Assembly: GCF_053078305.1 (NCBI RefSeq)
Contig: NZ_CP166879.1
Length of the DNA: 64,000 nucleotides
Strand: one strand, 5' to 3'
The notes under the pieces are model-generated. The model saw only the letters and a list, made by a program, of their open reading frames with translations, had not been told where the DNA came from and did no database searches. The translations under genes were made by a program, and so were the position numbers. Positions 1 through 64,000 of this stretch are shown one piece after another (the stretch's first letter is position 1; each line of letters starts with the position of its first letter).

Positions 1-222
1 CTGTGGGTCCCCAATTTCGGTGTCCAGGAATACATGGGTTATTCCGAACAAATGCTCGAAGTCTTCCCGCACAACTGGACTTTCGATAACGGCTATATGC
101 ATCCGGGAGACAAACCGGGTCTTGGCATCGAATTCGATGAAAAGCTGGCGGCGAAATATCCCTATGAACCTGCTTATCTGCCAGTCGCACGTCTGGAAGA
201 TGGCACGCTGTGGAACTGGTAA
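1..222 (+). CDS. rspA: C-terminal end of enolase-superfamily dehydratase-like starvation-sensing protein RspA (5' end outside window)
   Basis: Frame open from base 1 to TAA 220-222. The tail [32 protein letters not shown] fits recalled E. coli RspA, and rspB follows as in E. coli. Confidence 0.75.
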
Positions 223-233
223 GGAGTAAGATA

Positions 234-1253
234 ATGAAAAGCATATTAATTGAAAAACCGAATCAACTGGCGATTGTCGAACGTGAAATACCCACCCCGT
301 CAGCGGGTGAAGTTCGAGTAAAAGTAAAACTTGCCGGAATTTGTGGTTCAGATAGCCATATTTATCGTGGGCATAATCCTTTTGCGAAATATCCGCGCGT
401 CATTGGACATGAATTCTTTGGCGTCATTGATGCGGTGGGTGAAGGTGTGGCAAGCGCCAGAGTCGGTGAACGTGTTGCTGTCGATCCGGTGGTCAGCTGT
501 GGTCATTGCTATCCGTGCTCTATAGGTAAGCCGAACGTTTGTACGACACTGGCTGTATTAGGTGTGCACGCTGACGGTGGTTTCAGTGAATATGCCGTGG
601 TTCCGGCAAAAAATGCGTGGAAAATTCCTGAAGCAGTGGCCGATCAATATGCGGTGATGATCGAACCTTTTACCATTGCGGCTAACGTAACCGGTCATGG
701 TCAACCGACTGAAAATGATACCGTTCTGGTTTACGGTGCCGGTCCAATCGGCCTGACGATCGTTCAGGTATTAAAAGGCGTCTATAACGTTAAAAATGTG
801 ATTGTTGCCGATCGCATTGATGAACGACTGGAAAAAGCGAAAGAGAGCGGGGCTGACTGGGTGATTAATAACAGCCAGACACCGCTTGGCGAGATTTTCG
901 CTGAAAAAGGCATCAAGCCGACATTAATTATCGATGCGGCTTGTCATCCTTCTATCTTGAAAGAGGCCGTAACGCTGGCTTCTCCAGCGGCACGTATTGT
1001 ATTGATGGGGTTCTCCAGTGAACCGTCTGAAGTGATTCAGCAAGGAATTACCGGAAAAGAACTCTCTATTTTCTCTTCACGCTTAAATGCAAATAAATTT
1101 CCGGTCGTTATCGACTGGTTAAGTAAAGGGTTAATTAAACCAGAAAAATTAATTACCCATACGTTTGATTTTCAGCATGTTGCTGATGCCATTAGTTTAT
1201 TTGAACAGGATCAAAAACATTGCTGCAAAGTCTTACTCACTTTTTCTGAATAA
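234..1253 (+). CDS. rspB: Zn-dependent alcohol/threonine dehydrogenase-family protein RspB
   Basis: Starts MKSILIEKPNQ with RBS AAGGAG at 221-226. Has GHEFFGVI, a CGHCYPCSIGKPNVC zinc cluster and GAGPIG nucleotide-binding motif. Confidence 0.85.
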   Translation: MKSILIEKPNQLAIVEREIPTPSAGEVRVKVKLAGICGSDSHIYRGHNPFAKYPRVIGHEFFGVIDAVGEGVASARVGERVAVDPVVSCGHCYPCSIGKPNVCTTLAVLGVHADGGFSEYAVVPAKNAWKIPEAVADQYAVMIEPFTIAANVTGHGQPTENDTVLVYGAGPIGLTIVQVLKGVYNVKNVIVADRIDERLEKAKESGADWVINNSQTPLGEIFAEKGIKPTLIIDAACHPSILKEAVTLASPAARIVLMGFSSEPSEVIQQGITGKELSIFSSRLNANKFPVVIDWLSKGLIKPEKLITHTFDFQHVADAISLFEQDQKHCCKVLLTFSE

Positions 1254-1310
1254 TACCAATAACGGCGAGTAAGTAGTACGCATCTTACCTCTTTTTTAGA
1301 GATAACCATT

Positions 1311-1403
1311 ATGACAATAGAAAAACACGAAAGAAGCACTAAGGATTTGGTGAAAGCAGCGGTATCGGGATGGCTGGGCACTGCGCTTGAATTTATGGAT
1401 TTC
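1311..1403 (+). pseudogene. ydfJ: 5' fragment of MFS transporter gene ydfJ, truncated by prophage integration
   Basis: MTIEKHERSTKDLVKAAVSGWLGTALEFMDF matches the recalled YdfJ N-terminus. The frame then diverges and stops. ydfJ is the gene split by Qin in K-12. Confidence 0.55.
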
Positions 1404-1446
1404 AAGAGTCATGCATAGTAACCATTTGATAAATATTAAATTAATT

Positions 1447-2721
1447 TTACCCCGCCTTGTTATGGGGCATGGTTGGGGCAAACTCGCTTAGCTGTGTATT
1501 TAACAGCGTTACCTGTGCATTATTATTTTCTGACATCCATTTTCCGTACACCTGAAACACCATTTGCGCATCGGCATGCCCCATCTGGTTTGCTATGAAT
1601 GCAGGATTAGCACCAGCTGTTAGCGACCAGCAGGCATAAGTATGTCTCGACTGATATGATTTTCGGTGGCGGAGTCCTGCTCGTTTTATTGCTGCGTCCC
1701 ACATCTGTCTTATTGAGTCAACAGTAAAATGGTCACCATAATTTTTTACTCTCGCTGACACTTCAGGTTGAAAAACAAAGGTGCATTTTTGTTTTTCTGT
1801 TCTGCCATACTCTCTGAGGTGAACATCAATGATATGCTCTTTGCTCAGTCTCGTTAGTGTCATCTGATTCTGGAGGGCCTCGATTGCTGGCTTAATAAGG
1901 TGAATTACACGATTAGTCCCCGCCTGTGTTTTTGGTACCGTAAAATGGTCTTTTGCTAAATTTCTCCTGATCATCATTGTTCCATTTTTCAGATCTATGT
2001 CCTCCCATCCAAGTGCACACAACTCACCAGGGCGAACGCCAGTATAAACAGAAACACACCACAAATTTTTGGCTTGCTGATTTCTGCACGCATCTATAAG
2101 GCGGATAAATTCCTCCCGCGAAAGAGGATCTGGAATGGTTCTTGATTCCTTTAATGGCGATATCCCCTTAAACGGATTATCTGCCAGGTAGCTGTTATCA
2201 ACACCAAACTGGAACACGGCGTTAAGATTTGTCATGTAATTATTTACGGTAACAGCCGATCTCCCGGGTTGTGTAACAATATAGTTACTTTTGGGGATCT
2301 GGTATCCAGTCAGTAACTCTTTACGAACCTCCAGTAATTTTTCTTTATTAATCGATGAGGCAAGATTTTTTTCACCGATTATGCTCAGGATATTTTTGAT
2401 GACGGCACGGTATGTATTGAGTGAACTTCTGGCAACTTCGGCCTCTTTTAGTGCCAGAAATTTTTCGGCCAGTTCACCTATAGTCAAATTTTGTCTGGCT
2501 TCCCCAAATTTTTCCAGATTGTGGGAGTAGGGGAACTGTTTTGCGTAGTCAAAAATCCCCGTTTTTATTGCGTAACAAACAGAAGCGCGTAGTTCACCAG
2601 CGATGCGTCTGTTTTTTACTGTGTCAGGGACACCGAGGTTTTCCCTGACTCTTACGCCTTTATAAACAAACCAGATGCGTAATGTCCCCCCGTGTTTTTC
2701 TACGCCTGTCGGATATTTCAT
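1447..2721 (-). CDS. int: Prophage tyrosine integrase
   Basis: 424 aa. C-terminal catalytic region reads SRHTYACW...MGHADAQMVFQVYGKW. It is the first gene inside the junction. Confidence 0.9.
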   Translation of the reverse strand: MKYPTGVEKHGGTLRIWFVYKGVRVRENLGVPDTVKNRRIAGELRASVCYAIKTGIFDYAKQFPYSHNLEKFGEARQNLTIGELAEKFLALKEAEVARSSLNTYRAVIKNILSIIGEKNLASSINKEKLLEVRKELLTGYQIPKSNYIVTQPGRSAVTVNNYMTNLNAVFQFGVDNSYLADNPFKGISPLKESRTIPDPLSREEFIRLIDACRNQQAKNLWCVSVYTGVRPGELCALGWEDIDLKNGTMMIRRNLAKDHFTVPKTQAGTNRVIHLIKPAIEALQNQMTLTRLSKEHIIDVHLREYGRTEKQKCTFVFQPEVSARVKNYGDHFTVDSIRQMWDAAIKRAGLRHRKSYQSRHTYACWSLTAGANPAFIANQMGHADAQMVFQVYGKWMSENNNAQVTLLNTQLSEFAPTMPHNKAG

Positions 2722-2755
2722 GCCAGCTTCTCTCGTTGATTAGTGTTGTTTTGGA

Positions 2756-3007
2756 TTAAGCAAGGTGACGTCTTGGCCTTGCCGATGCCTGACGCTCGAT
2801 CCAGCGATCAATTTCTTCCAGATTGTAAAAACATGGGCTGTTATCCCACGGCATGCCGTCATGAGCGACATGTTTATACTCTCTCCCTTCCATAAATGAT
2901 TTTTCCCTGGCTTTTTTCAGTGTTCCTTTTTTTATTCCTTTCAGCGCAATTAACTGCTCTTCAGATACCCATTTGCCGGGAGAGACAATCATGATTACTT
3001 CACTCAT
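2756..3007 (-). CDS. xis: Excisionase-like small DNA-binding protein
   Basis: 83-aa ORF directly upstream of int in the same orientation, the typical xis position. Sequence family not firmly recognised. Confidence 0.55.
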   Translation of the reverse strand: MSEVIMIVSPGKWVSEEQLIALKGIKKGTLKKAREKSFMEGREYKHVAHDGMPWDNSPCFYNLEEIDRWIERQASARPRRHLA

Positions 3008-3077
3008 CGCTTTTTATCTCTTACATCAGATGAGCGCCGGTTGCAGAATACCAGTCACAACCGGCGACGGTTGAACA

Positions 3078-5597
3078 TTAAAAATCAGCCTGATTCGGGA
3101 ACAGTTTTTGCCAGATAACTGAAACGTATTTTGCCTGGTAACGCGCATCGTGCAGGGCATTATGGCGTTCACCCTCAAATGTGATGACGTTGCGGGCATC
3201 GAAATCCATCACCAGTCCCAGGGCAACAATCGTTCTTACATCACGATCGTTGTAGTGACGCCACGGGCAGGGGATTTCTTGTCGTTTATATGAACGGCTT
3301 AAAATTACGTTGTCGAAGTTGGCTCCATTTCCCCAGACCTGAACAAAAAACTCACCGGAGTTTTCGTCTATAAATTCCCGTAATTGTAAAAGCGCATCAT
3401 CAAGCGGTATTCGATCAGCTAAAATGGCGGCACGGGCTTCGCCAGAGCGTTGAAGCCACCATTCGATGGTGCTTATGTCTACAGTGCCACCACATGTATC
3501 CATATCAATTATTTTGCTGAATTCTGGCCCCAGTTCTCCGGTTTGCGGATCGAAAAAGACTGCGCCTATTGAGGCTATTGGTGCGTCAGGATTTTTGCCC
3601 ATCGTTTCAAGGTCAATCATCAGGTGATCCCACATTCTGCTGGTGGATGTGCTTTCACGATGACCGTTCACCTTAATTAAGGGATTTGCTGTCTCGCCTG
3701 TTTCATTATTGCCATTGGCATGTTGATCGCCTTCGGTGCACTCCTTGTTCGGGTGTCCGGCACTTTCCATTTCCTCCAGATCTTTTTCCCGGGCTTCATC
3801 CTGGCTTTCTTCGTTGAATGTCTCCTGGTATGTTGCGTCGCCCATCACCGCGCCACAGTCAGGACAGTTGCCGCCACCGCTCTGACCGCAGGCGGTGCAG
3901 ACTTTTTCCTCTTCCTGTTGCGCTACTGGTTCGGATTGTTTCGTTTCTGGCTCGTCTTGTAACGCATTTTGGCTGTTTTGTTCTGCTTTCTGGTCGTTCT
4001 GTTCCGTTTCTTGCTGGTTCTGGTTCACAGAATCGCAGGTTTCAATCCCCTTAACCCATTTCGAATCATTCGGGTCGCTAATCCCTTCAACAAACTCACC
4101 ACGGGAAGCGGCAAGCAATTTGTCGGCATCTGGTCGACTGATGTCTGCTGCCTCCATAATTTTATTTACTTCTTCAGCAGTAACTTTTACCTGTGACTTG
4201 TCATCCAGCGGCTGCGGGTCCTGATGATGTTCAACTGTATCCGCTGCCATTGTTTCAGCCGTTGCCTGTTCATCTGCCATTGCGCCAGATGGCTGCGGTT
4301 TTTCTTCATCATCCTGTTTTCCTTCTTTTGTTACACGCTGAGGGATAGGGGCAGAGGAGCGACCGCAGGCAATATCCACGATTTCCGGATCAGGGTTGGC
4401 ATGATCGGTTTCGGTCAGTACTTTGTTCAGATATTCGGTAACACGGTGGGGAGTAGCCTCGATACCAATTGGTGCTTCTTTCACGGACGCAACTACTATC
4501 GCGCGGGAATAATCCAGGTGACCAGGCATGGCGATGAATTTGTCACGAAAAACAGAAAAGGGCGGCTTATTCTCTGAAACGATTTCTTCAATGCGTTTGG
4601 CGTGTGCCGGATGTGGATTGTAAATATCGATGTCCATTGAACGGGCCAGAACGCCAGCGGCAACGTCACGTTCCACTGACGCATCATCGTGGACAAAACC
4701 TTCACCGCGATCGGTAAGAATTCCTCCGCCAGCATTAGCGCCGGACGGGGTGCGATTGATTTCAGATACGCAATTTCCCTTTGCCCACTCTTTTGTCAAC
4801 AGCCCCTGATCAAGGTAGTCAGTCTTCATCCAGGTGGAAATGAACTTGTCGAATTCTGCCGGGCTGATACGGCGTGTTGTTGCGTGAGTGAATGCCTTTT
4901 CCACCGAATGCGCCAGTCTTCCAAGATGATGGTTTGTCAGCTTATCCAGCTCAGGATGCGAACGTACTGCAGTAAGCAGGCTCTGTATGTTTCCATCTTC
5001 CATATCCATTTCGATGCGGATCACGTCCTTGCGTTGTTCTGGTGTGGCGTGATGTTTGTATTTCTCGTCGAACTCCTGACCAAAGAAGTAGAGGTGCAGG
5101 AAGCGATGGGTAAGACTCAGGGTGGAGACGGGGATTTCACATTCAGGGCAGTCATCGTTGCTGTCCGGGGATTCGCTTTTATCTGCGTTCTCTGTCTGAG
5201 AGTCACTTTGTTCATCGCAGTCACGGCTGACACCTGTAACAGCTTCGCCGCTGGTATTGTCAGTGCTGGCAGGTTTGTCCTGAGCTGAAGGGGAAGGAGC
5301 TATAAATATCATTGTGATACCATCTTCCCCGCCTTTTTCGTAACGGTTGCAGAATTCAGTATCAAACACGCCTTCTGGAGGAAGGTCATTCACAACGGGT
5401 AAATGGACGCGAACAGGTTTTTTAAAGTCGTCCTCGTCATAATCATTATCATCCATTGCGGTAATGCAGCGGGAGATGGCAACAGATAATTTTTTTGCTG
5501 TAGTCCAGTAAAAACCACCTTTAATCCCAAGGCGTTTTCTGACCTTGTCATTTTTTGCTTCGCAATATAGTGCAAAAGTTTCTTTATCAGTGCTCAT
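3078..5597 (-). CDS. Large early protein with C-terminal DEDDh-type 3'-5' exonuclease domain
   Basis: 839 aa. C-terminus has MIDLETMG...WGNGANFDNVIL...HNALHDARYQA (DnaQ-like Exo I-III motifs). An acidic Q/E-rich linker and a CTACG..CPDCG zinc ribbon lie in the middle. Confidence 0.6.
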   Translation of the reverse strand: MSTDKETFALYCEAKNDKVRKRLGIKGGFYWTTAKKLSVAISRCITAMDDNDYDEDDFKKPVRVHLPVVNDLPPEGVFDTEFCNRYEKGGEDGITMIFIAPSPSAQDKPASTDNTSGEAVTGVSRDCDEQSDSQTENADKSESPDSNDDCPECEIPVSTLSLTHRFLHLYFFGQEFDEKYKHHATPEQRKDVIRIEMDMEDGNIQSLLTAVRSHPELDKLTNHHLGRLAHSVEKAFTHATTRRISPAEFDKFISTWMKTDYLDQGLLTKEWAKGNCVSEINRTPSGANAGGGILTDRGEGFVHDDASVERDVAAGVLARSMDIDIYNPHPAHAKRIEEIVSENKPPFSVFRDKFIAMPGHLDYSRAIVVASVKEAPIGIEATPHRVTEYLNKVLTETDHANPDPEIVDIACGRSSAPIPQRVTKEGKQDDEEKPQPSGAMADEQATAETMAADTVEHHQDPQPLDDKSQVKVTAEEVNKIMEAADISRPDADKLLAASRGEFVEGISDPNDSKWVKGIETCDSVNQNQQETEQNDQKAEQNSQNALQDEPETKQSEPVAQQEEEKVCTACGQSGGGNCPDCGAVMGDATYQETFNEESQDEAREKDLEEMESAGHPNKECTEGDQHANGNNETGETANPLIKVNGHRESTSTSRMWDHLMIDLETMGKNPDAPIASIGAVFFDPQTGELGPEFSKIIDMDTCGGTVDISTIEWWLQRSGEARAAILADRIPLDDALLQLREFIDENSGEFFVQVWGNGANFDNVILSRSYKRQEIPCPWRHYNDRDVRTIVALGLVMDFDARNVITFEGERHNALHDARYQAKYVSVIWQKLFPNQADF

Positions 5598-5689
5598 TGA
5601 TAAACCTCATTACTATTTTAAGGTTGTGCGAATCCCTGCCATTGCTGGCATTTTTAATCCGTTTGTATGGCGTTAATATGGCTGGTGGG

Positions 5690-5878
5690 TTATCCAGCCG
5701 GTATTTCGTTATTCAGGTACAGCGATACTTTTTTTAACGGGAGGCATTCGCCAGAAATTTTTTGCTCGTCTCTTGCACGGAGGCATGATTCTTTACTGGC
5801 ATAAATTCCGGTAATCACATTCTGTGGCTCACCCGTTATAAGAAAAACAGTCATTACCAGTGCAAATGCAGAAGTCAC
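5690..5878 (-). CDS. Hypothetical small protein
   Basis: 62-aa ORF in the early-left operon with a hydrophobic N-terminus. No family recognised. Confidence 0.3.
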   Translation of the reverse strand: MTSAFALVMTVFLITGEPQNVITGIYASKESCLRARDEQKISGECLPLKKVSLYLNNEIPAG

Positions 5879-6063
5879 TGCTGCCCCCCGAAAATACCAA
5901 GTTTAAGAAGGGCAATTCTGGAGAGTATGGAATTATCATTGAGAAGATAAGGCTCATATTTTCTCATCTTAATGGCATCTTCAGTAAACTCCCGGTTACT
6001 GAGCAGAACACCAATATCAAAACACCCTTCAGACGTATTAACGTTTGGTAATAACGTTTCCAT
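5875..6063 (-). CDS. Hypothetical small protein
   Basis: 62-aa ORF overlapping the start of the next gene by 4 nt (coupled). No family recognised. Confidence 0.3.
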   Translation of the reverse strand: METLLPNVNTSEGCFDIGVLLSNREFTEDAIKMRKYEPYLLNDNSILSRIALLKLGIFGGQQ

Positions 6064-6073
6064 TATCGCGTCC

Positions 6074-6631
6074 TCAACAATGAATTTTTAGTAATTGCTC
6101 CACAGTCATATTTTTAATTGCGCTCCGGTTTACAAGAGTCCAGCCTTGTTTCTCCAGATAAAACTGGAAGGTATCCAGGGTGCAGACCATTGCGCCGTCC
6201 GGAACGGTTTCAGTGAATTTGATATTGCCGTGTTCGTCGAGACGGATAACCAGGGTACGTCCGTCCCCGTGAATCATTTTGTCGGGAGACGGGGCGTTAT
6301 TCTGGCGCAGTTCTTTCTCCATGCGATCGAACTCAGCGATGTAGGCTTCTTTAAATGCAGCGGCTTTTTTGCCGGTGAAGCCCATCACCAGGAAAACGAA
6401 GCCGTTTTTGGTGATTTGGTACATGGGGCGTTTTTCGCCTTTGGCATCGGTGTAGGTAACCGACACAAAATTGTGTTCGTTAAAATTTGATGAGCAGTCT
6501 AAATTGCGAATTTTATCCAGTACTCGCTCGTGACGCTTACCAAAGAACTCTGCAATTGCAACAGACGTAGTGACAGCGCGACCATTTTTGATGGTTACGT
6601 CAGGGTGAGAAAGGGTAGGGATAGTAGCCAT
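6074..6631 (-). CDS. Rha-family phage regulatory protein (antirepressor-type)
   Basis: Starts MATIPTL at 6631 with RBS AAGAGG. Contains ...TTSVAIAEFFGKRHERVLDKIRNL..., a Rha-like N-domain. The upstream 99 codons of the long ORF are an RNA leader. Confidence 0.7.
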   Translation of the reverse strand: MATIPTLSHPDVTIKNGRAVTTSVAIAEFFGKRHERVLDKIRNLDCSSNFNEHNFVSVTYTDAKGEKRPMYQITKNGFVFLVMGFTGKKAAAFKEAYIAEFDRMEKELRQNNAPSPDKMIHGDGRTLVIRLDEHGNIKFTETVPDGAMVCTLDTFQFYLEKQGWTLVNRSAIKNMTVEQLLKIHC

Positions 6632-6800
6632 AATGGCAGCCTCTTGGTTGAGTATTAATAACTCACCACCAAGGTTTTCCACGACCATAAGGGTGGTGAG
6701 ACGTACAGGGGTGGAAATACCGGTCAACCAAGAATCCGGCCAGCCTTGCGGCTGCCCTGCACGCCCCACCATAATCTGAATGTGGCTGTGCATTACGCAT

Positions 6801-6877
6801 AAAAAAACCGCCTGAGCGCGGTTATGCGCTTGATTGAATTCCGGGTTTCCACGCCCGGCACCCGCTTTATGAGGTGC
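6801..6877 (-). ncRNA. C4 / IsrK / P4-CI-like small RNA element in the rha leader
   Basis: 77 nt: hairpin GCACC-TCATAAAGCG-GGTGC, hairpin CCGGG-CGTGGAAA-CCCGG, terminator AACCGC-GCTCAG-GCGGTT plus T7. Loop 2 is complementary to TTTCCAC at 6717-6711. A homologous element lies at 35806-35883. Confidence 0.55.
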
Positions 6878-7119
6878 AGATGAACTATAATTCCACCCGT
6901 TCTGGTTTTCAATAGCTACATTCAACATTTTCTCTTACCCTTCATCACCGAAGTGAACTTTGTTGATGCAGTGCCTGGTGCCTCCAGGTGACGTTAACCA
7001 GTTAACAATTAACGCCGGAATACAGAAGTATGCCCGTTACGCCCCGTAAAAGACCACTTTACGGTTTTAACTGTTCCGCGTGCGCTTAGCCGCATTCACC
7101 GCATCACAAAATTCACTTT

Positions 7120-7176
7120 AAAAAGGGTGGCAGAGCAGTCACGGAGTAGAACTGATGCCACCAAAGACTACACATG
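7120..7176 (-). ncRNA. dicF: DicF-like sRNA
   Basis: Minus strand reads ...GGTGGCATCAGTTCTACTCCGTGACTGCTCTGCCACCCTTTTT, very close to recalled E. coli DicF including the terminator. Lies downstream of a ydfA-like gene as in Qin. Confidence 0.65.
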
Positions 7177-7428
7177 GGTATTGTGGCGGGGCTGTCACTT
7201 AAGCGTATGGTCAACCTGACAACCCGGTGCATTTTCTGGAGCAATGGAGGAAACCCCAGCCATACTTACCGCCGCGCCATTTCGCGGAGTGCCACAACCG
7301 GAAGCGCACGTTCGAAGAAATCTAACGACAAGCCTTCTAAGGGAAAGAGCTTCGCCGTACGCTTTCGCGTTATGCCCTGACTTTTCAGGGTAAATTAACC
7401 AGTGGCAACCTGTTTTTACTGGTGCTAA

Positions 7429-7581
7429 TCAGTTAGTGTTTCTTGCTAACCAGCGACGCGCGCCAGCTTCGGTTTTAAACTTTTTACTTTTGGTATACGT
7501 CATCGCGGTAAACGTGCCGTCCTGGTTAGGGAACACACCGCATACCAGAGATTCGTTGTTGCCAAGATTGAGCGTATCCAT
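7429..7581 (-). CDS. ydfA: YdfA-like (DUF1391) small protein
   Basis: MDTLNLGNNESLVCGVFPNQDGTFTAMTYTKSKKFKTEAGARRWLARNTN closely resembles recalled Qin YdfA. The internal Met is used as start. Confidence 0.6.
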   Translation of the reverse strand: MDTLNLGNNESLVCGVFPNQDGTFTAMTYTKSKKFKTEAGARRWLARNTN

Positions 7582-7771
7582 GTTGACCTCATTTCCCCTT
7601 AACGCCGGGGTAGCGGAACTGTTTGCTGAGAACACCGTGCGGTGTCTTGATGGATGGTAATTTAGTTTTCTCATTGCGCTTGGTCAAATGTTTTTGATGA
7701 GAAATCTCAATATTTAATACAAAACAAAGCCAATACATTGAAATGTAAGGCTTTAAATTTTGTGAAGGGGG

Positions 7772-8179
7772 TTATTGATGTTTGTTACGTTTGCGAGCTT
7801 CTAGTAGCTCGGTGAATAGGCGATTAAAATTCTCAACGCGGGCACGGAGTTCGCTGATCTGTGCTTGCTGCTCTGATTTTGGAAGTGCGCGATACAATCG
7901 CAACATCTCCAACTCATCTTCCGATAAGTCTAAGGCGCTGTTGAGTGCAACTGGTGGATCTGGTGTTTTATCCTCGTCACCAAACAGTATCCAAGTTGGT
8001 GAACATTGCAATACCTCAGCTAGGCGATGCAAATTTTGCCCGCGCGGGGCTGTATGGTCGCTTTCCCATAGTGAAATTGATGAGCCAGATACGCCAGCAG
8101 CTTTGCTTAAATCGTTTTGACTTAAACCAACCTGTTTGCGTCTTTCTCTAATTCGTTGACCTAAAGTTTTCTCGTTCAT
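7772..8179 (-). CDS. dicA: DicA-type HTH repressor (CI position)
   Basis: XRE HTH, then ...LQCSPTWILFGDEDK...SEQQAQISELRARVENFNRLFTELLEARKR, as in recalled DicA. Divergent from a cro-like gene. Confidence 0.75.
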   Translation of the reverse strand: MNEKTLGQRIRERRKQVGLSQNDLSKAAGVSGSSISLWESDHTAPRGQNLHRLAEVLQCSPTWILFGDEDKTPDPPVALNSALDLSEDELEMLRLYRALPKSEQQAQISELRARVENFNRLFTELLEARKRNKHQ

Positions 8180-8256
8180 ATTTAGATATCTTAATAACCC
8201 TTGACTTGAGATTCCTTGAGTGATTACTATTGAGAAAACTCAAGCCTGGAGGGGTG
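8180..8256. promoter_or_regulatory. Divergent immunity promoter/operator region
   Basis: 77-bp intergenic region between divergent repressor genes with repeated CTTGAG/CTCAAG half sites (e.g. TTGAGAAAACTCAA). Confidence 0.4.
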
Positions 8257-8484
8257 ATGTTTAAATCAGACGTAATTAATTTTTATGGGACGAAAGCCAA
8301 AGTAGCGAAAGCTGCTGGTGTTGATCCATCTGCTGTTTCTCAATGGGGGGAACTGGTCCCTGAAGGTCGCGCGATGCGCCTGCAAGAGGCATCCGGCGGG
8401 GAGCTTCAGTATGACCCCAAAGTTTATGACGAATATCGTAAGACGAAGCGGGCGGGGCGGGTGAACAATGAAAATCACTCCTGA
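8257..8484 (+). CDS. dicC: DicC/YdaS-type Cro-like regulator
   Basis: MFKSDVINFYGTKAKVAKAAGV...VPEGRAMRLQEASGGELQYDPKVYDEY resembles recalled DicC. RBS GGAGGGG. Confidence 0.65.
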   Translation: MFKSDVINFYGTKAKVAKAAGVDPSAVSQWGELVPEGRAMRLQEASGGELQYDPKVYDEYRKTKRAGRVNNENHS

Positions 8485-8989
8485 ACAGGTTTGCGAGGCT
8501 CTGGATGCCTGGGTATGCAGACCAGGAATGACACAGGAGCAGGCGACGATATTAATCACCGAAGCATTCTGGGATCTGAAAGAGCGCCCGAACATCGATG
8601 TTCAGCGTGTCACGTTTGATGATGGCGCGGTTGATCAACGGGCGCTTGGCGTTAACCGGGTGAAGATATTCGAACGCTGGAAGGCTATCGACACCAGGGA
8701 TAAGCGTGAAAAATTCACGGCGCTGATTCCGGCAATTATGGAGGCTATCCGGATTAGTGATTTCAGGTTGTACCGCGAAATTACTGACGGAAAAAGCATT
8801 ACGTACATGATTGCCGGGTTAAACAAAGAATATGGCGATGTGGTGGAGTCCGGGCTGCTTTTTGCAGATCCAGCTGTTGTGGAACGTGAGACAGACGAGC
8901 TTATAGAAAAAGCAATCGCTTTCAAGCGTGCCTATCGTCACCAGTACCAACAAAAAGCCGGATGGAATTATGAGCCTTCTTTTTGCTGA
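8468..8989 (+). CDS. YdaT-family protein (CII position)
   Basis: 173 aa. The block KREKFTALIPAIMEAI resembles recalled YdaT (REKIQKLIPAILAIL). Position is right after cro. Confidence 0.45.
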   Translation: MKITPEQVCEALDAWVCRPGMTQEQATILITEAFWDLKERPNIDVQRVTFDDGAVDQRALGVNRVKIFERWKAIDTRDKREKFTALIPAIMEAIRISDFRLYREITDGKSITYMIAGLNKEYGDVVESGLLFADPAVVERETDELIEKAIAFKRAYRHQYQQKAGWNYEPSFC

Positions 8990-9935
8990 ACGCCCGCTGG
9001 TTATAAACACACAGCTGGCGATGAAGATTGGTTTAAACGAAGCCATTGTGTTGCAGCAACTGCATTACTGGTTAAGGGATACCAGTTCCGGCATGGAATG
9101 TGATGGCGTTCGCTGGATTTACAACACAACGGAACAATGGCTGGAACAGTTTCCGTTCTGGTCAGAGTCAACGTTAAAGCGTGCGTTTGCAAGTCTGAAA
9201 GCGCTGGGGCTTTTGCGTAGCGAAAAGCTCAATAAATCGAAGCGTGATATGACTAATTTTTACACAATTAACTACGATAGCGCGCTTTTAGATGATGGCA
9301 AAGTGAACGAATCCATCGGGGCAAAATGCGCCACTCCATCAGGTCAAAATGACACGATGGAAGAGGTCAAAATGAAACGTTCCATTGGTTCAAAACGGCC
9401 CAATGTCATCAGGTCAAAATGGCCCGATGATCCTACAGAGAATACAACAGAGAATACAACAGAGAATAAAAAACTCTCTTGTCCGGACGCTTCGCAACCG
9501 GACGAGTTGACGGCTGAACAGGCGTTTTTAACCCGCCATCCTGATGCAGTTGTGTTCAGCGTGAAAAAACGCCAGTGGGGAACCCGGGAGGATTTGACAT
9601 GTGCGCAGTGGATCTGGGGGCGGGTTGTAAACCTGTACGAACAGGCTGCCAGTGACGATGGTGAGATCACGCGACCGAAAGAGCCCAACTGGACGGCGTG
9701 GGCCAATGACGTGCGCACAATGCGGATGCTGGATGGAAGAAGTCACAGACAAATTTGCGAAATGTTCAGTCGGGCACAACGGGATCCGTTCTGGATAAAA
9801 AACATCAAGAGCCCGGAAAAACTCCGTGAGAAATGGGATGAACTGGTTATTCGACTGTGGCGTGGTCCCGCGCAGCGTTGCGTGAATCATATTTCTGAAC
9901 CGGATACCGAAATTCCGCCGGGTTTCAGGGGGTAG
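8970..9935 (+). CDS. Replication initiator (lambda O-position, winged-helix N-terminus)
   Basis: N-terminal LNEAIVLQQLHYWL...STLKRAFASLKALGLL. Internal iterons are present, and a DnaC-like gene follows. Start uncertain (8928 or 8970). Confidence 0.55.
   Translation: MSLLFAERPLVINTQLAMKIGLNEAIVLQQLHYWLRDTSSGMECDGVRWIYNTTEQWLEQFPFWSESTLKRAFASLKALGLLRSEKLNKSKRDMTNFYTINYDSALLDDGKVNESIGAKCATPSGQNDTMEEVKMKRSIGSKRPNVIRSKWPDDPTENTTENTTENKKLSCPDASQPDELTAEQAFLTRHPDAVVFSVKKRQWGTREDLTCAQWIWGRVVNLYEQAASDDGEITRPKEPNWTAWANDVRTMRMLDGRSHRQICEMFSRAQRDPFWIKNIKSPEKLREKWDELVIRLWRGPAQRCVNHISEPDTEIPPGFRG
9318..9470. repeat. Putative prophage ori iterons inside the initiator gene
   Basis: Five GG(T/G)(T/C)CAAAA(T/C)G repeats starting near 9318, 9342, 9365, 9387 and 9412 (22-24 bp spacing). 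Three tandem 12-mers ACAGAGAATACA follow (9435-9470), then an A-rich stretch. Confidence 0.5.
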
Positions 9936-9941
9936 CGCACC

Positions 9942-10682
9942 ATGAAAAACATTACGTCAGGTGGTGTTCTGGCAAGAGTCAGCAGATTTGTGCCGCAGGA
10001 TGCAATCCCTCCGTACCGTACGGTGGCGGAGTGGCGGGAATGGCAGCTTGCTGAAGGGCGTAAGCGAAGCGAGGAGGTTAATCGTCTGAATCATCAGACG
10101 CGGGTTGAAAAAATCATTAACCGCTCCGGTATCCAGCTGCTTCACCGGAAGTGTACGTTCGGTAACTACCGGGTGCAGAACGATGGTCAGCGCCATGCCC
10201 TGAGTCAGGCGAAATCCATTGTGGCAGAGCTGGAAGGCGGCTGTACGAATTTTGTTTTCAGTGGCAGGCCTGGCACAGGAAAAAACCACCTGGCGGCGGC
10301 TATTGGCAACCACCTTCTGGCGAAAGGTCGCAGTGTGATTGTGATAACAGTGGCGGATGTGATGCTGGCGTTACATGGCAGCTACGACAACAAAAACTCG
10401 GGCGAAAAATTTTTGCAGGGATTGTGTGGCGTTGACCTGCTGGTACTGGATGAAATTGGCATGCAACGGGATACGCGTAATGAGCAGGTCACGCTTAATC
10501 AGATTGTTGACCGCAGAACGGCATCGTTACTCAGTGTGGGGATGCTGACAAATCTTAATCATGCAGCGATGAATACACTTCTCGGCGAGCGGGTAATGGA
10601 CCGCATGTCCATGAACGGTGGTCGCTGGGTGACTTTTAACTGGGAGAGCTGGCGTCCGAACGTCAGCCAGCACAGGAACTGA
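9942..10682 (+). CDS. DnaC/IstB-like AAA+ helicase loader
   Basis: Walker [16 protein letters not shown] and Walker B LLVLDEIG. Position downstream of the initiator. Confidence 0.75.
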
Positions 10683-10711
10683 GAAGTAATTTTTATCCGG
10701 AGGAAATTTTA

Positions 10712-11473
10712 ATGGAAACCGTATTGCATGCACTGAAAGCGATGGGTAAAGCCAATTCTGTTGAACTGGCGGCGCGGCTTGATATCAGCCGTGAAGAAGT
10801 TCTCAACGAACTGTGGGAACTCAAAAAAAATGGCGTTGTTGATAAAACGGGTCACACCTGGTTTCTGGCTGGTGAAGGTGAATCCGGGGTAACCGAAGAG
10901 CAGCCAGCACAGTCTGAAGTACCGGATGTGCTGACCGGGGAGGTCGAACAAAAAGTTACCGCGGACATGATGATTGAGTTTATCTGTCAGGATGGGGCTA
11001 AAACGTGTGAGGAACTGGCGGATAAGTTCGGTGTTAGCATTCGCAAGGTTGCTTCCACGTTGGCGGTCGTAACAGCAACGGGGCGCCTGGCACGCGTAAA
11101 TCAGAACGGTAAATTTCGTTACTGCATACCGGGCGCTGATTTACCGGCAGAGCCGGAAGCTGCATCCGTAGCGGAAACCGATGGTAAAGCCTTTCCTCAG
11201 CCAGCAGGTGTTGCGTTACCAGTCCGGGAAGCTGCAACACAGGAAGAAATAAAAACGGAAAGTGTGGCGGTCACAGTGCAGTCACAGCCGTCGTTCACCA
11301 GAAAGCATCCGGATGGTCTGATTTTACCATCGCTGCATGTGGCTAACCGCGAGCTGCGCCGGGCAAAAGGTCAGGTTCAGAAGTGGGAGCGAGTCTGCGC
11401 CGCGCTGCGGGAGCTGAACAAGTGCCGGGATATTCTCCGGGATATTACCGCCACCAGAGAACACCAGCGGTGA
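10712..11473 (+). CDS. Hypothetical protein (DUF1627-like, N-terminal wHTH)
   Basis: 253-aa ORF in the Nin region. Family assignment from memory only. Confidence 0.4.
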
Positions 11474-11787
11474 GTGGGTGGAAGACGTGGTGCCGGGCTG
11501 AAATTCTGATACTCCGGCAGTGCGCGGGAACAATGAAGGTAAAAAGCATTGGCGCACTTATCGGACGAACTGAAGCGGCAGTGAGAACGAAGGCACGGGA
11601 GTTGGGCATCAGCATGATGTTACGTGGTGATTTTCACCCGTCGGCAAAATATTCACAACGTGATATTGAGCTGGCGCGGCAACTGCATCAGCGCGGTGTA
11701 CCCCGACGGGAAATTGCCGAAAAGTTCGGAATGAAGTTGCGCACAGTGAATAACTACGTTTATTTCGACAGGAGGGTTCAGGCGTGA
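11470..11787 (+). CDS. Hypothetical HTH-like protein
   Basis: GTG at 11470 overlaps the upstream stop. Two repeats resemble HTH units ([16 protein letters not shown]; [15 protein letters not shown]). Confidence 0.35.
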
Positions 11788-12080
11788 GGGTGAGAATTTA
11801 TATCGCCGGTCCGATGACGGGATATGAAAATTTCAACCGCGAGGCGTTTCACAGGGCGGAAGAAGCACTGAAACGGGAAGGGCATACCGTTTTAAACCCG
11901 GCAGTACTTCCGGACGGGCTGACTCAGCCGCAGTACATGGATATTTGCATGGCAATGATTCGTTGTGTGGATGCGGTTTATATGCTGAAAGGCTGGCAGC
12001 GGTCGGCAGGCGCTAAGGCAGAGCTGGCACTGGCGGAGAAACTGGGGCATGCGGTGATTTATCAGGAGGTGGCTCAATGA
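11784..12080 (+). CDS. DUF4406-like (nucleoside deoxyribosyltransferase-fold) protein
   Basis: [22 protein letters not shown]...VLNP pattern typical of this family. Confidence 0.5.
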   Translation: MRVRIYIAGPMTGYENFNREAFHRAEEALKREGHTVLNPAVLPDGLTQPQYMDICMAMIRCVDAVYMLKGWQRSAGAKAELALAEKLGHAVIYQEVAQ

Positions 12081-12538
12081 GAGAGGTTAACTATGAGGCG
12101 CTTCGTGAGGCAGCACAAAACTATCAGTCGACGCTGGCGTGGTATCAGGCTATCCCGGACAGCCCAAATGCTGAACGGGATTGTGATGCGGCTCTTGCTG
12201 CGTTTAAGCGTCACATCCGTCATCGGGAAGCGGATATTATCGCTGATTTGCTGGATGGACTGGAAGAAGCAAAATCACAACTCAACGAGCAACGTGAGTA
12301 TTACGAAGGTGTTATCTCGGATGGGAGTAAGCGCATTGCTGAACTGGAAGCGCGGGAAGTTCAATTACCGACTCGCTACGACCTTCGATATGGACACCCG
12401 ATAAATGCAGATGAGCGACAAGTCATGATACCTAAAGAAAATGGCAGTTGGCTTTACCTGATTGACCTAGAACACGCATTACGCGTCGCTGGCATTCGCA
12501 TCAAAGGAGAGGAGCATGGAAATAAAACCAGAGGATGA
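12077..12538 (+). CDS. Hypothetical protein
   Basis: 153-aa ORF translationally coupled to neighbours. Confidence 0.35.
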   Translation: MREVNYEALREAAQNYQSTLAWYQAIPDSPNAERDCDAALAAFKRHIRHREADIIADLLDGLEEAKSQLNEQREYYEGVISDGSKRIAELEAREVQLPTRYDLRYGHPINADERQVMIPKENGSWLYLIDLEHALRVAGIRIKGEEHGNKTRG

Positions 12539-12872
12539 GTTAAGCAATATCGTTTTATTTCCGGTAAAAGAGGATGACCCTCGTAATCAGGTTAATTTTC
12601 TTTATGAGCCATCGGAAAGACCATATTGTCATCACGCCTCTGTTCGGGTTGACGAAAAAGAGCGTCAGGTCCGCTGTAAAATCTGCGGTGCAGTTGTGGA
12701 GCCGTTTGACTGGATGCTCTCTGTGGCGAAAAGAGAAACCAGACTGGCAGATGATGTAAGGCTATTGCACCAGGAGGAACAGGAAAGGCGGAAAAATATA
12801 GAAAAGTTAATTCAGATTGAGCGTAACGCGAAAGCGCGGATACGCAGGGCGACAAAATCCAGAACTGAATAA
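12516..12872 (+). CDS. Hypothetical zinc-ribbon protein
   Basis: 118 aa with CHH...CKICG motif. Confidence 0.35.
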   Translation: MEIKPEDELSNIVLFPVKEDDPRNQVNFLYEPSERPYCHHASVRVDEKERQVRCKICGAVVEPFDWMLSVAKRETRLADDVRLLHQEEQERRKNIEKLIQIERNAKARIRRATKSRTE

Positions 12873-12922
12873 ATAAATTTAGCGCTGTAAATAAAATCTA
12901 ATCCTTAACTGGAGGTATATTT

Positions 12923-13135
12923 ATGTTAAATACACAGAAATCCATTAATGCGGAAAAATATAACGAGTGGGCAAGAAAATTCTCTGAGCAGATTTTTAAA
13001 ATTACTGGCGATGAGAATGCGGCAAAAAATGAATTAGAACCGTGGACGCCTGAAGGAGCCGACCCAAATTATTGCTGGAGGGAGGTTGATCCAGTTGATG
13101 CTGCAAATGAAGCTATGAGTTATCACAACGATTAA
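12923..13135 (+). CDS. Hypothetical protein
   Basis: 70-aa ORF with RBS GGAGG upstream. Confidence 0.35.
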   Translation: MLNTQKSINAEKYNEWARKFSEQIFKITGDENAAKNELEPWTPEGADPNYCWREVDPVDAANEAMSYHND

Positions 13136-13167
13136 TGTCAGGAGGCCGCCCGAAAGGGCGGTAATGA

Positions 13168-13386
13168 ATGGTCACATTATTTAGAAAAAAATATCCGCGA
13201 AAGAGTAGAACAACAGAATTTCTGTTTCTCATTCTGTTTATCGTGTTGATGATACCGATATCCCCGTTAATCCTAGTCTGGATAATCGGAAAAATAATTG
13301 AGCCAGTTATTGAATTGTATAACGACGTGGTATGGGCGTCATTCAACACACTGCACAATAAAATTAATCCGTATAAGGAAAGCTGA
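13168..13386 (+). CDS. Hypothetical small membrane protein
   Basis: 72 aa with one clear TM segment (FLFLILFIVLMIPISPLILVWIIG). Confidence 0.3.
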   Translation: MVTLFRKKYPRKSRTTEFLFLILFIVLMIPISPLILVWIIGKIIEPVIELYNDVVWASFNTLHNKINPYKES

Positions 13387-13387
13387 T

Positions 13388-13753
13388 ATGGCACTGACGA
13401 AAAAACAACGCGCAGAACTGCGCATGAAGTTCGGTGGTCGCTGTGCTTATTGCGGCTGCGAACTTGGCGAAAAGTGGCATGCAGACCATGTAAAACCGGT
13501 CATTCGTTTTGATGGAAATATGCTTCACCAGGAACGTGACGATATATCCAACATGGTTCCGGCATGCCACCCATGCAATCTGCACAAGCATTGCAGTAGT
13601 CTGGAAGATTATCGGCGAATTATCAGTGATGGTCGTCGTGAATTCCTTGCGTCCGGGAAAGGCAAAGCGCTGGTTCGTATGGGATTGGTTGAAATGAAAT
13701 CTGACCCGGTTGTGTTCTGGTTTGAAAAATATCAAGAAGGGGCTACGGCATGA
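13388..13753 (+). CDS. HNH endonuclease
   Basis: CAYCGC...HADHVKP...[13 protein letters not shown], an HNH/zinc motif. Confidence 0.7.
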
Positions 13754-14094
13754 CGACTTTTACCAGAGAGCAGTTAATAGCTCACGCAGAGGAGACTATT
13801 GAAGCACAGAGACTGTGCATACCGGGCACAATCGACCATGACATCATCCGCACATATAAGATGGATATTGCTGTTCTGGAAATCGCACTGGTATCGCTGG
13901 CAGCAGAGCCAGCCGGTAAATTGCATGAATACAAACCAGTGGGATATCAGCGTCTGGTCGATGAGTTAACCATGCTGGTAAAGCAGTTAACCTGGCAACT
14001 GAGGAAAGCGAAGCCAGACTGCAAATTACCGGATAAGGCGATGAGTTATCTGGAGCGGAACGGACTGATAAGCGTGGAGGATATTTTACGATGA
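13750..14094 (+). CDS. Hypothetical protein
   Basis: 114-aa ORF, coupled (ATGA overlap). Confidence 0.35.
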
Positions 14095-14174
14095 CCTGGC
14101 CTGAAGCATTAACAACGGTAGGAATTGCGATGGCGGTGGCGCTGGTGGTGTATTCGATTTGCCGCTGGGGATAA
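14091..14174 (+). CDS. Possible 27-aa membrane peptide
   Basis: ATGA overlap with the upstream stop. Sequence [27 protein letters not shown]. Confidence 0.25.
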
Positions 14175-14385
14175 AAACGGTTTGCGGGAAAAGGAGAGTT
14201 AAGTAGAATTGCAGCGGGTGCTTGAGGCTATCTGTCTCAGGCATGAACACCAAAAGGCAGATAGAGAAAAGCCCCAGTTAACATTACGCGTCCGGCAAGA
14301 CGCTTAACATTAATCTGAGGCTCAATCTGTGAACGGCAAATCTAGGTTAGCCTCTTACGCGCCGAAAGGCAAGGAGAAGCAGGCT

Positions 14386-14541
14386 ATGAAGCAGCAAAAG
14401 GCGATGTTAGTCGCCCTGATCGTCATCTGTATTACCGTCATTGTGACGGCACTGGTAACGAGGAAAGACCTCTGCGAGGTACGAATCCGAACCGGCCAGA
14501 CGGAGGTCGCTGTCTTCACAGCTTACGAACCTGAGGAGTAA
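14386..14541 (+). CDS. hokD: Hok/Gef-family type I toxin (HokD/RelF-like)
   Basis: MKQQKAMLVALIVICITVIVTALVTRKDLCEVRIRTGQTEVAVFTAYEPEE is near-identical to recalled RelF/HokD. The sok-type antisense RNA was not located. Confidence 0.75.
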   Translation: MKQQKAMLVALIVICITVIVTALVTRKDLCEVRIRTGQTEVAVFTAYEPEE

Positions 14542-14643
14542 GAGACCAGGCGGGGGAGAAATCCCTCGCCACCTCTGATGTGCCAGGCATCCTCAACGCA
14601 CCCGCACTTAACATGCTTCGGCGGGTTTTGTTGTATTAGAATA

Positions 14644-14961
14644 TCAGGATATTACCTGGATCCCGTTTTTCTCGACAACTGAAAGAAGCCGAAGAGCTGC
14701 ACCTCCCGGGCGTTTCACTCCTCGTTCCCAGTCTGATATCAGGTTTTTACTGACGTTGAGGTATCTGGCAAAAACAGGTTGAGACAGATGCTCTCGTTCT
14801 CGCAGTGCACGGATCCTTTCTGGAGACATTACCGGCGCAGGCTGAAGACAAGTTTCATCGAATTCGCGCATAGTTTGTTTTGTGATTGCACCGATATCAT
14901 GGAGTGACTCCATCATTTCATGTACAGATGCAAGTGCATCACTGCGGTAATTTTTACTCAT
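14644..14961 (-). CDS. HTH antitoxin (HigA/NadS-like)
   Basis: 105 aa with a C-terminal XRE HTH (LSQPVFARYLNVSKNLISDWERG). Overlaps the upstream toxin gene by 8 nt. Confidence 0.65.
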   Translation of the reverse strand: MSKNYRSDALASVHEMMESLHDIGAITKQTMREFDETCLQPAPVMSPERIRALREREHLSQPVFARYLNVSKNLISDWERGVKRPGGAALRLLSVVEKNGIQVIS

Positions 14962-15325
14962 TGGGTACCTCCGTGAACTGGCCTTGTTGAATCAATTGTG
15001 CCAGCTGTTCATCAGTAAGATTGAGGACATGGGGAGCGGCTTTTCGAAAAGCATTTTCCTCTATAGCAGTGATATTCTCTCGTTCATTCTTTGCGTATGC
15101 GTAGATGAAAAAGGCTTTTTCTGCAACGCGGTAAAAAATTATTGTCCGGTAACCGCCTGATTTTCCGCCACCACTTCGGGCTAATCTTTGTTTAATGACA
15201 CCACTACCCAAATTTGCGGATATGATCCCCTTATCGGCCAGCTCCACGATTTTGCGCAGCGATTTATCGGAAATCCGATGTTTTCGGGCGAAACGTTCAA
15301 ACCAGGCGTTTTTGAAAATTCGCAT
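14954..15325 (-). CDS. RelE/ParE-superfamily type II toxin (HigB-like, toxin-first order)
   Basis: 123 aa with ...GGKSGGYRTIIFYRVAEKAFFIYAYAKNEREN.., typical of this toxin family. Confidence 0.65.
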   Translation of the reverse strand: MRIFKNAWFERFARKHRISDKSLRKIVELADKGIISANLGSGVIKQRLARSGGGKSGGYRTIIFYRVAEKAFFIYAYAKNERENITAIEENAFRKAAPHVLNLTDEQLAQLIQQGQFTEVPNE

Positions 15326-15345
15326 ACCTGCCTCTGCATTTTATA

Positions 15346-15360
15346 TAACACATAGTGTTA
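15346..15360. promoter_or_regulatory. Palindromic operator candidate for the TA operon
   Basis: TAACAC-ATA-GTGTTA lies 21 bp upstream of the toxin start. Confidence 0.4.
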
Positions 15361-15548
15361 CACCATGTGGACTATGGAGGCAATCTTTATTTGAGAATGC
15401 TTGCTGATTTATCGGTGTTCAAAAAACAGACGTAATTCAGATTGTATAAACGGCAGACAGAAAAAGTCATTGTTCTTGCGCATAAAATCCTCAGATTTAC
15501 TGAGTGAAATGCGTCTCTTTTCATGGTTATAGTCCGAGAGAAGCGATA

Positions 15549-15776
15549 ATGCATTTCATTTCCTTTACGTCAGGAGGTGTTGTGAAAATCCCAGCCAGTT
15601 TGATCCCGGGGTTTTATGAGAGCACGCGCCCGGTTGTTGTTTACAGAAACAGTGATGGTTCTTTTCAATGTGGTTTTGTTATGCGAAGTAATGAGGTTGT
15701 TGTAAGCCTTTCTCTTCTTTCTGAGGTAAGAGAGTTGGCAGGATTACCTGTTGATGATATTCAGAAGCAGCTATAA
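15549..15776 (+). CDS. Hypothetical protein
   Basis: 75-aa ORF (MHFISFTSGG...). Start uncertain. Confidence 0.3.
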   Translation: MHFISFTSGGVVKIPASLIPGFYESTRPVVVYRNSDGSFQCGFVMRSNEVVVSLSLLSEVRELAGLPVDDIQKQL

Positions 15777-15829
15777 AATCAGGCTGACTTGAACCGTCGC
15801 TGAGAAACACCGTGCCACCGGAGATCCCG

Positions 15830-16102
15830 ATGGCGCACGATATCAAACATCACAATTCTGATACCGGCCCTGCCAGCAGGCACGGGCGGCGTTCTCACAC
15901 ATTCAAATCTGACTGGTTCCTGCATGACCCATGCACTGAAGAACAGGCCGAATGGCTGATTCAGTGCTACCGCAGACGCGGGTATAAGTTTGAGAAAGCC
16001 CTCAGTCTTGACCGTCGCCACTGGATAATCTCCGTCAGGCTCCCTTATTCCGAACGCCCACCGCGTCCGTCCCGTACATTCCAGCAGCGCATCTGGAGGT
16101 AA
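15830..16102 (+). CDS. Hypothetical protein
   Basis: About 90-aa ORF immediately upstream of and coupled to the DUF968 gene. Confidence 0.35.
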   Translation: MAHDIKHHNSDTGPASRHGRRSHTFKSDWFLHDPCTEEQAEWLIQCYRRRGYKFEKALSLDRRHWIISVRLPYSERPPRPSRTFQQRIWR

Positions 16103-16103
16103 C

Positions 16104-17153
16104 GTGCGGGTATTACTTCGACCTGTTCTGGTACCGGAACTCGGGATGGTGCTCCTAAAGCCGGGCCGTGAATCAATGTCAGCATTCCATAACGGCAGAA
16201 TATTGGTGGAGCCGGAACCGAAAAACATGCGCGGTCTGCCGTCCGGAGTCGTTCCTGCCGTTCGACAGCCGCTGGCAGAGGATAAAACATTACTGCCATT
16301 TTTCAGCAACGAACGGGTGATTCGTGCTGCGGGTGGCGCTGGTGCACTGTCTGACTGGTTATTACGTCACGTGAAATCCTGCCAGTGGCCACACGGTGAT
16401 TATCATCACAGCGAAACTGTCATTCACCGTTACGGTACCGGCGCGATGGTGTTGTGCTGGCACTGCGACAACCAGCTGCGCGACCAGACATCAGAATCAC
16501 TCGATCAACTTGCTCAGCAGAATCTGGTTGCCTGGATGATTGACGTTATCCGTCACGCAATAAGCAGTACGCAGGAGAGGGAGTTATCGCTGGCCGAATT
16601 ATCCTGGTGGGCGGCCTGCAATCAGGTGGTGGATGCACTACCTGAGGCAGTAGCGCGTCGTTCGCTGGGATTACCAGCGGAAAAAATCCGCTCCGTATAC
16701 CGTGAGAGTGACATCGTACCGGGAGAACAGACAGCCATCAGCATACTGAAGCAGCGCACAAAAAATATTGCGCTGCCACTTCACGTCCACCAGCAACAAA
16801 ATCCACCACAGAAAAAAACGGTTGTCAGTATCGCCGTTGATCCGGAGTCTCCTGAATCGTTCATGAGGCGGCCTAAACGTCGCCGTTGGGTTAATGAGAA
16901 ATACACGCGCTGGGTAAAGACACAGCCGTGTGCGTGTTGTGGTAAGCCTGCTGACGATCCGCATCACCTGATTGGTCATGGTCAGGGGGGAATGGGGACA
17001 AAGGCCCACGATATTTTCACGCTACCGTTGTGCCGGGAGCACCACAACGAACTTCATGCAGACCCGCTGGAGTTTGAGAAAAAGTACGGCTCTCAGATTG
17101 AGTTAATTTTTCGTTTTCTTGATCACGCCTTTGCGACTGGCGTGCTCGGGTAA
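16104..17153 (+). CDS. DUF968 (YdfU-like) protein
   Basis: C-terminal CACCGKPADDPHHLIGHGQGGMGTKAHD...LCREHHNELH motif. RBS GGAGG, GTG start. Confidence 0.65.
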   Translation: MRVLLRPVLVPELGMVLLKPGRESMSAFHNGRILVEPEPKNMRGLPSGVVPAVRQPLAEDKTLLPFFSNERVIRAAGGAGALSDWLLRHVKSCQWPHGDYHHSETVIHRYGTGAMVLCWHCDNQLRDQTSESLDQLAQQNLVAWMIDVIRHAISSTQERELSLAELSWWAACNQVVDALPEAVARRSLGLPAEKIRSVYRESDIVPGEQTAISILKQRTKNIALPLHVHQQQNPPQKKTVVSIAVDPESPESFMRRPKRRRWVNEKYTRWVKTQPCACCGKPADDPHHLIGHGQGGMGTKAHDIFTLPLCREHHNELHADPLEFEKKYGSQIELIFRFLDHAFATGVLG

Positions 17154-17165
17154 AAGAGGTGACTG

Positions 17166-17525
17166 ATGCTCATAGATTTGGTTTTACCTTACCCGCCGAC
17201 GGTGAACACTTACTGGCGACGCCGTGGCAGCACATATTTTGTATCAAAAGCAGGGGAGCGTTATCGCCGGGCAGTGGCACTTATTGTTCGCCAGCAGCGG
17301 CTGAAATTAAGCCTGTCCGGACGGCTGGCAATAAAAATTATTGCAGAGCCACCGGATAAGCGTCGTCGTGACCTGGACAATATTCTGAAAGCACCGCTGG
17401 ATGCGCTGACGCATGCGGGAGTGCTCATTGATGACGAGCAGTTTGATGAAATCAATATTGTACGTGGTCAGCTTGTTCCTGGTGGTCGGTTGGGTGTGAA
17501 GATTTACAAAATTGAGAGTGAGTGA
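17166..17525 (+). CDS. rusA: RusA Holliday-junction resolvase
   Basis: LPYPPTVNTYW...RRRDLDNILKAPLDALTHAGVLIDDEQ, the RusA signature. Confidence 0.85.
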   Translation: MLIDLVLPYPPTVNTYWRRRGSTYFVSKAGERYRRAVALIVRQQRLKLSLSGRLAIKIIAEPPDKRRRDLDNILKAPLDALTHAGVLIDDEQFDEINIVRGQLVPGGRLGVKIYKIESE

Positions 17526-18094
17526 GCGTAAATATGATATATCCGGAAATTACAGGCAAAAGCGGCGAACATTTACGCCTGAACACGCTGGAAGCAGTCT
17601 GGATCCAGGGGAAATTACGGATGTGGGGGCGGTGGTCGTATATCGGTGGGGGTAAATCCGGAAATATGTTTAACCGGTTACTGGTTTCGAAGAAGCTGAC
17701 GAAAACAGCAGTTAATGAGGTTTTACGCAGAATGAAGAAATCCGGGCTGGAAAAACCGGAACTTGAGGCATTTTTTCGGGATATGACCAGAGGGAAGCAG
17801 AAGAGCTGGTTGTCACATTGTACAGACACAGAGGCGTTGATTATTGATCGCGTTATCAGTGAGGTGCTTGGGGAATATCCCGGGCTAATCAATATTCTCC
17901 GGCAAAGGTACGAAGGACGGGGAATGAGCAAACTGAAAATGGCCGAAAGGTTAAATGCAGATCATCCTGAGTGGACGTTGGTTACGTGCAGACGCCGAAT
18001 TGATCAGTGGTTGGGGATATCTGAATTTATGTTACATGCCCCCATGCGTATGGCTTTTGTTACAGAGAAAAAAATGTTGCAAACTGATCAATAA
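17522..18094 (+). CDS. Late antiterminator Q (phage-82/Qin type)
   Basis: 190 aa after rusA. Contains WIQGKLRMWGRWSYIGGG...ILRQRYEGRG, an AntitermQ-like pattern. A promoter/terminator region follows. Confidence 0.7.
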   Translation: MSVNMIYPEITGKSGEHLRLNTLEAVWIQGKLRMWGRWSYIGGGKSGNMFNRLLVSKKLTKTAVNEVLRRMKKSGLEKPELEAFFRDMTRGKQKSWLSHCTDTEALIIDRVISEVLGEYPGLINILRQRYEGRGMSKLKMAERLNADHPEWTLVTCRRRIDQWLGISEFMLHAPMRMAFVTEKKMLQTDQ

Positions 18095-18165
18095 ACTGCT
18101 TCAATCCGTATAAGCTTCGCAAGGCTGTATCGCGAGGCGAAACGCAAGTTTTTTCGCACAAGGAA

Positions 18166-18187
18166 GCCACCGGAAGGTGGTTTTTTT
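18166..18187 (+). terminator. tR'-like intrinsic terminator downstream of Q
   Basis: GCCACC-GGAA-GGTGG followed by T7. Confidence 0.6.
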
Positions 18188-18310
18188 GTGTCCGTAATAT
18201 ACAGCAGCGCAATAAATTCGCTGGTGGTTATTAATACCGTTCTTTCAGCTTGCTGGCTTGTTCGACAAGAGTTATTGGTGTGTCACGTTAACCGGAAAAA
18301 GGAAAAAGAC

Positions 18311-18508
18311 ATGCTGAAACAGCAGGATATGACCGAAACCGCCAGAGTGGTGTTTAATGAATTAAGCGTCACAGAACCGGCGACAGTCGGGGAGATTGCG
18401 CAGAATACTTACCTTTCACGCGAACGCTGTCAGTTAATACTGACCCAGCTGGTTATGGCGGGTCTGGCAGACTATCAGTTCGGTTGTTACAGACGCCTTC
18501 AGTCCTGA
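18311..18508 (+). CDS. Hypothetical small wHTH-like protein
   Basis: 65 aa (MLKQQDMTETARV...), followed by hairpin terminator 18495-18518. Confidence 0.35.
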   Translation: MLKQQDMTETARVVFNELSVTEPATVGEIAQNTYLSRERCQLILTQLVMAGLADYQFGCYRRLQS

Positions 18509-18658
18509 AGGCTTTTTTATTTGTGGTAAATGGGCGGCTGGTGGGTGTTAGGGGCACTCACCAGCCATCTGCTCATGCGTCCGGATCACAAGCAAACCTC
18601 AGGCCCACTGCTTTGCGCAAAAGCAGAATGAGCCTATCAGAGACAGGCTTAATGATCC

Positions 18659-19717
18659 ATGCTTAATACTGTAAAAATATCCAGTTGTGAGTTAATCAAC
18701 GCCGACTGCCTGGCATTTATCCGGTCGTTACCCGAAAATTCTGTTGACCTGATAGTCACGGACCCGCCGTACTTTAAAGTGAAGCCTGAGGGCTGGGATA
18801 ACCAGTGGAAGGGCGACGATGATTACCTGAAGTGGCTGGACCAGTGTCTTGCGCAGTTCTGGCGGGTGCTGAAACCTGCCGGAAGTCTTTACCTGTTCTG
18901 TGGCCATCGCCTGGCATCTGATATCGAAATCATGATGCGTGAACGCTTCAGTGTGCTGAACCATATTATCTGGGCAAAGCCGTCCGGACGCTGGAACGGG
19001 TGCAACAAGGAAAGCCTGAGGGCGTATTTCCCCGCCACAGAGCGCATTCTGTTCGCGGAACATTATCAGGGGCCGTATCGTCCGAAAGATGCCGGGTATG
19101 AGGCGAAGGGCAGGGCACTGAAACAGCATGTGATGGCCCCGCTGATTGCTTACTTTCGTGATGCGCGTGCTGCCCTGGGGATAACGGCAAAACAGATTGT
19201 GGATGCCACAGGAAAGAAAAACATGGTGTCGCACTGGTTCAGTGCCAGTCAGTGGCAGCTACCGAACGAAAGCGATTATCTGAAATTACAGGCGCTGTTT
19301 GCCCGGGTGGCAGAAGAGAAGCATCAGCGCGGTGAACTGGAAAAGCCCCACCACCAGCTGCTGGAGACGTATACTTCACTGAACCGGCAGTATGCGGAAC
19401 TGCAGAGTGAATATAAGCATCTGCGGCGGTATTTTGGCGTGACGGCGCAGGTGCCGTACACCGATGTGTGGACGCATAAACCGGTGCAGTACTATCCCGG
19501 GAAACATCCGTGCGAAAAACCGGCAGAAATGCTGCAGCAGATAATCAGCGCGAGCAGTCGTCCGGGGGACCTGGTTGCAGATTTTTTCATGGGGTCGGGT
19601 TCGACAGTCAAAGCCGCGATGGCGCTGGGGCGTCGTGCAACTGGCGTTGAGCTGGAGACTGAACGTTTTGAGCAGACGGTCAGGGAAGTACAGGATTTAG
19701 CCAGTCAGAACGGATGA
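18659..19717 (+). CDS. Beta-class N6/N4 DNA methyltransferase
   Basis: DPPY motif near the N-terminus (LIVTDPPYF) and FMGSGST near the C-terminus. Same position as the methylase upstream of tRNAs in Stx-type phages. Confidence 0.8.
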   Translation: MLNTVKISSCELINADCLAFIRSLPENSVDLIVTDPPYFKVKPEGWDNQWKGDDDYLKWLDQCLAQFWRVLKPAGSLYLFCGHRLASDIEIMMRERFSVLNHIIWAKPSGRWNGCNKESLRAYFPATERILFAEHYQGPYRPKDAGYEAKGRALKQHVMAPLIAYFRDARAALGITAKQIVDATGKKNMVSHWFSASQWQLPNESDYLKLQALFARVAEEKHQRGELEKPHHQLLETYTSLNRQYAELQSEYKHLRRYFGVTAQVPYTDVWTHKPVQYYPGKHPCEKPAEMLQQIISASSRPGDLVADFFMGSGSTVKAAMALGRRATGVELETERFEQTVREVQDLASQNG

Positions 19718-19757
19718 TATTGCAGTATTAGTTACGTACCGTTATTATCCTGCACCC

Positions 19758-19833
19758 GGCCCTTTAGCTCAGTGGTGAGAGCGAGCGACTCATAATCGCC
19801 AGGTCGCTGGTTCAAATCCAGCAAGGGCCACCA
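19758..19833 (+). tRNA. ileZ: tRNA with CAU anticodon (Ile2/Met, ileZ-like)
   Basis: Cloverleaf folded by hand: acceptor GGCCCTT/AAGGGCC, anticodon loop CTCATAA, T-loop TTCAAAT, encoded CCA. Confidence 0.85.
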
Positions 19834-19842
19834 TATCACATA

Positions 19843-19919
19843 CCGCCATTAGCTCATCGGGACAGAGCGTCAGCCTTCGAAGCTGGTTGCGCGGGGTTCG
19901 AGTCCTCGATGGCGGTCCA
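19843..19919 (+). tRNA. argN: tRNA-Arg (UCG)
   Basis: Acceptor CCGCCAT/ATGGCGG, anticodon loop CTTCGAA, T-loop TTCGAGT, encoded CCA. Confidence 0.8.
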
Positions 19920-19932
19920 TTATCGGTATTCA

Positions 19933-20009
19933 GCGTTGTTAGCTCAGCCGGACAGAGCAATTGCCTTCTAAGCAATCGGTCACTGGTTCGAATCCAGTAC
20001 AACGCGCCA
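19933..20009 (+). tRNA. argO: tRNA-Arg (UCU)
   Basis: Acceptor GCGTTGT/ACAACGC, anticodon loop CTTCTAA, T-loop TTCGAAT, encoded CCA. Confidence 0.85.
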
Positions 20010-20178
20010 TACTTATTTTTCTGGCTCGCTTTTGCGGGCCTTTTTTGTATCCGCGCCACGCCCGGCGCATATCAACCACAGAGCCTTTCGGGGGTGAGCT
20101 TACGGAGTGGTCAGTGTGACTTTCTCTGTGGGCAGATCGCTCCCGGGCGTTGGCTCACCCACCCAAAGGAACGTCACG

Positions 20179-20610
20179 ATGTTTGGTATTTTCAAAAAGA
20201 AAACCCGCAGAGCAGCAACGGAAATTAAAAAGTTTGAGAAACGCGATCTGGCACAGGCGGTTATTAATGCTGCCTACCTGGTAGCCTATGCAGATGGTGA
20301 ATGTGAGGCTTCAGAGAAAGCGAAGATCGAACAGGTATTACGTAACCAGCCTGCGTTGTCCGCGTTTACGTCAGAAATTAATGCCATCAGTGCCACGATC
20401 ACAGGTCAGCTTGACACCAACTTTAAAATTGGTCGTCGAGCGGCGTTGCGTGAAATTGAAGATGTGAAACACGATACGCGTGAAGCGGAAGATGTGCTGG
20501 ATGTGGCGGTGGCTATTGCTGAAGCAGATGGTGAAATTGAGCCGGAAGAGCGTAAGGTTCTGGAAGAGATTGCAGGTGTTCTTGGCCTGCGACTGGAGAA
20601 CCACCTGTGA
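20179..20610 (+). CDS. TerB-like (tellurite-resistance TerB fold) protein
   Basis: 143 aa with two ADGE..E.E acidic repeats (AYADGECEASEKAKI; AEADGEIEPEERKVL), typical of TerB-family metal-binding helices. Confidence 0.5.
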   Translation: MFGIFKKKTRRAATEIKKFEKRDLAQAVINAAYLVAYADGECEASEKAKIEQVLRNQPALSAFTSEINAISATITGQLDTNFKIGRRAALREIEDVKHDTREAEDVLDVAVAIAEADGEIEPEERKVLEEIAGVLGLRLENHL

Positions 20611-20771
20611 CGGTAAAACTGCGTCTGGCCGCTGTGGCACTCCTGCTGTTTCTGGTGGTGATGGTGGATTTCACCAGCAGGATCATGTCGGTGCTGGCGG
20701 ATGGAGTGCTGGTGGTCGGTATTGTGGTGGTGCTTTTTCCTTTGGTGAAAAAGGACATGCCAGGTAGTTAG
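20607..20771 (+). CDS. 54-aa two-TM membrane peptide coupled to the TerB-like gene
   Basis: GTG overlaps the TerB stop (GTGA). Sequence MTVKLRLAAVALLLFLVVMVDF...GVLVVGIVVVLFPLV. Confidence 0.4.
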   Translation: MTVKLRLAAVALLLFLVVMVDFTSRIMSVLADGVLVVGIVVVLFPLVKKDMPGS

Positions 20772-21072
20772 CCGGGTATCAGTCATGCCCCGAAAATTTT
20801 AAATGTCTCACAATTCAGACGGTTGACAGTTGTCTGTTTTGCGGGGAGTTTGTTAAAAGAAACTGGCATGGTGAATCCCCCTGAGCGGAGGGGCGACTGG
20901 TGCATTAGGTGTTATCTTTGATACCTAGGAAAGTGAACGCGCGGGTTTGGTTGCACCGGGCTGAACTCACCGGGAGGCACCCGGCATCATGCGCATGATG
21001 ATACAGATACGCGGCTTTAGCCCCTCTCCGGAGGGGCTTTTATATGAATTTTGTAAGATATGAGTAAACTAA

Positions 21073-21408
21073 TTATGGACACTGTTGTTTTAGTCCGTAA
21101 GGGCATATTTGCAGAATGCAATGATTATTAAAGCATTCTTTCAATACGTTATCTGAATTTGCAGGACATTCCTGGCTGTTTTTGATTAAATCCCAGAATC
21201 TTTTATTGAATGGTACAACGTTGTAAATGGTTACAGGTAGCACTTTGTTATTAAGTACGATACCTGTGTGAGTCAACGTAAATATACTTTCAGGAGGTAA
21301 GAAAACATCCGATTGATACCAGATTATTAATTTTATTTTACTCCATATGGCTGAAAAAGATATTCCGCATGATGGCTGGATAACTGTATCAATCACAATC
21401 CACTTCAT
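21073..21408 (-). CDS. Hypothetical protein in an AT-rich moron
   Basis: 111-aa ORF on the opposite strand to the late operon. Local AT-rich block spans 21060-21650. Confidence 0.35.
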
Positions 21409-21661
21409 TTAGCCTCCTTATTTATGCTGTGCTGGTGATGTTCTGAAAAGTATAAATGATAATTTTGAATGTAAACCATAGAGCAGAATTATTTTTCTGA
21501 TGTTGTTTATTTAAATACAGGTTTTTTATATCCCGTCTTGTAGTTTATCCATGCATACCTGCTTTATGATGAGGTTTTCATTTAAGGTATGGTTTTGTGT
21601 TTTTTTCTGTATTTCATGTCAGGTATTTTAAAGAATTGTTTTTAATATGGTGGAAAGAACC

Positions 21662-23629
21662 ATGGCATTTAAACACTACGATGTGGTCAGGGCGGCGTCG
21701 CCGTCAGACCTTGCGGAGCGACTGACTCAAAAACTGAAGGAGGGGTGGCAGCCATTTGGCAGTCCTGTCGCCATCACGCCTTATACCCTGATGCAGGCCA
21801 TTGCGGCGGAAGGTGATGTCACCACACCTGTGCTGGTGAAGCCGTCGGATGGAGAAGGCACAGTTATCAGCACCACCAGCGAACCGGAGTATTACTTTGT
21901 TGTTGTTCTGGCGGGGCAGTCAAACAGCATGGCATATGGTGAAGGCCTTCCGCTGCCGGAGACATATGACCGTCCGGACCCGCGTATTAAGCAGCTGGCG
22001 CGCCGCAGTACGGTGACACCGGGCGGTGCCGCCTGTAAGTATAACGACATTATTCCGGCGGACCATTGTCTGCATGATGTGCAGGACATGAGCCGTCTTA
22101 ACCATCCGAAAGCGAACCTGTCAAAGGGGCAGTACGGAACCGTGGGGCAGGGGCTGCATATCGGCAAAAAACTGCTGCCGTTTATACCGGCGAATGCGGG
22201 CATTCTGCTGGTTCCGTGCTGCCGTGGTGCTTCGGCATTCACAACGGGTGCAGACGGCACATACAGCGAATCAGCCGGTGCATCGGAAAATTCACTGCGC
22301 TGGGGTGTGGGTAAGCCGCTGTATCAGGATTTGGTGAGCCGGACTAAAGCCGCACTGGCGAAGAACCCGAAAAACCGTCTGCTTGCGGTGGTGTGGATGC
22401 AGGGAGAAGGTGATGCGGCAGTGGGGACGCATGCGCAGCATCCGGGGCTGTTTAGTGCGATGGTGAATCAGTTCAGAACGGAGCTTGCCGGTCTGGCATC
22501 ACAGAGCACAGGAGGCAGCGCATCAGCGGTACCGTGGATTTGCGGGGACACAACGTATTTCTGGAAGCAGCGTCATGCGGAAGGGTATGCATCAGTATAC
22601 GGAGGGTATAAGGGTAAGGAGTCGCAGAACATTTTCTTTGTACCGTTAATGACGGATGAGAATGGTGCGAATGTGCAGACCAATGACCCGGCAGAAGACC
22701 CGGACCTGGAAGCCGTCGGTTATTACGGTTCAAAGTGGCGTAATGACCAGAAGACCTGGACATCTGTGGACAGGGCAAGCCATTTCAGTTCATGGGCACG
22801 CCGTGGGATTATTTCCGACCGTCTGGCAACGGCGATTCTGGTGCATGCCGGGAGAACTGCTGAATTCATTACCGGAAAACAGCCTGATACGGTGAAGCCC
22901 ACCGGACCTTCCGGTGAAGGCCCGGAGAGAGAGCCGGAAGCCCCGGTCAGTAACCGAACCCTGATGAGTCTGCTGGCGTCCGGTGAAGACCTGGCATCAC
23001 AGGGCTGGCGCTATTATCACAAACCGGCGAGCGGAGACAATGTTGATAAAAACATCGCTGAGGCTGTGGTCAGTGATGAGGGTGCCACCGGTGGTAAGGC
23101 CCTGCAACTGAACAAACCGGAAAGCCACATCTGGTTTCTGGAGCATGATGCCGCCGGGCAGGGGGCAGAGTTGCTGAAGAAAGGCGGACGTGTGAGCGTA
23201 CGGTTTAAGGTGCCGGGCTCACTGGTGCCGAATCAGTTTGCCCTGGGTATTTACTGGCAGTTGTCGTCCCTGCCGGAGGGAGTGACGCTGGCAGAGGAAG
23301 GCAACGACATGCTGATGTCCTTCTTCCTGCAGACGGATGCGACGAACCTGAACGCGATGTACCACAAGAAGCAGAATGCGAAGCTGGATACGTTCGGGGT
23401 CTTTGATAACGGATGGCACACACTGGCTTTTGAGTTTGCCGGAAACAACAGCATTCAGGTGACGCCGGTACTGGATGAGAAACGGGGTACACCGTTCACA
23501 CTGGTGAAATCTCCGGCATCAGGGGCGGCGGACAAACTGCAACTGACAGGCATATCAAAGGCGGCGACATATACGTTGCTGATTGACAGTGTGAAGGTGG
23601 AAGTGAACAACGCGGACGCCGCGGCATGA
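21662..23629 (+). CDS. nanS-p: Prophage sialate O-acetylesterase NanS-p (DUF1737 + SGNH/SASA esterase + C-terminal lectin-like domain)
   Basis: MAFKHYDVVRAASPSDLAE... N-terminus and the VLAGQSNSMAYGEG esterase motif, as recalled for EHEC prophage NanS-p. Lies in the post-stx position. Confidence 0.75.
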   Translation: MAFKHYDVVRAASPSDLAERLTQKLKEGWQPFGSPVAITPYTLMQAIAAEGDVTTPVLVKPSDGEGTVISTTSEPEYYFVVVLAGQSNSMAYGEGLPLPETYDRPDPRIKQLARRSTVTPGGAACKYNDIIPADHCLHDVQDMSRLNHPKANLSKGQYGTVGQGLHIGKKLLPFIPANAGILLVPCCRGASAFTTGADGTYSESAGASENSLRWGVGKPLYQDLVSRTKAALAKNPKNRLLAVVWMQGEGDAAVGTHAQHPGLFSAMVNQFRTELAGLASQSTGGSASAVPWICGDTTYFWKQRHAEGYASVYGGYKGKESQNIFFVPLMTDENGANVQTNDPAEDPDLEAVGYYGSKWRNDQKTWTSVDRASHFSSWARRGIISDRLATAILVHAGRTAEFITGKQPDTVKPTGPSGEGPEREPEAPVSNRTLMSLLASGEDLASQGWRYYHKPASGDNVDKNIAEAVVSDEGATGGKALQLNKPESHIWFLEHDAAGQGAELLKKGGRVSVRFKVPGSLVPNQFALGIYWQLSSLPEGVTLAEEGNDMLMSFFLQTDATNLNAMYHKKQNAKLDTFGVFDNGWHTLAFEFAGNNSIQVTPVLDEKRGTPFTLVKSPASGAADKLQLTGISKAATYTLLIDSVKVEVNNADAAA

Positions 23630-23768
23630 TAAAAAGAGCCGCCAGCGGCAGGAATGGAAGCTGGCGGAGGTAATCCCAATGGAGAATGTAAAGAAAAGAT
23701 GCTTTCGTACATCGGTTGTTTTTTTAAATGAAAACAGTTCTCATTGTCAACCATAACGGTAAGAAATT

Positions 23769-23948
23769 ATGACATTTATTCATCAGGTGATGCTGTACTT
23801 CTGTACGGCGGTCTGTGTGCTGTATCTTCTTTCGGGTGGGTACAGGGCCGTGCGCGATTTCTGGCGCAGGCAGATTGATAAAAGGGCCGCAGAGAAAATC
23901 AGCGCCAGTCAGTCAGCCGGAAGCAAACCCGAAGAGCCGCTCATTTAG
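23769..23948 (+). CDS. 59-aa membrane protein
   Basis: MTFIHQVMLYFCTAVCVLYLLSGGY..., below the ORF-track cutoff. Read directly from the DNA. Confidence 0.4.
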   Translation: MTFIHQVMLYFCTAVCVLYLLSGGYRAVRDFWRRQIDKRAAEKISASQSAGSKPEEPLI

Positions 23949-23988
23949 CTGCAACTTTCTTAACAACCATTTTCAACGAGAAAATCCC

Positions 23989-24234
23989 ATGTCAGAAATC
24001 ACATCCCTGGTCACTGCAGAGGCAGTGAAGGAAGTCCTGCGCTCTGAAGAAGTCCTGAGCGCACTGAAACAGAAACTCCGCCAGAACCTTGAGTCGCGTC
24101 TTGATGCAGAAGTGGATGCCATTCTGGATGAACTGCTGGGCGCACCGGCTGTTCCGGAGCCGGAAGGCATTGCGGGTGACGGGAGTGCTTCAGATGGCGG
24201 TGAACCCACACCCGACAGCGACATGATGATGTAA
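23989..24234 (+). CDS. Hypothetical acidic protein
   Basis: 81 aa starting [13 protein letters not shown]. Lies upstream of the holin. Confidence 0.45.
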
Positions 24235-24310
24235 GCATGCGCAAGGGACCATCGGTGTGTGCCGGTGGTCTTTATATTGTTGTGAGCTTCCGGATTGCGG
24301 GAGACGGGGT

Positions 24311-24526
24311 ATGTACCAGATGGAAAAAATCACAACAGGTGTGTCATACACCACGTCAGCGGTGGGAACGGGCTACTGGTTCCTGCAGTTGCTGGACAGG
24401 GTTTCCCCGTCTCAGTGGGCGGCAATAGGCGTGCTGGGGAGTCTGCTGTTTGGTCTGCTGACATACCTGACGAACCTGTATTTTAAAATCAGAGAAGACC
24501 GGCGTAAGGCGGCCCGGGGAGAGTAA
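24311..24526 (+). CDS. S: Holin S (dual-start motif)
   Basis: [29 protein letters not shown]...[25 protein letters not shown] matches recalled Stx-phage holin. Met codons at 24311 and 24320. Confidence 0.8.
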
Positions 24527-24530
24527 AGCG

Positions 24531-25517
24531 ATGAATAACAAATATGAACTGGTTGTAAAAGGGATAAATCATTACCCGGATAAGATAACTGTTACGGTGG
24601 CACTGGAAATTGCCGGTCAGCCGTCGTTGTTGTCGCCATATGTGGCGATTAGTCTTGACCGTACTGAAGGTGCCACGCTGGAATTTTACGAAGCTGAGGC
24701 GAAAAAACAGGCGAAGCAGTTTTTCATGGATGCGGCTCTCGGATTACGCGAAGGGACTGCGCGATGTGGCTTTCAGAATATTTCTTCATGGACAATGCCG
24801 GAAAAAATCGCCACTTACCCGGGGCGTGAAAAGGTCAACGAACCGGTAAAAAATGCGCCTGATGATGTGCAGAGCGCGATGGTTAATGTGGAGCTTCCGG
24901 CACGTGTGACACCAGGAGTGAAAGTCGGGGAAGATTCTCGTCTTGTGCTGACCAAAAGAATAGGCAGCGTGGTCAGTGTTCATATTGATCATGAGGAAGT
25001 TCTGTCGGTTATGTACAGGGAAGACTACGATCCGAAAACAACATTCAGCGACTATGAAGCGAGAGCAAAGGAGTATGCCTTGTCGGTATTTGCTGCGGTA
25101 CGTGGCGAGGACTGTCGTAAAAACGGGCATGAAAGTGATTTTACTGTGCCTGTGTCGGACAAAAACCAGGAACGGGAGTGTAACCGGCCATCCTTTGTTG
25201 TATCCGGTGATGACGGGAAAATCACCATATCAGAAAATGGAAAAGTAACACCGCCATCGCACCAGCACAGTGAGACGCTCATTGAATTTGCCATTGATTA
25301 CCTGAAGAACAATAAAAAACAGGGGCTGATGAAGCGCATTGGTCGCTGCATGGGATATCTGCAGCTGGCGGCAGAGATTGAAGCACTTGCCAGTGGTGCA
25401 GACAGGGATGCTGCGGTGCGGGAGGCTCTTCTTTGTGATTTCAATACGCCACCCTTTAAGAAAGAGCCTGATGGCTGGATCCAGCCGGGGCTGACTTATC
25501 TTAAAGTGCGTATTTAG
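24531..25517 (+). CDS. Unknown 328-aa protein inserted between holin and endolysin
   Basis: Tight spacing (4 nt after the holin stop). No recognisable motif. Confidence 0.6.
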   Translation: MNNKYELVVKGINHYPDKITVTVALEIAGQPSLLSPYVAISLDRTEGATLEFYEAEAKKQAKQFFMDAALGLREGTARCGFQNISSWTMPEKIATYPGREKVNEPVKNAPDDVQSAMVNVELPARVTPGVKVGEDSRLVLTKRIGSVVSVHIDHEEVLSVMYREDYDPKTTFSDYEARAKEYALSVFAAVRGEDCRKNGHESDFTVPVSDKNQERECNRPSFVVSGDDGKITISENGKVTPPSHQHSETLIEFAIDYLKNNKKQGLMKRIGRCMGYLQLAAEIEALASGADRDAAVREALLCDFNTPPFKKEPDGWIQPGLTYLKVRI

Positions 25518-25553
25518 TGGGCCAGGGACAGCGGCTGAATATTTAATATATAC

Positions 25554-26087
25554 ATGAACGCAAAAATCAAATACGGCCTGTCAGCTGCTGTTCTGGCGCT
25601 GATTGCCGCAGGTGCGCCTGCGCCTGAAATCCTCGACCAGTTTCTTGACGAAAAAGAAGGTAACCACAGCACGGCATACCGTGATGGTGCGGGTATCTGG
25701 ACCATCTGCCGTGGTGCCACCCGGGTGGATGGTAAGCCTGTCGTCCCTGGCATGAAGCTGTCGAAGGAAAAATGCGACCAGGTTAACGCCATTGAACGTG
25801 ATAAGGCGCTGGCATGGGTGGCGAAAAACATCAAAGTGCCACTGACTGAACCCCAGAAAGCGGGGATCGCGTCATTCTGTCCTTACAACATTGGCCCAGG
25901 TAAGTGTTTCCCGTCGACGTTTTATAAACGAATTAATGCAGGCGATCGCAGGGGAGCGTGTGAGGCGATTCGCTGGTGGATTAAGGACGGTGGCAGAGAC
26001 TGCCGTATTCGCTCAAATAACTGTTACGGTCAGGTATCCCGGAGAGACCAGGAGAGCGCGCTGGCGTGCTGGGAAATCGACAGATAA
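25554..26087 (+). CDS. R: SAR-type endolysin (GH24 lysozyme)
   Basis: N-terminal Gly/Ala-rich SAR segment GLSAAVLALIAAGAPA, then the catalytic region EGNHSTAYRDGAGIWTICRG. Confidence 0.85.
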   Translation: MNAKIKYGLSAAVLALIAAGAPAPEILDQFLDEKEGNHSTAYRDGAGIWTICRGATRVDGKPVVPGMKLSKEKCDQVNAIERDKALAWVAKNIKVPLTEPQKAGIASFCPYNIGPGKCFPSTFYKRINAGDRRGACEAIRWWIKDGGRDCRIRSNNCYGQVSRRDQESALACWEIDR

Positions 26088-26243
26088 GCAGAATATTTTG
26101 CTGAAAAATGAGGTTTGCTTACATGGACGGATAACACGAAATCCTGCGAACTGGCAAAATGTAAGTGAATAAAAGTAAAAACCCCGTTTGTTGGCAGCAA
26201 GCGGGGTTTTGTGTTTCTGACCTTGGATAAGGCAAGGGAGAAC

Positions 26244-26426
26244 ATGGAAAAGTATAAACGAATTCTGTTGAGGTTGACTATGAAAAACGGCCTTGAACTG
26301 AAAGCGCCAGTAACTGATGACATCAGCAGAGCACTGGCTTTTGCTATTAAGTGGGTGGCGGTCGGTATCGCTGTGTCTCCGATGCTGTATGGGCTGGCAA
26401 AACTGGTCATTGCGTTGAAATCGTGA
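26244..26426 (+). CDS. 60-aa membrane protein
   Basis: Starts after terminator 26179-26212 with RBS AGGGAG. C-terminal TM segment WVAVGIAVSPMLYGLAKLVIAL. Confidence 0.45.
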   Translation: MEKYKRILLRLTMKNGLELKAPVTDDISRALAFAIKWVAVGIAVSPMLYGLAKLVIALKS

Positions 26427-26440
26427 AGGGAGGATTAAAC

Positions 26441-26572
26441 ATGTCAGACAAACTCATAATGCTGGCGAAGATCCTCTGTGTAATCGTCGGCATTTCATTT
26501 TCACTAATGCTGGTTGCTATTTGCTTTTCCACTGCCTGGCGCGTCTTAACTCTGTCAGGGCTGGTGGGGTGA
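26441..26572 (+). CDS. 43-aa membrane protein
   Basis: RBS GAAGGGAGG. Sequence MSDKLIMLAKILCVIVGISFSLMLVAICFSTAW... Confidence 0.45.
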   Translation: MSDKLIMLAKILCVIVGISFSLMLVAICFSTAWRVLTLSGLVG

Positions 26573-26579
26573 CAGAAAC

Positions 26580-27515
26580 ATGAAATGTGTACTGTATTCC
26601 GGTGACTGTCTTGATGTTATGCCTTCATTACTACCGGGAAGTGTTGACCTGGTTTTATGTGACCCGCCGTATGGAACCATTAAAGGGCTTACACTCCGTA
26701 CATGGGATAAGAGTACGACAGCATGGGACGATGCCTTAAATCCTGAAGATATTTTCACACAGTGCGAACGACTGCTGAGGGTGGGCGGTGTGCTGGTCAT
26801 GTTCAGCCAGGAGCCGCATACAAGCACGATGATTACTCTGGCGGATAAAAACCTGCCGTTTTTATATCGTATGGTGTGGAAGAAGGAGCATTTCCCCAAC
26901 CCGCTTTCAGTAAAAAAAGCACCTGTATCTTTATTCGAGGATATCGTTGTTTTCCGGAAAAAATATGACAGTGAGAAAAACCACCCGCTGAGGGAGTACG
27001 CCCGAAATATCCTTTCTTTCATTGGCCACAGGACAGACAAGGAAGTTAACAAAACACTGGGGCACTGTCGGGCAGAGCATTTTTTTCGCGTGAACACAGT
27101 CCAGTTTTCCCTCTGCTCACAGGATACGTACAACGAGTTAATTAAACGCTTTGGTATCGACCGTATGCCGGGTTTCATGACATATGAAGAAATGTGCAAA
27201 GTGAATTCCGGTTACGGCACTGTGGTTTTTAATCTCCCTCAGGGGAAAAAATACCGCGCAAATATTCTGGAGTACGCGCGGGAGCGGGAGCGATGGCATC
27301 CGACCCAGAAGCCAGTTGCATTACTGGAAGAGCTGATTCAGACGTACAGCAACCCTGGCGACAGGGTACTGGATTTTACTATGGGGAGTGGTTCAACAGG
27401 TGTTGCATGTATCCGGACGGGGAGACGGTTTACCGGAATAGAAAAGGATGACCGGTATTTCGCTGTTGCAAAAAAACGTCTGGAAAAAGAAAACAGTGAA
27501 ATGGTGGTGATATGA
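26580..27515 (+). CDS. Second beta-class N6/N4 DNA methyltransferase
   Basis: LVLCDPPYG near the N-terminus, then HPTQKP and FTMGSGSTG near the C-terminus. Overlaps the Rz start by 4 nt. Confidence 0.8.
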
Positions 27516-27979
27516 ACCGTGTTCTGTGTGTGGTGATTATTGTCCTGCTGGTGGCCTGTGGTGCGCTTAGTCTGGGGCTGAATCATTACCGCGATAACGC
27601 CATCACCTACAAAGCGCAGCGCGATAAAAAAGCCAGAGAGCTGGAGCTGGCAAACGCAACCATTACTGATATGCAGCAGCGCCAGCGCGATGTTGCTGCG
27701 CTCGATGCTAAATACTCGAGGGAATTAGCCGATGCGAGAGCTGAAAATGAAACTCTGCGTGCTGATGTTGCCGCTGGTCGTAAGCGCCTGCGGGTTAAAG
27801 CCACCTGTCCAGGCTCCGTGCGTGAAGCCCCCACCACCTCCGGCGTGGATAATGCAACCGGCCCCCGACTGGCAGACACCGCTGAACGGGATTATTTCAT
27901 CCTCAGAGAACGGTTGATGACAATGCAGAAGCAGCTGGAAGGGGCGAAGGAATATATCCGCACTCAGTGTATTAACTAG
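27512..27979 (+). CDS. Rz: i-spanin Rz
   Basis: N-terminal TM segment followed by a coiled-coil. Resembles recalled lambdoid Rz. Confidence 0.8.
27747..27917 (+). CDS. Rz1: o-spanin Rz1 (embedded, +1 frame)
   Basis: [15 protein letters not shown] lipobox and a proline-rich body, fully embedded in Rz. Confidence 0.7.
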
Positions 27980-28002
27980 TATTTTTGTTATCCGGAGAAT
28001 GC

Positions 28003-28227
28003 ATGAAGAAATTACTGGTAACCGTAAAGCCTTTTCAGGGAACAATTCCGTTCCGTATTTTGCAGTGTGGTCGTGTTCTTGTTGAAGGTTCGTTCAGTGG
28101 TAAATGTACGCAATTACACTCCCGGACCTTTCAGGTGAATGCCACGAATGAAGAGCTAACCGTTGAGTGTACGATGAATGCAGCTAAATGCCGCATGGTA
28201 TCGGCTGCATTACAGCCAGTGTGTTGA
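28003..28227 (+). CDS. Hypothetical protein (bor position)
   Basis: 74-aa ORF after the spanins. It is not Bor-like. Confidence 0.35.
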   Translation: MKKLLVTVKPFQGTIPFRILQCGRVLVEGSFSGKCTQLHSRTFQVNATNEELTVECTMNAAKCRMVSAALQPVC

Positions 28228-28456
28228 GCGACCTTATTATCCATGCGCGGTATTGTCGCCGTATTCCTGCATTAACAGAGACCGCAGCCCGACAGGGAGA
28301 CTCCTCTGCGCGAGTGTGCGGGGATAATCAAAAACGATACACACCGGGGTTTACCGCGTTAACGGAGCGCGGCGTTGTCCCCTCATGGTCGCTGGTCCGG
28401 TGCGATGGTGGAAGAAACTGGATTTTGTTGCAACTGATAATCATTATCATTTTCTC

Positions 28457-28640
28457 GGGTCCTTTCCGGCATATGGACCCGTTACGGGGCGGCGACCTCG
28501 CGGATTTTCACTATTTATGAAAATTTTCCGGGATCCATGTCCGGTTTCTCTGCAAGTTAACCATATGAAAAATATAAAAACATGCTTTCCATGAACCGGA
28601 CATGCGCAAAAAATAGACACTAAAACCGGACATGACCGGT
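28457..28640 (+). promoter_or_regulatory. Helper cos site (cosQ side, cosN, cosB)
   Basis: GGGTCCTTTCCGG...CCGTTACG then GGGCGGCGACCT (28487-28498, the lambda cohesive-end sequence as recalled), then CGCGG..TATTTATGAAAATTTTCCGG. Three AACCGGACATG repeats at 28536-46 (inverted), 28594-604 and 28624-34. Confidence 0.85.
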
Positions 28641-28681
28641 TTTGTTGTGATTGTGAGGTGAGAGTTTTTGCGAGGTGAGGA

Positions 28682-29191
28682 GTGGCTACGCAGACTGAAG
28701 TTGCCAGGCATTTAAGTCTGACCGATCGCCAGCTTCGCAGATTGCAGAAATTGCCGGGTGCCCCGATATCGAATAAGCGAGGGCAACTGGATCTGGATGC
28801 CTGGCGCGATTTTTACATATCGTATCTGAGAAGAAGTAAAAACGATGTGCCTGATGGCGATAGCGAAGACGACTATGAGGAGAAATTGCTTATTGCCAGA
28901 TGGGAACTGACAGCAGAACAGGCTGTTACACAGCAGTTAAAAAATGAGGTGTCAAAAGGAAAACTTATTGACACCGGGTTCTGTATTTTTGCCCTCAGCA
29001 AGCTGGCAATGGCGTTATCCAGTACGCTTGATTCCATCCCTTTATCCATGCAGCGACAGTTTCCTGATTTAACACCGCGCCATCTTGACCATCTGAAAAC
29101 CCTTATTGCGAAGGGGGCAAATCAGTGTGCGCGGGCGGGGGATAAATTACCGGATTTACTCGATGAATATATCAGAGCAACAACTGAATAA
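28682..29191 (+). CDS. nu1: Terminase small subunit (Nu1 family C-terminal part, distinct N-terminal HTH)
   Basis: GTG start. The C-terminal part FCIFALSKLAMALSSTLDSIPLSMQRQFPDL...LLDEYI aligns with recalled lambda Nu1. Confidence 0.8.
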   Translation: MATQTEVARHLSLTDRQLRRLQKLPGAPISNKRGQLDLDAWRDFYISYLRRSKNDVPDGDSEDDYEEKLLIARWELTAEQAVTQQLKNEVSKGKLIDTGFCIFALSKLAMALSSTLDSIPLSMQRQFPDLTPRHLDHLKTLIAKGANQCARAGDKLPDLLDEYIRATTE

Positions 29192-31091
29192 TATGATGAG
29201 CGCTGTCACAACAGCATTACAGCCCCTGATAAGGGCATTGCCGGTGACGCCAGTTGAATGGGCTGATCAAAATTATTATCTGCCTAAAGAATCTTCATAT
29301 GGTGAGGGAGAATGGAAAACGCTGCCGTTCCAGATCGCCATCATGAACAGCATGGGGAATGATCAGATCCGGACTGTTAATCTGATTAAATCTGCCCGTG
29401 TTGGCTATACAAAGATGTTGCTGGGAGTCGCCGGGTATTTTATTGAGCATAAATCCCGAAACAGTCTGCTTTTTCAGCCCACGGATTCTGCCGCTGAAGA
29501 TTTTATGAAGTCTCACGTGGAGGCGACGATTCGCGATGTTCCCTGCCTGAAAAAACTTTCTCCCTGGCTGGGACGTAAACATCGTGATAATACCATCACG
29601 CTGAAACGCTTTTCATCGGGTGTGGGTTTCTGGTGCCTGGGTGGTGCGGCAGCAAAAAACTACCGTGAAAAATCCGTGGATGTGGTCTGCTATGACGAGC
29701 TTTCCTCGTTCGAGCCGGATGTTGAAAAAGAGGGCTCGCCAACCCTGCTGGGGGATAAGCGTATTGAGGGCTCGGTATGGCCAAAATCCATTCGCGGCTC
29801 GACGCCAAAAATAAAAGGTTCCTGCCAGATCGAAAAAGCGGCCAACGAGTCGGCGCATTTTATGCGTTTTTATGTGCCCTGCCCACACTGCGGGGAGGAG
29901 CAGTATCTGAAATTTGGCGATGAGTCCACGCCTTTTGGCCTTAAATGGGAGAAGGACAGCCCCGAAAGCGTTTTCTACCTCTGTGAACATCATGGCTGCG
30001 TGATCCATCAGTCTGAGCTTGACCAGAGCAACGGGCGGTGGATCTGTGAAAACACGGGGATGTGGACCCGTGATGGTCTGACGTTTTTCAGCGCTGCGGG
30101 TAATGAAATTCCACCGCCGCGCTCCATCACGTTCCACATCTGGACGGCGTACAGTCCGTTCACCACCTGGGTACAGATAGTCTATGACTGGCTGGATGCA
30201 CTGAAAGATCCCAACGGCGTGAAAACCTTTGTGAACACCACGCTGGGCGAGACCTGGGAAGAGGCCGTGGGCGAAAAACTCGATCACCAGGTGCTGATGG
30301 ATAAGGTTGTGCGTTACACAGCGGCGGTGCCTGCCCGGGTGGTTTATCTGACGGCGGGTATTGACTCGCAGCGAAACCGTTTTGAGATGTATGTCTGGGG
30401 ATGGGCTCCGGGAGAGGAAGCCTTTCTGGTGGATAAAATCATCATTATGGGGCGTCCCGATGAGGAAGAGACGCTGTTACGTGTGGATGCGGCGATCAAC
30501 AAAAAATACCGCCATGCAGACGGAACCGAAATGACCATTTCCCGTGTCTGCTGGGACACAGGGGGGATCGATGGCGAAATTGTCTATCAGAGGTCAAAAA
30601 AACACGGTGTTTTCCGGGTGCTGCCGGTAAAAGGTGCATCTGTTTATGGCAAGCCGGTGATCACCATGCCAAAAACCCGCAATCAGCGGGGCGTGTATCT
30701 GTGCGAAGTGGGGACGGACACCGCAAAAGAAATTCTCTATGCCCGTATGAAAGCCGATCCCACGCCTGCGGATGAAGCCACGTCGTATGCCATCCGTTTT
30801 CCTGATGATCCGGAGATTTTTTCGCAGACAGAGGCGCAGCAACTGGTGGCGGAAGAGCTTGTGGAGAAGTGGGAAAAAGGAAAGATGCGTCTGCTGTGGG
30901 ATAACAAAAAGCGGCGTAACGAAGCGCTGGACTGCCTGGTGTATGCCTACGCGGCATTACGTGTGTCCGTGCAACGCTGGCAGCTTGATCTGGCTGTACT
31001 GGCAAAATCCCGGGAAGAAGAGACGACCCGGCCAACCCTTAAAGAACTGGCAGCGAAGCTGTCCGGAGGAGTGAATGGTTACAGTCGCTGA
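29163..31091 (+). CDS. A: Terminase large subunit gpA
   Basis: MNISEQQ...VEWADQNYYLPKESSYGEGEWKTLPFQIAIMN...KNYREKSVDV..YDEL is collinear with recalled lambda gpA throughout. Confidence 0.95.
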   Translation: MNISEQQLNNMMSAVTTALQPLIRALPVTPVEWADQNYYLPKESSYGEGEWKTLPFQIAIMNSMGNDQIRTVNLIKSARVGYTKMLLGVAGYFIEHKSRNSLLFQPTDSAAEDFMKSHVEATIRDVPCLKKLSPWLGRKHRDNTITLKRFSSGVGFWCLGGAAAKNYREKSVDVVCYDELSSFEPDVEKEGSPTLLGDKRIEGSVWPKSIRGSTPKIKGSCQIEKAANESAHFMRFYVPCPHCGEEQYLKFGDESTPFGLKWEKDSPESVFYLCEHHGCVIHQSELDQSNGRWICENTGMWTRDGLTFFSAAGNEIPPPRSITFHIWTAYSPFTTWVQIVYDWLDALKDPNGVKTFVNTTLGETWEEAVGEKLDHQVLMDKVVRYTAAVPARVVYLTAGIDSQRNRFEMYVWGWAPGEEAFLVDKIIIMGRPDEEETLLRVDAAINKKYRHADGTEMTISRVCWDTGGIDGEIVYQRSKKHGVFRVLPVKGASVYGKPVITMPKTRNQRGVYLCEVGTDTAKEILYARMKADPTPADEATSYAIRFPDDPEIFSQTEAQQLVAEELVEKWEKGKMRLLWDNKKRRNEALDCLVYAYAALRVSVQRWQLDLAVLAKSREEETTRPTLKELAAKLSGGVNGYSR

Positions 31092-31281
31092 ACTGCAGGC
31101 GCTGCGTCAGGCGCGCCTTGATTTATTAACCGGTAAACGGGTGGTGTCTGTCCAGAAAGATGGTCGCAGAATTGAATATACGGCGGCCTCTCTGGATGAG
31201 CTTAACCGTGCGATCAATGATGCTGAGTTGGTACTGGGGACAACCCGCCGTCGCCGTCGTCCGCTGGGAGTGAGGTTATGA
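31075..31281 (+). CDS. W: Head-tail joining protein gpW
   Basis: 68 aa in the lambda W position, with a basic C-terminus. Confidence 0.8.
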   Translation: MVTVAELQALRQARLDLLTGKRVVSVQKDGRRIEYTAASLDELNRAINDAELVLGTTRRRRRPLGVRL

Positions 31282-32098
31282 AACGAACGCCTGTCCTGAT
31301 TGATGTGAACGGCGTTCCGCTTCGGGAGAGCCTAAGCTACAACGGGGGCGGCGCAGGATTTGGCGGGCAAATGGCAGAGTGGTTGCCACCCTCGCAGAGT
31401 GCCGATGCGGCCCTGCTGCCCGCGTTGCGTCTGGGGAATGCCCGTGCAGATGATCTGGTGCGCAATAACGGAATAGCGGCCAATGCGGTGGCCCTGCATA
31501 AGGATCACATTGTCGGGCATATGTTTCTGATTAGCTACCGTCCGAACTGGCGCTGGCTGGGGATGCGGGAGACCGCGGCAAAAAGTTTTGTCGATGAGGT
31601 GGAGGCGGCCTGGTCAGAATACGCAGAAGGGATGTTTGGTGAGATCGACGTGGAAGGGAAACGCACGTTTACGGAATTTATCCGTGAAGGTGTGGGCGTT
31701 CATGCGTTTAACGGCGAAATCTTTGTGCAGCCGGTCTGGGATACGGAGAGCACGCAACTGTTTCGTACGCGTTTTAAAGCCGTGAGTCCGAAACGGGTGG
31801 ACACGCCAGGACACGGTATGGGGAACCGTTTTCTGCGGGCCGGTGTGGAGGTCGATCGATATGGTCGTGCCGTTGCGTACCATATCTGTGAGGATGATTT
31901 TCCTCACTCCGGGAGTGGACGATGGGAACGGATCCCGCGTGAACTTCTCACCGGGCGTCCGGCCATGCTGCATATTTTCGAGCCGGTGGAGGACGGGCAG
32001 ACCCGTGGGGCCAATCAGTTTTACAGCGTCATGGAACGGCTGAAGATGCTCGATTCCCTGCAGGCAACACAGCTTCAGTCGGCCATTGTTAAAGCCAT
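31278..32098 (+). pseudogene. B: Portal protein gpB, 5' part (about 273 codons), interrupted by island insertion
   Basis: Lambda B-like up to ...TQLQSAIVKA, then 17 unrelated codons and a stop at 32150. Confidence 0.9.
32091..32098. repeat. attL core (AAAGCCAT)
   Basis: Identical octamer at 43930-43937. TATG follows 1 nt downstream at both junctions. Confidence 0.7.
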
Positions 32099-32227
32099 TT
32101 ATGTCTATCATCTCCCCGTAGTTGTCCGCATCGTTCGCCAACTCCACTGAAACCCTTGCTGCGGCTGGAATGTCGTTTTCCATACTTTTGATGACCGTTC
32201 ATCACACTTCCAGGTTTTCGCGGTTTT

Positions 32228-32280
32228 GTGTATTGCAATGTGTATTGCAAATTGGCGATCGGGATGGGTGTGTATTGCAA
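32228..32280. repeat. GTGTATTGCAA repeats (candidate integrase arm-type sites, left arm)
   Basis: Three copies at 32228-38, 32240-50 and 32270-80. Two more lie at 43835-57 near the other end. Confidence 0.5.
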
Positions 32281-32298
32281 ATCTCTTGAGGGCTGTTA

Positions 32299-33540
32299 AT
32301 GGCTATTGAAAACAAACTCAGTGACAAACTGTTAAAGAGTCTTGTCGGAAAACGGCAGGACAAACAAAAAACAATAGCGGATGGGCGCGGGTTGTCTGTG
32401 CGTGTAAGCATGGTTGGGGGGATCAGCTTTGTTTTTTACTATCGTCTTGGTGGCAGGGAATCCCCTCCGGTATGGCTTACACTTGGGCGCTATCCTGATA
32501 TGTCTCTTGCAACAGCCAGGCGCATGCGTGATCAGTGCCGTGAGTGGCTGGCTGAAAATCTGGACCCCCGCAGGCAAATAAAACTTGCCGCCGAAAAAAC
32601 CATGCAACCAGTGACCGTAAGGGATGCGCTGTTTTACTGGTACGACAATCACGCCACAACAGCCAGAAAAGAGCATGAATATTTAATAAAACGATTTGAA
32701 AAGCATATCTTCCCCTATATCGGTGATATGGCTATAGAACAGTGCAAATTACACACATGGCTTGCCGTCTTTGACAGGATCAAAAAAAATGCGCCTGTTA
32801 TGTCTGGTGCAATTTTTCTTGATATCAAACAGGCGTTGCGTTTTTGTCGCGTCAGGCAATACATCGCGTGCGATCCCTTTGGCGATATTAACGTAAGTTA
32901 TGTCGGGCGCTCATCCGGTATAAGGGATCGCGTTCTTAATATCAATGAAACAGCGGATGTATGGTCTTATGCTTACGGTAATAATTTGCTGACACTGTCA
33001 TCAATACATAACAGAAGAATAATGGTTATCTGCCTGGTGTTTGGTTGCCGTCAGCAGGAGGCGAGGTTATCCACATGGGACGAATGGGATTTAAAAAACT
33101 GGGTATGGACAGTCCCAAAAGAGCACAGCAAAAACAAGGAGGCCATAGTAAGGCCTGTTCCTGACGGCATAAAACAATGGCTCGTTAATCTTTACGCAGA
33201 AACAAAAAATCGCGGTTATGTTGTCGGTTGTGCTTTGCAAAGGGCGACAATAACAGGGGCTGCAAACAGAATATGCAGGCGTCTTGGTCATGATATTAAT
33301 GGCTTGTGGTGCATACATGATTTCAGGCGCACATTTTCCACTGCGCTTAATGATATGGGGGCGGATCCTTATATTGTCGAACTTCTTTTAGGTCATAAAG
33401 TGAAAGGGGTTGCCGGTGTTTACAATAAAAGCAGGCATATAAAGAAAAAACTTGAGGTGCTTAATATGTGGGTTAATTACCTTAATACGATAGCAGGATT
33501 TAACAACAACGTTATCGAGCTTAATAAAGAGGTGGTGTGA
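32299..33540 (+). CDS. int: P4-type tyrosine integrase
   Basis: 413 aa. N-terminal KLSDKLLKSL...DGRGLSVRV...FVFYYRLGG (DUF4102-like arm-binding domain). C-terminal HDFRRTFST...LLGHKV..VAGVYN. Confidence 0.9.
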   Translation: MAIENKLSDKLLKSLVGKRQDKQKTIADGRGLSVRVSMVGGISFVFYYRLGGRESPPVWLTLGRYPDMSLATARRMRDQCREWLAENLDPRRQIKLAAEKTMQPVTVRDALFYWYDNHATTARKEHEYLIKRFEKHIFPYIGDMAIEQCKLHTWLAVFDRIKKNAPVMSGAIFLDIKQALRFCRVRQYIACDPFGDINVSYVGRSSGIRDRVLNINETADVWSYAYGNNLLTLSSIHNRRIMVICLVFGCRQQEARLSTWDEWDLKNWVWTVPKEHSKNKEAIVRPVPDGIKQWLVNLYAETKNRGYVVGCALQRATITGAANRICRRLGHDINGLWCIHDFRRTFSTALNDMGADPYIVELLLGHKVKGVAGVYNKSRHIKKKLEVLNMWVNYLNTIAGFNNNVIELNKEVV

Positions 33541-33541
33541 T

Positions 33542-33799
33542 ATGGCAATTTATTCTCTTGTTGATGAAAACGATTTGCGCACAATGAAGGACATTGATCG
33601 GTTCATTCGTGAAAAAGAGTGCATAGCACTTACCACGCTGGCAAACTCAACACGCTGGAAAATGGAGCAGGCAGGTAAATTCCCGCGACGTATCAAGATC
33701 GGTGAACGTGCGGCAGGGTATCGACTTTCAGAGGTTCAGGCATGGATCCGTGGTGAGTGGCATCCTGGATGGAAACCTGGAAAAACAAAACAGCAATAA
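33542..33799 (+). CDS. alpA: AlpA-family regulator/excisionase
   Basis: 85 aa with ...STRWKMEQAGKFPRRIKIGERAAGYRLSEVQAWI, the AlpA/Vis-type HTH. Directly after int. Confidence 0.75.
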   Translation: MAIYSLVDENDLRTMKDIDRFIREKECIALTTLANSTRWKMEQAGKFPRRIKIGERAAGYRLSEVQAWIRGEWHPGWKPGKTKQQ

Positions 33800-33812
33800 C
33801 CAGTAAATAACG

Positions 33813-33834
33813 CCCCTCATCAAGAGGGGTTTTT
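33813..33834 (+). terminator. Intrinsic terminator after alpA
   Basis: CCCCTC-ATCAA-GAGGGG followed by T5. Confidence 0.6.
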
Positions 33835-33853
33835 GTCTATAGGGTAAAACGCG

Positions 33854-34432
33854 ATGAATAAAAATATTGCCGTGACGGGCAAGGGGTACGCTCGTCCAGT
33901 GAAAAAATTCTGTGATATTCGTGATCTTGTCGTTCTGCGCTTTGATGGTGTGAGCGTTCGCGTGGTGTATGTGAACGGCGATCCGTGGTTTGTTGCCGTT
34001 GACGTGTGCGCTGCGCTGGAAATTGTTGATCACAAGGTTGCGTTACGCCGTCTCGATGATGATGAAAAGGGGGAGTGTTTAATACCCACCCCAGGTGGAA
34101 ATCAAACAATGCGAACGGTATGCGAGTCAGGGTTCTACAAACTAATCGCCAGAAGTCGGAAAGCTGTTACTCCTGGCACGTTCGCCCGTCGTTTCAGTAA
34201 CTGGGTATTCAGAAATGTGATACCAGGTATCAGAAAAACGGGGGCTTATGGTATCCCGTGGGGGGCATTACAGGATTTTTCCCGCCGTAAAGAGCAATAT
34301 CAAATAAGTGCCAGCGAGAAGGGGAGGGAGCTACAGGCATGTAAGCGCAAAAAACGTGAACTGGAGGAAGAAGAAAAAAGGCTGATACGTGAATATCAGC
34401 CTGAGTTTTACTTTGGTGAGCGTATTCAGTAA
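33854..34432 (+). CDS. BRO-N domain protein (antirepressor-like)
   Basis: ...LRFDGVSVRVVYVNGDPWFVAVDVCAALEI...GGNQTMRTVCESGFYKLIARSR, a Bro-N pattern. Confidence 0.65.
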   Translation: MNKNIAVTGKGYARPVKKFCDIRDLVVLRFDGVSVRVVYVNGDPWFVAVDVCAALEIVDHKVALRRLDDDEKGECLIPTPGGNQTMRTVCESGFYKLIARSRKAVTPGTFARRFSNWVFRNVIPGIRKTGAYGIPWGALQDFSRRKEQYQISASEKGRELQACKRKKRELEEEEKRLIREYQPEFYFGERIQ

Positions 34433-34770
34433 CCACACGCGGTGCTGATTATACGGTACATCGTGTTAACCGAGAAGCTACCCACCAGCAAGGCAAAATC
34501 TTCTGCTAAAAAATGACATATGGCCAGTCGTCCGGAAAGCATGAAATTTTACAAAAATGGAAAATGAAGATTTTTATTGTGCTGGTGGGTAAAAACAAAA
34601 AGCGCCCCGTTGCCGGAGCGCCCTTGTGAACAATTAACCTGCTGCGAAAAAATTGGATCAGTGCAGGGAAATTATATCAACTGTGTGAAGAAGCGCCACA
34701 ATTGCCAGTTTAGCTTTGCGGCGAACGCGTCAATAAAGAATATTCTTTCTTTAAATTCTGTTTGTGTATT

Positions 34771-34800
34771 TTTTCGTAGTTTTTCGTAGTTTTTCGTAAG
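34771..34800. repeat. Three tandem 10-bp repeats TTTTCGTAGT
   Basis: Exact 10-bp periodicity. The same CTACGAAA half site forms a palindrome at 43442-43458. Confidence 0.6.
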
Positions 34801-34895
34801 GAGAAAGAGCGGCGCGTATGCACCGCTAAGGAGTTTATTTTCATGACTTATGCAGCTTTCAATCTTAGCACCGCCGTAGCTGGTGGACAAGGCTA

Positions 34896-35123
34896 TCAGC
34901 CAGGCGGTCGGTTTTTAGTGGCTTTTAACCGCCGTGGGTATTTCTCGACAAAATCTTCAAGGGCAAATTTTTCTGGTGGCACTAAGCGCGGCGCTGGTGG
35001 TGGTATTTTTGTTCTGGTTAGTTCTTCCTCAAGTCTGGCGCAGGCTTCTAACTGCCTTTGCCGGATGATTTCATCATCTTGCGTTTGCGTGTCTTGTATT
35101 GGTGATAGTGTGTTGTTGGTCAT
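34896..35123 (-). CDS. Hypothetical protein (second gene of the leftward regulatory operon)
   Basis: 75-aa ORF downstream of the RHH gene. Confidence 0.4.
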   Translation of the reverse strand: MTNNTLSPIQDTQTQDDEIIRQRQLEACARLEEELTRTKIPPPAPRLVPPEKFALEDFVEKYPRRLKATKNRPPG

Positions 35124-35180
35124 GATACTGCCCTGTAAAGCAATGCGCCGGAGTACCTCACGCCACGGCGCTGATAGTGA

Positions 35181-35486
35181 TTATTCTGATTCTTGGGTCT
35201 TGCGACGCTGGAGTTCTTCGCGTGCAACGGTGACAAGTTGCCCGATTTCTTCCGCTGCTTTGATGCCGATTTGTTCGACCTTAGCCAGAGCATCCAGTGA
35301 AGACACAAGGGGATTTTCTCCGCTGCCTTCTGCCTGGCGGCGGGCGATTTCACCGCGCATGGCGGTTACTATGAATCCGGCGTTGCTTTCACCGTCCAGT
35401 TTTACGGATTCCATGCCTTCAATAACATCATGCGGGATCCGAGCTGTCAGTGATTGTGATTTTGCGTTTTTTGAACCTGTAGCCAT
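35181..35486 (-). CDS. Ribbon-helix-helix (Arc/CopG-like) regulator
   Basis: ATG at 35486 with RBS GAGAGGA. N-terminal KSQSLTARIPHDVIEGMESV beta-strand/helix pattern. Divergent from the rightward operon. Confidence 0.55.
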   Translation of the reverse strand: MATGSKNAKSQSLTARIPHDVIEGMESVKLDGESNAGFIVTAMRGEIARRQAEGSGENPLVSSLDALAKVEQIGIKAAEEIGQLVTVAREELQRRKTQESE

Positions 35487-35507
35487 CTGTAATCCTCTCA
35501 ATGAAAG

Positions 35508-35576
35508 TGTAAGACAATATACACATAAAAAGTCTTACATAAAAGCATTGACATGTAAGCCACCTATAAATAAAGT
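35508..35576. promoter_or_regulatory. Operator palindrome plus rightward promoter
   Basis: TGTAAGAC (35508-15) and GTCTTACA (35532-39) form an inverted repeat. TTGACA (35548-53), 17 bp, TAAAGT (35571-76). Confidence 0.45.
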
Positions 35577-35805
35577 TACTTACACCTTGTTAATGCAAGG
35601 TGCAGAAACGACGAAACCCGGCAGTGCGCTAACACTAACCGGGCTTCTAACCACCAACGATAGAAAGCGTATCGAGGTAGCTATGAGAAATCATACCACA
35701 CACCCGCAAGGGCGGGACTCGCACAACCTGAATAAATACATCTGGCGTTTTCTGGCCCGAAAAAACCAGTTGATCGCCAGTGTCGAAAATAGCTATGATT
35801 CCCGC

Positions 35806-35883
35806 GCACCTCATAAAACGGGTGCCGGGATTGGCGTCCTGGGCAAAACTGAAGCGCATAACACGCGCCCCGCGTGTTTTTTT
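35806..35883 (+). ncRNA. C4 / IsrK / P4-CI-like small RNA element in the island leader
   Basis: GCACC-TCATAAAACG-GGTGC; CCGGGA-TTGGCG-TCCTGG; ACACGCG-CCC-CGCGTGT plus T7. Loop 2 is complementary to ACGCCAA at 35963-69. Homologous to 6877-6801. Confidence 0.55.
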
Positions 35884-36045
35884 GTGCCGCATAGTCACAC
35901 CTTATCAATGGTGGGCTGTACGGGGGCGGAGCAATCCGCGCCGGTTTCTTCAGTGTCCGGTTACGCCAACCCTGTACAGTCCGCCACCAGCGAAATTGGC
36001 GTTTCCGGTGGCGGTTATCTTAACCACACTGAGGAGGCTGCCAAC

Positions 36046-36237
36046 ATGGCTACTATCCCTACCCTTGTACATTCTCAAACCGCCTTTCTCTGGCGCTTTA
36101 TCATCTTTGGCGCGTCAGACCATCAAATCATCCACGTCACCGCCTGGACGGAACGCGAAGCGCGTAGCCGTTGCCCGTCCGGTTGTGTTGCTGTATTCGC
36201 CGCCCGTATTCGTCAGGAGGTGTGCCATGTGCAATAA
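36046..36237 (+). CDS. Icd-like small protein (host cell-division inhibitor family of P1/P4-type elements)
   Basis: RBS GAGGAGG. MATIPTLVHSQTAFLWRF...VTAWTEREARSRCPSG... Has the same first 7 codons as the helper rha gene. Confidence 0.5.
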   Translation: MATIPTLVHSQTAFLWRFIIFGASDHQIIHVTAWTEREARSRCPSGCVAVFAARIRQEVCHVQ

Positions 36238-36484
36238 AACCACACCGGACGCAGCCGCCGCGCTCACTACACTGATGCACGCGCTGATTGATATTTCTGT
36301 TATTGCTGACAGGGCGCATAAGCACGCCACCAGTGAAACAGAATATGCCGGGGCTTTCGTTCCTCATTCGCTGGCGGTTATGCAACTTAGTGCTGATATG
36401 GCGCTGAATGAGGCCAAAGCTATCCTGATTTCTGATTGTGAAAATGGGGGGGGGTTATGCGTGATGATCGTTTTAATGCCCTGA
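36227..36484 (+). CDS. Hypothetical protein
   Basis: 85 aa, RBS AGGAGG. Overlaps the icd-like stop. Confidence 0.4.
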   Translation: MCNKTTPDAAAALTTLMHALIDISVIADRAHKHATSETEYAGAFVPHSLAVMQLSADMALNEAKAILISDCENGGGLCVMIVLMP

Positions 36485-36678
36485 AACAGGAGTTTGATGG
36501 TGCGCCTGATGATGCAGGTGATGCGCTTTCGTCAATATCCGAACTGATAAGAGTGGCCTTTTTCTTACTTGGCACGAAAGAATATAAATCAACTGGAATA
36601 GACGTACTGAATATTACTGCTGATTATGCGGAATATATGGCAGAAGTGGATTTAAGAAAGATAACGGACAGGGGGTAA
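36457..36678 (+). CDS. Hypothetical protein
   Basis: 73-aa coupled ORF. Confidence 0.4.
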   Translation: MRDDRFNALKQEFDGAPDDAGDALSSISELIRVAFFLLGTKEYKSTGIDVLNITADYAEYMAEVDLRKITDRG

Positions 36679-36679
36679 T

Positions 36680-36913
36680 ATGCGTGATATTTACCACGAA
36701 ACAATAGACCGCGCATTTAGTGCCCTTGCTTACGCTGAAGGTATGTACGAAATATTGCAAATGTGTCTGGAAACATTTGGCGATAATGAGCGTGATGTAA
36801 AGAAGGCGCGGATTATTAAATCACTGATAACTCTCCTTGAACCTGTAATAACAGAGTTGCAGGAAATAGACTTATTGCACGACAGATATAACGAACAGCA
36901 CACCGGAGAATAA
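36680..36913 (+). CDS. Hypothetical protein
   Basis: 77-aa coupled ORF. Confidence 0.4.
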   Translation: MRDIYHETIDRAFSALAYAEGMYEILQMCLETFGDNERDVKKARIIKSLITLLEPVITELQEIDLLHDRYNEQHTGE

Positions 36914-36918
36914 AAATA

Positions 36919-37218
36919 ATGAAACTTAAATATCCTGGCTTAACTGCCAGTGGCAACACTCACCCTAAATTTACGCGCGGTGATATTTACCGCGACCAGT
37001 ACGGCGGCACGGTAATGATTAAGGGCGTGGCGGGACGGTGCGTAACTTACCGCCGTGAAGGCTACGAATATGATTGCGTGATGCCTGTTTATCAGTTCCG
37101 GCGTGATTTTTCTCTGGTACAGACCGCGCCGCATAACGTGCCCACCAGCAACGCCAGGGCACGGGCAAACATCCAGAAGCTGAAAACCATGATTAACGGA
37201 TTCAGGGGTAAAAAATGA
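36919..37218 (+). CDS. Hypothetical protein
   Basis: 99-aa coupled ORF. Confidence 0.4.
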   Translation: MKLKYPGLTASGNTHPKFTRGDIYRDQYGGTVMIKGVAGRCVTYRREGYEYDCVMPVYQFRRDFSLVQTAPHNVPTSNARARANIQKLKTMINGFRGKK

Positions 37219-38624
37219 AACTGGCACCGAACGTAAAACGATTACCGAAAGATAAATACACCGAAGCGGTTATTTTTGCGGGTATTGATGCTCACTCATT
37301 CGCAGAGCATTACATCATTGCACAGGCCAAAAAAGCAGGCGATCCAGTCCCTCCCGTTTATCTGGGGCGTTATCAGTTAAGCGAACTGGATAACCTCCAG
37401 ATTGTTGATGATGGGCGATACAGGGCGACGGTGATACGCGCCGGAAATATTGAAGAGCCGCAGCTGTTAACCATCGCCACGAAACTGGCGAGCGCCGGAG
37501 TCCAGGAGGCGCGGCTACTTTCTGAAAATTTCGAATTGCTGGAGGAATGGAGCGACCAGCTTCCACGGCTTAGGGAGGCATGGGAACGCGGGGAAAGCCT
37601 GGTCATGAAAAAAATTCCCCAGCGAAAAACCACGCTACCGATGAGCGTTGGATCTACCGGATACGACACACAGCTTGATTACGTGGTAAAGGGGATTATT
37701 CCGGCATCGTCGCTTTGCAGCATATACGGGGCGAGCGGTTCCTATAAATCATTCCTTGCCGGATCGTGGGCGTGTCACGTTTCCACGGGCCGCCAGTGGG
37801 GAGGCCGCAGGGTGGCGCATGGCGCTGTTCTCTATGTGGTTGGTGAAGGCGGTATCGGCGTTCCGCGTCGTGTAAAAGCCTGGGAGGTTGTGCACGGTGA
37901 GCAGGTGAAAAATCTGTATCTGGTAAACCGTCCCATCTTTCCGGCTGTCCCGCTTGATGTTGATGAACTGGTTATTGCTGCCAGTCAGGTGGAGAGGGAA
38001 ACGGGTAAACCTGTTCGCATGATTATTCTGGACACGCTGGCGCGTTGCTTTGGCGGCAATGATGAAAATGACTCCCGCGACATGGGGGCATTTATCCGTG
38101 GTTGTGACGAGCTTAAACGGCGCACAGGGGCTACGGTGCTGGTGGTTCACCATTCCGGCAAGGATGAAACAAAGGGGGCGCGTGGTTCCAGTGCATTTCG
38201 TGCATCACTGGACGCTGAATACCGGATACGCAGGGAGGACGCAGGAAGCGAAGCGCTGGTTATCTCATGCACCAAAATGAAGGACGCGGAGGAACTCAAA
38301 GAGGCTGCCTATGATTTGCGGGTGGTGGAGCTTTTTACCGACGCTGACGGGGAGTTAATTACGTCGCTGGTGGTGGTGGATAAGCCGCGCCCTCCCGTTG
38401 AACTGGAGCGCATCGAGGAGGCAGGCAACAAGACGGAAAACCATACCGCGCTATGGGGGTGCATCCGTTCACGCACACAGAACGGCGACAAGTGCACGAT
38501 CCCGCTGTTACGTGACGATATGAAAAAGCTGGGGTATGACACAAAACACCTTAAACGATGGTTAGCCAAACTGGAAAAAGACGACGTGATCTACATTGAC
38601 GGTGATGATGTAGGACCACTGTAA
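37215..38624 (+). CDS. Replication protein with RepA/AAA_25-type RecA-fold ATPase domain
   Basis: Walker A-like YGASGSYKSF, MIILDTLARCFGG..ENDSRDM and LVVHHSGKDETKGARGSSA motifs typical of RepA-like helicases. Iterons follow. Confidence 0.65.
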   Translation: MKLAPNVKRLPKDKYTEAVIFAGIDAHSFAEHYIIAQAKKAGDPVPPVYLGRYQLSELDNLQIVDDGRYRATVIRAGNIEEPQLLTIATKLASAGVQEARLLSENFELLEEWSDQLPRLREAWERGESLVMKKIPQRKTTLPMSVGSTGYDTQLDYVVKGIIPASSLCSIYGASGSYKSFLAGSWACHVSTGRQWGGRRVAHGAVLYVVGEGGIGVPRRVKAWEVVHGEQVKNLYLVNRPIFPAVPLDVDELVIAASQVERETGKPVRMIILDTLARCFGGNDENDSRDMGAFIRGCDELKRRTGATVLVVHHSGKDETKGARGSSAFRASLDAEYRIRREDAGSEALVISCTKMKDAEELKEAAYDLRVVELFTDADGELITSLVVVDKPRPPVELERIEEAGNKTENHTALWGCIRSRTQNGDKCTIPLLRDDMKKLGYDTKHLKRWLAKLEKDDVIYIDGDDVGPL

Positions 38625-38825
38625 AAAGTGGGCATTAAAAGTGGGAAAGGTGGGCGATTTAACGTAATTTTAACAAAATCACCCACTTTCCCACGTGTAT
38701 ATATCCCAAAAAGTGGGCACTAAAAAAATACCTATGAAACAAGATGATATAAATCCCAAACTTCCCACGTTGGACGAAGTGGGAAAACGTAAAAAGTGGG
38801 CGAAAAAAGTGGGTAGAGGTGGGCG
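38620..38825. repeat. Island ori candidate: AAAGTGGG iterons
   Basis: At least 8 direct (A/G)GTGGG copies (38627, 38640, 38649, 38712, 38778, 38795, 38808, 38818). Inverted copies at 38682-94 and 38764. Located directly 3' of rep. Confidence 0.6.
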
Positions 38826-38826
38826 A

Positions 38827-39078
38827 ATGACTCAAAAACACAGAGACAGAACAGAGCCAAAATATAAAGCGTTAGACATGACAGAGCACGCTTTAAAGGT
38901 GGCAATCAGGGTAATAGACCGCCACACGCGGGAAGGATACGCGAAGGAACATCCCGACCTGATAAGCGCATTCATGACCACAGCGGCGGCAAACTTTGCC
39001 ACGCTGACAGAACGGGAGATAGCCGAAGCGGAACAGGTAACAACCATCAACGTTAAAACCGGAGAGGTGGAATCATGA
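38827..39078 (+). CDS. Hypothetical protein
   Basis: 83 aa from the ATG at 38827. Longer starts (38695 GTG) would read through the iterons. Confidence 0.35.
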   Translation: MTQKHRDRTEPKYKALDMTEHALKVAIRVIDRHTREGYAKEHPDLISAFMTTAAANFATLTEREIAEAEQVTTINVKTGEVES

Positions 39079-39485
39079 CAGCACAGATAGCCGCTTACGG
39101 GCGGCTGGTGGACGACCCGCAGGTAAAACAAACCAGCAAGGGCACACCGATGACGCTGGCGCGTATGGCGGTATCTCTGCCATGCAGCCAGGCACAGGAC
39201 GGGCAGGCTACGTTATGGCTATCAGTGATGGCATTTGGTAAGCAGGCCGACTTCCTGGCTAAACATCAAAAAGGCGATGTTGCCAGCGTATCCGGCACGA
39301 TGCAGGTAAGCCAGTGGACCAGACAGAACGGGGAAACGCGGCAGGGTTATCAGGTTATTGCAGACAGTGTAATCAGTGCCCGTGCTGCCCGTCCTGGCGG
39401 GAGCAGACGTACAACCACAGGCACACAGGGTAATCAGCCACCAGCGGGAGGCGATGACCCTTACGGTGACGGTATTCCGTTCTGA
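39075..39485 (+). CDS. ssb: Single-stranded DNA-binding protein
   Basis: OB-fold N-terminus, Gly/Pro-rich linker and an acidic tail DDPYGDGIPF. Confidence 0.8.
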   Translation: MTAQIAAYGRLVDDPQVKQTSKGTPMTLARMAVSLPCSQAQDGQATLWLSVMAFGKQADFLAKHQKGDVASVSGTMQVSQWTRQNGETRQGYQVIADSVISARAARPGGSRRTTTGTQGNQPPAGGDDPYGDGIPF

Positions 39486-39495
39486 GGGGGTGACG

Positions 39496-39768
39496 ATGGT
39501 ACATGACCGCATAGCGGAGGAACTCGAGGCAAAAGGCTTTTACCGGAGGGCGGCGGCGCGATGGGGTGAAGTTATGCAGCTGGTGGAGACAGACAAGGAA
39601 CGGCATCAGGTTACGATGCGACGGCTGGAATGTTCCAGGAAGGCACAGAGGCCACCGGAGCCGCCGGATAACTTCGGAGACCTGAAAAAAGCAGTAGATC
39701 GCACTTATGCCGAAATGGGTATGGATGGTGTAAGCGATGAAATATGGCGTAATTACCCAGACAGCTAA
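39496..39768 (+). CDS. PerC-like transcriptional activator
   Basis: MVHDRIAEELEAKGFYRRAAARWGEVM.. resembles the recalled PerC-family N-terminus. Confidence 0.45.
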   Translation: MVHDRIAEELEAKGFYRRAAARWGEVMQLVETDKERHQVTMRRLECSRKAQRPPEPPDNFGDLKKAVDRTYAEMGMDGVSDEIWRNYPDS

Positions 39769-39774
39769 TCAACA

Positions 39775-39796
39775 GCCGGAGAAATCCGGCTTTTTT
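39775..39796 (+). terminator. Intrinsic terminator
   Basis: GCCGGAGAAATCCGGC plus T6, identical to the hairpin at 42049-42071. A second hairpin lies at 39810-39845. Confidence 0.65.
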
Positions 39797-40007
39797 GTAC
39801 CCAAAAAAAGCCCGATAAGTACAGGAGGCATCTTATCGGGCTTTTGCATATGAGGTTTTTTTGGTGCACTGACACACATGATCGGGGTAATCATTTCATA
39901 ATTTGCAACACAACTCAACATCATTGCACAAAATGCAATCCTGATTATAATCAGAGCTGGATGAACATCCAGTTCTGATTTTTTAAGTCAAAGAGGAATT
40001 TCTTACT

Positions 40008-40214
40008 ATGGCTGAAGAGAAAAAAGGCGGTGTTTCGGTGTACATAAGCCCCGAAATCGTGGAGGTGCTCAAGCAGCGCCACAAAAAAAACTATGAGGCT
40101 GGCGTAGCGGCTGGACTGGATCCGCTGATGACGCCGGAGCCGTCGATAGGTTCACTTGTGCGCTCTTATTTACTTGCGGCGCTTGGGATGCATAAAAATT
40201 ATGGTGGTGAATAA
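40008..40214 (+). CDS. Hypothetical small protein, first gene of the island head operon
   Basis: 68 aa, RBS AAGAGGA. Stop overlaps the capsid-gene start. Confidence 0.4.
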   Translation: MAEEKKGGVSVYISPEIVEVLKQRHKKNYEAGVAAGLDPLMTPEPSIGSLVRSYLLAALGMHKNYGGE

Positions 40215-41269
40215 TGACAGTAAAAGCAATGGCACTTACAACTAACCAGCTTTTCGCGTACCTGAATCGCGGGGATATTGCAGAATTTAAATTCAGTCCG
40301 CTGTTTACCACGCTGTTTTTCCCGAACGTGGCGACCTTCAACACCCAGAACATCATGCTGGACACCCTGGACATTGAAGAGGTTACGATGTCAGCGTTCT
40401 GTTCGCCTATGGTGGGTAGTCAGGTCCAGCGCGATAAAGGGTACGAAACCAGCACGATTAAACCAGGCTACATGAAACCCAAACACGAAATCGATCCAAC
40501 AAAAACCATCATGCGCATGGCTGGAGAAGATCCGGCACAGCTTAACGACCCTACCTACCGCCGTATGCGCCTGATTACTGGCAACATGCGCCGCCAGATA
40601 AACGCCATTAAAGCGCGCGTGGAATGGCTGGCGGTGAATGCGATAACGACCGGAAAAAACATCATTGAGGGCGAAGGCATAGAACGCTATGAAATCGACT
40701 GGAAAATACCGGAAAACTGCATCATAGAGCAGGCCAAGGGTAAAAAATGGTCCGAGCATGATAAAGATATTTACGATCCAATCTATGACATCGAACTATA
40801 CGCAGATCAGGCAGGTTGCCCCGCCAACGTCATGATTATGGGCGCTGAGGTATGGCGCACGTTACGCAGCTTTAAAAAATTCCGCGAACTGTACGATCTT
40901 TCCCGTGGTTCAGAATCCGCCGCAGAACTGGCCTGTAAAAACCTGGGTGAAGTAGTGAGCTTTAAAGGCTATCTGGGCGATATTGCCCTTATCGTCTATT
41001 CCGGCAAATACACTGACAGCGACGGTACCGAAAAATATTTCCTTGAGCCTGATTTGCTGGTCCTGGGTAACACCAACAATAAAGGGCTGGTGGCCTATGG
41101 TGCGATTATGGATCAGGAAGCGGTAAGAACGGGCGCAACGCAAAACATGTTCTACCCGAAAAACTGGATTGAAGACGGCGATCCGGCGATTGAGTACGTT
41201 CAGACGCACAGCGCACCGCAGCCGGTACCGGCAGATATTCGCAAATTTGTTACCGTCAAAATTGCTTAA
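40214..41269 (+). CDS. Lambda gpE-family major capsid protein paralogue (E')
   Basis: 351 aa. Shares PGY.KPKHE, GEDPAQLNDP.YRR, VVSFKGY.GD, DGTEK, YPK.W and GDPA.E blocks with helper E (46646-47674). Confidence 0.85.
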   Translation: MTVKAMALTTNQLFAYLNRGDIAEFKFSPLFTTLFFPNVATFNTQNIMLDTLDIEEVTMSAFCSPMVGSQVQRDKGYETSTIKPGYMKPKHEIDPTKTIMRMAGEDPAQLNDPTYRRMRLITGNMRRQINAIKARVEWLAVNAITTGKNIIEGEGIERYEIDWKIPENCIIEQAKGKKWSEHDKDIYDPIYDIELYADQAGCPANVMIMGAEVWRTLRSFKKFRELYDLSRGSESAAELACKNLGEVVSFKGYLGDIALIVYSGKYTDSDGTEKYFLEPDLLVLGNTNNKGLVAYGAIMDQEAVRTGATQNMFYPKNWIEDGDPAIEYVQTHSAPQPVPADIRKFVTVKIA

Positions 41270-41280
41270 CGGGGGATTCT

Positions 41281-41616
41281 ATGGACACTCCATACATTGA
41301 GTTATTTGCAGGCAGTCAGCAGGTATCCACGACGCTGGTACATTTTGCCGCTGATGCTGGCGTTATTCAGGAATTTACCCCGCTGATGCTGGCGGACAAT
41401 GGCGAGTTTAAGCCGTGGGATGGTCAGGAATCTGGCAAGGCTGTTTATCTGACCTCGTACCCCGTGGACACGTCAAAGCAGAAATCAGCACAGTGTTACA
41501 AGACGGGGATATTTAATATCGCCGCCGTAAACTGGCCTGAGAGCGCCGACACTGACGCGAAAAAATGCGCCGCCTTTGCGGGTTCTGGCGTATCCGTTCA
41601 GCCGCTGGCGCGATAA
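41281..41616 (+). CDS. Lambda gpD-family head decoration protein paralogue (D')
   Basis: 111 aa. Shares TPLML, WDGQ, YK.G.F, WPES and AF.G blocks with helper D. Confidence 0.75.
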   Translation: MDTPYIELFAGSQQVSTTLVHFAADAGVIQEFTPLMLADNGEFKPWDGQESGKAVYLTSYPVDTSKQKSAQCYKTGIFNIAAVNWPESADTDAKKCAAFAGSGVSVQPLAR

Positions 41617-41628
41617 GCAGGGGAAACG

Positions 41629-42042
41629 ATGGCAACGAATGAAAGCATCATGGCGCTACCGCTGGCGAGTAAATTTAAAGCAGAAGCGCGGGCAATGGCT
41701 GACAGAGGTTTATCAACCTACGAGGCCGTATATCAACTCAACAAACTGGAAGAGCAGGACAAGCCGCGCGCTGATGCGATTATGGCGCTTCATGAACATA
41801 ACGACTATCAGCCGCTGTTACGTGCAATGGCAAACGTGCCATGTATTAGCGTCGATAATGCTCGTGAAATCCTGAACATGACCATAGAGCAGGAGCGCCC
41901 AAAGGTTGCGCCGGAGCTTACCGCAGCCTTTGAAAACTTTATGGACATGCACAGCCCGAAAGCCGTATCACCCGGCATGGCATACGACGGCAGAAACCAG
42001 GGCGATGAAGGCGACGTCGATCGCATACTGAAAACCATCTGA
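41629..42042 (+). CDS. Nu3-like scaffolding protein (Nu3')
   Basis: The tail LTAAFENFMDMHSPKAVSPG...GDEGDVDRIL parallels the helper gpC tail TTALFEHFMANHSPAAVQGG...GDADVKML. Also IMALHE...ISVDNAREIL versus IMALDE...MTVESARAVL. Confidence 0.65.
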   Translation: MATNESIMALPLASKFKAEARAMADRGLSTYEAVYQLNKLEEQDKPRADAIMALHEHNDYQPLLRAMANVPCISVDNAREILNMTIEQERPKVAPELTAAFENFMDMHSPKAVSPGMAYDGRNQGDEGDVDRILKTI

Positions 42043-42048
42043 CATAAG

Positions 42049-42071
42049 GCCGGAGAAATCCGGCTTTTTTT
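42049..42071 (+). terminator. Intrinsic terminator abutting the island cos
   Basis: GCCGGAGAAATCCGGC plus T7. Confidence 0.65.
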
Positions 42072-42073
42072 AC

Positions 42074-42140
42074 GGGTCCTTTCCGGCATATGGACCCGTT
42101 ACGGGGCGGCGACCTCGCGGTTTTTCGCTATTTATGAGCT
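42074..42140 (+). promoter_or_regulatory. Island cos site 2 (same orientation as helper cos)
   Basis: 42074-42120 is identical to helper 28457-28503, including GGGCGGCGACCT (42104-42115). The downstream cosB-equivalent is different. Confidence 0.85.
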
Positions 42141-42248
42141 TTTTTCGGGTGCTGGTGGTGGTTTTGTTGTTCGCTCTATCTCTATGAATAAAAAGGGAAA
42201 GATAAAACCAATACACCAACCTGAAACATTACTTAAGTGGGGATATTG

Positions 42249-42791
42249 ATGAAATCGCACCTGATGAACAAAAAAAACATGGCGCAAAGCTGCCGTGTAA
42301 GTGCGACAGCGTTCGACAAGTGGGGAGTGACTCCCGTTGAACGTAAAGGACGCGAGGCTTTTTACGATGTTGCCAGCGTGATAGACAATCGGGTAAGCAA
42401 TGCAATTAACCAGGTTACAAACGACAAAGGCGAGATTGATGATGATGAACTCTTACGAGTCAGGATCAGATTACTGACCGCCCAGGCTGAGGCGCAGGAA
42501 CTTAAAAACGAGCGCGATCGCGGTGACGTAATTGATACTGAGTTTTGCCTGTACGCGCTTTCAAAGCTGGCGAGTCAGATTTCTTCAATCATGGACAGTT
42601 TGCCGCTTACCATGCAAAGGCGCTTCCCGCAGATTACTCCCGCTATGCTGGATGGGCTTAAAAGGGAAGTGGTTAAAGCCTGTAATGCCAGTGCCACAGT
42701 TGCCGACAACCTCCCGAAGATACTGGCTGATTACCTGATGGAAACTACCGGAGACGTACCGGAGAAGTTGCTACAGAAGAAAGGCGAGTAA
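42249..42791 (+). CDS. Nu1-family terminase small subunit paralogue (TerS')
   Basis: N-terminal MNKKNMAQSCRVSATAFDKWGV resembles lambda Nu1 (VNKKQLADIFGASIRTIQNW). The C-terminal FCLYALSKLASQISSIMDSLPLTMQRRFPQI..ILADYL parallels the helper TerS. Start 42237, 42249 or 42264. Confidence 0.8.
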   Translation: MKSHLMNKKNMAQSCRVSATAFDKWGVTPVERKGREAFYDVASVIDNRVSNAINQVTNDKGEIDDDELLRVRIRLLTAQAEAQELKNERDRGDVIDTEFCLYALSKLASQISSIMDSLPLTMQRRFPQITPAMLDGLKREVVKACNASATVADNLPKILADYLMETTGDVPEKLLQKKGE

Positions 42792-42940
42792 CAGACGCGC
42801 AATTATTGAACAAAAGTAAGGCCCGACATGAAATCACCCAAAAATGCCTTTTTCATGCGTTTGTATGTCTGACCTTTTACGGTTTCGATATTATAAAAAA
42901 CAAATAGTTACGCTCGAGAGGTACCGACACGCATTTTTCA

Positions 42941-43014
42941 GGAAAATTTTCATAAACAGATAAAAACCGCGAGGTCGCCGCCCCGTAACGGGCCATAATT
43001 CCAGGAAGGACCCG
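42941..43014 (-). promoter_or_regulatory. Island cos site 3 (inverted, diverged flanks)
   Basis: Reverse complement reads GGGTCCTTCCTGGAATTATGGCCCGTTACG-GGGCGGCGACCT-CGCGGTTTTTATCTGTTTATGAAAATTTTCC. The core lies at 42972-42983. Confidence 0.8.
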
Positions 43015-43047
43015 ACGACACCAGGCTATCAGAACGATGAGGGCACA

Positions 43048-43329
43048 ATGACAGAAGCCGAACTACTGGGATTAATCCGCTACGTTACCGGAATCAGCCA
43101 GCAGCATGACGAACAGGCCACGCAGCCGGACAGCGTGACCGCTGAAAATTATGCGCGTGTTGTTGCTGAGGTGATGCGCCGTGATGGTATCCAGCTTAAT
43201 GATGCAGATATGCGCGACATACGGATCCGCGTTCTTGAAATGCTGGCCTACCGTCGCCGCGTGCAGACGTACAGGGAAAAAGCAAAAATAACGTACCAGT
43301 GGAAGAAGCCGGAGCGATTACGGCGGTAA
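43048..43329 (+). CDS. Hypothetical protein
   Basis: 93-aa ORF, last gene before the right arm. Confidence 0.4.
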   Translation: MTEAELLGLIRYVTGISQQHDEQATQPDSVTAENYARVVAEVMRRDGIQLNDADMRDIRIRVLEMLAYRRRVQTYREKAKITYQWKKPERLRR

Positions 43330-43441
43330 CTTGCTGATATTCCCGATAACGCAAAATTGCGCTCTGTCCTAACCCGTTGATATTTTCGGGAACAGCCAAC
43401 GGCTGAGGCCGGAACAACGATTATCTTTCAGATAGTCAGAG

Positions 43442-43458
43442 CTACGAAATTTTCGTAG
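43442..43458. repeat. Palindrome CTACGAAA-T-TTTCGTAG
   Basis: Perfect 8+1+8 inverted repeat of the half site that is repeated at 34771-34800. Confidence 0.6.
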
Positions 43459-43724
43459 TTTAATTACTCGCCAGTTTATCGTTAACTCGTTGATATTTTC
43501 GGTAACCTCAATTTGAGGAGATCGGAAACATAACCCTTCACATTCTGAATGGTTATAATGACCACTCAGACCATCAAGGCAACCATAACGAACATCGTTA
43601 CGGTTGGAGCTTTTACCCCACTGGGGGGAAGGTGCACATCTGGATCATCATTACCGTGATCAAGGGTATGTAAAACCCACCAGCCTGATTAACTGTTAAC
43701 CGGAAAAAAGCCAGGTAGCCAATC

Positions 43725-43748
43725 TCGATATGGGGATCCCCATATCGA
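43725..43748. repeat. 24-bp perfect palindrome TCGATATGGGGATCCCCATATCGA
   Basis: Read directly from the sequence, in the ORF-free right arm. Confidence 0.6.
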
Positions 43749-43834
43749 CATTAACGCCCCCTAGAACTGCGCATATCTGCATATAAAAACATCCACCAGC
43801 TTTATGACGGATGCCGCTCATCTGATAAATAATC

Positions 43835-43857
43835 GTGTATTGCAATGTGTATTGCGA
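43835..43857. repeat. GTGTATTGCAA repeats (right arm)
   Basis: GTGTATTGCAA at 43835-45 and GTGTATTGCGA at 43847-57. Confidence 0.5.
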
Positions 43858-43929
43858 CTCCTTTAAACGATAGGTTTGAGCATTCGTAATGTACTGTTTT
43901 TAAATTTTATTTTTTCCTGTCTTTTCATA

Positions 43930-44709
43930 AAAGCCATGTATGCAGCGACGATTGAAAGTGAACTTGATACCGAAAAGGCCTTTGAATATATCGCCGGTGC
44001 GCCGCAGGGGCAGAAGGATAATCCGCTTATTAATATTCTGGATAAGTTCTCCACCTGGTATGACACGAATATCGTGACGCTGGGCGGTGTCAAAATTCCG
44101 CACCTTTTCCCCGGTGATGATCTGAAACTTCAGACCGCGCAGGATTCAGACAATGGATTTTCGGCGCTTGAACAGGCGCTGCTGCGGTATATCGCCGCCG
44201 GTCTTGGCGTTTCCTACGAACAGTTGTCCCGTGATTACTCGAAGGTCAGTTATTCAAGTGCCCGCGCCTCCGCCAATGAGTCGTGGCGCTATTTTATGGG
44301 ACGACGAAAATTTATTGCAGCCCGGCTGGCCACGCAGATGTTTTCCTGCTGGCTGGAAGAGGCACTTCTTCGGGGGATTATCCGTCCGCCACGGGCACGT
44401 TTTGATTTTTATCAGGCGCGTTCAGCCTGGTCGCGGGCAGAGTGGATTGGCGCAGGAAGAATGGCCATTGACGGGCTCAAGGAGGTCCAGGAATCAGTGA
44501 TGCGCATTGAGGCCGGACTGAGCACGTATGAGAAAGAGCTGGCGCTGATGGGTGAGGATTATCAGGACATTTTCCGCCAGCAGGTCAGGGAATCCGCAGA
44601 GCGGGAAAAAGCCGGACTCTCACGTCCGGTGTGGATAGCGCAGGCGTATCAGCAGCAGATAGCAGAGAGCCGCAGGCCGGAAGAGGAGACAACACCACGT
44701 GAGACGTAA
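43930..44709 (+). pseudogene. B: Portal protein gpB, 3' part
   Basis: KAMYAATIESELD...LLRYIAAGLGVSYEQLSR...ARASANESWRYFMGRRKF...GAGRMAIDGLKEVQE is collinear with the recalled lambda B C-terminal half. Codons upstream of 43930 are island DNA. Confidence 0.9.
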
Positions 44710-46204
44710 TCTTTCACACATTATTGCCGCAGCATTCAATGAACCGCTGCTTCTGGAGCCCGCCTATGCGCGGGTTTTCTTTTGCGCGCTCGGGCGCGAG
44801 ATGGGGGCAGCAAGTCTTTCGTTACCACAACAGCAGGTACAGCTTGATGCTCCCGGGATGCTGGCTGAAACGGACGAGTACATGGCCGGAGGTAAACGAC
44901 CGGCCCGTGTTTACCGGGTGGTGAACGGTATTGCGGTACTGCCGGTGACCGGCACGCTGGTGCACCGGCTGGGTGGTATGCGGCCATTTTCCGGAATGAC
45001 AGGCTATGACGGCATTGTTGCCTGTCTTCAGCAGGCAATGGCGGACACCTCTGTCCGGGGCGTACTGCTGGATATTGACAGTCCGGGCGGGCAGGCCGCC
45101 GGTGCGTTTGACTGCGCTGACATGATTTACCGCCTCCGGCAGCAGAAGCCGGTCTGGGCACTGTGTAATGACACGGCCTGTTCTGCGGCCATGCTGCTGG
45201 CGTCGGCCTGCTCCCGACGGCTGGTTACCCAGACATCCCGTATCGGCTCCATTGGCGTGATGATGGGCCATGTCAGCTATGCCGGTCATCTGGCGCAGGC
45301 CGGAGTGGATATCACGCTGATTTATGCCGGGGCGCATAAGGTGGATGGCAATCAGTTTGAAGCGTTGCCGTCAGAGGTTCGCCAGGACATGCAGCAGCGG
45401 ATTGATGCGGCGCGCCGGATGTTTGCCGAAAAAGTGGCGATGTATACGGGGCTGTCTGTGGAAGCTGTCACGGGGACAGAGGCTGCCGTTTTTGAAGGTC
45501 AGTCCGGTATTGAAGCCGGGCTGGCGGATGAATTAATCAATGCGTCGGATGCCATCAGTGTGATGGCTGCGGCGTTGAACACACATGATACAGGAGGCAC
45601 TATGCCGCAATTAACTGCAACGGAAGCCGCCGCGCAGGAGAACCAGCGAGTGATGGGGATCCTGACGTGTCAGGAAGCGAAAGGACGTGAACAGCTTGCC
45701 ACGATGCTGGCAGGACAACAGGGCATGAGCGTTGAACAGGCCCGGGCGATTCTGGCCGCGGCGGCACCACAGCAGCCGGTGGCATCCGCGCAGAGTGAAG
45801 CCGATCGCATTATGGCGTGTGAAGAAGCTAAAGGTCGTGAACAACTGGCGGCAACGCTGGCGGCGATGCCGGATATGACGGTGGAAAAAGCCCGCCCGAT
45901 CCTGGCGGCTTCACCGCAGGTGGATGCCGGCCCCTCACTCCGTGATCAGATTATGGCTCTGGATGAGGCAAAAGGGGCTGAGGCGCAGGCTGAACAGCTG
46001 GCTGCCTGCCCGGGAATGACAGTGGAGAGCGCCCGGGCTGTGCTGGCTGCGGGATCAGGTAAGGCAGAACCGGTTTCTGCATCAACAACCGCCCTGTTTG
46101 AACATTTCATGGCGAACCATTCACCGGCAGCCGTGCAGGGTGGCGTGTCACAGACGTCGGCAGACGGTGATGCGGACGTGAAAATGCTCATGGCCATGCC
46201 ATGA
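44699..46204 (+). CDS. C: Head protease/scaffold gpC (S49 ClpP-like) with nested Nu3-type C-terminus
   Basis: FNEPLLLEPAYARVFF..., SPGGQAAGAFDCAD and RIGSIGVMM are collinear with recalled lambda C. The C-terminal scaffold module is triplicated. Confidence 0.9.
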   Translation: MRRNLSHIIAAAFNEPLLLEPAYARVFFCALGREMGAASLSLPQQQVQLDAPGMLAETDEYMAGGKRPARVYRVVNGIAVLPVTGTLVHRLGGMRPFSGMTGYDGIVACLQQAMADTSVRGVLLDIDSPGGQAAGAFDCADMIYRLRQQKPVWALCNDTACSAAMLLASACSRRLVTQTSRIGSIGVMMGHVSYAGHLAQAGVDITLIYAGAHKVDGNQFEALPSEVRQDMQQRIDAARRMFAEKVAMYTGLSVEAVTGTEAAVFEGQSGIEAGLADELINASDAISVMAAALNTHDTGGTMPQLTATEAAAQENQRVMGILTCQEAKGREQLATMLAGQQGMSVEQARAILAAAAPQQPVASAQSEADRIMACEEAKGREQLAATLAAMPDMTVEKARPILAASPQVDAGPSLRDQIMALDEAKGAEAQAEQLAACPGMTVESARAVLAAGSGKAEPVSASTTALFEHFMANHSPAAVQGGVSQTSADGDADVKMLMAMP

Positions 46205-46240
46205 AGTCAGTGCTGACCATCAATATGAGGTTTTTACAAT

Positions 46241-46588
46241 ATGGTAACGAAAACCATCACTGAACAACGTGCGGAAGTACGTATTTTTGCCGGTAATGAT
46301 CCGGCTCATACCGCCACAGGCAGCAGCGGGATTTCTCAGGCAACACCGGCACTGACGCCCCTGATGCTGGATGAAGCCAGCGGGAAACTGGTGGTCTGGG
46401 ACGGACAGAAAGCCGGTAATGCGGCTGGCATACTGGTACTGCCGCTTGAAGGCACAGAGACGGTGCTGACGTATTACAAGTCGGGGACCTTTGCGACGGA
46501 GGCAATCCGCTGGCCTGAAAGTGTGGATGAACACAAAAAGGCCAACGCCTTTGTCGGCACAGCCCTGAGTCACGCGGCGCTGCCGTAA
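46241..46588 (+). CDS. D: Head decoration protein gpD
   Basis: NDPAHTATG...TPLMLDEASGKLVVWDG...YYKSGTF resembles lambda D. Confidence 0.85.
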   Translation: MVTKTITEQRAEVRIFAGNDPAHTATGSSGISQATPALTPLMLDEASGKLVVWDGQKAGNAAGILVLPLEGTETVLTYYKSGTFATEAIRWPESVDEHKKANAFVGTALSHAALP

Positions 46589-46645
46589 CACGTTATCAGG
46601 CCACCGCGTTGGCCTGACTGATTTCTGAATGAAAGGAACTGATTT

Positions 46646-47674
46646 ATGGGATTGTTTACGACCCGCCAGTTACTCGGTTATACCGAACAAAAAGTGAAAT
46701 TTCGTGCGCTGTTTCTGGAGCTGTTTTTCCGCCGTACGGTGAATTTCCACACCGAAGAGGTGATGCTGGATAAAATTACCGGAAAAACGCCGGTGGCAGC
46801 CTATGTCTCCCCGGTTGTTGAAGGAAAAGTGCTGCGTCATCGTGGTGGTGAAACCCGCGTGTTGCGTCCGGGCTACGTCAAGCCGAAACACGAATTTAAT
46901 TACCAGCAGGCGGTGGAGCGCCTTCCCGGTGAAGATCCGGCGCAACTGAACGACCCGGCCTACCGTCGTCTGCGTATCATCACTGATAACCTCAAACAGG
47001 AAGAGCATGCCATTGTCCAGGTGGAGGAAATGCAGGCGGTGAATGCCGTGCTGTATGGCAAATACACCATGGAAGGGGAGCAGTTTGATACTGTCGAGGT
47101 GGATTTCGGGCGCTCTGAAGGAAATAACATTGAGCAGGCTGACGGTAAAAAATGGTCTGAGCAGGACCGTGATACGTTTGATCCGACGCATGATATTGAC
47201 CTCTACTGCGATCAGGCCAGCGGTCTTGTGAATATCGCCATTATGGACGGTACGGTCTGGCGTCTGCTGAATGGCTTTAAGTTGTTCCGCGAAAAACTGG
47301 ATGCCCGTCGCGGCTCAAATTCACAACTCGAAACAGCAGTGAAAGACCTGGGGTCGGTGGTGTCCTTCAAGGGGTATTACGGCGATCTGGCCATTGTGGT
47401 GGCGAAAACGTCTTATGTGGCAGAGGACGGTACCGAAAAACGTTATCTGCCGGAGGGCACGCTGGTCCTGGGAAATACGTCAGCGGAGGGCATCCGTTGC
47501 TATGGTGCCATTCAGGATGCGCAGGCGTTGTCCGAAGGTGTGGTGGCCTCTTCCCGTTATCCGAAACACTGGATGACCGTGGGCGATCCGGCCCGTGAAT
47601 TCACCATGACGCAGTCCGCGCCGCTGATGGTGCTGCCGGATCCGGATGAGTTTGTGGTGGTACAGGTGAAATAA
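46646..47674 (+). CDS. E: Major capsid protein gpE
   Basis: Collinear with recalled lambda E (PGYVKPKHE, VEEMQAVNAVLYGKYTM, RRGSNSQLETAVKDLG, GDPAREFTMTQSAPLM). Confidence 0.95.
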   Translation: MGLFTTRQLLGYTEQKVKFRALFLELFFRRTVNFHTEEVMLDKITGKTPVAAYVSPVVEGKVLRHRGGETRVLRPGYVKPKHEFNYQQAVERLPGEDPAQLNDPAYRRLRIITDNLKQEEHAIVQVEEMQAVNAVLYGKYTMEGEQFDTVEVDFGRSEGNNIEQADGKKWSEQDRDTFDPTHDIDLYCDQASGLVNIAIMDGTVWRLLNGFKLFREKLDARRGSNSQLETAVKDLGSVVSFKGYYGDLAIVVAKTSYVAEDGTEKRYLPEGTLVLGNTSAEGIRCYGAIQDAQALSEGVVASSRYPKHWMTVGDPAREFTMTQSAPLMVLPDPDEFVVVQVK

Positions 47675-47725
47675 TCCGGGAGCGGGGGCGAAATGCCCCC
47701 GTGTCTTTTTTCACAGGGGGCTGAG

Positions 47726-48109
47726 ATGGCAACAAAAGAAGAAAATCTGAATCGTCTTCGTCAACTGGCTGGTCTGCTGGGGCGCGAGGCGGATATGTCG
47801 GGGAGTGCTGCGGATATTGCTCTGCGTGTGTCTGAGTGGGAAGAGGAGCTTGCAGCTTCCCGGGAGGGCATTATGCACTCTGATGAGAGCGGGTCTGATC
47901 AAAATGACACAGACGATGGTGAGCAGTTGAACAACACGGATTCTCCGGATGATGTTAAAGCCGTCCGGGTACGGAAGTGCCTGCAAGTGATGGGGTATTG
48001 CCCGGAGACAGGTCGTCCCGTTGAGCTGGCGTTACGGGGTATGCGTGTTCTGGTGCCATCATCACTGGCAACGGCCATGATACAGCACGGAACGGCTGAA
48101 TATGCGTGA
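47726..48109 (+). CDS. FI: DNA-packaging protein FI
   Basis: MATKEENLNRLRQLAGLLGREADMSGS...ALRVSEWEEEL with an acidic linker, lambda FI-like. Correct position. Confidence 0.7.
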   Translation: MATKEENLNRLRQLAGLLGREADMSGSAADIALRVSEWEEELAASREGIMHSDESGSDQNDTDDGEQLNNTDSPDDVKAVRVRKCLQVMGYCPETGRPVELALRGMRVLVPSSLATAMIQHGTAEYA

Positions 48110-48455
48110 TTTTCAGAATGCCTTTGATGCTGCCCTCGCCGGGGTGGACAGTACGATCGTTGAAGTGATGGGGATCCGTGCGCAGTTCACCTCCGGTGCA
48201 CAGCGTGGCGGCGAAGTTCAGGGGGTTTTTGACGATCCGGAGTCGCTGGGTTTTGCCGGTGGCGGGGTCCGTATTGAAGGAAGCAGCCCGTCATTATTTG
48301 TGCGGACGGATACGGTGCGTGCTGTGCGGCGTGGTGACACGCTGACCATTAACGGCGAGATGTTCTGGGTGGATCGTGTTTCTCCGGATGACGGGGGCAG
48401 CTGTTATCTCTGGCTCAACCGTGGGCAACCACCCGCTGTTAACCGGCGACGATAA
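48102..48455 (+). CDS. FII: Head-tail connector FII
   Basis: ...GVFDDPESLGFAGGGVRIEGSSPSLFVRTD..RRGDTLTI...FWVDRVSPDDGGSCYLWL..PPAVNRRR is near-identical to recalled lambda FII. Confidence 0.9.
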   Translation: MRDFQNAFDAALAGVDSTIVEVMGIRAQFTSGAQRGGEVQGVFDDPESLGFAGGGVRIEGSSPSLFVRTDTVRAVRRGDTLTINGEMFWVDRVSPDDGGSCYLWLNRGQPPAVNRRR

Positions 48456-48470
48456 ACGCAGGGTGAAATT

Positions 48471-48940
48471 ATGGCGATAAAAGGGCTTGATCAGGCGATT
48501 GATAATCTGAGCCGGGTTCGTAAAAACGCCATTCCTGCTGCTTCAGCAATGGCCATTAACCGCGTGGCCACAACGGCAATAAATCAGTCTGCGTCACAGG
48601 TTGCCCGTGAGACAAAGGTACGCCGGAAACTGGTAAAGGAAAGGGCCAGGCTGAAAAGGGCCACGGTAAAAAATCCGCAGGCCAGAATCAAAGTTAACCG
48701 GGGGGATTTGCCTGTAATCAGGCTGGGTAATGCGCGGGTTGTCCTGTCCCGACGCAGGCGACGTAAAAAGGGGCAGCGTTCATCCCTGAAAGGTGGCGGC
48801 AGTGTGCTTGTGGTGGGTAACCGTCGCATTCCCGGCGCGTTTATTCAGCAACTGAAAAATGGGCGGTGGCATGTCATGCAGCGTGTGGCCGGGAAAAACC
48901 GTTACCCCATTGATGTGGTAAAAATCCCGATGGCGGTGCC
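48471..48940 (+). pseudogene. Z: Tail protein gpZ, truncated at about codon 157 by the Mu-like insertion
   Basis: MAIKGLDQAIDNLSR...YPIDVVKIPMAVP matches recalled lambda Z. The frame then reads VTR-stop in foreign DNA. Confidence 0.85.
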
Positions 48941-49115
48941 TGTAACCAGGTAAATCATTTGATACCGACAAGGGTTTTAGTGAAAGGAGGTGAAATCACC
49001 TGTAAGATACTGAAATAAAACAGGTGATCGATGATTCTGGAGGTTGTTTAGTTTTGATACTGATTAAATAAAATCCGGTATAAAATTAAGGTATCGGCAA
49101 CAAATTTGATACTGC
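48941..49115. repeat. Left-end transposase binding-site region (attL of Mu-like phage)
   Basis: TTTGATAC at 48958-65, 49053-60 and 49105-12. Related AAGATAC at 49004 and inverted GTATC at 49091. The terminal dinucleotide is TG. Confidence 0.6.
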
Positions 49116-49245
49116 ACATACTGCTTATGGACGTTTTTAAAAGTACTTAAAATGTCTTTTATGCTAAAAAGTTTATATCAATATCGATCTGGTCACAAAT
49201 CAAGTTGAAAGTGCTCGCTAAGTGCATAGCCTGGGCTTCATGGGG

Positions 49246-49764
49246 TTACGCTTTGGCTTCTTTATGGGTTAAATTGAAATGATGCTCCTTGGTTTCATCT
49301 CCCTCGAAAATCTCTCTAACCTTTTGATCTGATAAATTATTAAGGCTCAATGCTGCCAGGCGTCGAATACCTGTTAAAGCGATCAACTCTTGATTCTCTT
49401 GATTGCAGAATTCCAGCAATTTTTCTACCCCTTTCCTTCTCAAGGTGTAAATAACTAATTCTTGCTCTTCTTGGCTCAAAGTGTCGATGAGTTCGAGCAA
49501 CTCGCTATTGCCACCGTTCTTTTGAGGGGGCTGGTGTTTTATTTCTGCACTACCTGTAATGATGGAAACAACATGTGCAGGTAAGTCGCTTAAACGGTAG
49601 GCAAATGCTCTCCCTCTGATACCAGGTGTAGTTACCGAACGTTTTTCCCATCCTTCATTTTTTGCTCGTTTATGAAGCCCAGCCAGAGATGAAGGAAGAC
49701 CTCCAACCCCCAACAAGTCACTGGCAAGGATCCATTCTTGGTCAAGGATCATATCAAACTCCAT
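49246..49764 (-). CDS. Mu-type repressor
   Basis: 172 aa on the minus strand at the left end. N-terminal domain LLGVGGLPSSLAGLHKRAKNEGWEKR is shared with the transposase N-terminus, as in Mu c/A. Confidence 0.7.
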   Translation of the reverse strand: MEFDMILDQEWILASDLLGVGGLPSSLAGLHKRAKNEGWEKRSVTTPGIRGRAFAYRLSDLPAHVVSIITGSAEIKHQPPQKNGGNSELLELIDTLSQEEQELVIYTLRRKGVEKLLEFCNQENQELIALTGIRRLAALSLNNLSDQKVREIFEGDETKEHHFNLTHKEAKA

Positions 49765-49981
49765 TTGATATTAACTTTTGTTTATATCTTTTATGCGGTT
49801 TATTTCAAAAATAACTCAATAAAAAACAAATAGATACAGAGCAAATTTAAAAATTTGAAATTAACCAGTTGATATTTACTAAGTTAATATCTAACATATC
49901 AAACATACACTAGTGAGTAACTCAATAGAGTAGCACACATGAGTAATAAAGTTTGCCATAGAAAGTACACAGGGGGCCATT

Positions 49982-50227
49982 GTGAGTCTTATTGAAGATT
50001 GGTCTTCCGCCGATATAAAGGCAGCCTTAGAAAAACGCGATACCAATTTGTCACGTTTATCAAGGGAAAATAATTTGCAGCCTAGGACTTTGGGTAATGC
50101 TTTGCGAGTTCCCTACCCTAAAGGTGAAAAGATAATTGCTAGGGCTATAGGTGTAGAGCCACAGGTTATTTGGCCTACTAGATATGAACGACGTGCGCGG
50201 AGGAAATATGTGGGTTGCAATGACTGA
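49982..50227 (+). CDS. ner: Ner-like early regulator
   Basis: DWSSADIKAALEKRDTNLSRLSRENNLQPRTLGNAL...KGEKIIARAIGVEPQVIWPTRYE resembles recalled Mu Ner. Confidence 0.75.
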   Translation: MSLIEDWSSADIKAALEKRDTNLSRLSRENNLQPRTLGNALRVPYPKGEKIIARAIGVEPQVIWPTRYERRARRKYVGCND

Positions 50228-52292
50228 ATTGATTTCATTCAGTGACCTACCTAGTTCTTTGGCAGGTCTGCACAAAAAAGCAAAGAGGGAAGCGTGGAAA
50301 ACGCGGCTAAAACCAGGGGTAAAAGGGAAAGTTTTAGAGTGTGAAATAGGAGCTTTGCCTTTAACTGTTCAGCAGGCAGTACGCGAACGCCATGCCCTGC
50401 AACTGATGACGCAAAAAGCCGATGAATCACCGGCTCCGGTGGTGACAAAGGCCAGACGCTCACCTGCCGTGGTTGATGCGGTGGAGGCATATCGCGGATC
50501 ACCCCAACTGATGGTCGAACGCCTCAATGCCCTGACTGAAAATCAGCGCCAGGTGGCTGATGCACGAATCGCGATCGTCAGCGAAGTTCTGAAAGTCGCG
50601 CAACAACCTGGTTTCAGCTGTGCGAAGGCTATCCGGTTTATCGTTGACAACCTGGCACGTTCGCAGTTGGACGAGCGCATTGTGGCAATGGTTGAGACGG
50701 CGAACGCCAAAAAGGGAAACAGCCGCGCGTTAAGTGAAATCACGCTGAAACGCTGGATTGCGGCCTTTAACAAGGCGCAGAACGCCGCTGAACGCCTGCT
50801 TTTACTGGCACCGGGTAAGCGCCAGGAAATAAAAGCCGAAGATATTAACTGGCTGCCCGAATTTCTGGCGCAGTATCGCCAGTCAAACGGCCGACCAATG
50901 ACCGAGGCTTACGAGGATTTTGTCGCTGAATGGCAGCACCGGCACGCCGATGAGCCTTATATGCTCGATATCATGCCGTCTTATGACACCATTCGCCGCG
51001 CAATGAAGAAACTGCCGGAAGTGGTGAAACAAAAAGGCCGGGTGACCGGCAGTGAATACCGCCAGCTTGAGGGATTCACGCGCCGCGACTGGTCAAAAAT
51101 GCCGGTGAATTATGTCTGGATTGGTGACGGTCACGGCATGAAGCTGAAATGCGCACACCCGGTTCACGGTCGGCCATTTGCACCGGAAGTGACCTTTGTT
51201 ATCGACGGTGGCACGCGCTTTGTGGTGGGCTGGAGCCTTGACCTGGCTGAAAATGTTTTCGCCGTAGCCGGTGCCATACAGCACGGCATTCGCCATCACG
51301 GCAAACCGTTTCTGTATTACTCGGATAACGGCTCCGGGGAAACCGCCGACATCCTGGATAAGGAGGTTGTGGGGATACTGCCGCGACTGGGGATTAATCA
51401 CCCGACCGGGATTGCCGGTAATCCGCAGGGACGAGGCATTATCGAACGGCTTAACCGCACATTACCGATGCGCATAGCCCGTAAATACCGCACCTATTTC
51501 GGGAAAGGTGCAGATCGCGAGACGTTACGCAAAACCAACCGCGATTTACGCTCGGCATTTACTGCCCTGCAACAGGGCAAACGGCTGAACGCCCGGCAGC
51601 AGTCAGCGATGCGTGATTTACCGTCCTGGTCTGAACTGATTGATGCCATTCGTGACGGTGTTGAGTGGTACAACAACCGGCCGCACGATGAATTACCGGT
51701 GAAGCCGAACGGCAAGCATTACAGCCCGGCGGAGTTCAGAAAAAAACGCCTGGCGGAAGAGGACACGGAAATTGAATGGCTGTCCGATGTTGAGCTGCGG
51801 GATATGTTCCGGCCGATGGTGGAACGCCCTGTAAGACGCTGTGAAATACGCTGGCTGAATAATATTTACTACGCGCCCGAGCTGCGTGACGAGCATGGTC
51901 GTAAGGTGCTTATCAGCTATGACATTCATGATGCCGAACGAATTACCGTACGTCGCCTGGATGGCAGCGTGATTTGCGAGGCGGTATGGGACGGTAATAA
52001 ACGCGAAGCCTTCCCGGTTAGCGCGGAATACTACAAACAGCAGCAACGCCTTAAAGGCATGCGTAAACGCGCAGAGGAAAAAATCCGTGATGCCGAGGAT
52101 GAGGTTGTCAACGTGCTGGAGCACAAGCCGCAGGAGCCCTGGCTGGAAAACATATACCGCCCTGTGGGTAATACGGTGACCGTTCAGCAACCGGTCGCTG
52201 ACGATGAACCTGATGAAGAATACGAGCGTAATTTCCAGCGGGGATTGCAGTTGCTGGAAGCGAAATTAAAAGAAAATGACCCGCTGGCCTGA
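50208..52292 (+). CDS. A: MuA-like DDE transposase
   Basis: About 694 aa. N-terminal site-binding domain, then an rve core WIGDGHGMK...YYSDNGSGE...GRGIIERLN. Confidence 0.85.
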   Translation: MWVAMTELISFSDLPSSLAGLHKKAKREAWKTRLKPGVKGKVLECEIGALPLTVQQAVRERHALQLMTQKADESPAPVVTKARRSPAVVDAVEAYRGSPQLMVERLNALTENQRQVADARIAIVSEVLKVAQQPGFSCAKAIRFIVDNLARSQLDERIVAMVETANAKKGNSRALSEITLKRWIAAFNKAQNAAERLLLLAPGKRQEIKAEDINWLPEFLAQYRQSNGRPMTEAYEDFVAEWQHRHADEPYMLDIMPSYDTIRRAMKKLPEVVKQKGRVTGSEYRQLEGFTRRDWSKMPVNYVWIGDGHGMKLKCAHPVHGRPFAPEVTFVIDGGTRFVVGWSLDLAENVFAVAGAIQHGIRHHGKPFLYYSDNGSGETADILDKEVVGILPRLGINHPTGIAGNPQGRGIIERLNRTLPMRIARKYRTYFGKGADRETLRKTNRDLRSAFTALQQGKRLNARQQSAMRDLPSWSELIDAIRDGVEWYNNRPHDELPVKPNGKHYSPAEFRKKRLAEEDTEIEWLSDVELRDMFRPMVERPVRRCEIRWLNNIYYAPELRDEHGRKVLISYDIHDAERITVRRLDGSVICEAVWDGNKREAFPVSAEYYKQQQRLKGMRKRAEEKIRDAEDEVVNVLEHKPQEPWLENIYRPVGNTVTVQQPVADDEPDEEYERNFQRGLQLLEAKLKENDPLA

Positions 52293-52363
52293 AATAAAAA
52301 AATAACCCGAGCGGCGACTCAGGTTATTTGATTAAACAAGGTATCAAATGAAAGGTTAATAAT

Positions 52364-53296
52364 ATGACTGATATTAACGATGTAATCAAGACCATTGATG
52401 AACTTATTGATGGCGGCGTACTGACGCAGTATGCCATCGCCAGAGAGGCGGGAATTTCCGACGGCACATTATCGGCTTTCCGTAAGGGAAAATATAAAGG
52501 CGATAACGCTGCTGTGGCTGCTTCCCTGCGTTCCTGGTATGAGAACTGGAATAAACAAAGCGCACTGCCGGAACCGCCGCAGTTTGTGGAAACGCAGACA
52601 GTCCAGGAGCTGCGCACACTGTTTCAGGCGGTTCGTCTGATGGGCTGTATTAACGTTATTGTGGGCGTACCGGGTGTGGGTAAAACGGCCACTGCCCGTA
52701 ATTACTGCCAGGAGCAACCAAACACCTGGATGATCACCCTGTCACCCGCGCACTCCAGCGTCACGGAGTGTCTGCTGGAGCTGGCCGATGCGCTGGGGAT
52801 TGATTACACCCGCGCGAACAAAGGGGCATTATCCCGCGCCATCCGCCGTCGCCTGATGGGAACGCGTGGACTGGTGATTGTGGATGAGGCGGATCATCTT
52901 GGTATTGACGGTCTGGAGCAACTCCGGGCAATTCAGGACGCCACGGGGATCGGGATGGTGCTTATTGGTAACCCGCGCGGATTGTTTAAAGGTGGACGCC
53001 GCGCCTTTGATGATTTATCGCGCCTGTTCAGCCGTCTTGCCCGTACAAAACAACTTCGCAAGGCCAAAAAGGCGGATGTGCTGGCCATTGCCAGTGCGTG
53101 GGGGATCAGTGGTGAGGCCGAGCTGGCCGTCATGCAGGCTATCGCTGAAAAGCCGGGAGCGTTACGCGTTCTGACACATACGCTTAACCAGGCGTGGCTC
53201 ACCGCCAGCGGTGAAGGCGCGGCGCTGACAGAAAAACATATTAATGCGGCCTTTAAAGAGGTTTATACCAACCCTGAATTACTCTCACAGGTGTGA
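52364..53296 (+). CDS. B: MuB-like AAA+ transposition ATPase
   Basis: N-terminal HTH, Walker A GVPGVGKT, Walker B LVIVDEADHL. Confidence 0.85.
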   Translation: MTDINDVIKTIDELIDGGVLTQYAIAREAGISDGTLSAFRKGKYKGDNAAVAASLRSWYENWNKQSALPEPPQFVETQTVQELRTLFQAVRLMGCINVIVGVPGVGKTATARNYCQEQPNTWMITLSPAHSSVTECLLELADALGIDYTRANKGALSRAIRRRLMGTRGLVIVDEADHLGIDGLEQLRAIQDATGIGMVLIGNPRGLFKGGRRAFDDLSRLFSRLARTKQLRKAKKADVLAIASAWGISGEAELAVMQAIAEKPGALRVLTHTLNQAWLTASGEGAALTEKHINAAFKEVYTNPELLSQV

Positions 53297-53520
53297 TTAT
53301 GGCGGTATTTAATATTCCTGATATTTACGGACGCTTTTACCTGGTTAATTTCGATAACGTGAAGGTGATTTCACTGGCCGAAAATAAAGAATGTGGCGAT
53401 TTACTTTTTGAATTTAATGACCGCACACGAATGGTGATATCTGCCGGACTTGATCGCGAAGGTGCGACAGACGTTTACAGCGGAATATGCCGTTCTGTTG
53501 GTGCGAAACAAGTCAGCTAA
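53293..53520 (+). CDS. Hypothetical early protein
   Basis: 75-aa coupled ORF. Confidence 0.35.
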   Translation: MIMAVFNIPDIYGRFYLVNFDNVKVISLAENKECGDLLFEFNDRTRMVISAGLDREGATDVYSGICRSVGAKQVS

Positions 53521-53787
53521 ATGAGGTGTTATATGAATATGCAATCCTGCGGTAACAAAATGAATTTATTCGACTCCCTGAACAGCGCGCGCCGTCTGAC
53601 CGAACTTGCCGGTGCGGTACTGGAACGCAGTAAGCGCTATCCGCAACGTTTTGCACTGAAAACCACGCCGCCGGTAGGCAACGTGCAGGGAACCGGTGAA
53701 ATTGAAATCACCATACAGACCAACGGCCTGCGCCGCCGTGTGAAGGCCACCCGCATCAGCGGCTGCACGGTTTACTGGGAGGTGTGA
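53521..53787 (+). CDS. Hypothetical early protein
   Basis: 88-aa ORF. Alternative start at 53533. Confidence 0.35.
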   Translation: MRCYMNMQSCGNKMNLFDSLNSARRLTELAGAVLERSKRYPQRFALKTTPPVGNVQGTGEIEITIQTNGLRRRVKATRISGCTVYWEV

Positions 53788-53788
53788 G

Positions 53789-54071
53789 GTGAAAAAAAAA
53801 TCTCATTGCATGGGCGTGGTCGAGTGGTCTTATTGAGTTTGGTTACGTCCTGCCGGAAGGTGCATTGCCGATAGTTGCCGGAAAGCCTGCCACGGTACGG
53901 CATGTGATTGAGGTTATGGCGCGTCATGGACGTGATGAACAGGAGCAGTTACTGGTTCCGGGGATACCGGAAGCGGTGACGGAGGAAGAAGCCTTTAATG
54001 CCATGATTCGGTTCTGCCGTGAGGTCAGACGCCGGGTCAGTTATCCAAACAGAACGAGGACCAGAGGATGA
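53789..54071 (+). pseudogene. Early gene whose GTG start is out of frame across an A9 tract
   Basis: GTG 53789 plus A9 (53792-53800) stops after 15 codons. The downstream frame (KKNLIAWAWSSGLIEFG...) is open from 53793 but has no start until the TTG at 53865. Confidence 0.4.
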
Positions 54072-54340
54072 GTAAAGTCGTACGCATTATTTTCGAATAC
54101 AAGGAGCACGTTATCCATAAAAACGCGGATGGAACAGTGCGCATGGGGATAAGTCTGGACATACGTTCAACCGGGATAAAGCAGAAAGGTGATGGACCTG
54201 CCATGATTTTTGGGGTGGTTATGCTCGCGGAAAGCAGAGACTTTGCTGAACTTGTGGCAATGAAAGCCAGTGCGCTCATGAAAGATATGAGCATGCGTTC
54301 CGGGGTTATTAAAGGTAATGAATTTAATCAGCAGGGGTAA
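54068..54340 (+). CDS. Hypothetical early protein (paralogue 1)
   Basis: Starts MSKVVRIIFEYKEH. Tandem with a related gene. Confidence 0.4.
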   Translation: MSKVVRIIFEYKEHVIHKNADGTVRMGISLDIRSTGIKQKGDGPAMIFGVVMLAESRDFAELVAMKASALMKDMSMRSGVIKGNEFNQQG

Positions 54341-54344
54341 TTCC

Positions 54345-54638
54345 ATGAGCAAAGTACGCGTTATTTTTGAATTTAAGCATGTTTCGCATGACGAAAAACC
54401 GGCAGGCAATGACTGTGTTGAAGTGCATGAAAAGATTGGTGTGGATGTAAAAACAGAACGTGATACGAATAACAGGCCGACGTCACTCTGTGACGTTTAT
54501 GTAAGTATTCTCCAGTATCACAGTCCTGAAATTATTCAGTTTCTCTCAGCGGAATTTCAGGCATCTGTACAGGCTTTTGGGGCGGATGCCATCATTAAAC
54601 GCCACCGCGTGCATAAAGCATCAGGCACACTGCAATAA
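54345..54638 (+). CDS. Hypothetical early protein (paralogue 2)
   Basis: Starts MSKVRVIFEFKH. Confidence 0.4.
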   Translation: MSKVRVIFEFKHVSHDEKPAGNDCVEVHEKIGVDVKTERDTNNRPTSLCDVYVSILQYHSPEIIQFLSAEFQASVQAFGADAIIKRHRVHKASGTLQ

Positions 54639-54649
54639 GGAAAAACAAA

Positions 54650-55180
54650 ATGGCAAAACGCGTTACAAAATTAAAGGCCGCAGCAGAGGCGGCACCGCAG
54701 ACCCGTGAAGAGGTCAGCCGCGATATCCGCACCCTGGGCGATATTCAGCGAGAGGCGCTGCGCCTGGAAACAGCGATGAATGATGAAGTGGCAGAAATCA
54801 CCGCCCGTTATACGCCGCAGATTGAAAACCTTAAAAAAGAAATCAAAGTGCTTTTTAAGGGGATTCAGGACTGGTGCAAAACCAACCGTGATGAGCTGAC
54901 GAACGGCGGCAAAACCAAAACTGCCAATCTGACCACCGGAACAGTGTCATGGCGGCTGGGAAATCCATCATGCAGCGTCAGCCGTGATGTGGAAGGTGTG
55001 ATTGAAATGCTGCGCCGTATGGGGCTTGAGCGATTCATCCGCACGAAAGAGGAAGTGAACAAGGAAGCGGTCCTGGCGGAGCCGGATGCAGTGAAAGGCA
55101 TTGCCGGTATTAAGGTGAATAAAGGCGCTGAAAGTTTTTATGTCGAGCCTTTTGAACAGGACGCCGGACTGAATAAATAA
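54650..55180 (+). CDS. gam: Gam-like host-nuclease inhibitor
   Basis: 176 aa in the Mu Gam pattern (..REEVSRDIRTLGDIQRE...YTPQIENLKKEI...NGGKTKTANLTTGTVSWR). Confidence 0.8.
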   Translation: MAKRVTKLKAAAEAAPQTREEVSRDIRTLGDIQREALRLETAMNDEVAEITARYTPQIENLKKEIKVLFKGIQDWCKTNRDELTNGGKTKTANLTTGTVSWRLGNPSCSVSRDVEGVIEMLRRMGLERFIRTKEEVNKEAVLAEPDAVKGIAGIKVNKGAESFYVEPFEQDAGLNK

Positions 55181-55277
55181 CACCGCATTAAATCTTTAAA
55201 TATCACATCGTTTTAAGTATGGCGCTCGCGTCAGGGGACTGTCTGCGCCTGTAAACTGAAAATAAGGAACAGGATAT

Positions 55278-55820
55278 ATGGCATATTTTTATTTCAAATT
55301 AGACCGTGTGCAGACAAATAAATATTTCACCAAATATCAACAGACTGTTTTACCGCTACGCAACAGTATTCTTCGGGCATTACTGAAAAATACAGGCGCT
55401 GCCGGATTGCGCTTAAAGCCGTTTGCCATGGACGTAATCAGTGAGTTTTATTTTTCTGGTACTCTGCCTGCGGGCTGGCGTAAGCGCGATGATGTGGCTT
55501 TTATCGGGGACGGACCGTGCTTTATTGCCAGACCTGATGAGTCATGCCCTGAAGGACCGGCGATTGCCGCAATGATTGAAGCCGCTGAACGCGAGTTAAG
55601 AAAGCGTCCTGATTTCCTTGTCTGGCTCTGTGAAAAGCTGGGGGTAATGAGAATCCCCTCCATGTTTAACATGGACTCCTGGTGGACCCCGTCGCTCTCC
55701 CGTGATGCCCTGTGCGTGGTGTTTAAAGTAGGCGCTTATGGCAGGGAAATAAAAGGGGGTATTCCTGAAGAATGCCAGGAGATTAAACATTCTGAATATG
55801 TGGCGCTGACGGAGGAATAA
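55278..55820 (+). CDS. Hypothetical protein
   Basis: 180-aa ORF in the semi-essential early region. Confidence 0.4.
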   Translation: MAYFYFKLDRVQTNKYFTKYQQTVLPLRNSILRALLKNTGAAGLRLKPFAMDVISEFYFSGTLPAGWRKRDDVAFIGDGPCFIARPDESCPEGPAIAAMIEAAERELRKRPDFLVWLCEKLGVMRIPSMFNMDSWWTPSLSRDALCVVFKVGAYGREIKGGIPEECQEIKHSEYVALTEE

Positions 55821-55823
55821 TTC

Positions 55824-56357
55824 ATGATTGATGCAAAAGTGCTTGAAGGGGTTAAAAACTGGCTGAGTATTTACGGGCGTCTGACCTGCGGAGTTCTGGC
55901 TGAAAAAATGAATATGCCGCCATCCTCGATGGTTTATTTTCTGCGTGATGCGGTTGATGCCGGGGTGCTGACGGAATGTAACGGTTTTTATGATATTCCG
56001 CGTCCCCGCCCGGTGCAGCCGGTTCGTCGCAAATGCAGCCAGGAGTCTGCGGCTGATGATGTTCAGTGGTGCAGCTTCAGAAAATCCCTGCCGTGGATTG
56101 AGGGGCATGATATTCCGTCGATGGCGTGGGAATTTGCTCAGGGCATACTGACCTGTGAAACCGTTTATGTGGTGGCTGAAGTTGATGAGCAGGCCATGAA
56201 AGAAGGCGTGCCCCAGTTTGTGATGGCGTATATCGACATACGCCTGGGTGTCATTATCTGCGGTTTAAGCGGCTGGAATATCACCTCGCGCGTTCTGCGT
56301 TACCTGATTGTTGACCGGACGGCCGCGCCTGCCGGGATATCTGCGGAGGTGGCGTAA
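55824..56357 (+). CDS. Hypothetical protein (N-terminal wHTH-like)
   Basis: 177-aa ORF. Confidence 0.4.
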   Translation: MIDAKVLEGVKNWLSIYGRLTCGVLAEKMNMPPSSMVYFLRDAVDAGVLTECNGFYDIPRPRPVQPVRRKCSQESAADDVQWCSFRKSLPWIEGHDIPSMAWEFAQGILTCETVYVVAEVDEQAMKEGVPQFVMAYIDIRLGVIICGLSGWNITSRVLRYLIVDRTAAPAGISAEVA

Positions 56358-56872
56358 TGTTCTTTAAAACATCAAACCCTTCCGCGCTGGCCGCGTGGCA
56401 AAAATATCAGCAGGACTGCCAGAAAGTTAAGGATGAGGCAAAACGCCTTGAGGCCGTGCTGAATGTTGCGTGCCGGTCGGTATTTGTATCCGGTATCAGT
56501 GGCTTTTGTTTTAAAGGGCTGCGCTTTATGGATGACAAATATCCTTTTCATCGCGACTTATGGCGAAAACCGACTGCGTCGAATGGCTGGAGCTGCACAC
56601 CGCGCACATCACGTATTCCCAAAGCCCTGCGCGTTGCCTCTGACGAACTTAACAGTCTGTGGCGTGAATATTCGCCCGTCACGTATGCCAGAACCGATGC
56701 ACTGTTGTTCTGGCTGGGTATTGATTTCTCGGCAATCATGTTTGGCCCTGTGAAGTGGTTCTGCGTTGACGATGTGATTTACCTTGAGTGCGGCGTAAAA
56801 CCCGCAAATCAGAAAATGACCGAAATTCTGTCTGATGAGTTTTATGCTGCTGAAAAGCGAGTCAGGGGGTGA
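56357..56872 (+). CDS. Hypothetical protein
   Basis: 171-aa ORF with ATGA-type coupling. Confidence 0.4.
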   Translation: MFFKTSNPSALAAWQKYQQDCQKVKDEAKRLEAVLNVACRSVFVSGISGFCFKGLRFMDDKYPFHRDLWRKPTASNGWSCTPRTSRIPKALRVASDELNSLWREYSPVTYARTDALLFWLGIDFSAIMFGPVKWFCVDDVIYLECGVKPANQKMTEILSDEFYAAEKRVRG

Positions 56873-56875
56873 TGT

Positions 56876-57427
56876 ATGATGATTTTACAACCCATGGGGC
56901 GAAAAGGTCAGGCACCTGCTCATGTCCGTGCGTGGACACCTGAAGAAGATGCGCTGCTGATTGCGCTTTATCCATCCACCCCGGTTAAGGATATTGCTGT
57001 CAGGGTAAAAAGAAGTTTCTGGGGTGTACATAACCGGATTGTTTTATTACGCGGTACTTACCCGGAGTTGCTCAAATGCAAACGTCCAAGATTTAAACAT
57101 GATGAAGATAAATTTATCCGAAAAAATGCCAGAACGATGACCGGTAAGCAAATAGGAGAATATCTGGGGCGAGACCGGGATTCTGTCCACAATCGGGCGC
57201 GATATATTGGCGTAAGCATGAAAAAATACGGAGAATTGCTGCCCTTCACCCGTATACCTGACGATGATGTTCATCTTATTCGTGAATTACGGGATGCTGA
57301 ATCACCACGACGTCTTACCTTCCGGGAAATAGGCGAGAAATTTGAATTATCCGAGAGTACGGTGAATTTTATTTATCACCATCGCCGGACTGCCGAGGAC
57401 GCTGTATTACGGGAGTTAACGCCATGA
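56876..57427 (+). CDS. Hypothetical DNA-binding-like protein
   Basis: 183 aa with repeated HTH-like segments (e.g. RLTFREIGEKFELSESTVNFIY). Confidence 0.4.
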   Translation: MMILQPMGRKGQAPAHVRAWTPEEDALLIALYPSTPVKDIAVRVKRSFWGVHNRIVLLRGTYPELLKCKRPRFKHDEDKFIRKNARTMTGKQIGEYLGRDRDSVHNRARYIGVSMKKYGELLPFTRIPDDDVHLIRELRDAESPRRLTFREIGEKFELSESTVNFIYHHRRTAEDAVLRELTP

Positions 57428-57609
57428 TAAAGAGACTTGTATTTTTCGCAATTTTCGTTCCGGTGTTGGGGGTTGGTTTTATATTTGCGATTACAGGAAA
57501 CCTGTCCATGATGCCAGATATTTGGTTCTTTATCAGGATGTCGCTCTTCCTGTTTATTATGAATCTTCTTATCGACATATATATCCGTATTACTGGAAAA
57601 CATAAATGA
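57424..57609 (+). CDS. Small membrane protein
   Basis: 61 aa with two TM segments. Confidence 0.35.
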   Translation: MIKRLVFFAIFVPVLGVGFIFAITGNLSMMPDIWFFIRMSLFLFIMNLLIDIYIRITGKHK

Positions 57610-57980
57610 GAAAAATCACGTCCTTGTCAGAGTTACAGGAGATGAATATGAGTATTGAATTAAGATCGTCTTATGAGTATCGCAAATTTCTTATCGCCGG
57701 AGGCATGAAACCGGAAGATGTGGAAAAAATCGTTTCTTTTATGGATAAGGAATGTGACAAGCGGGATGTGTCAGAAATTATTATGGATGACATGATTCTG
57801 GATTCAGTCGTGGCGTTAAGTCCGTTATGGATTGTGCATTCTCTTGCGGAAATTGCCAAAGGCACCGATAAACAGGCAGCTGTTGCTGCCCTTCAGACGC
57901 TTAATGAAATGCGTATATCTCCACGCCCGACATTAATACAGATGATTTTGTCCAGTATGGAGGATAAAGCAAATGAATAG
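57606..57980 (+). CDS. Hypothetical protein
   Basis: 124-aa coupled ORF. Confidence 0.35.
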   Translation: MRKITSLSELQEMNMSIELRSSYEYRKFLIAGGMKPEDVEKIVSFMDKECDKRDVSEIIMDDMILDSVVALSPLWIVHSLAEIAKGTDKQAAVAALQTLNEMRISPRPTLIQMILSSMEDKANE

Positions 57981-58170
57981 TCTACCCGCTGGATGGGCGC
58001 GCCCTCTGATGGCTAAGAAGCATCATTTTTTTAAAACTGGCGATAATATCAGTATATGTAGGCGGTGGTTATATCTGGCTCATAATCGCGAGCCGGATAC
58101 ATTTGAAAGCCCTGATGACTGTGCCGAATGTCGCAGAAGACTGAATAAGGAGAAAGATAATGGACAGTAG
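57973..58170 (+). CDS. Hypothetical small protein
   Basis: 65 aa with Cys pairs (ICRRW...CAECRRR). Confidence 0.35.
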   Translation: MNSLPAGWARPLMAKKHHFFKTGDNISICRRWLYLAHNREPDTFESPDDCAECRRRLNKEKDNGQ

Positions 58171-58456
58171 TTCGCAGTTGTTCTGGTGTTTATATATCAC
58201 ATCGTTTTTCGGTGCATTCGTCATTACACGATGGCTGTGCCGGAAAGTTATCAGTATTTTTCATAAAAAATACCTGATTGGGCTGGCGGCGACTTCTCTG
58301 ATTAATGCACTTGCCAGATATCATAAGGGGGAATACTACTCAAGAATAAAAACTGATGATGGTTTTAATATTTTTGTGATTCCTCCGGAGTATCGGGTTC
58401 AGCTCGATCGGGAAAGTAATATCTATCATATCAGCAGGAGTGTTGATACAGCATGA
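58160..58456 (+). CDS. Small membrane protein
   Basis: 98 aa with an N-terminal TM segment. Confidence 0.35.
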   Translation: MDSSSQLFWCLYITSFFGAFVITRWLCRKVISIFHKKYLIGLAATSLINALARYHKGEYYSRIKTDDGFNIFVIPPEYRVQLDRESNIYHISRSVDTA

Positions 58457-58962
58457 GAGGGAAACTGATATCCGCTATTCATGTGGCAAAGCGCGAGCTT
58501 GCCCTGGATGATGAGACCTACACATTCGTACTACTGGCAGCCACCGGCAAAACCAGTTGCCGGGATATGTCACCGGATGAGTTATCCCGCGTGCTGGATG
58601 TTTTCAAAAAACGCGGTTTTAAAGTGCGTCAGAAACCGGTTAACCGGGCCTTAAAACCGGGTACGGTGACCGCCAAAATTCGCGCCATCTGGAAAGTGAT
58701 GCACTGGCAGGGCTTTATCTCTGATGGTGCGGAAACCGCTCTTAACCGCTGGGTGAAATCGCAGACGGCCGCGCAGAACGGCGGCGAAGGTGTGGCAAAC
58801 TGGCAGTGGCTGGAGCAACACCCCGCCCTGGCCTCAGATGTGCTGGAGCGTCTCAAGCGATGGCACCGCCGCAAAATGCTGGCCGCGATGGGAATGCCCG
58901 AACGCACGCTGATGGGGTATGACGCCGTTTGCAGGCAGTATGAAAAATCACTTCCCCGTTAA
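58453..58962 (+). CDS. gemA: GemA-like (Mu gp16, DUF1018) regulator
   Basis: LISAIHVAKRELALDDETY...MSPDELSRVLDVFKKRGF pattern. Confidence 0.7.
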   Translation: MRGKLISAIHVAKRELALDDETYTFVLLAATGKTSCRDMSPDELSRVLDVFKKRGFKVRQKPVNRALKPGTVTAKIRAIWKVMHWQGFISDGAETALNRWVKSQTAAQNGGEGVANWQWLEQHPALASDVLERLKRWHRRKMLAAMGMPERTLMGYDAVCRQYEKSLPR

Positions 58963-59031
58963 CCCCAAATCCCGCCACAACGCGGGATTTTTATTTTAAA
59001 CTTACCGGGAACGCGAGAACCGGAGGCTGAT

Positions 59032-59457
59032 ATGGCAGAAACTCAGATGAGCATGTTTGGTGGTGACAGTGAGCAACTGCACGCCCTTATCGACCGCCTT
59101 GATGACATCCCTGATGATGTTCTCAAAAAGAACTGGCCGCGTACCCTGTCTGAACTGGTTGAAGTCACCGGCGCAGAACTTCAGCGTCAGGGGATTGAGC
59201 CGGTACTGGCCGGTAAACTGGCACGCAAGGTGGCTGCGGCTCAGGCCGCCTATATGGGCGGACGGGGTTATTACCTGCCGGTCGGGGAATCTCTCTTTGC
59301 CGAGCTGCGAAACAATGAGATATTTTCGCGCTGGGACCGGGGCGAGAAAATTGAATCCCTTCGCCGCCATTACCGGATGTCAGAAACCCAGATTTATACC
59401 GTCATACGTGAACAGCGCCGTCTGCATCTGGCAAGAACACAACCGCCACTTTTCTGA
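59032..59457 (+). CDS. mor: Mor-family middle-operon activator
   Basis: C-terminal ...RNNEIFSRWDRGEKIESLRRHYRMSETQIYTVIREQR HTH as in Mor/C. Confidence 0.75.
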   Translation: MAETQMSMFGGDSEQLHALIDRLDDIPDDVLKKNWPRTLSELVEVTGAELQRQGIEPVLAGKLARKVAAAQAAYMGGRGYYLPVGESLFAELRNNEIFSRWDRGEKIESLRRHYRMSETQIYTVIREQRRLHLARTQPPLF

Positions 59458-59528
59458 TATTCCGCAAAGCCTGCCGCCTTTCCTTCACCGTTACGCTGAC
59501 TCAGAGAACATCATGAGACAGCGTAACA

Positions 59529-60029
59529 ATGCCAAAACTCCCCGCACCACTGCGTAAAAAGCTGATTGCCCTTGTTCTGGCCGGTGCCGGGACGTTCACG
59601 ATTGCCACGCATTACACCGGTTACTGGGAAGGGAAAGAAAACTCCACGTATATCGATCCCACCGGTACACCCACCATCTGTTACGGCCATACCGGCCCGG
59701 ATGTGAAACCGGGTATGACCCTGACGGATGAAGAATGCCTGGAACTACTGGAAAAGGACATGAAATGGGCCTTTGCGGCCATTGATCGGCGTGTTCAGGT
59801 GCCGCTTACCCGTGGTCAGACGGTGGCGCTGGCTTCGTGGATCTTCTGGGCCGGTGAAACGAACTTTCGCAACTCCACGCTTCTGCGCCTGATCAATGCC
59901 GGGCAGATGCCCGCGTCCTGTAAGCAGTATATCCGCTGGATTTATTCAAAGGGGGTGAAGCTCCCCGGCCTTGAGGCCCGCCGTTCGGCGGATGAATGGT
60001 TATGTCGCTACGATTTGCCGAAAGTCTGA
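59529..60029 (+). CDS. Endolysin (GH24 lysozyme, SAR-like N-terminus)
   Basis: LIALVLAGAGTFTIA, then EGKENSTYIDPTGTPTICYGHT, the catalytic E-D-T pattern. Confidence 0.85.
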   Translation: MPKLPAPLRKKLIALVLAGAGTFTIATHYTGYWEGKENSTYIDPTGTPTICYGHTGPDVKPGMTLTDEECLELLEKDMKWAFAAIDRRVQVPLTRGQTVALASWIFWAGETNFRNSTLLRLINAGQMPASCKQYIRWIYSKGVKLPGLEARRSADEWLCRYDLPKV

Positions 60030-60106
60030 ACCGCTTCTGGCGACCGATCATGATAGCGCTGCTGTGTGCGGTACTGCTGTTACGGGGTGTCCTGTGGCTG
60101 CGGTGA
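60002..60106 (+). CDS. Possible 34-aa membrane peptide overlapping the endolysin end
   Basis: MSLRFAESLNRFWRPIMIALLCAVLLLRGVLWLR. Below the ORF cutoff, read from the DNA. Confidence 0.3.
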   Translation: MSLRFAESLNRFWRPIMIALLCAVLLLRGVLWLR

Positions 60107-60492
60107 ATAATGCCTTACCGGCCCTGATTGCCGGGGCGTGCATGGCGGCGCTGGGGATTATCGCTGTACTGGTTGCCGCGATATGGGGAATGCACCAGAA
60201 GACGCAGCGCCTTGAAGACAATAATCAGGTGCTTGTGCGTGAGCGGGATGAGGCGCGTCAGGTGCTGGCAAATCAGCAGCACACCCTGCAACTCATTTCA
60301 CAAATCAGTGAGGCGGCCACGAATGAAAAACAACAGAACATTCAGCACAGCGAGGGGCAGCAGAGCGTTGTCCGCCGGTCGCTGGCAGCAGTGCCTGCGG
60401 CCTCTGCCCCTGTTCCTGATGATGTGGCTGATCGGGTGCGCCGGGCCGTCTGTGAAATACGTGCCTGTGAAGCCGGTGCCGATCCCCGCTGA
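60103..60492 (+). CDS. i-spanin candidate
   Basis: GTG start. TM segment ALPALIAGACMAALGIIAVLVAAIW, then a coiled-coil-like Q/E/R-rich region. Confidence 0.55.
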   Translation: MNNALPALIAGACMAALGIIAVLVAAIWGMHQKTQRLEDNNQVLVRERDEARQVLANQQHTLQLISQISEAATNEKQQNIQHSEGQQSVVRRSLAAVPAASAPVPDDVADRVRRAVCEIRACEAGADPR

Positions 60493-60694
60493 ATGGCTGG
60501 CTGACTGCCTGGTCCCTCCTGCGCCGGAGCCGTTCACGTTTGGGGCATCGGTCACTTACAACCTGCAACTGCTGGCGGTGATCAAGAACTGCAACGTGGA
60601 CAAGGCCAGTATTCGTCGTCTGGAGGCGCGGCGACAACATGAATTTACTGATATGGCCGGAACGCCTGCTGTTCCGGCAGGAAAGACGAAGTAA
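60323..60694 (+). CDS. o-spanin candidate (lipoprotein, overlapping frame)
   Basis: Lipobox LMMWLIGC followed by a Pro-rich segment. Overlaps the i-spanin 3' end. Confidence 0.55.
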   Translation: MKNNRTFSTARGSRALSAGRWQQCLRPLPLFLMMWLIGCAGPSVKYVPVKPVPIPAEWLADCLVPPAPEPFTFGASVTYNLQLLAVIKNCNVDKASIRRLEARRQHEFTDMAGTPAVPAGKTK

Positions 60695-60704
60695 GGAAAA
60701 AGGT

Positions 60705-60932
60705 ATGGATGATTCAGATCGTGCTCAGGCTGTGATGGAGCGGGGATCAGAACGCGCCCTTTGTAACCGGCTGACACGTAAGCGCCGGGCAGTGGATGCT
60801 CCGGGCAGACGTGTCTGCGCAGACTGTGGCGGAGAGATCCCCGCCGCACGTCTTGTTGCTGTGCCGGATGCCATCCGTTGTGTGAACTGCCAGAACATCA
60901 TGGAGGCCCGTCATGTGGGTCAGCATCGTTAA
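60705..60932 (+). CDS. TraR/DksA-type zinc-finger protein
   Basis: CADCGGEIPAARL...IRCVNCQ four-Cys finger. Confidence 0.7.
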   Translation: MDDSDRAQAVMERGSERALCNRLTRKRRAVDAPGRRVCADCGGEIPAARLVAVPDAIRCVNCQNIMEARHVGQHR

Positions 60933-61221
60933 AGATTATGTTGTGCCGATCCTTTCGGCGACGGCAACCGCTGGCGGGATATTCATGGCGCTGATGCGCA
61001 AAACGTTTGTCCCCCGCGAGGCCTTTGAAAAACTCTCCGACCGCGTTGAGAAGGTGGAAACCCGCCTGTCGTCACTGCCGACAGAAGCCGAGGTCAACCG
61101 TCTGAATGTGGAAATCGTGACCCTGCGGGGTGAACTGAAAACCACGAACGCCACGCTCCGCTCTGTCTCCTATCAGAACGAACTGCTGCTGGAGCAGGCT
61201 GTAAGGAAAAAAACGCAATGA
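60913..61221 (+). CDS. Mu gp25-position protein (TM plus coiled-coil)
   Basis: 102 aa with an N-terminal TM segment and a heptad-like region. Confidence 0.45.
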   Translation: MWVSIVKDYVVPILSATATAGGIFMALMRKTFVPREAFEKLSDRVEKVETRLSSLPTEAEVNRLNVEIVTLRGELKTTNATLRSVSYQNELLLEQAVRKKTQ

Positions 61222-61508
61222 GTGATTTCATTACTGAAGATCAGCGTCTGGTCATTCTGCGGTCGCTGGCAGATTACAACGGTGAACTGGGTGAATCCGT
61301 GCTCCAGGACTGTCTGGATGATTACGGCCACCGCGTGTCCCGCGACACCGTTCACACCCACATAGCCTGGCTTGCCGAGCAGGGACTGGTGCGCAAACGC
61401 GTTCTGATTAACGGTTATTTCATCGCGGAACTGACCGGTCGTGGGCAGGATGTGGCGGAAGGCCGGGCCTGCGTTCCGGGTGTGAAGAAACCACGCGCAA
61501 GGGGGTAA
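61218..61508 (+). CDS. Mu gp26-position wHTH protein
   Basis: 96-aa coupled ORF. Confidence 0.45.
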   Translation: MSDFITEDQRLVILRSLADYNGELGESVLQDCLDDYGHRVSRDTVHTHIAWLAEQGLVRKRVLINGYFIAELTGRGQDVAEGRACVPGVKKPRARG

Positions 61509-61510
61509 CG

Positions 61511-62092
61511 ATGGACAAGCCGACGCGTGGTCGTGTACGCAAGGTGGATTTGCTCCCCGACAGCATCCGTAAGCCGCTGCTGGAAATGCTGCGTGAAAAA
61601 CGTCTGACGCAGGTCCAGATCCGCGAGGAAATCAACCGTCTGATCCGTGAGGCGGGCCTGCCGGAAGAGCAGCAGCTTTCACCGGCGGCCATCAGCCGGG
61701 AAGCCTCCCGTAATGAGCTGATTGCCCGTAACCTGCGTGATTTACGCGAGCAGACAAAAGCCATGATGGCCGAACTGGGGGACAAGCCAACCGGTGAAAC
61801 CACAGCGCTGATTCTGGAAATGTCCCGCGCCCTGATGTACCGCCGCCTGCGTGCCGCGACCGAATCTCTGAACAGCGACAGCGACGTGGATATGCGCCTC
61901 ATCAAAGACATCCTCCTGTCAGCACAGCGTGCGGAAAGTGCCGCCGAGCGCAGCATTAAGCGTGAAAAAGAAATCCGGGCCGCATTTGCTGAAGAGATGG
62001 CAAACGCGGTCACCGACGAGCTGCGCGGCGTGGATGGCATGAGCGAGCAGATAGAATTTCGTATCAGGCAGATGCTGCTGGGTAAAGCGTAG
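61511..62092 (+). CDS. Mu gp27-like terminase small subunit (DUF3486-like)
   Basis: 193 aa immediately upstream of the large terminase, with a basic N-terminus. Confidence 0.6.
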   Translation: MDKPTRGRVRKVDLLPDSIRKPLLEMLREKRLTQVQIREEINRLIREAGLPEEQQLSPAAISREASRNELIARNLRDLREQTKAMMAELGDKPTGETTALILEMSRALMYRRLRAATESLNSDSDVDMRLIKDILLSAQRAESAAERSIKREKEIRAAFAEEMANAVTDELRGVDGMSEQIEFRIRQMLLGKA

Positions 62093-62102
62093 GAGGTGAA
62101 TC

Positions 62103-62351
62103 ATGGCAACAGATAACCGCTCACTGATGATCTGTGCCCATCAGAAGGCATTCAGTCTTGCAACACAGTTACCTCCTGAAACCATAAAAGTGTGTCGTGA
62201 GTTGACTGAACTCTGCATTGCCGGGGAAATCTCCCTGAAACAACTGCATTCGCTGCTGGCAGAGGCTGTCACTGATGAATTGAGCAGCGTGGACGTGATG
62301 ACTGAAGAGCTTGAGTCCCGAATCAGGGGCATTCTGACAGGTAAAGCATGA
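62103..62351 (+). CDS. Small protein duplicating the C-terminal segment of the gp27-like protein
   Basis: AVTDELSSVDVMTEELESRIRGILTGKA versus AVTDELRGVDGMSEQIEFRIRQMLLGKA. Confidence 0.45.
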   Translation: MATDNRSLMICAHQKAFSLATQLPPETIKVCRELTELCIAGEISLKQLHSLLAEAVTDELSSVDVMTEELESRIRGILTGKA

Positions 62352-64000
62352 TGAGCAAAGCCAAAGAAACGTCTCCTTCACTGATGCAAATGACGCCTCC
62401 CCGCAAAATTGATCTGGCCGGTGAAAAAGCCCTGCTGGGCGTGGATGTGCCGGACAGCCTTGATTTACCCGGTGATATGCCGGTGTTTCTGGATTATCAG
62501 GCCCGCTGGTTTGAGGATGAAAGTCAGGTCTGCATCGCGGAAAAATCCCGACGCACCGGGCTGACCTGGGCGGAAGCCGGGCGTAACGTCATTACCGCCG
62601 CAAAGCCTAAGCGTCGTGGTGGCCGTAATGTGTTTTATGTGGGGTCAAAGCAGGAGATGGCGCTGGAATATATTTCTGCCTGCGCCCTGTTCTCCCGTGC
62701 CTTTAACCAGCTGGCAGATGCTGATGTGTATGAGCAGACCTTCTGGGATCGGAATAAAAAAGAAGAAATTCTGACCTACATGATCCGCTTTCCGAACAGT
62801 GGATTCAAAATTCAGGCACTGTCTTCCCGTCCGTCAAACCTGCGCGGCCTTCAGGGGGATGTGGTGATTGATGAAGCCGCGTTCCACGAGTCACTGGATG
62901 AGCTTCTCAAGGCGGCAATGGCGCTCACCATGTGGGGCGCGCGCGTGCGTATTATCTCCACGCATAACGGCGTCGATAATCTGTTTAATCAGTACATTCA
63001 GGAAGCCCGCGAGGGGCGCAAGGATTACAGCGTCCACCGCATAACCCTGGATGATGCCATTGCGGACGGGCTGTACCGTCGTATCTGTTATGTCACCGGC
63101 CGCGAATGGTCACCGGAAAGCGAGCAGAAGTGGCGTGATGATCTCTACAAAAACGCCCCGACCCGTGAGGATGCCGACGAGGAATACGGCTGTATCCCGA
63201 AAAAATCCGGCGGTGCCTATATTCCTCACGCGCTTATTGAAATGGCGATGCTCCGCGACATCCCGATTCTGACGTTTGAAGCCCCGGACGACTTCATCAG
63301 CCGTGCCGCATGGCTGCGTGAATCGGAGGTTTTAACCTGGTGTGAAGAACATTTAAAACCGCTTTTAGAGGCGTTAAATCCCCGTTCCCGCTTCAGCTTC
63401 GGGGAAGACTTTGCCCGCACCGGTGACCTCTCCTGCTTTGTGCTGCTGGAAATCACTGAATCCCTGGCAAAACGCGAGGTGTTTCGCGTGGAGCTGCGCA
63501 ACCTGCCGTATGCCCAGCAGGAGCAGGTGATGATGTACATCCTGACCCGCGTTCCGGCGCTGGTCGGTGCGGCGTTCGACGCCACCGGTAACGGCGGCTA
63601 TCTGGCCGAAGCCGCGCTGCTGGCCTTTGGCCCGGACATCATCGACTGCGTGATGTTATCGCCGAAGTGGTACGGCGAGTGGATGCCAAAACTGAAGGCC
63701 GAGTTTGAGGATCAGAATATCCTCGTCGCCCGCCATCAGACCACGCTTGATGATTTGCGCCATGTGAAGGTGGTGAACGGTATCCCGCAAATCGACAAGG
63801 GGCGTACGAAGGACCAGAACGCAACGGCTGTGAACGCCCGCCGCCATGGCGATTTTGCCGTGGCGCTCTGTATGGCAAACCGGGCGTCGTACATGGAGGG
63901 CTTCATCCTGGATGAATCAGCCTGTCAGGCGCTGCCGGAGCGGTCGCGGGCCATGGAGGGCGGTTATCGTGATGACGATGAGGCATATCATGAATTTGAT
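62348..64000 (+). CDS. Mu gp28-like terminase large subunit (3' end outside window)
   Basis: ATG overlaps the upstream stop. The frame is open for 551 codons to the window end. Not in the ORF track because no stop is reached. Walker-B-like VVIDEAAF. Confidence 0.75.
   Translation, partial: MMSKAKETSPSLMQMTPPRKIDLAGEKALLGVDVPDSLDLPGDMPVFLDYQARWFEDESQVCIAEKSRRTGLTWAEAGRNVITAAKPKRRGGRNVFYVGSKQEMALEYISACALFSRAFNQLADADVYEQTFWDRNKKEEILTYMIRFPNSGFKIQALSSRPSNLRGLQGDVVIDEAAFHESLDELLKAAMALTMWGARVRIISTHNGVDNLFNQYIQEAREGRKDYSVHRITLDDAIADGLYRRICYVTGREWSPESEQKWRDDLYKNAPTREDADEEYGCIPKKSGGAYIPHALIEMAMLRDIPILTFEAPDDFISRAAWLRESEVLTWCEEHLKPLLEALNPRSRFSFGEDFARTGDLSCFVLLEITESLAKREVFRVELRNLPYAQQEQVMMYILTRVPALVGAAFDATGNGGYLAEAALLAFGPDIIDCVMLSPKWYGEWMPKLKAEFEDQNILVARHQTTLDDLRHVKVVNGIPQIDKGRTKDQNATAVNARRHGDFAVALCMANRASYMEGFILDESACQALPERSRAMEGGYRDDDEAYHEFD

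What the first reader, a model, noticed from the sequence alone, without database searches (positions are those of the whole stretch)
6601..6931. The helper's Rha antirepressor gene is preceded by a C4/IsrK-like RNA and starts with an icd-type initiation region
Seen: the 284-aa ORF call is misleading. Its first 99 codons contain two hairpins and a T7 terminator (6877-6801). They are conserved at nucleotide level with the island leader rather than as protein. The real start, MATIPTL (6631), shares its first 7 codons and RBS context with the island icd-like gene. The mRNA segment TTTCCAC...GTGGAAAA (6717-6675) can form a hairpin, and CTTGGT...ACCAAG (about 6670-6640) partly covers the RBS AAGAGG. 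Inference: antirepressor synthesis is under antisense-type RNA control, as with P1 c4-icd-ant or Gifsy-1 isrK-anrP.
Basis: partly seen in the sequence, partly recalled or inferred. Interest (0 to 1): 0.6.

Follow-up and report, generated by a model that had tools for sequence, protein, structure and literature searches.

The report
P4-type RNA immunity leader on rha
The prophage's Rha regulator gene sits behind a known kind of phage RNA switch, a small antisense RNA plus decoy sites as in phages P4, P1 and Gifsy-1, so this is a well-supported new example of a known mechanism and not a new one.

Summary
Rfam places isrK at 6877-6801 (68 bits) and C4 at 6776-6689 (80 bits), both above gathering score, with a second pair at 35806-35991 in the island.

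Its two single-stranded segments, b' (6732-6724) and a' (6717-6711), are complementary to b1/a1 in the IsrK part. They are also complementary to a2 (6682-6676) and b2 (6651-6640); b2 covers the AAGAGG ribosome-binding site of the ATG at 6631. Across 44 leaders with different a'/b' combinations these sites co-vary: 95% paired against 60% when shuffled. The prophage and island copies carry different specificities.

The closest relative is the P4 immunity leader (seqA-CI-seqC-kil). It shares even the GAGGCTGCCAnnATGGCTAC start region.

The first 99 codons show no protein-type selection. However, that frame is kept free of stop codons in 72 of 75 leaders, and it always starts upstream of the internal promoter, as with the nested P4 genes eta and kil. 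The 284-aa ORF is therefore probably translated from upstream transcripts and is not a simple miscall.

The element is an 865-bp cassette inserted between dicF and dicB. It is a new member of a known kind, of moderate interest.

The parts
6089..6953 (-). 865-bp cassette (internal promoter, IsrK-like RNA, C4-like RNA, rha) inserted between dicF and dicB of the early-left operon
   Evidence: Phage Tritos aligns to window 7393-6954 and resumes at 6088-5959, with the cassette absent. The flanking sequences are AAAGTTCA and AAAATTCA. Cassette plus flanks is at least 80% covered in 384 of 5426 complete E. coli genomes.
6884..6912 (-). sigma-70 promoter TTGAAA-17-TATAGT, internal to the long ORF; predicted transcript start near 6877
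   Evidence: The promoter scan scores 10 of 12. Across 25 Rha-type homologues TTGA and TATAnT are conserved while the spacer varies. The Rfam isrK model position 1 aligns to 6877.
6801..6877 (-). IsrK / P4 seqA-like leader RNA carrying target sites a1 (6852-6846) and b1 (6837-6829) and an intrinsic terminator (stem 6823-6806, then T7)
   Evidence: Rfam isrK scores 68.4 bits against a gathering score of 50. The terminator scan finds the stem and T-run. Co-variation of a1:a' and b1:b' is shown; coordinates are.
6689..6776 (-). C4 / P4 CI-like antisense RNA; b' lies in the loop of hairpin 2 (6732-6724) and a' in the single-stranded joint (6717-6711); predicted mature RNA about 6770-6692, by homology with the annotated P1 c4 ends
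   Evidence: Rfam C4 scores 79.8 bits against a gathering score of 45. Its helices are 99-100% paired with compensatory changes. The P1 c4 RNA ends are annotated in the P1 record. ATGG at the 5' end and CCACC at the 3' end are invariant or nearly so across the 44 leaders.
6676..6682 (-). a2 target site GTGGAAA, complementary to a'
   Evidence: The cognate a':a2 duplex is -9.1 kcal/mol.
6640..6651 (-). b2 target site TCAACCAAGAGG, which overlaps the Shine-Dalgarno sequence AAGAGG (6645-6640)
   Evidence: The b':b2 duplex is -14.6 kcal/mol and ranks 1 of 44 partners.
6640..6674 (-). local hairpin that sequesters the Shine-Dalgarno sequence in cis (CCTTGGTGGTGAGT ... ACTCAACCAAGAGG)
   Evidence: It appears in both the minimum-energy and centroid folds. 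In 46 of 55 distinct homologous segments at least 3 of 4 SD bases are paired, with mean z -2.4.
6074..6631 (-). nested short ORF of 185 aa: Rha-family regulator and putative antirepressor; the start MATIPTL is homologous to the P4 kil and island icd-like starts
   Evidence: Pfam Phage_pRha matches aa 21-106. Codon-position periodicity begins here. PHROGs hits are to Rha-like and anti-repressor families, and the C-terminal part hits the AnrP family phrog_2379 at E 2.4e-9.
6074..6928 (-). long ORF of 284 aa, in frame with the short one and starting 51 nt upstream of the transcript start (eta-like frame)
   Evidence: The ORF is listed. Pfam Phage_ASH matches aa 14-109, which is the translated leader. 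The frame is kept open. RefSeq annotates this long form as the Rha family protein.
5875..6063 (-). dicB (cell-division inhibitor), 11 nt downstream of the rha stop codon and therefore in the same transcription unit
   Evidence: Pfam DicB, E 1.4e-36.
7125..7176 (-). DicF sRNA, upstream in the same operon
   Evidence: Rfam DicF scores 61.1 bits.
7772..8179 (-). DicA-like short repressor (135 aa, HTH only, no peptidase domain)
   Evidence: Pfam finds HTH_3 and related HTH families only.
35806..35991 (+). second, hetero-specific copy of the leader in the island: isrK 35806-35882 (a1 35831-35837, b1 35848-35854) and C4 35904-35991 (b' 35948-35956, a' 35963-35969)
   Evidence: Rfam scores are 66 and 77.6 bits. 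The cognate b':b2 duplex is -15.0 kcal/mol and ranks 1 of 44; cross-pairing of the b segments with the prophage copy is weak, -3.2 to -7.1 kcal/mol.
35996..36237 (+). island a2 (35996-36002), b2/SD (36026-36037) and the Icd/Kil-like gene (36046-36237, 63 aa), nested in the 464-aa long ORF 34843-36237
   Evidence: The protein is 39% identical to P1 Icd, E 1e-7. Pfam Phage_ASH matches aa 318-411 of the long ORF.

Best explanation
Window 6953-6089 is a self-contained P4-type RNA immunity cassette fused to a Rha-family gene. It is inserted between dicF and dicB in the early-left operon of a lambdoid prophage.

**Proposed mechanism**
1. A constitutive promoter (6912-6884) fires inside the long ORF.
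2. Most transcripts stop at the intrinsic terminator. This gives a ~77-nt IsrK/seqA-like RNA that carries target sites a1 and b1.
3. Read-through transcripts contain the C4/CI-like RNA. By homology it is cut out by RNase P at the invariant AU^GG and ends at the CCACC 3' end.
4. The loop b' and joint a' of this RNA pair with a2 and b2 just upstream of the rha ATG at 6631. b2 covers the Shine-Dalgarno sequence, which is also held in a local hairpin.
5. Translation of the 185-aa Rha protein is therefore blocked in the lysogen. Through polarity or termination, so is expression of dicB downstream.
6. The IsrK part, which carries the same a/b sites, competes for C4. It acts as a decoy or activator, as IsrK does in Gifsy-1.
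7. When the prophage is derepressed, transcripts arriving from upstream can be translated from ATG 6928 through the whole leader. Ribosomes would then melt the terminator, C4 and the target sites. This would yield a 284-aa extended Rha and make expression insensitive to C4, as P4 eta does for kil.
8. Rha is then available to act on the DicA-like short repressor as an antirepressor.

**What is shown and what is inferred**
- Shown here: the elements, their order, the co-varying complementarity, the lack of amino-acid selection in the leader, the selection that keeps the frame open, and the cassette boundaries.
- Inferred by homology: RNA processing, translational block, polarity, translation of the long form, and the antirepressor activity of Rha.
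For: **RNA elements and their order**
- Rfam hits are above gathering score for isrK and C4.
- The same two families hit P4 and Gifsy-1, and C4 hits P1.
- The P1 record annotates a1, b1, c4, a2, b2, icd and ant in the same order.
- The tool-called promoter and terminator fit the model. TTGA and TATAnT are conserved among homologues.

**Specificity of the antisense pairing**
- The 75 leaders carry 36 distinct b' and 17 distinct a' segments.
- Cognate duplexes average -12.5 kcal/mol (b':b1) and -14.2 kcal/mol (b':b2). Non-cognate duplexes average -6.0 and -6.7.
- In the alignment-based count, 94.9% of a1:a' and b1:b' cells are paired against 59.5% when shuffled. There are 236 double-change cells against 67, and 0 of 500 shuffles reach this.
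- C4 helices co-vary.

**Coding signals**
- Variable columns at codon positions 1/2/3 are 42/48/44 in the leader and 65/41/128 in the Rha coding part.
- Frame-0 stops number 7, against 161 and 267 in the other frames. In distinct a/b blocks the counts are 1 against 61 and 41.
- A start codon lies upstream of the transcript start in nearly all loci.
- P4 has the homologous 214-aa long ORF, with kil nested in frame.

**Literature**
- PMC10111431 summarises the P4 eta/kil mechanism.
- PMC4825925 shows that Gifsy-1 IsrK activates anrP translation and notes that IsrK is homologous to P4 seqA.
- PMC10448788 shows that the 135-aa DicA repressor has no RecA cleavage site and is relieved by an antirepressor.

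**Context**
- The repressor in this window is 135 aa and HTH-only.
- The C-terminal part of Rha hits the AnrP PHROG family.
- The cassette boundaries come from comparison with phage Tritos.
Against: - There are no expression data. RNA ends, processing, translational repression and translation of the long ORF are all inferred.
- The ATG at 6928 has only a weak Shine-Dalgarno-like sequence (TAAGAG, 3 nt spacing; read).
- The leader sequences are related, so part of the open-frame signal could be inherited. The hypervariable-block control argues against this.
- In two other leader groups (genes starting MANR... and MLAT...) the open frame is out of frame with the downstream gene. In-frame fusion is therefore not a general requirement.
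- P1 and Gifsy-1 have stops in that frame.
- Rha carries a different domain from P1 Ant (KilAC) and from the N-terminus of AnrP (ORF6N). Pairwise similarity to AnrP is weak, E 0.006. Antirepressor function is a guess based on family names and context.
- The published mechanisms differ between P1 (translational block followed by Rho termination), P4 (termination) and Gifsy-1 (activation by IsrK). Sequence alone cannot tell which applies here.
Confidence: 0.6

Rival explanations
1. The same RNA immunity leader controls the 185-aa Rha, but the 284-aa ORF is only an annotation artefact. It stays open because the underlying RNA is conserved, and it is never translated.
For: - The leader shows no codon-position signature.
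- The promoter and an intrinsic terminator lie inside the ORF.
- Pfam 'Ash' is simply the translated leader.
- The ATG at 6928 has a weak ribosome-binding site.
- In the MANR and MLAT leader groups the open frame is not in frame with the cargo gene.
Against: - Frame 0 is stop-free in 72 of 75 leaders even inside hypervariable blocks, where the other frames carry 61 and 41 stops.
- All spacer length differences (9, 39 and 81 nt) are multiples of 3.
- A start codon always lies upstream of the promoter.
- The homologous P4 long ORF, eta, is reported to be translated and functional (PMC10111431).
Confidence: 0.28
2. Gifsy-1-type logic dominates. The long transcript folds in cis (a1/b1 with a'/b') into a translationally silent form. 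The short IsrK-like RNA acts in trans as the activator of Rha synthesis. The processed C4 RNA has little role as a repressor.
For: - In Gifsy-1, IsrK supplied in trans raised anrP translation 139-fold, and mutations in the paired segments behaved as predicted.
- The a1:a' and b1:b' pairing co-varies strongly.
- The Gifsy-1 locus carries the same Rfam families.
Against: - The window lacks a separate orf45 with a stop codon overlapping the start of the antirepressor gene. Here that frame is fused to rha.
- The leader sequence and gene start are closer to P4 than to Gifsy-1.
- The equally strong complementarity of a' and b' to a2 and b2 over the ribosome-binding site is what the P1 repression model requires.
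- The two models do not exclude each other.
Confidence: 0.08
3. The 284-aa product is a genuine two-domain Ash-Rha protein, and the RNA family matches are incidental to a coding sequence.
For: - Pfam Phage_ASH matches at E 6.7e-16.
- Hundreds of database proteins of 283-284 aa carry both domains.
- RefSeq annotates the long form.
Against: - The first 99 codons show no third-position excess.
- The Ash profile runs exactly from the -10 box to codon 10 of rha. It also matches the obsolete P4 'cI protein' ORF, whose region encodes the CI RNA.
- Three-way co-variation of short segments has no rationale at the protein level.
- A promoter and a terminator lie inside the supposed domain.
Confidence: 0.03

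Closest known systems
Satellite phage P4 immunity region (PLE - seqA - cI RNA - seqC - nested eta/kil genes)
   Same: - Rfam isrK and C4 both hit P4, at 8692-8615 and 8507-8420.
- P4 has the same a1/b1 - antisense RNA - a2/b2/SD layout, with its own specificity: GTGAGAA/TTCTCAC and TTCACAGG/CCTGTGAA.
- The start region is the same: GAGGCTGCCATCATGGCTAC, giving MATT in P4 against MATI here.
- The promoter lies inside a long ORF that is in frame with the nested short gene.
- The leader frame is open in both.
   Different: - The cargo here is a 185-aa Rha-family protein. Only about 7 codons of kil remain. In P4 the cargo is the 65-aa Kil/Icd-like protein.
- The host element is a lambdoid prophage early-left operon, not a satellite.
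- The P4 spacer is 81 nt longer.
- The a/b specificity differs.
- The long ORF starts only 51 nt upstream of the transcript start. No coupling to an AlpA-type gene is evident.
Phage P1/P7 immI operon (c4 - icd - ant)
   Same: - The order a1, b1, C4 RNA, a2, b2 over the ribosome-binding site is as annotated in the P1 record.
- C4 is the same Rfam family.
- Heteroimmunity arises through changes in a/b, seen here as prophage against island.
- An antirepressor-type gene and a cell-division inhibitor lie in the controlled unit: icd in P1, dicB here.
   Different: - There is no separate icd ORF between C4 and the regulator gene.
- P1 Ant carries a KilAC domain, not Rha.
- The P1-type a1b1 Rfam model scores only 24.5 bits here, below its gathering score of 46.7.
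- P1 has stops in the leader frame.
- No C1-type operator is evident.
Salmonella Gifsy-1 isrK - orf45 - anrP locus (Hershko-Shalev 2016, PMC4825925)
   Same: - A lambdoid prophage carries IsrK with its own promoter and a leaky terminator, then a C4-like RNA (STnc1160), then an antirepressor-type gene.
- The C-terminal part of the window's Rha hits the AnrP PHROG family.
- Both prophages have a short repressor of the DicA/Gifsy type.
   Different: - Gifsy-1 has orf45, which ends in a stop overlapping the anrP start. Here that frame runs into rha without a stop.
- The AnrP N-terminus is ORF6N, not Rha.
- The Gifsy-1 locus lies downstream of the Q-like antQ gene, not between dicF and dicB.
- The a/b specificity differs. 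Gifsy-1 shares its a type with the island copy, not with the prophage copy.
Helper-embedded PICI satellites (Tommasini, Mageeney and Williams 2023, PMC10111431)
   Same: - The window's island splits the prophage portal gene. It has integrase, AlpA, a Bro-network zone with isrK/C4 homologues, a replication zone and captured late genes.
- The paper already notes that Rfam C4 and isrK hit such islands.
   Different: The paper reports the RNA hits in the satellites. The homologous leader on a Rha gene of the helper prophage itself is not discussed in the passages read.

Membership tests
Rfam RF01695 C4 antisense RNA (P1 C4 / P4 CI) | Covariance-model score at or above the gathering threshold, over the full-length model | tested here: met
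   79.8 bits against a threshold of 45, model positions 1-87 of 87, at 6776-6689.
Rfam RF01695 C4 antisense RNA (P1 C4 / P4 CI) | A long closing helix plus two hairpins, supported by compensatory changes | tested here: met
   The helices are 99.6%, 98.6% and 100% paired across 44 leaders. Across the whole tested structure (IsrK plus C4 helices), 23 pairs change on both sides, and 0 of 500 shuffles reach this.
Rfam RF01695 C4 antisense RNA (P1 C4 / P4 CI) | Two single-stranded segments (a', b') complementary to sites a2 and b2 that span the ribosome-binding site of the next gene | tested here: met
   The a':a2 duplex has 7 bp at -9.1 kcal/mol. The b':b2 duplex has 11 bp at -14.6 kcal/mol and covers AAGAGG. 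The cognate b':b2 pairing ranks 1 of 44.
Rfam RF01695 C4 antisense RNA (P1 C4 / P4 CI) | Excised from the leader transcript by RNase P | not testable with these tools
   Only the invariant AU^GG at the 5' end and the CCACC 3' end, as in the annotated P1 c4, are seen.
Rfam RF01394 isrK (P4 seqA homologue) | Covariance-model score at or above the gathering threshold, plus its own promoter and an intrinsic terminator | tested here: met
   68.4 bits against a threshold of 50 at 6877-6801. The promoter TTGAAA-17-TATAGT and a terminator stem followed by T7 are found.
Rfam RF01394 isrK (P4 seqA homologue) | Carries sites complementary to the downstream C4/CI RNA | tested here: met
   a1:a' and b1:b' are 94.9% paired against 59.5% when shuffled, with a co-variation score of 0.88 against 0.19.
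Rfam RF01394 isrK (P4 seqA homologue) | Binds Hfq, and the short form acts in trans on the read-through form | not testable with these tools
   This needs experiments. It has been shown only for Gifsy-1.
Rfam RF03163 c4-a1b1 (P1-type a1/b1 element) | Covariance-model score at or above the gathering threshold | tested here: not met
   24.5 bits against a threshold of 46.7 at 6890-6838. Sites a1 and b1 exist, but in the isrK/P4-type fold.
P1/P7 immI operon (c4-icd-ant) | A separate icd ORF whose translation is the direct target, followed by overlapping ant1/ant2 genes with a KilAC domain | tested here: not met
   The targeted ribosome-binding site belongs to the Rha gene itself. There is no icd ORF, and the domain is Rha while P1 Ant1 carries ANT/KilAC.
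P4-type immunity leader with nested eta/kil genes | Leader homologous to PLE-seqA-cI-seqC, including the kil start region | tested here: met
   P4 is hit by both Rfam families and aligns with the window leader. The start region GAGGCTGCCAnnATGGCTAC is shared.
P4-type immunity leader with nested eta/kil genes | A long ORF that starts upstream of the internal promoter, is open through the leader, and is in frame with the short gene | tested here: met
   The long ORF 6928-6074 is in frame with the ATG at 6631. The leader frame has 0 stops, against 3 and 3 in the other frames. The P4 equivalent is the 214-aa ORF 8812-8168.
P4-type immunity leader with nested eta/kil genes | The long form is translated from upstream transcripts, and that translation prevents immunity termination | not testable with these tools
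   Only comparative evidence for selection against stop codons is available. The claim for P4 is taken from PMC10111431. The primary paper, PMC94026, was not held.
Gifsy-1 isrK-orf45-anrP | A 45-codon ORF across the C4-like RNA that ends in a stop overlapping the start of the antirepressor gene (translational coupling) | tested here: not met
   In Gifsy-1 the ORF from the C4 AUG is 45 codons and stops at +1 of the anrP ATG. In the window the same AUG (6772) runs in frame into rha without a stop.
Phage antirepressors | The protein binds and inactivates the resident repressor | not testable with these tools
   Only family names and context are available. These are Pfam Phage_pRha, PHROGs 'Rha-like regulator' and 'anti-repressor' hits, and the short 135-aa HTH-only repressor (PMC10448788).

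The most novel reading that the evidence does not exclude
The leader is a dual-constraint sequence. Its hypervariable a/b segments form a combinatorial RNA 'immunity barcode': 36 b classes and 17 a classes, re-assorted, were found in a small sample. At the same time the segments are kept free of stop codons in one frame, so that ribosomes arriving from upstream can read through and switch the immunity off.

In this prophage that would couple derepression of the early-left operon to C4-insensitive synthesis of an N-terminally extended Rha and of DicB. This would be a feed-forward commitment step. The helper prophage and its embedded satellite would keep separate barcodes so that neither silences or triggers the other. 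The P4 eta/kil principle would then apply to lambdoid prophage cassettes generally, and the Pfam 'Ash' family would be its footprint.
Probability: 0.35. Interest if true: 0.55.

Novelty: new member of a known kind. Interest (0 to 1): 0.4.

Why it matters
1. **Annotation.** About 7% of complete E. coli genomes carry this cassette in the same context. They are annotated with a 284-aa 'Rha family' protein and no RNA genes. Related islands carry an 'ash family protein' pseudogene laid over RNA genes.
2. **Induction biology.** Prophages with short DicA/Gifsy-type repressors depend on antirepressors. This places a candidate antirepressor, and the toxic dicB gene behind it, under an RNA immunity switch.
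3. **Testability.** The natural library of co-varying a/b specificities, with two different ones in a single helper-satellite composite, is ready-made material. It can be used to test how RNA immunity specificity evolves and whether co-resident elements avoid cross-talk.
4. **Pfam.** PF10554 appears to model a translated RNA leader and not a protein domain.

Tried and rejected
- **Regular expressions for the C4 loops.** The first two attempts failed or picked the wrong hairpin. This was fixed.
- **Alignment-based counting of a':a2 and b':b2.** I abandoned this because MAFFT shifts the register of a2 and b2 between leader groups. I used alignment-free duplex energies with non-cognate controls instead, and counted only a1:a' and b1:b' on the alignment.
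- **Rfam c4-a1b1.** I considered it as the identity of the upstream part. It scores below threshold here, while isrK fits.
- **'Partial DicB' pseudogene.** RefSeq annotates one upstream of the cassette, and I looked for a duplicated dicB 5' end. No internal repeat turned up in self-BLAST. The comparison with Tritos explains the region as a simple insertion.
- **Primary P4 papers.** PMC94026 and PMC176756 are not held. The statements about P4 eta/kil therefore rest on the summary in PMC10111431 and on the P4 sequence itself.
- **LexA box.** Reading the cassette promoter region by eye found no CTGT-N8-ACAG motif. No tool was run.
- **Protein homologue search with the 284-aa ORF.** It returned mostly 283-284-aa database entries. 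These reflect gene callers choosing the longest ORF, so I did not use them as evidence about the start codon.
- **Similarity of Rha to AnrP.** Pairwise BLASTP is only marginal, E 0.006. The link rests on the PHROG profile hit and is treated as weak.
Full report
**1. The observation**

The ORF listing gives a 284-aa ORF at 6928..6074 on the minus strand. A gathering-threshold Rfam scan of the whole window places isrK at exactly 6877-6801 (68.4 bits, threshold 50). It places C4 antisense RNA at 6776-6689 (79.8 bits, threshold 45) and DicF at 7176-7125. A second isrK/C4 pair lies at 35806-35882 and 35904-35991.

The consensus scan finds one strong minus-strand promoter, TTGAAA-17-TATAGT at 6912-6884. 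It also finds a terminator stem at 6823-6806 followed by T7. The 278-nt leader folds better than all 200 shuffles (z -3.8). The fold reproduces the IsrK 5' hairpin, the terminator, the C4 fold and a hairpin over the ribosome-binding site.

The ATG at 6631 is preceded by AAGAGG. Its first 21 nt are identical to the island gene start at 36046.

**2. What the complementary segments are**

The P1 record annotates, in order: promoters, a1, b1, the c4 RNA, a2, b2 and icd, followed by ant. The window has the same order.
- The loop of the second C4 hairpin, CTTGGTTGA (b', 6732-6724), is complementary to TCAATCAAG in the IsrK part (b1, 6837-6829).
- It is also complementary to TCAACCAAGAGG (b2, 6651-6640), which contains the Shine-Dalgarno sequence.
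- The single-stranded joint TTTCCAC (a', 6717-6711) is complementary to GTGGAAA in an IsrK hairpin loop (a1, 6852-6846) and again at 6682-6676 (a2).

The island copy has the same geometry with different letters: a is TTGGCGT/ACGCCAA, and b is ACTGAAG/CTTCAGTGT/ACACTGAGGAGG.

That hairpin recurs in homologues: at least 3 of 4 SD bases are paired in 46 of 55 distinct segments.

**3. Is the complementarity more than chance?**

A 24-nt pattern from the transcript start retrieved 120 viral-contig loci. Adding P1, P4 and Gifsy-1 gave 75 usable leaders, with 36 distinct b' and 17 distinct a' segments.
- Cognate duplex energies average -12.5 kcal/mol (b':b1), -14.2 (b':b2), -9.5 (a':a1) and -9.6 (a':a2).
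- Non-cognate energies average -6.0, -6.7, -5.2 and -6.0.
- The b':b2 duplexes of the prophage (-14.6) and the island (-15.0) each rank first of 44.
- Pairing of the b segments between the prophage and island copies is weak, -3.2 to -7.1.

On a MAFFT alignment of 44 leaders with distinct combinations, the named a1:a' and b1:b' pairs are 94.9% paired. Shuffled columns give 59.5% and slid controls give 29-48%. There are 236 double-change cells against 67 (0 of 500 shuffles), and 14 of 16 pairs change on both sides. On the same alignment the C4 helices are 99-100% paired, with 23 co-varying pairs.

This is the P1/P7 heteroimmunity principle, seen here as a large natural series.

**4. Closest relative**

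Rfam finds isrK plus C4 in P4 (8692-8615 and 8507-8420) and in Gifsy-1. P1 has C4 plus the c4-a1b1 model. Here the c4-a1b1 model is below threshold, at 24.5 bits against 46.7.

The P4 sequence after CI reads ...GTGAGAA...TTCACAGGAGGCTGCCATCATGGCTACAACCCTTACC, the start of kil (MATTLTP). The island gene is an Icd/Kil homologue, 39% identical to P1 Icd. The prophage gene keeps only about 7 kil codons before Rha sequence begins.

Hershko-Shalev et al. already noted that IsrK is a structural homologue of P4 seqA. They also noted that a processed RNA, STnc1160, lies downstream. Their orf45 is the reading frame across the C4-like RNA, starting at the invariant AUGG. Comparison with the annotated P1 c4 5' end shows that this AUGG is the RNase P cleavage site.

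**5. Is the 284-aa ORF a miscall?**

Two tests point in different directions.

*First test.* Among 25 unique Rha-type homologues, variable columns fall 65/41/128 on codon positions 1/2/3 in the coding part from 6631. In the leader they fall 42/48/44, and upstream of the transcript start 10/10/10. No amino-acid sequence is therefore under selection in the first 99 codons.

Pfam Phage_ASH matches residues 14-109, that is, from the -10 box to codon 10 of rha. It also matches the island long ORF and the obsolete P4 'cI protein' ORF. PF10554 therefore looks like a translated RNA leader. RefSeq lays an 'ash family protein' pseudogene over the island leader, and it annotates the 284-aa form of Rha.

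*Second test.* The frame is nevertheless kept open.
- Frame 0, anchored at the transcript start, has no stop in 72 of 75 leaders. The exceptions are P1, Gifsy-1 and one variant.
- Pooled stops are 7, 161 and 267 in frames 0, 1 and 2. In distinct hypervariable a/b blocks the counts are 1, 61 and 41.
- Spacer length differences of 9, 39 and 81 nt are all multiples of three.
- An in-frame start codon lies upstream of the transcript start in nearly all loci, commonly at -51, -57 or -60. The promoter is therefore internal to the ORF.

P4 has the same arrangement. A 214-aa ORF (8812-8168) contains the leader and is in frame with kil. According to Tommasini et al., this is eta, which is translated only from the upstream late promoter. 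Its translation prevents CI-dependent termination, and kil is the truncated nested form. I could not read the primary paper.

I conclude that the long ORF is probably traversed by ribosomes on transcripts coming from upstream. The 185-aa form is the product of the cassette's own transcripts.

**6. Context**

Comparison with phage Tritos, which has dicF followed directly by dicB, shows that window 6953-6089 is an 865-bp insertion. dicB starts 11 nt after the rha stop codon, so it lies in the unit controlled by the leader.

Upstream are DicF, a DUF1391 gene and a 135-aa HTH-only repressor. DicA, also 135 aa, lacks a RecA cleavage site and is relieved by an antirepressor, as are the Gifsy repressors. 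This makes an antirepressor role for Rha plausible.

Rha carries Pfam Phage_pRha, whereas P1 Ant1 has KilAC and AnrP has ORF6N. Its C-terminal part hits the AnrP PHROG family (E 2.4e-9), but pairwise similarity is marginal. The function is inferred, not shown.

**7. Mechanism proposed**

The steps are set out under Best explanation.
- Shown: the elements, their order, the co-variation, the coding-signal tests and the cassette boundaries.
- Inferred by homology with P1, P4 and Gifsy-1: processing by RNase P, the block of the ribosome-binding site, polarity on dicB, the decoy role of the IsrK-like RNA, read-through translation of the long form, and antirepression.

**8. Novelty and score**

All parts belong to described families. 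The combination of isrK and C4 hits in satellites is already noted in the literature. What I did not find described in the papers read:
- this leader on a Rha gene inside the dicBF-type operon of the helper prophage itself;
- the breadth of the a/b specificity series;
- the stop-codon avoidance that extends the eta/kil idea to other leaders.

I rate it a new member of a known kind, interest 0.4.

Noticed in passing
window 31278-44709 (island about 32.2-43.9 kb): The island interrupts the prophage portal gene. ORF 31278-32150 matches portal profile positions 35-295, and ORF 43876-44709 matches positions 289-526. The island carries an integrase (32299-33540), AlpA (33542-33799), a Bro-N antirepressor-like gene (33854-34432), a RepA-type helicase (37215-38624), its own major head protein (40214-41269) and a small terminase (42237-42791). 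This matches the 'helper-embedded PICI' class of PMC10111431. A close relative of the island's leader-icd region lies in an element next to tRNA-Pro in E. coli E2865.
   Followed up: partly
window 32228-32248 and 43835-43855: A 21-bp exact direct repeat, GTGTATTGCAATGTGTATTGC, lies near both ends of the island. It may be an attachment-site or arm-type repeat. The exact crossover point in the portal gene was not mapped.
   Followed up: no
window 6889-6602 (-), 35794-36075 (+); L123 (P4) 8584-8168 (-): Pfam PF10554 'Ash protein family' matches only the frame-0 translation of the isrK-C4 leader, plus the first ~10 codons of whatever gene follows. It also matches the obsolete P4 'cI protein' ORF. 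PGAP annotates 'ash family protein' pseudogenes over these RNA genes. The family appears to model a translated RNA leader.
   Followed up: partly
window 34843-36237 (+): In the island the leader frame is part of one continuous 464-aa ORF. It starts 963 nt upstream of the transcript start and ends with the Icd-like gene. It is a much longer eta-like ORF than in the prophage cassette. In E. coli E2865 the same region is annotated as three fragments.
   Followed up: partly
L004 4877-4260 (-) and other 'MANRKQ' loci among L002-L121: In a large group of leaders the open leader frame continues out of frame for about 100 codons across the downstream 76-aa gene (MANRKQ...), giving a 205-aa overlapping ORF. 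Whether this is chance or a selected read-through frame was not resolved.
   Followed up: no
window 6959-7113 (-) and 20837-21049 (+): Rfam STnc100 matches at full score at 20837-21049, downstream of three tRNA genes. A sub-threshold STnc100-like stretch (30.8 bits, threshold 47) lies between DicF and the cassette.
   Followed up: no
window 14216-14391 (+): A hok/sok-type locus is present: Rfam sok antitoxin RNA, 109.7 bits, in the prophage nin-type region.
   Followed up: no
window 6945-6922 (-): A 7-codon mini-ORF (ATGAAGGGTAAGAGAAAATGTTGA) overlaps the ATG at 6928 of the long ORF by 7 nt (read). It could couple translation into the long frame. Its conservation was not checked.
   Followed up: no

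Follow-up and report, generated by a model that had tools for sequence, protein, structure and literature searches.

Genes of the tci group are known from phage P1, where tciA, tciB and a third gene, tciC (35 aa, one TM segment), belong to the C1-repressed ban operon, an early unit placed beside tRNAs and ban. All three are nonessential in P1 according to CRISPRi, implying that any benefit of these genes is conditional, and a preprint on the P1vir transcriptome lists tciA and tciB among "cell-division control genes" and records their deregulation in an hfq mutant. Phage genome papers call the tci role unknown, one of them, without experiments, judging tellurite resistance unlikely; no experiment on the function of tciA or tciB was found in the literature searched, which offers annotations and speculation only. 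Related TerB proteins are encoded in ter clusters, organized as terZABCDE(F), where the membrane partner is multi-pass TerC; TerB itself has been reported to be membrane-associated or amphitropic. Tellurite resistance of Y. pestis was assigned to terCDE, and terZAB cause filamentation, also in E. coli. TerB-like proteins are combined with membrane-associated partner(s) in the anti-phage systems Dionysus (DinA/DinB/DinC), Shango (SngA/B/C) and Bunzi (BnzA/B), for which "membrane surveillance" was proposed as the role of the TerB domain. One more relative is E. coli co-chaperone DjlA, whose TerB-like domain is held at the inner membrane.

Here, we addressed a window of 64,000 nucleotides, i.e., the whole stretch of contig NZ_CP166879.1 (assembly GCF_053078305.1) taken for analysis, in which the initial annotation had noticed a TerB-like protein and a translationally coupled two-TM peptide occupying the position of stxAB in Stx phages. 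These two ORFs constitute a regular copy of the known and already annotated phage accessory module tciA-tciB in its usual place; the pair corresponds to tciA/tciB of phage P1 (PHROGs 632 and 1470) and is no oddity of the stx slot. The locus comprises the following features:

17522-18094, plus strand: Q-like late antiterminator gene, 190 aa (Pfam DUF1133, 346 bits, E=4e-104; Phage_antitermQ, 32.3 bits at a cut-off of 26)
18167-18190, plus strand: candidate tR' hairpin, the first after Q, CCACCGGAAGGTGG then seven T; read from the sequence, function putative
18495-18512, plus strand: second terminator-like hairpin, after a 65-aa ORF, 7 pairs, then TTTTTTATTT
18659-19717, plus strand: DNA N6/N4 methyltransferase (Pfam N6_N4_Mtase, E=6e-44)
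19758-20009, plus strand: three tRNAs, CAT, Arg-TCG and Arg-TCT (ARAGORN)
20023-20040, plus strand: terminator-like hairpin right after the tRNAs (terminator scan), common to Stx2 phages and lying inside the 97%-identical block described below
20058-20803, plus strand: tciAB cassette, without homology to the Stx2a phage and standing in for its stx2AB segment (blastn versus LC567829)
20179-20610, plus strand: tciA, 143 aa, TerB family; basic N-terminal tail and acidic six-helix TerB domain with two ADGxxxxxE motifs
20607-20771, plus strand: tciB, 54 aa, two-TM peptide, DUF3927; its GTG start overlaps the tciA stop (GTGA)
20837-21049, plus strand: prophage sRNA gene of the STnc100/PasD family (Rfam RF02076, 140.9 bits at a gathering threshold of 47, full length)
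21073-21408, minus strand: iraM, anti-adapter (NCBIfam PRK09919, 161 bits at a cut-off of 121; GC 34%)
21647-23629, plus strand: nanS-p, sialate O-acetyl esterase, the next late gene (Pfam DUF1737, SASA, DUF6645)

Profiles, tRNA calls and the terminator scan thus confirm the originally proposed order of Q, terminator, methylase, three tRNAs, the pair and nanS-p; every gene listed there is in place, but the order was not complete, as the STnc100 sRNA and iraM between the pair and nanS-p had been left out. The position of the Q-like gene matches that of DUF1133/Q genes in homologous prophages. The stem at 18167-18190, assigned by us to the plus strand, is placed by the terminator scan on the minus strand. 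The CAT tRNA (19758-19833, plus strand) is called Met by ARAGORN, and its RefSeq homologues in related prophages are annotated as lysidine-modified tRNA-Ile of ileZ type. The sRNA gene, the right-hand neighbour of the tciAB cassette, has its own terminator at 21019-21038. A 2026 preprint reports TerB (PF05099) among conserved neighbours of prophage sRNAs PasA and PasC, and finds PasD, an STnc100 relative, directly upstream of a sialate esterase gene; the succession of sRNA and nanS-p in the window matches this PasD-esterase arrangement. IraM, which stabilises RpoS, is encoded on the opposite strand inside the late region and follows stx2B in some Stx2a phages; promoter-like sites of the minus strand are seen near its gene at 21515-21488 (upstream) and 21357-21330 (inside the 5′ end). 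No ORF of at least 30 aa that might represent tciC lies between tciB and the sRNA gene, and, as tciC is seen only in P1, the module is not defined by it. A holin-like ORF of class II is found within 24257-24526, placing the lysis cassette about 3.5 kb downstream of the pair, and holin and lysozyme genes follow in homologous prophages. In the collection of complete E. coli genomes, the best one covers at most 64% of window positions 10000-34000 with about 96% identity; the prophage is a mosaic without a complete counterpart among them.

The tciA gene begins with ATG at 20179, preceded by AAGGA 8 nt upstream, and is terminated by TGA at 20608-20610. The program-made ORF list takes this frame out to GTG at 20107; the length of 143 aa is the correct one because homologues all start with MFG or MLG where the ATG sits. 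The GTG codon of tciB (20607) falls within the stop codon of tciA and has GGAG 9 nt upstream, the reading frame being closed by TAG at 20769-20771. Both ORFs are therefore present at the positions and with the sizes initially given (143 and 54 aa), the coupling ascribed to the two-TM peptide is borne out by the GTGA overlap, and its two-TM nature by two hydrophobic segments in its translation. A chance-ORF reading was considered for either frame and excluded by Pfam and PHROG scores of TciA and TciB.

For TciA, the profile search that had been recommended for the TerB assignment gave 61.3 bits with Pfam TerB (PF05099) against a cut-off of 24.4 (E=1.3e-16), i.e., above the gathering threshold, with positions 2-109 of the 118-position profile covered. 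The match to PHROG 632 ("tellurite resistance") embraces 143 of 143 positions (E=1e-69), and residues 14-137 align with Klebsiella TerB (PDB 2jxu, E=9e-8), the fold being all-helical and TerB-like. With this ter-cluster protein TciA shares size, fold, a similar N-terminal segment and both ADGxxxxxE motifs. The paired acidic motifs (A-x-x-D-G-x5-E) are represented by AYADGECEASE (36-46) and AEADGEIEPEE (114-124); among 24 diverse homologues E46, D117 and E124 never vary, and D39 is conserved in at least 90%, and both motifs are kept in homologues down to 27% identity. They are proposed ligands of a divalent cation, and metal binding by TciA is putative. The net charge is +7 over the first 22 residues and -13 over the remainder. 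A weak local similarity to DjlA covers residues 87-138 (NCBIfam PRK09430, 29 bits with a family cut-off of 162), although DjlA has its own TM helix and a J-domain, and TciA has neither.

RefSeq names TciA "tellurite resistance TerB family protein", and such database names, together with annotation of the P1 genes by homology and with likeness to TerB in sequence and fold over the full length, may be taken to mean that the pair provides lysogenic-conversion resistance to stress (tellurite, oxidative, metals, or colicins) in the manner of the ter operon; ter clusters are tied to oxidative-stress tolerance (PMC11003894). The genomic surroundings make this reading very unlikely. Unlike ter clusters, the window pair has no terZ, terA, terC, terD, or terE nearby: a single TerB homologue is encoded in the window, and no ter gene is annotated in homologous prophage regions, terC, terD and terE among them. 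As only a homologue of terB is present and terC, terD and terE are absent from these annotations, tellurite resistance from tciAB is unlikely. The pair is also carried by phage JLK-2012 from O55:H7, a lineage reported to be devoid of the ter island, by virulent phages that never lysogenise, and in the window a crude scan for sigma-70 consensus detected no promoter of its own. TciA differs from TerB of ter clusters in being phage-borne and probably expressed in the lytic cycle, and in having a 54-aa peptide instead of multi-pass TerC as a membrane partner.

This peptide, TciB, matches Pfam DUF3927 with 59.5 bits (cut-off 25, E=3e-16) and PHROG 1470 ("TciB-like") with E=1.4e-24; its RefSeq name is "DUF3927 family protein". 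Hydrophobic segments lie at about 5-20 and 27-47 and are separated by a conserved polar turn, DF(T/S)xRxMSxLADG. Lys and Arg are found at both ends, which by the positive-inside rule suggests a predicted inner-membrane hairpin with N-in/C-in topology. The family is small: when 1.84 billion representative proteins were searched with a profile, only 112 relatives were recovered, nearly all of them stand-alone and 45-65 aa long. The few longer relatives were rejected as true fusions, being frameshift or chimeric products. Likewise, database entries joining TerB and DUF3927 look like frameshift or assembly artefacts (out-of-frame junctions in P0005, P0066 and P0286; chimeras in P0249 and P0291) and were not accepted as Rosetta-stone evidence. 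An NCBIfam profile search of the pair for specific functions gave nothing above threshold.

Two TM segments and a holin-like size, along with the location in the late operon a few kb upstream of the holin (the class II holin-like ORF within 24257-24526), might hint at the pair being an accessory for lysis timing, similar to holin/antiholin. We regard it as extremely improbable, since TciB matches no holin family among Pfam and PHROG profiles, the phage already possesses a complete lysis cassette with its own class II holin, and the pair resides away from lysis genes in P1, Pollock, Erwinia jumbo phages and the P1-like clade.

The P1 genes are among the closest known relatives. TciA is 42% identical over the full length by tblastn (43% in global alignment) and TciB 43%; gene order, strand, overlapping stop and start codons and the turn motif DFTSxxxSxLxDG coincide as well. 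The differences concern the third gene and the transcriptional context, which is the C1-controlled early operon in P1 and an apparently Q-dependent late operon in the window.

Is the association of the two genes characteristic of the module as a whole? To describe it, 168 loci were gathered from two IMG/VR scans, phage records and E. coli genomes, and their ORFs were searched with small HMMs made from four TciA-TciB pairs. TciA was found in 167 loci and was accompanied by TciB on the same strand in 162 of them; in all but two of these 162 (160/162) the stop and start codons overlap or abut. The junctions, assigned to GTGA (97 loci), TAATG or TGATG (52) and ATGA (6) types, span seven clusters of TciA delimited at 70% identity. 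Five loci are devoid of TciB. One of them (L043) is uninformative in this respect, as the sequence ends almost directly after tciA. In two others, hydrophobic peptides without a DUF3927 match are encoded directly after tciA: a 26-aa one with a single TM segment (L102, 3414-3494) and one of about 59 aa with two (L141, about 3420-3602). These peptides point to "TerB plus small membrane peptide" as a design wider than the DUF3927 family. No small membrane partner is found downstream of TciA homologues from Vibrio phage K479 and Pseudomonas phage PMBT3; hence, TciB is not obligatory for all TerB-type phage proteins. Allele identities of tciA and tciB are decoupled, suggesting recombination within the pair. 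Counts by codon position across alleles were dropped as evidence of selection, being saturated by distant alleles.

The assumption that the pair fills the stxAB slot proved to be literally true. The leader at 18213-20057 is 97% identical (blastn) to the stx2 leader of Stx2a phage Stx2_EH2201 (LC567829). Homology stops at 20057, which corresponds to position 2346 of the Stx2a locus, 43 nt before stx2A, and restarts at 20804 (position 3671, 42 nt after stx2B); the unmatched segment of LC567829 consists of stx2A-stx2B with short flanks, and iraM and yjhS/nanS-p come next. Given these breakpoints, a single site accommodates either tciAB or stx2AB as its cassette, an exact positional replacement. 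The statement that the window holds no Stx-like ORF also stands, as tblastn of its whole length returned chance matches only (E of at least 0.98). Among E. coli prophages, 84 related loci follow the scheme Q-(methylase)-tRNAs-tciAB-(STnc100)-(iraM)-nanS-p, where brackets denote optional members, and stx is absent within 4 kb from all of them. Cassette DNA matches five phage records, none of which is Stx-converting (0/5), and slot flanks match several hundred records of Stx-converting phages. The two cassettes are alike in carrying two genes and in the identical insertion point, from tRNA-Arg and the terminator to the STnc100-iraM-nanS-p block. There is no relationship between their products: Stx, an AB5 toxin, is exported and freed at lysis, whereas TciA, as a cytoplasmic protein, and TciB, as a peptide of the inner membrane, could act only within the producing cell. 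In two loci, L002 (NZ_CP027312.1, 3418-5831) and L169 (9220-9727), additional small hypothetical genes and one for an HTH protein separate the tRNAs from tciA, so the slot gathers cargo in series as well as by replacement.

In Stx2 phages with such an arrangement, stx2 is transcribed from PR' under the control of Q. Three plus-strand terminator-like hairpins precede tciAB in the window, the nearest terminator downstream being that of the sRNA gene, and the crude consensus scan, blind to weak or non-sigma-70 promoters, matched no sigma-70-like promoter on the plus strand over 17900-21800. The 97%-identical stx2-like leader, the three terminators and the lack of a sigma-70-like match upstream make late transcription of tciAB a reasonable inference from the sequence; low-level read-through in lysogens is possible. 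A possible PR' (TTGCAA, 17 nt, TTCAAT) lies at 18078-18115, before the candidate tR', and a short PR' transcript like the source of StxS in Stx phages could arise there.

The cassette is widespread. Of 5426 complete E. coli genomes, 1240 contain its DNA, at a median of two and a maximum of eight places each; identical TciB is encoded on about 1000 contigs, and identical TciA is present in prophage contigs of IMG/VR. Remnants are encountered too: in L003 (NZ_CP026473.1, 3001-3191) and ExPEC genomes like it, the upstream region and 5′ part of tciA persist over about 160 nt among IS elements, and RefSeq calls the L003 remnant a partial "DUF3927 domain-containing protein". Beyond E. coli prophages, tblastn located TciA in 131 phage records, many of them belonging to virulent phages of Vibrio, Pseudomonas, Erwinia and Salmonella; virulent carriers include N4-like Pollock, FSL SP-058 and SP-076, Vibrio and Pseudomonas phages, and Erwinia jumbo phages. 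The context in other carriers, the C1-repressed operon of P1 included, likewise speaks for lytic-cycle expression: tci genes are codirected with dUTPase and an N4 gp24-like gene in virulent N4-like Pollock, are embedded in a tRNA cluster in Erwinia jumbo phages, and occupy varied early-type regions of temperate phages in the P1-like clade. Of the 82 loci in the clade to which the window belongs, 62 have tciAB adjacent to tRNAs, mostly at a distance of 98 nt, and so do P1 and an Erwinia jumbo phage; a functional link of the pair to tRNAs was nonetheless rejected as a context effect, since such adjacency is seen in only five of the 71 loci assigned to the P1-like clade. The retention of tci genes by virulent phages makes a role serving primarily the lysogen unlikely.

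Occurrence in both virulent and temperate phages with early or late lytic expression would also suit a decoy for counter-defence, that is, a phage TerB homologue that titrates or poisons host Ter, Shango, Bunzi or Dionysus-like systems during infection. Phages commonly encode homologues of defence components, and the predicted homodimer of DinB leaves room for dominant-negative mixing. This reading appears quite improbable to us, considering that TciA gives no match to TerB profiles of PADLOC defence systems, that the conserved membrane partner is not obviously needed for such action, and that known TerB-based systems are mostly those of Pseudomonas, many E. coli hosts being free of them.

The initial annotation suggested abortive-infection-type defence among other roles, and the corresponding version deserves separate attention: TciA as a TerB membrane sensor and TciB as a membrane-disrupting effector may form a minimal anti-phage module (superinfection exclusion or abortive infection) protecting the lysogen, or an already infected cell, from competing phages. 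TerB domains are indeed part of validated systems, namely Shango (SngA), Bunzi (BnzA) and Dionysus (DinB with the 4-TM pore-forming DinC), and the combination of a TerB protein with a small TM protein recalls the last of these. Moreover, defence genes often occupy accessory slots of prophages, and the ter cluster of R478 is reported to confer phage inhibition and colicin resistance. Comparison with defence profiles is less favourable. PADLOC found only a weak partial match of TciA to PDC-S48 (E=0.002, 35 residues) and none for TciB; Shango and Bunzi profiles of PADLOC 2.0.0 gave no match to TciAB, and Dionysus (2025), being outside this release, was compared by gene content only. The helicase/ATPase and pore-forming-toxin partners are missing: the TerB defence systems have helicase, ATPase, MAEBL and pore-forming-toxin partners and belong to host defence islands, whereas the tci pair is phage-borne and has tRNAs, the sRNA, iraM and nanS-p as neighbours, none of them a defence partner gene. 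Expression in the lysogen is disfavoured by Q-dependent terminators here and by C1 repression of the operon in P1, and carriage by strictly virulent phages is compatible solely with exclusion of competitors by an infecting phage. The suggestion of abortive-infection-type defence thus found no direct support, as no PADLOC system matched and the expression context speaks against activity in the lysogen; an anti-phage role of the pair in general is unlikely.

All four alternatives agree less well with the expression context and the distribution than does a lytic-cycle, inner-membrane-associated TerB module made of TciA and TciB, which we consider the best explanation, with a probability of about 0.5. 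According to this explanation, the pair is a swappable cassette of the late operon, allelic to stxAB, and is most probably transcribed only in lytic growth, when Q-modified polymerase starting from PR' reads through the three upstream terminators. Translation of TciB is coupled to that of TciA, so that the two proteins are produced together and in fixed proportion. By analogy with TerB and TerC of ter operons, and in line with the basic N-terminal tail of TciA, TciA may act with TciB, as its putative partner, at the cytoplasmic face of the inner membrane. There it would alter the physiology of the membrane, ions or envelope, and possibly cell division, in a cell committed to lysis. Such altered host physiology might favour phage production. 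The pair alone would give no tellurite resistance and would not serve as an immunity system expressed in the lysogen.

A more specific proposal, decidedly unlikely in our estimation, is that TciA-TciB represents a minimal self-contained TerB unit of "membrane surveillance" operating in lytic growth, where it would exclude competitors or neutralise TerB-based immunity of the host. If true, it would offer the simplest tractable TerB model, with a metal-gated contact between a TerB domain and a two-helix membrane peptide.

In practical terms, the prophage of the window is a non-toxigenic relative of Stx phages equipped with routine cargo. The tciAB cassette itself, allelic to stxAB, is very common: roughly one in four complete E. 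coli genomes has it, often in multiple copies. TerB function has been under question since the 1990s, and TerB domains now appear in validated anti-phage systems; the two-gene phage version would provide a convenient handle on this function.

Follow-up and report, generated by a model that had tools for sequence, protein, structure and literature searches.

The closest described system is that of ydfR (b1555; P76160) in the cryptic prophage Qin of Escherichia coli K-12. The gene begins 4 nt downstream of the class II holin gene, essQ, lies 5′ of the lysozyme gene, rrrQ, and its stop codon overlaps the rrrQ start. The product is a protein of 103 amino acids, comprising a DUF1327 domain and a short helix, with no transmembrane (TM) segment. 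A fragment spanning residues 1–72 of YdfR, obtained in a two-hybrid screen, interacted with both Rng and RNase E; binding to Rne 1–597 was observed for full-length YdfR, and Rne 1–598 co-eluted with Strep-YdfR (PMC13232886). In addition, DNase-resistant nucleic acid co-purified with YdfR, and overproduction of the protein altered few transcripts (PMC13232886).

Relatives of YdfR are named “YdfR family protein” or “DUF1327 domain-containing protein” by NCBI. They include orf5 of Stx2-converting phage 86 (BAF34037.1, 268 amino acids) and a 296 amino acid “YdfR family protein” (P0022; PHROG 1085) that is common in E. coli, both encoded in the slot between the holin gene (S) and the endolysin gene (R), as well as ORF47 of BP-4795 and an unannotated ORF of H-19B and Stx1a/Stx2c phages (114 amino acids), which start at position +5 after S. 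The family is widespread and sits inside one of the best-studied phage cassettes, yet it has no assigned function, and in the consulted portions of two comparative papers on Stx phages (PMC8136144, PMC10462455) the ORF is not discussed.

The window analyzed here is a 64,000 nt stretch of contig NZ_CP166879.1 (RefSeq assembly GCF_053078305.1). It contains, at 24531–25517 on the + strand, an ATG-initiated gene encoding a 328 amino acid member of this family. The gene begins 4 nt (AGCG) after the stop codon (24524–24526) of a 71 amino acid S21-type class II holin, or pinholin (24311–24526, + strand; Phage_holin_2_1, E = 9e-33; PHROG holin families), that has a dual start at Met1/Met4. It ends 36 nt before the gene for a 177 amino acid SAR-type endolysin, R (25554–26087, + strand; lysozyme PF00959, E = 4.6e-25; PHROG 7 endolysin), the N-terminus of which is SAR-like, being hydrophobic and Gly/Ala-rich (GLSAAVLALIAAGA). 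This geometry agrees in every particular with an earlier note made from the letters of this DNA. A Shine-Dalgarno site, GGGGAGAG, was read from the sequence within the 3′ end of the holin gene (24516–24523, + strand), 7 nt before the ATG, and forms the conserved left edge of the variable S–R slot. The 36 nt spacer (25518–25553, + strand) bears a conserved sequence (…GGGCCAGGGACAGCGGCTGAATATTTAATATATaCATG) that marks the right edge of the slot, and no Shine-Dalgarno is obvious in it. As the earlier note had also proposed, neither a promoter nor a terminator separates these genes, in that a consensus scan found 0 promoter-like or terminator-like sites on the + strand between 24273 and 26178. Given the shared strand, the 4 nt gap after the S stop, the Shine-Dalgarno inside S, and the lack of intervening signals, it is reasonable to infer that the gene is co-transcribed with S and R, and the arrangement fits the co-expression with the lysis genes that had been suggested.

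The encoded protein is soluble and acidic, with a pI of 5.7. Hydropathy analysis revealed no TM segment, no N-terminal hydrophobic stretch, and no signal peptide (maximum Kyte-Doolittle mean over 19 residues, 1.05), as had been surmised previously. The GC content of the gene is 46%–50%, compared with 54% for S, R, and Rz.

Sensitive profile searches, which had been recommended for a gene then described as unknown and devoid of any recognizable motif, answered both points. Residues 1–74 match the curated Pfam domain DUF1327 (PF07041) with a score of 113.5 bits (E = 5.5e-33), where the gathering cutoff is 25 bits and the match covers positions 1–74 of the 93 in the profile. Furthermore, residues 1–328 match positions 1–296 of the 296 in the PHROG 1085 profile with E = 4.8e-115; the PHROG label is unknown function. 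With such matches, the ORF lies well outside what chance would produce. They place the gene in the known DUF1327/YdfR prophage family, of which it is a rare mosaic form, and it is not an orphan. The earlier note would have taken as a refutation a confident match to a well-known family with an ordinary function; the match is indeed to a known and common family, but one without an established function. Beyond the DUF1327 domain, the middle and C-terminal parts gave no Pfam match at E ≤ 1, an NCBIfam search gave no match, and the N-domain and C-module profiles gave only noise against PDB sequences.

The protein is a mosaic of three modules: an N-terminal domain, a rare middle, and a C-terminal module. 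Module N (residues 1–74; 24531–24752, + strand) is the DUF1327 domain and bears the hallmark DRxEGAxLEFYEA. The AlphaFold2 (AF2) model places strands at residues 5–14, 18–27, and 37–43, followed by a helix at 50–73, with pLDDT values of 72–95. This domain is 43% identical to residues 1–74 of K-12 YdfR (E = 1e-17), 81%–87% identical to those of Stx2-86 orf5 and P0022, and 86.5% identical to those of BP-4795 ORF47 and the related Stx-phage ORFs, which are short and lack the other two modules. YdfR likewise consists of little more than this domain, whereas the window protein also has a middle and a 114 amino acid C-module, and its gene is separated from R by a spacer rather than overlapping it.

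The variable middle (residues 75–214; 24753–25172, + strand) comprises a low-confidence linker and a module that we termed MID, the core of which (residues ~135–195; 24933–25115, + strand) reads RIGSxVSVxxDxEEVLSVMYxEDYDPxTTFSDYEARAKEYALSVFAA. Residues 119–188 match phrog_11851. A strand-strand-strand-helix arrangement is predicted by AF2 for the middle, at pLDDT < 50. The full-length middle is common only to cluster P0001, and MID itself was found in few clusters (P0110, P0122, P0127, P0129, P0131, P0133, and P0142). In P0110, P0127, P0129, P0131, P0133, and P0142, MID stands by itself in some cases and at the C-terminal end of the protein in others. Most relatives have an unrelated, coiled-coil-like segment where the window protein has MID (…DDIESRIEKLE… in Stx2-86 orf5 and P0022), and as a result, nucleotide matches to relatives span only 59% of the gene. 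Module C (residues 215–328 plus the stop codon; 25173–25517, + strand), delimited by alignment A2 and the AF2 model, is predicted to fold into a small sheet of three strands and then four helices (pLDDT 80–96), and contains the motifs GRxMGxLQxAAEIE and (D/N)xPPFK...WxxPGxxYL. It is 82%–91% identical in Stx2-86 orf5 and P0022, and also occurs in genes of ~185–213 amino acids that lack the N-domain and lie in the S–R slot. When residues 75–328 were used in an exhaustive HMMER scan against 1.84 billion representative proteins, only 26 clusters were recovered.

The three strand-strand-strand-helix units in the AF2 model, together with the resemblance between TLEFYEAEAKK and TFSDYEARAKE, raised the idea of an internal triplication of DUF1327. 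The sequences do not support it: hhalign gave a probability of 8% for N versus MID and 0.3% for N versus C, and BLASTP produced only a 17-residue match. We also set aside P0141, a protein of 1079 amino acids with seven matched stretches, as a repetitive junk translation.

The earlier note had regarded the position of the gene as anomalous, on the assumption that S normally adjoins R, and had called for a survey of S–R junctions in related prophages. We therefore collected 80 IMG/VR contigs with a holin 97%–100% identical to that of the window and were able to locate R in 71 of them. A DUF1327 gene at +5 lacking the C-module (mostly 104–176 amino acids) was present in 36 of the 71 loci, the N-domain plus C-module in 10, and the N-MID-C form of the window in one (L043, 100% identical), so that in 47 of the 71 a DUF1327 gene begins at +5 relative to the holin stop. 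The remaining loci have a C-module gene without the N-domain (12), other content (1), or an empty slot in which nothing separates S from R (11). A start at +5 is likewise used by the DUF1327 genes of K-12 Qin, BP-4795, mEp460, Evi, PhiR42_1, and Stx2-converting phage 86. The adjacency of S and R holds for lambda and many Stx2a phages, but not in general for the S21-type cassette, in which only 11 of 71 loci show it. In E. coli lambdoid prophages, the S–R slot of S21-type pinholin/SAR-endolysin cassettes commonly holds a DUF1327/YdfR gene; the “wedged” position is the norm for this type of cassette, and only the middle segment of the window gene is unusual.

The GGGGAGAGTAAnnnnATG junction at the end of S is common to loci with a DUF1327 gene and to loci where R follows directly; when the DUF1327 gene is absent from the IMG/VR loci, R itself starts at +5 behind this junction. 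On the other side of the slot, two conserved right-boundary sequences were observed 5′ of R, …GGGCCAGGGACAGCGGCTGAATATTTAATATATCCATG and …CCGATAAATCCTGATAAATATCCATG, and the 36 nt spacer sequence of the window precedes R in most loci whose insert ends in the C-module. When the slot is occupied, R has no recognizable Shine-Dalgarno of its own (window 25518–25553 and its equivalents in L004–L083), whereas in cassettes with adjacent S and R, the endolysin gene uses the Shine-Dalgarno inside S. Slot occupancy may, therefore, change the translation of R. In some prophages, several pieces of the family lie in one S–R slot. In E. coli A25 (NZ_CP028750; L002, 3001–4349), S and R are 1,722 nt apart, and the slot holds a YdfR gene that is truncated, an independent ORF for the C-module, and another DUF1327 gene, which is divergent (48% identity). 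Such occupancy indicates that the slot accumulates and reshuffles modules, and across the loci at least six module combinations, as well as presence/absence polymorphism, were found in it.

These junctions bear upon the idea, also contained in the earlier note, that the gene encodes a lysis-timing factor. Such a protein might be a cytoplasmic regulator of the clock set by pinholin and SAR endolysin, with the charged cytoplasmic tail of S or the membrane-tethered endolysin as conceivable binding sites, or the gene might shift timing simply by uncoupling the translation of R from that of S. The invariant placement of the E. coli gene, always 4 nt after the holin stop with R following, is what one would expect of such a factor, and the fact that R takes the same +5 start when the gene is missing means that the insert changes R translation. 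Moreover, the Keio deletion of ydfR was scored as envelope-leaky in a CPRG screen, according to the supplements of PMC3879167, and essQ and rrrQ/ydfQ are absent from those of its supplementary files that were searched. The leakiness could, however, be explained by a terminator-less kan cassette driving the downstream SAR endolysin gene, rrrQ. Known antiholins and endolysin regulators (lambda S107, P1 LydB, T4 RI, and Mu releasin) have membrane or periplasmic localization features that the soluble window protein does not possess, and an obligatory holin or endolysin partner, which is not the situation of the window gene. The gene is missing from the 11 near-identical-holin loci with an empty slot. 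Among 50,697 deposited phage records, 434 have this holin type; the DUF1327 N-domain was found in 100 (mostly Stx1a and Stx2c phages) and the C-module in five. With 100 of 434 records carrying DUF1327, about three-quarters of the deposited phages with this holin type lack such a gene. Lysis can evidently do without the gene. We consider a dedicated role in lysis timing to be doubtful; the fixed junction with S and the leaky Keio phenotype are what speak for it.

The most distant members of the family weaken the case for a lysis regulator further. A profile built from the most distant hits recovered 202 proteins, and every named one was from Salmonella enterica. The Salmonella proteins (e.g., P0128, P0130, and P0153; 260–320 amino acids) are homologous to the window protein from end to end and follow the same N-variable-C plan, but they are only ~29%–40% identical; P0128, for example, aligned over its full length with Stx2-86 orf5 at 28.7% identity (E = 1e-18). 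The Pfam match of the Salmonella N-domain is sub-threshold, and hhalign related it to DUF1327 with a probability of 92% (E = 5e-7). Residues G47, L50, E51, and Y53 do not vary in alignment A5, which spans both the E. coli and the Salmonella branch. In three prophage contexts, the Salmonella gene was found between Q (next to hicAB) and the holin gene, on the same late strand as the lysis genes. The holin there belongs to a different family (Phage_holin_2_3), its gene overlaps that of its lysozyme, and other genes lie between it and the DUF1327 relative. The E. coli counterpart site in the late operon is directly after S. The location of the Salmonella homologs between Q and the holin gene ties the family to the late operon in both genera, rather than to the lysis machinery, and what the family conserves is a place in the promoter-proximal region of that operon, as opposed to the S–R gap itself.

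At least one copy of a family gene is present in about a quarter of complete E. coli genomes. The window gene found matches in 1,337 of 5,426 such genomes, and nearly all of these matches were confined to its first 225 nt. Far rarer is the exact N-MID-C form, which is present in seven of the 5,426 genomes at 93.5%–96.8% identity, and also in a single protein cluster of 89 members and one IMG/VR contig with an identical copy. All 163 proteins recovered with the N-domain profile were from Escherichia, Shigella, or Salmonella. A scan of contigs for the C-module, which used a single peptide pattern and hence says little about distribution, found three loci.

In all six complete genomes that were inspected (NZ_CP129252, NZ_CP046539, NZ_CP169309, NZ_CM143724, NZ_CP054363, and NZ_CP049845; L001 and L093–L097), PGAP annotates the orthologue over nt 1–225 only, as a partial pseudogene that is “incomplete, missing C-terminus”. 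Taken at face value, this RefSeq annotation would imply that the gene is a decaying remnant. We regard that as highly improbable, given that the 328-codon ORF was intact in all seven of the other copies (genomes or contigs) despite nucleotide divergence of up to 6.5%, and that dN/dS relative to the window copy was 0.22–0.28 overall and 0.25 in the C-module. The intact ORF and dN/dS in every other copy rule out the pseudogene reading for these alleles, and the conservation of the architecture down to 29% identity in Salmonella points the same way. The dN/dS values indicate that the gene is functional and under purifying selection. As a consequence of the mis-annotation of long alleles, ~760 nt of selected coding sequence remain unannotated in RefSeq, including a C-terminal module that is described by no domain database. 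The dS was 0.27 in the C-module but 0.016 in the middle, which indicates that module alleles have recombined within the gene.

Such recombination would be expected if the gene were moron-type cargo that is unrelated to lysis or to RNase E, acting in host modulation, superinfection exclusion, or anti-defence, and evolving by module exchange. The late region is a hot spot that also holds stx, nanS-p, ant, bor, and orphan methylases, and the adjoining R–Rz slot of the window has cargo of its own, namely a methyltransferase gene and small membrane ORFs. The GC content below that of the flanking lysis genes, the presence/absence polymorphism, and the shuffling of modules in one slot all fit the “late-expressed cargo” of the earlier note, as does the confinement of the family to Escherichia, Shigella, and Salmonella prophages. 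However, a search of PADLOC-DB with the window protein returned 0 families at E ≤ 0.1, and no other Pfam domain was fused to any of the 163 N-domain relatives or the 202 Salmonella-branch relatives. The strict junction with S, and purifying selection with no overall sign of diversifying selection, are also atypical of arms-race proteins. Cargo of this kind is possible, if somewhat unlikely, and it overlaps with a role that involves RNase E, since a moron could act through RNase E.

None of the computational searches assigned a function to the protein, and the one functional lead comes from the published work on YdfR. The best explanation that we can offer, and one that we put forward tentatively, is that the window gene encodes a late, soluble accessory factor whose module N would attach it to the catalytic half of host RNase E. 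Docking is proposed for the window protein because the interacting fragment of YdfR corresponds to the DUF1327 domain. RNase E binding has been reported for YdfR and not for the window protein, so we infer both the carry-over from one to the other and the effect on RNA decay. The protein would be produced, along with S and R, from the late transcript that depends on Q, and would stand outside the core lysis machinery. As an adaptor, it would use the DUF1327 domain to contact the N-terminal, catalytic half of RNase E and perhaps RNA as well, while the middle and C modules could supply oligomerization or a second partner. The protein might thereby adjust RNA processing or decay in the late phase, a time at which the long late transcript has to last. 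The soluble and acidic nature of the protein, its lack of a TM segment, and the conservation of the N-variable-C plan from end to end between genera are consistent with such docking, as are the promoter-proximal place of the gene in the late operons of E. coli and Salmonella and the dN/dS of 0.22–0.28.

T7 gp0.7 and T4 Srd are phage-encoded modulators of RNase E or the degradosome. Another precedent is Dip of phiKZ (PMC4980113), a phage protein that targets the RNase E degradosome. Dip binds the RNA-binding segments of the C-terminal scaffold of RNase E. Like the protein proposed here, Dip, gp0.7, and Srd are small, soluble phage proteins that bind host RNase E. The parallel has its limits, as YdfR binds the N-terminal half of RNase E and not the scaffold that Dip targets, and all three are early proteins of lytic phages, whereas the window gene is a late gene of a temperate phage. 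Comparison with Dip-type degradosome modulators found no similarity in sequence or fold.

A broader version of the docking proposal, that the slot encodes a series of modular late proteins in which DUF1327 docks on RNase E and exchangeable middle and C modules redirect or restrain RNA decay, may be entertained, but seems to us rather unlikely as it stands. The slot in question is that of the lambdoid prophages of enteric bacteria, among them K-12 Qin and the Stx1a and Stx2c phages. If the idea were true, these proteins would be the first RNase E-directed factors described for temperate lambdoid phages, encoded inside the lysis cassette, and late-gene output, including that of toxin, could be affected. 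Should the RNase E lead hold at all, the family would tie the late phase of temperate phages to RNA decay in the host.

Two terminator-like hairpins exactly flank the block formed by S, the window gene, and R. One, with 13 pairs and a weak T tail, lies just 5′ of S (24244–24273, + strand), and the other, a strong hairpin with 15 pairs, lies just 3′ of R (26178–26210, + strand). They could be candidate processing or stability elements of the late transcript, and would become relevant if the product of the intervening gene acts on RNase E. An Rfam scan of the S–R block found no known RNA family.

The R–Rz slot is also filled. It contains a gene for an N6/N4 DNA methyltransferase (26580–27515, + strand; PF01555, E = 1.3e-32), which PADLOC classifies as a type II/orphan MTase and whose stop codon overlaps the Rz start. 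Situated 5′ of it are a 71 amino acid ORF with a hydrophobic C-terminus (phrog_1115, labeled unknown function; 26211–26426) and an overlapping small hydrophobic ORF (26351–26572). At 47%, the GC content of this cargo is below the 54% of S, R, and Rz. Matches to phage records (PhiR12/PhiR5 phages) are limited to the initial ~496 nt of the insert; the methyltransferase part had no match in the 50,697 records by megablast, which needs ~85% identity or more. A second DNA methyltransferase ORF is located at 18659–19717.

Further upstream are three tRNA genes (Met-CAT, Arg-TCG, and Arg-TCT; 19758–20009). The place after them, which is that of stx in Stx phages, is taken at 20107–20771 by a TerB-like ORF and then a small membrane ORF that is DUF3927-like. 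From this order, with the TerB-like and DUF3927-like ORFs at the stx position after the tRNAs, it follows that the window is an stx-negative lambdoid prophage with the late-region architecture of an Stx phage. A full-length match to the Rfam sRNA STnc100 (20837–21049, + strand; 140.9 bits, where the gathering score is 47; E = 7e-32) lies between the TerB-like ORF and a gene for a NanS-p-like esterase, and ends at a terminator-like hairpin (21019–21038). The esterase gene (DUF1737 + SASA + DUF6645; 21647–23629) is followed by small DUF1378 (23769–23948) and DUF826 (23989–24234) ORFs 5′ of S. This order is the same as in Stx phages, and these ORFs are further uncharacterized genes of the late region.
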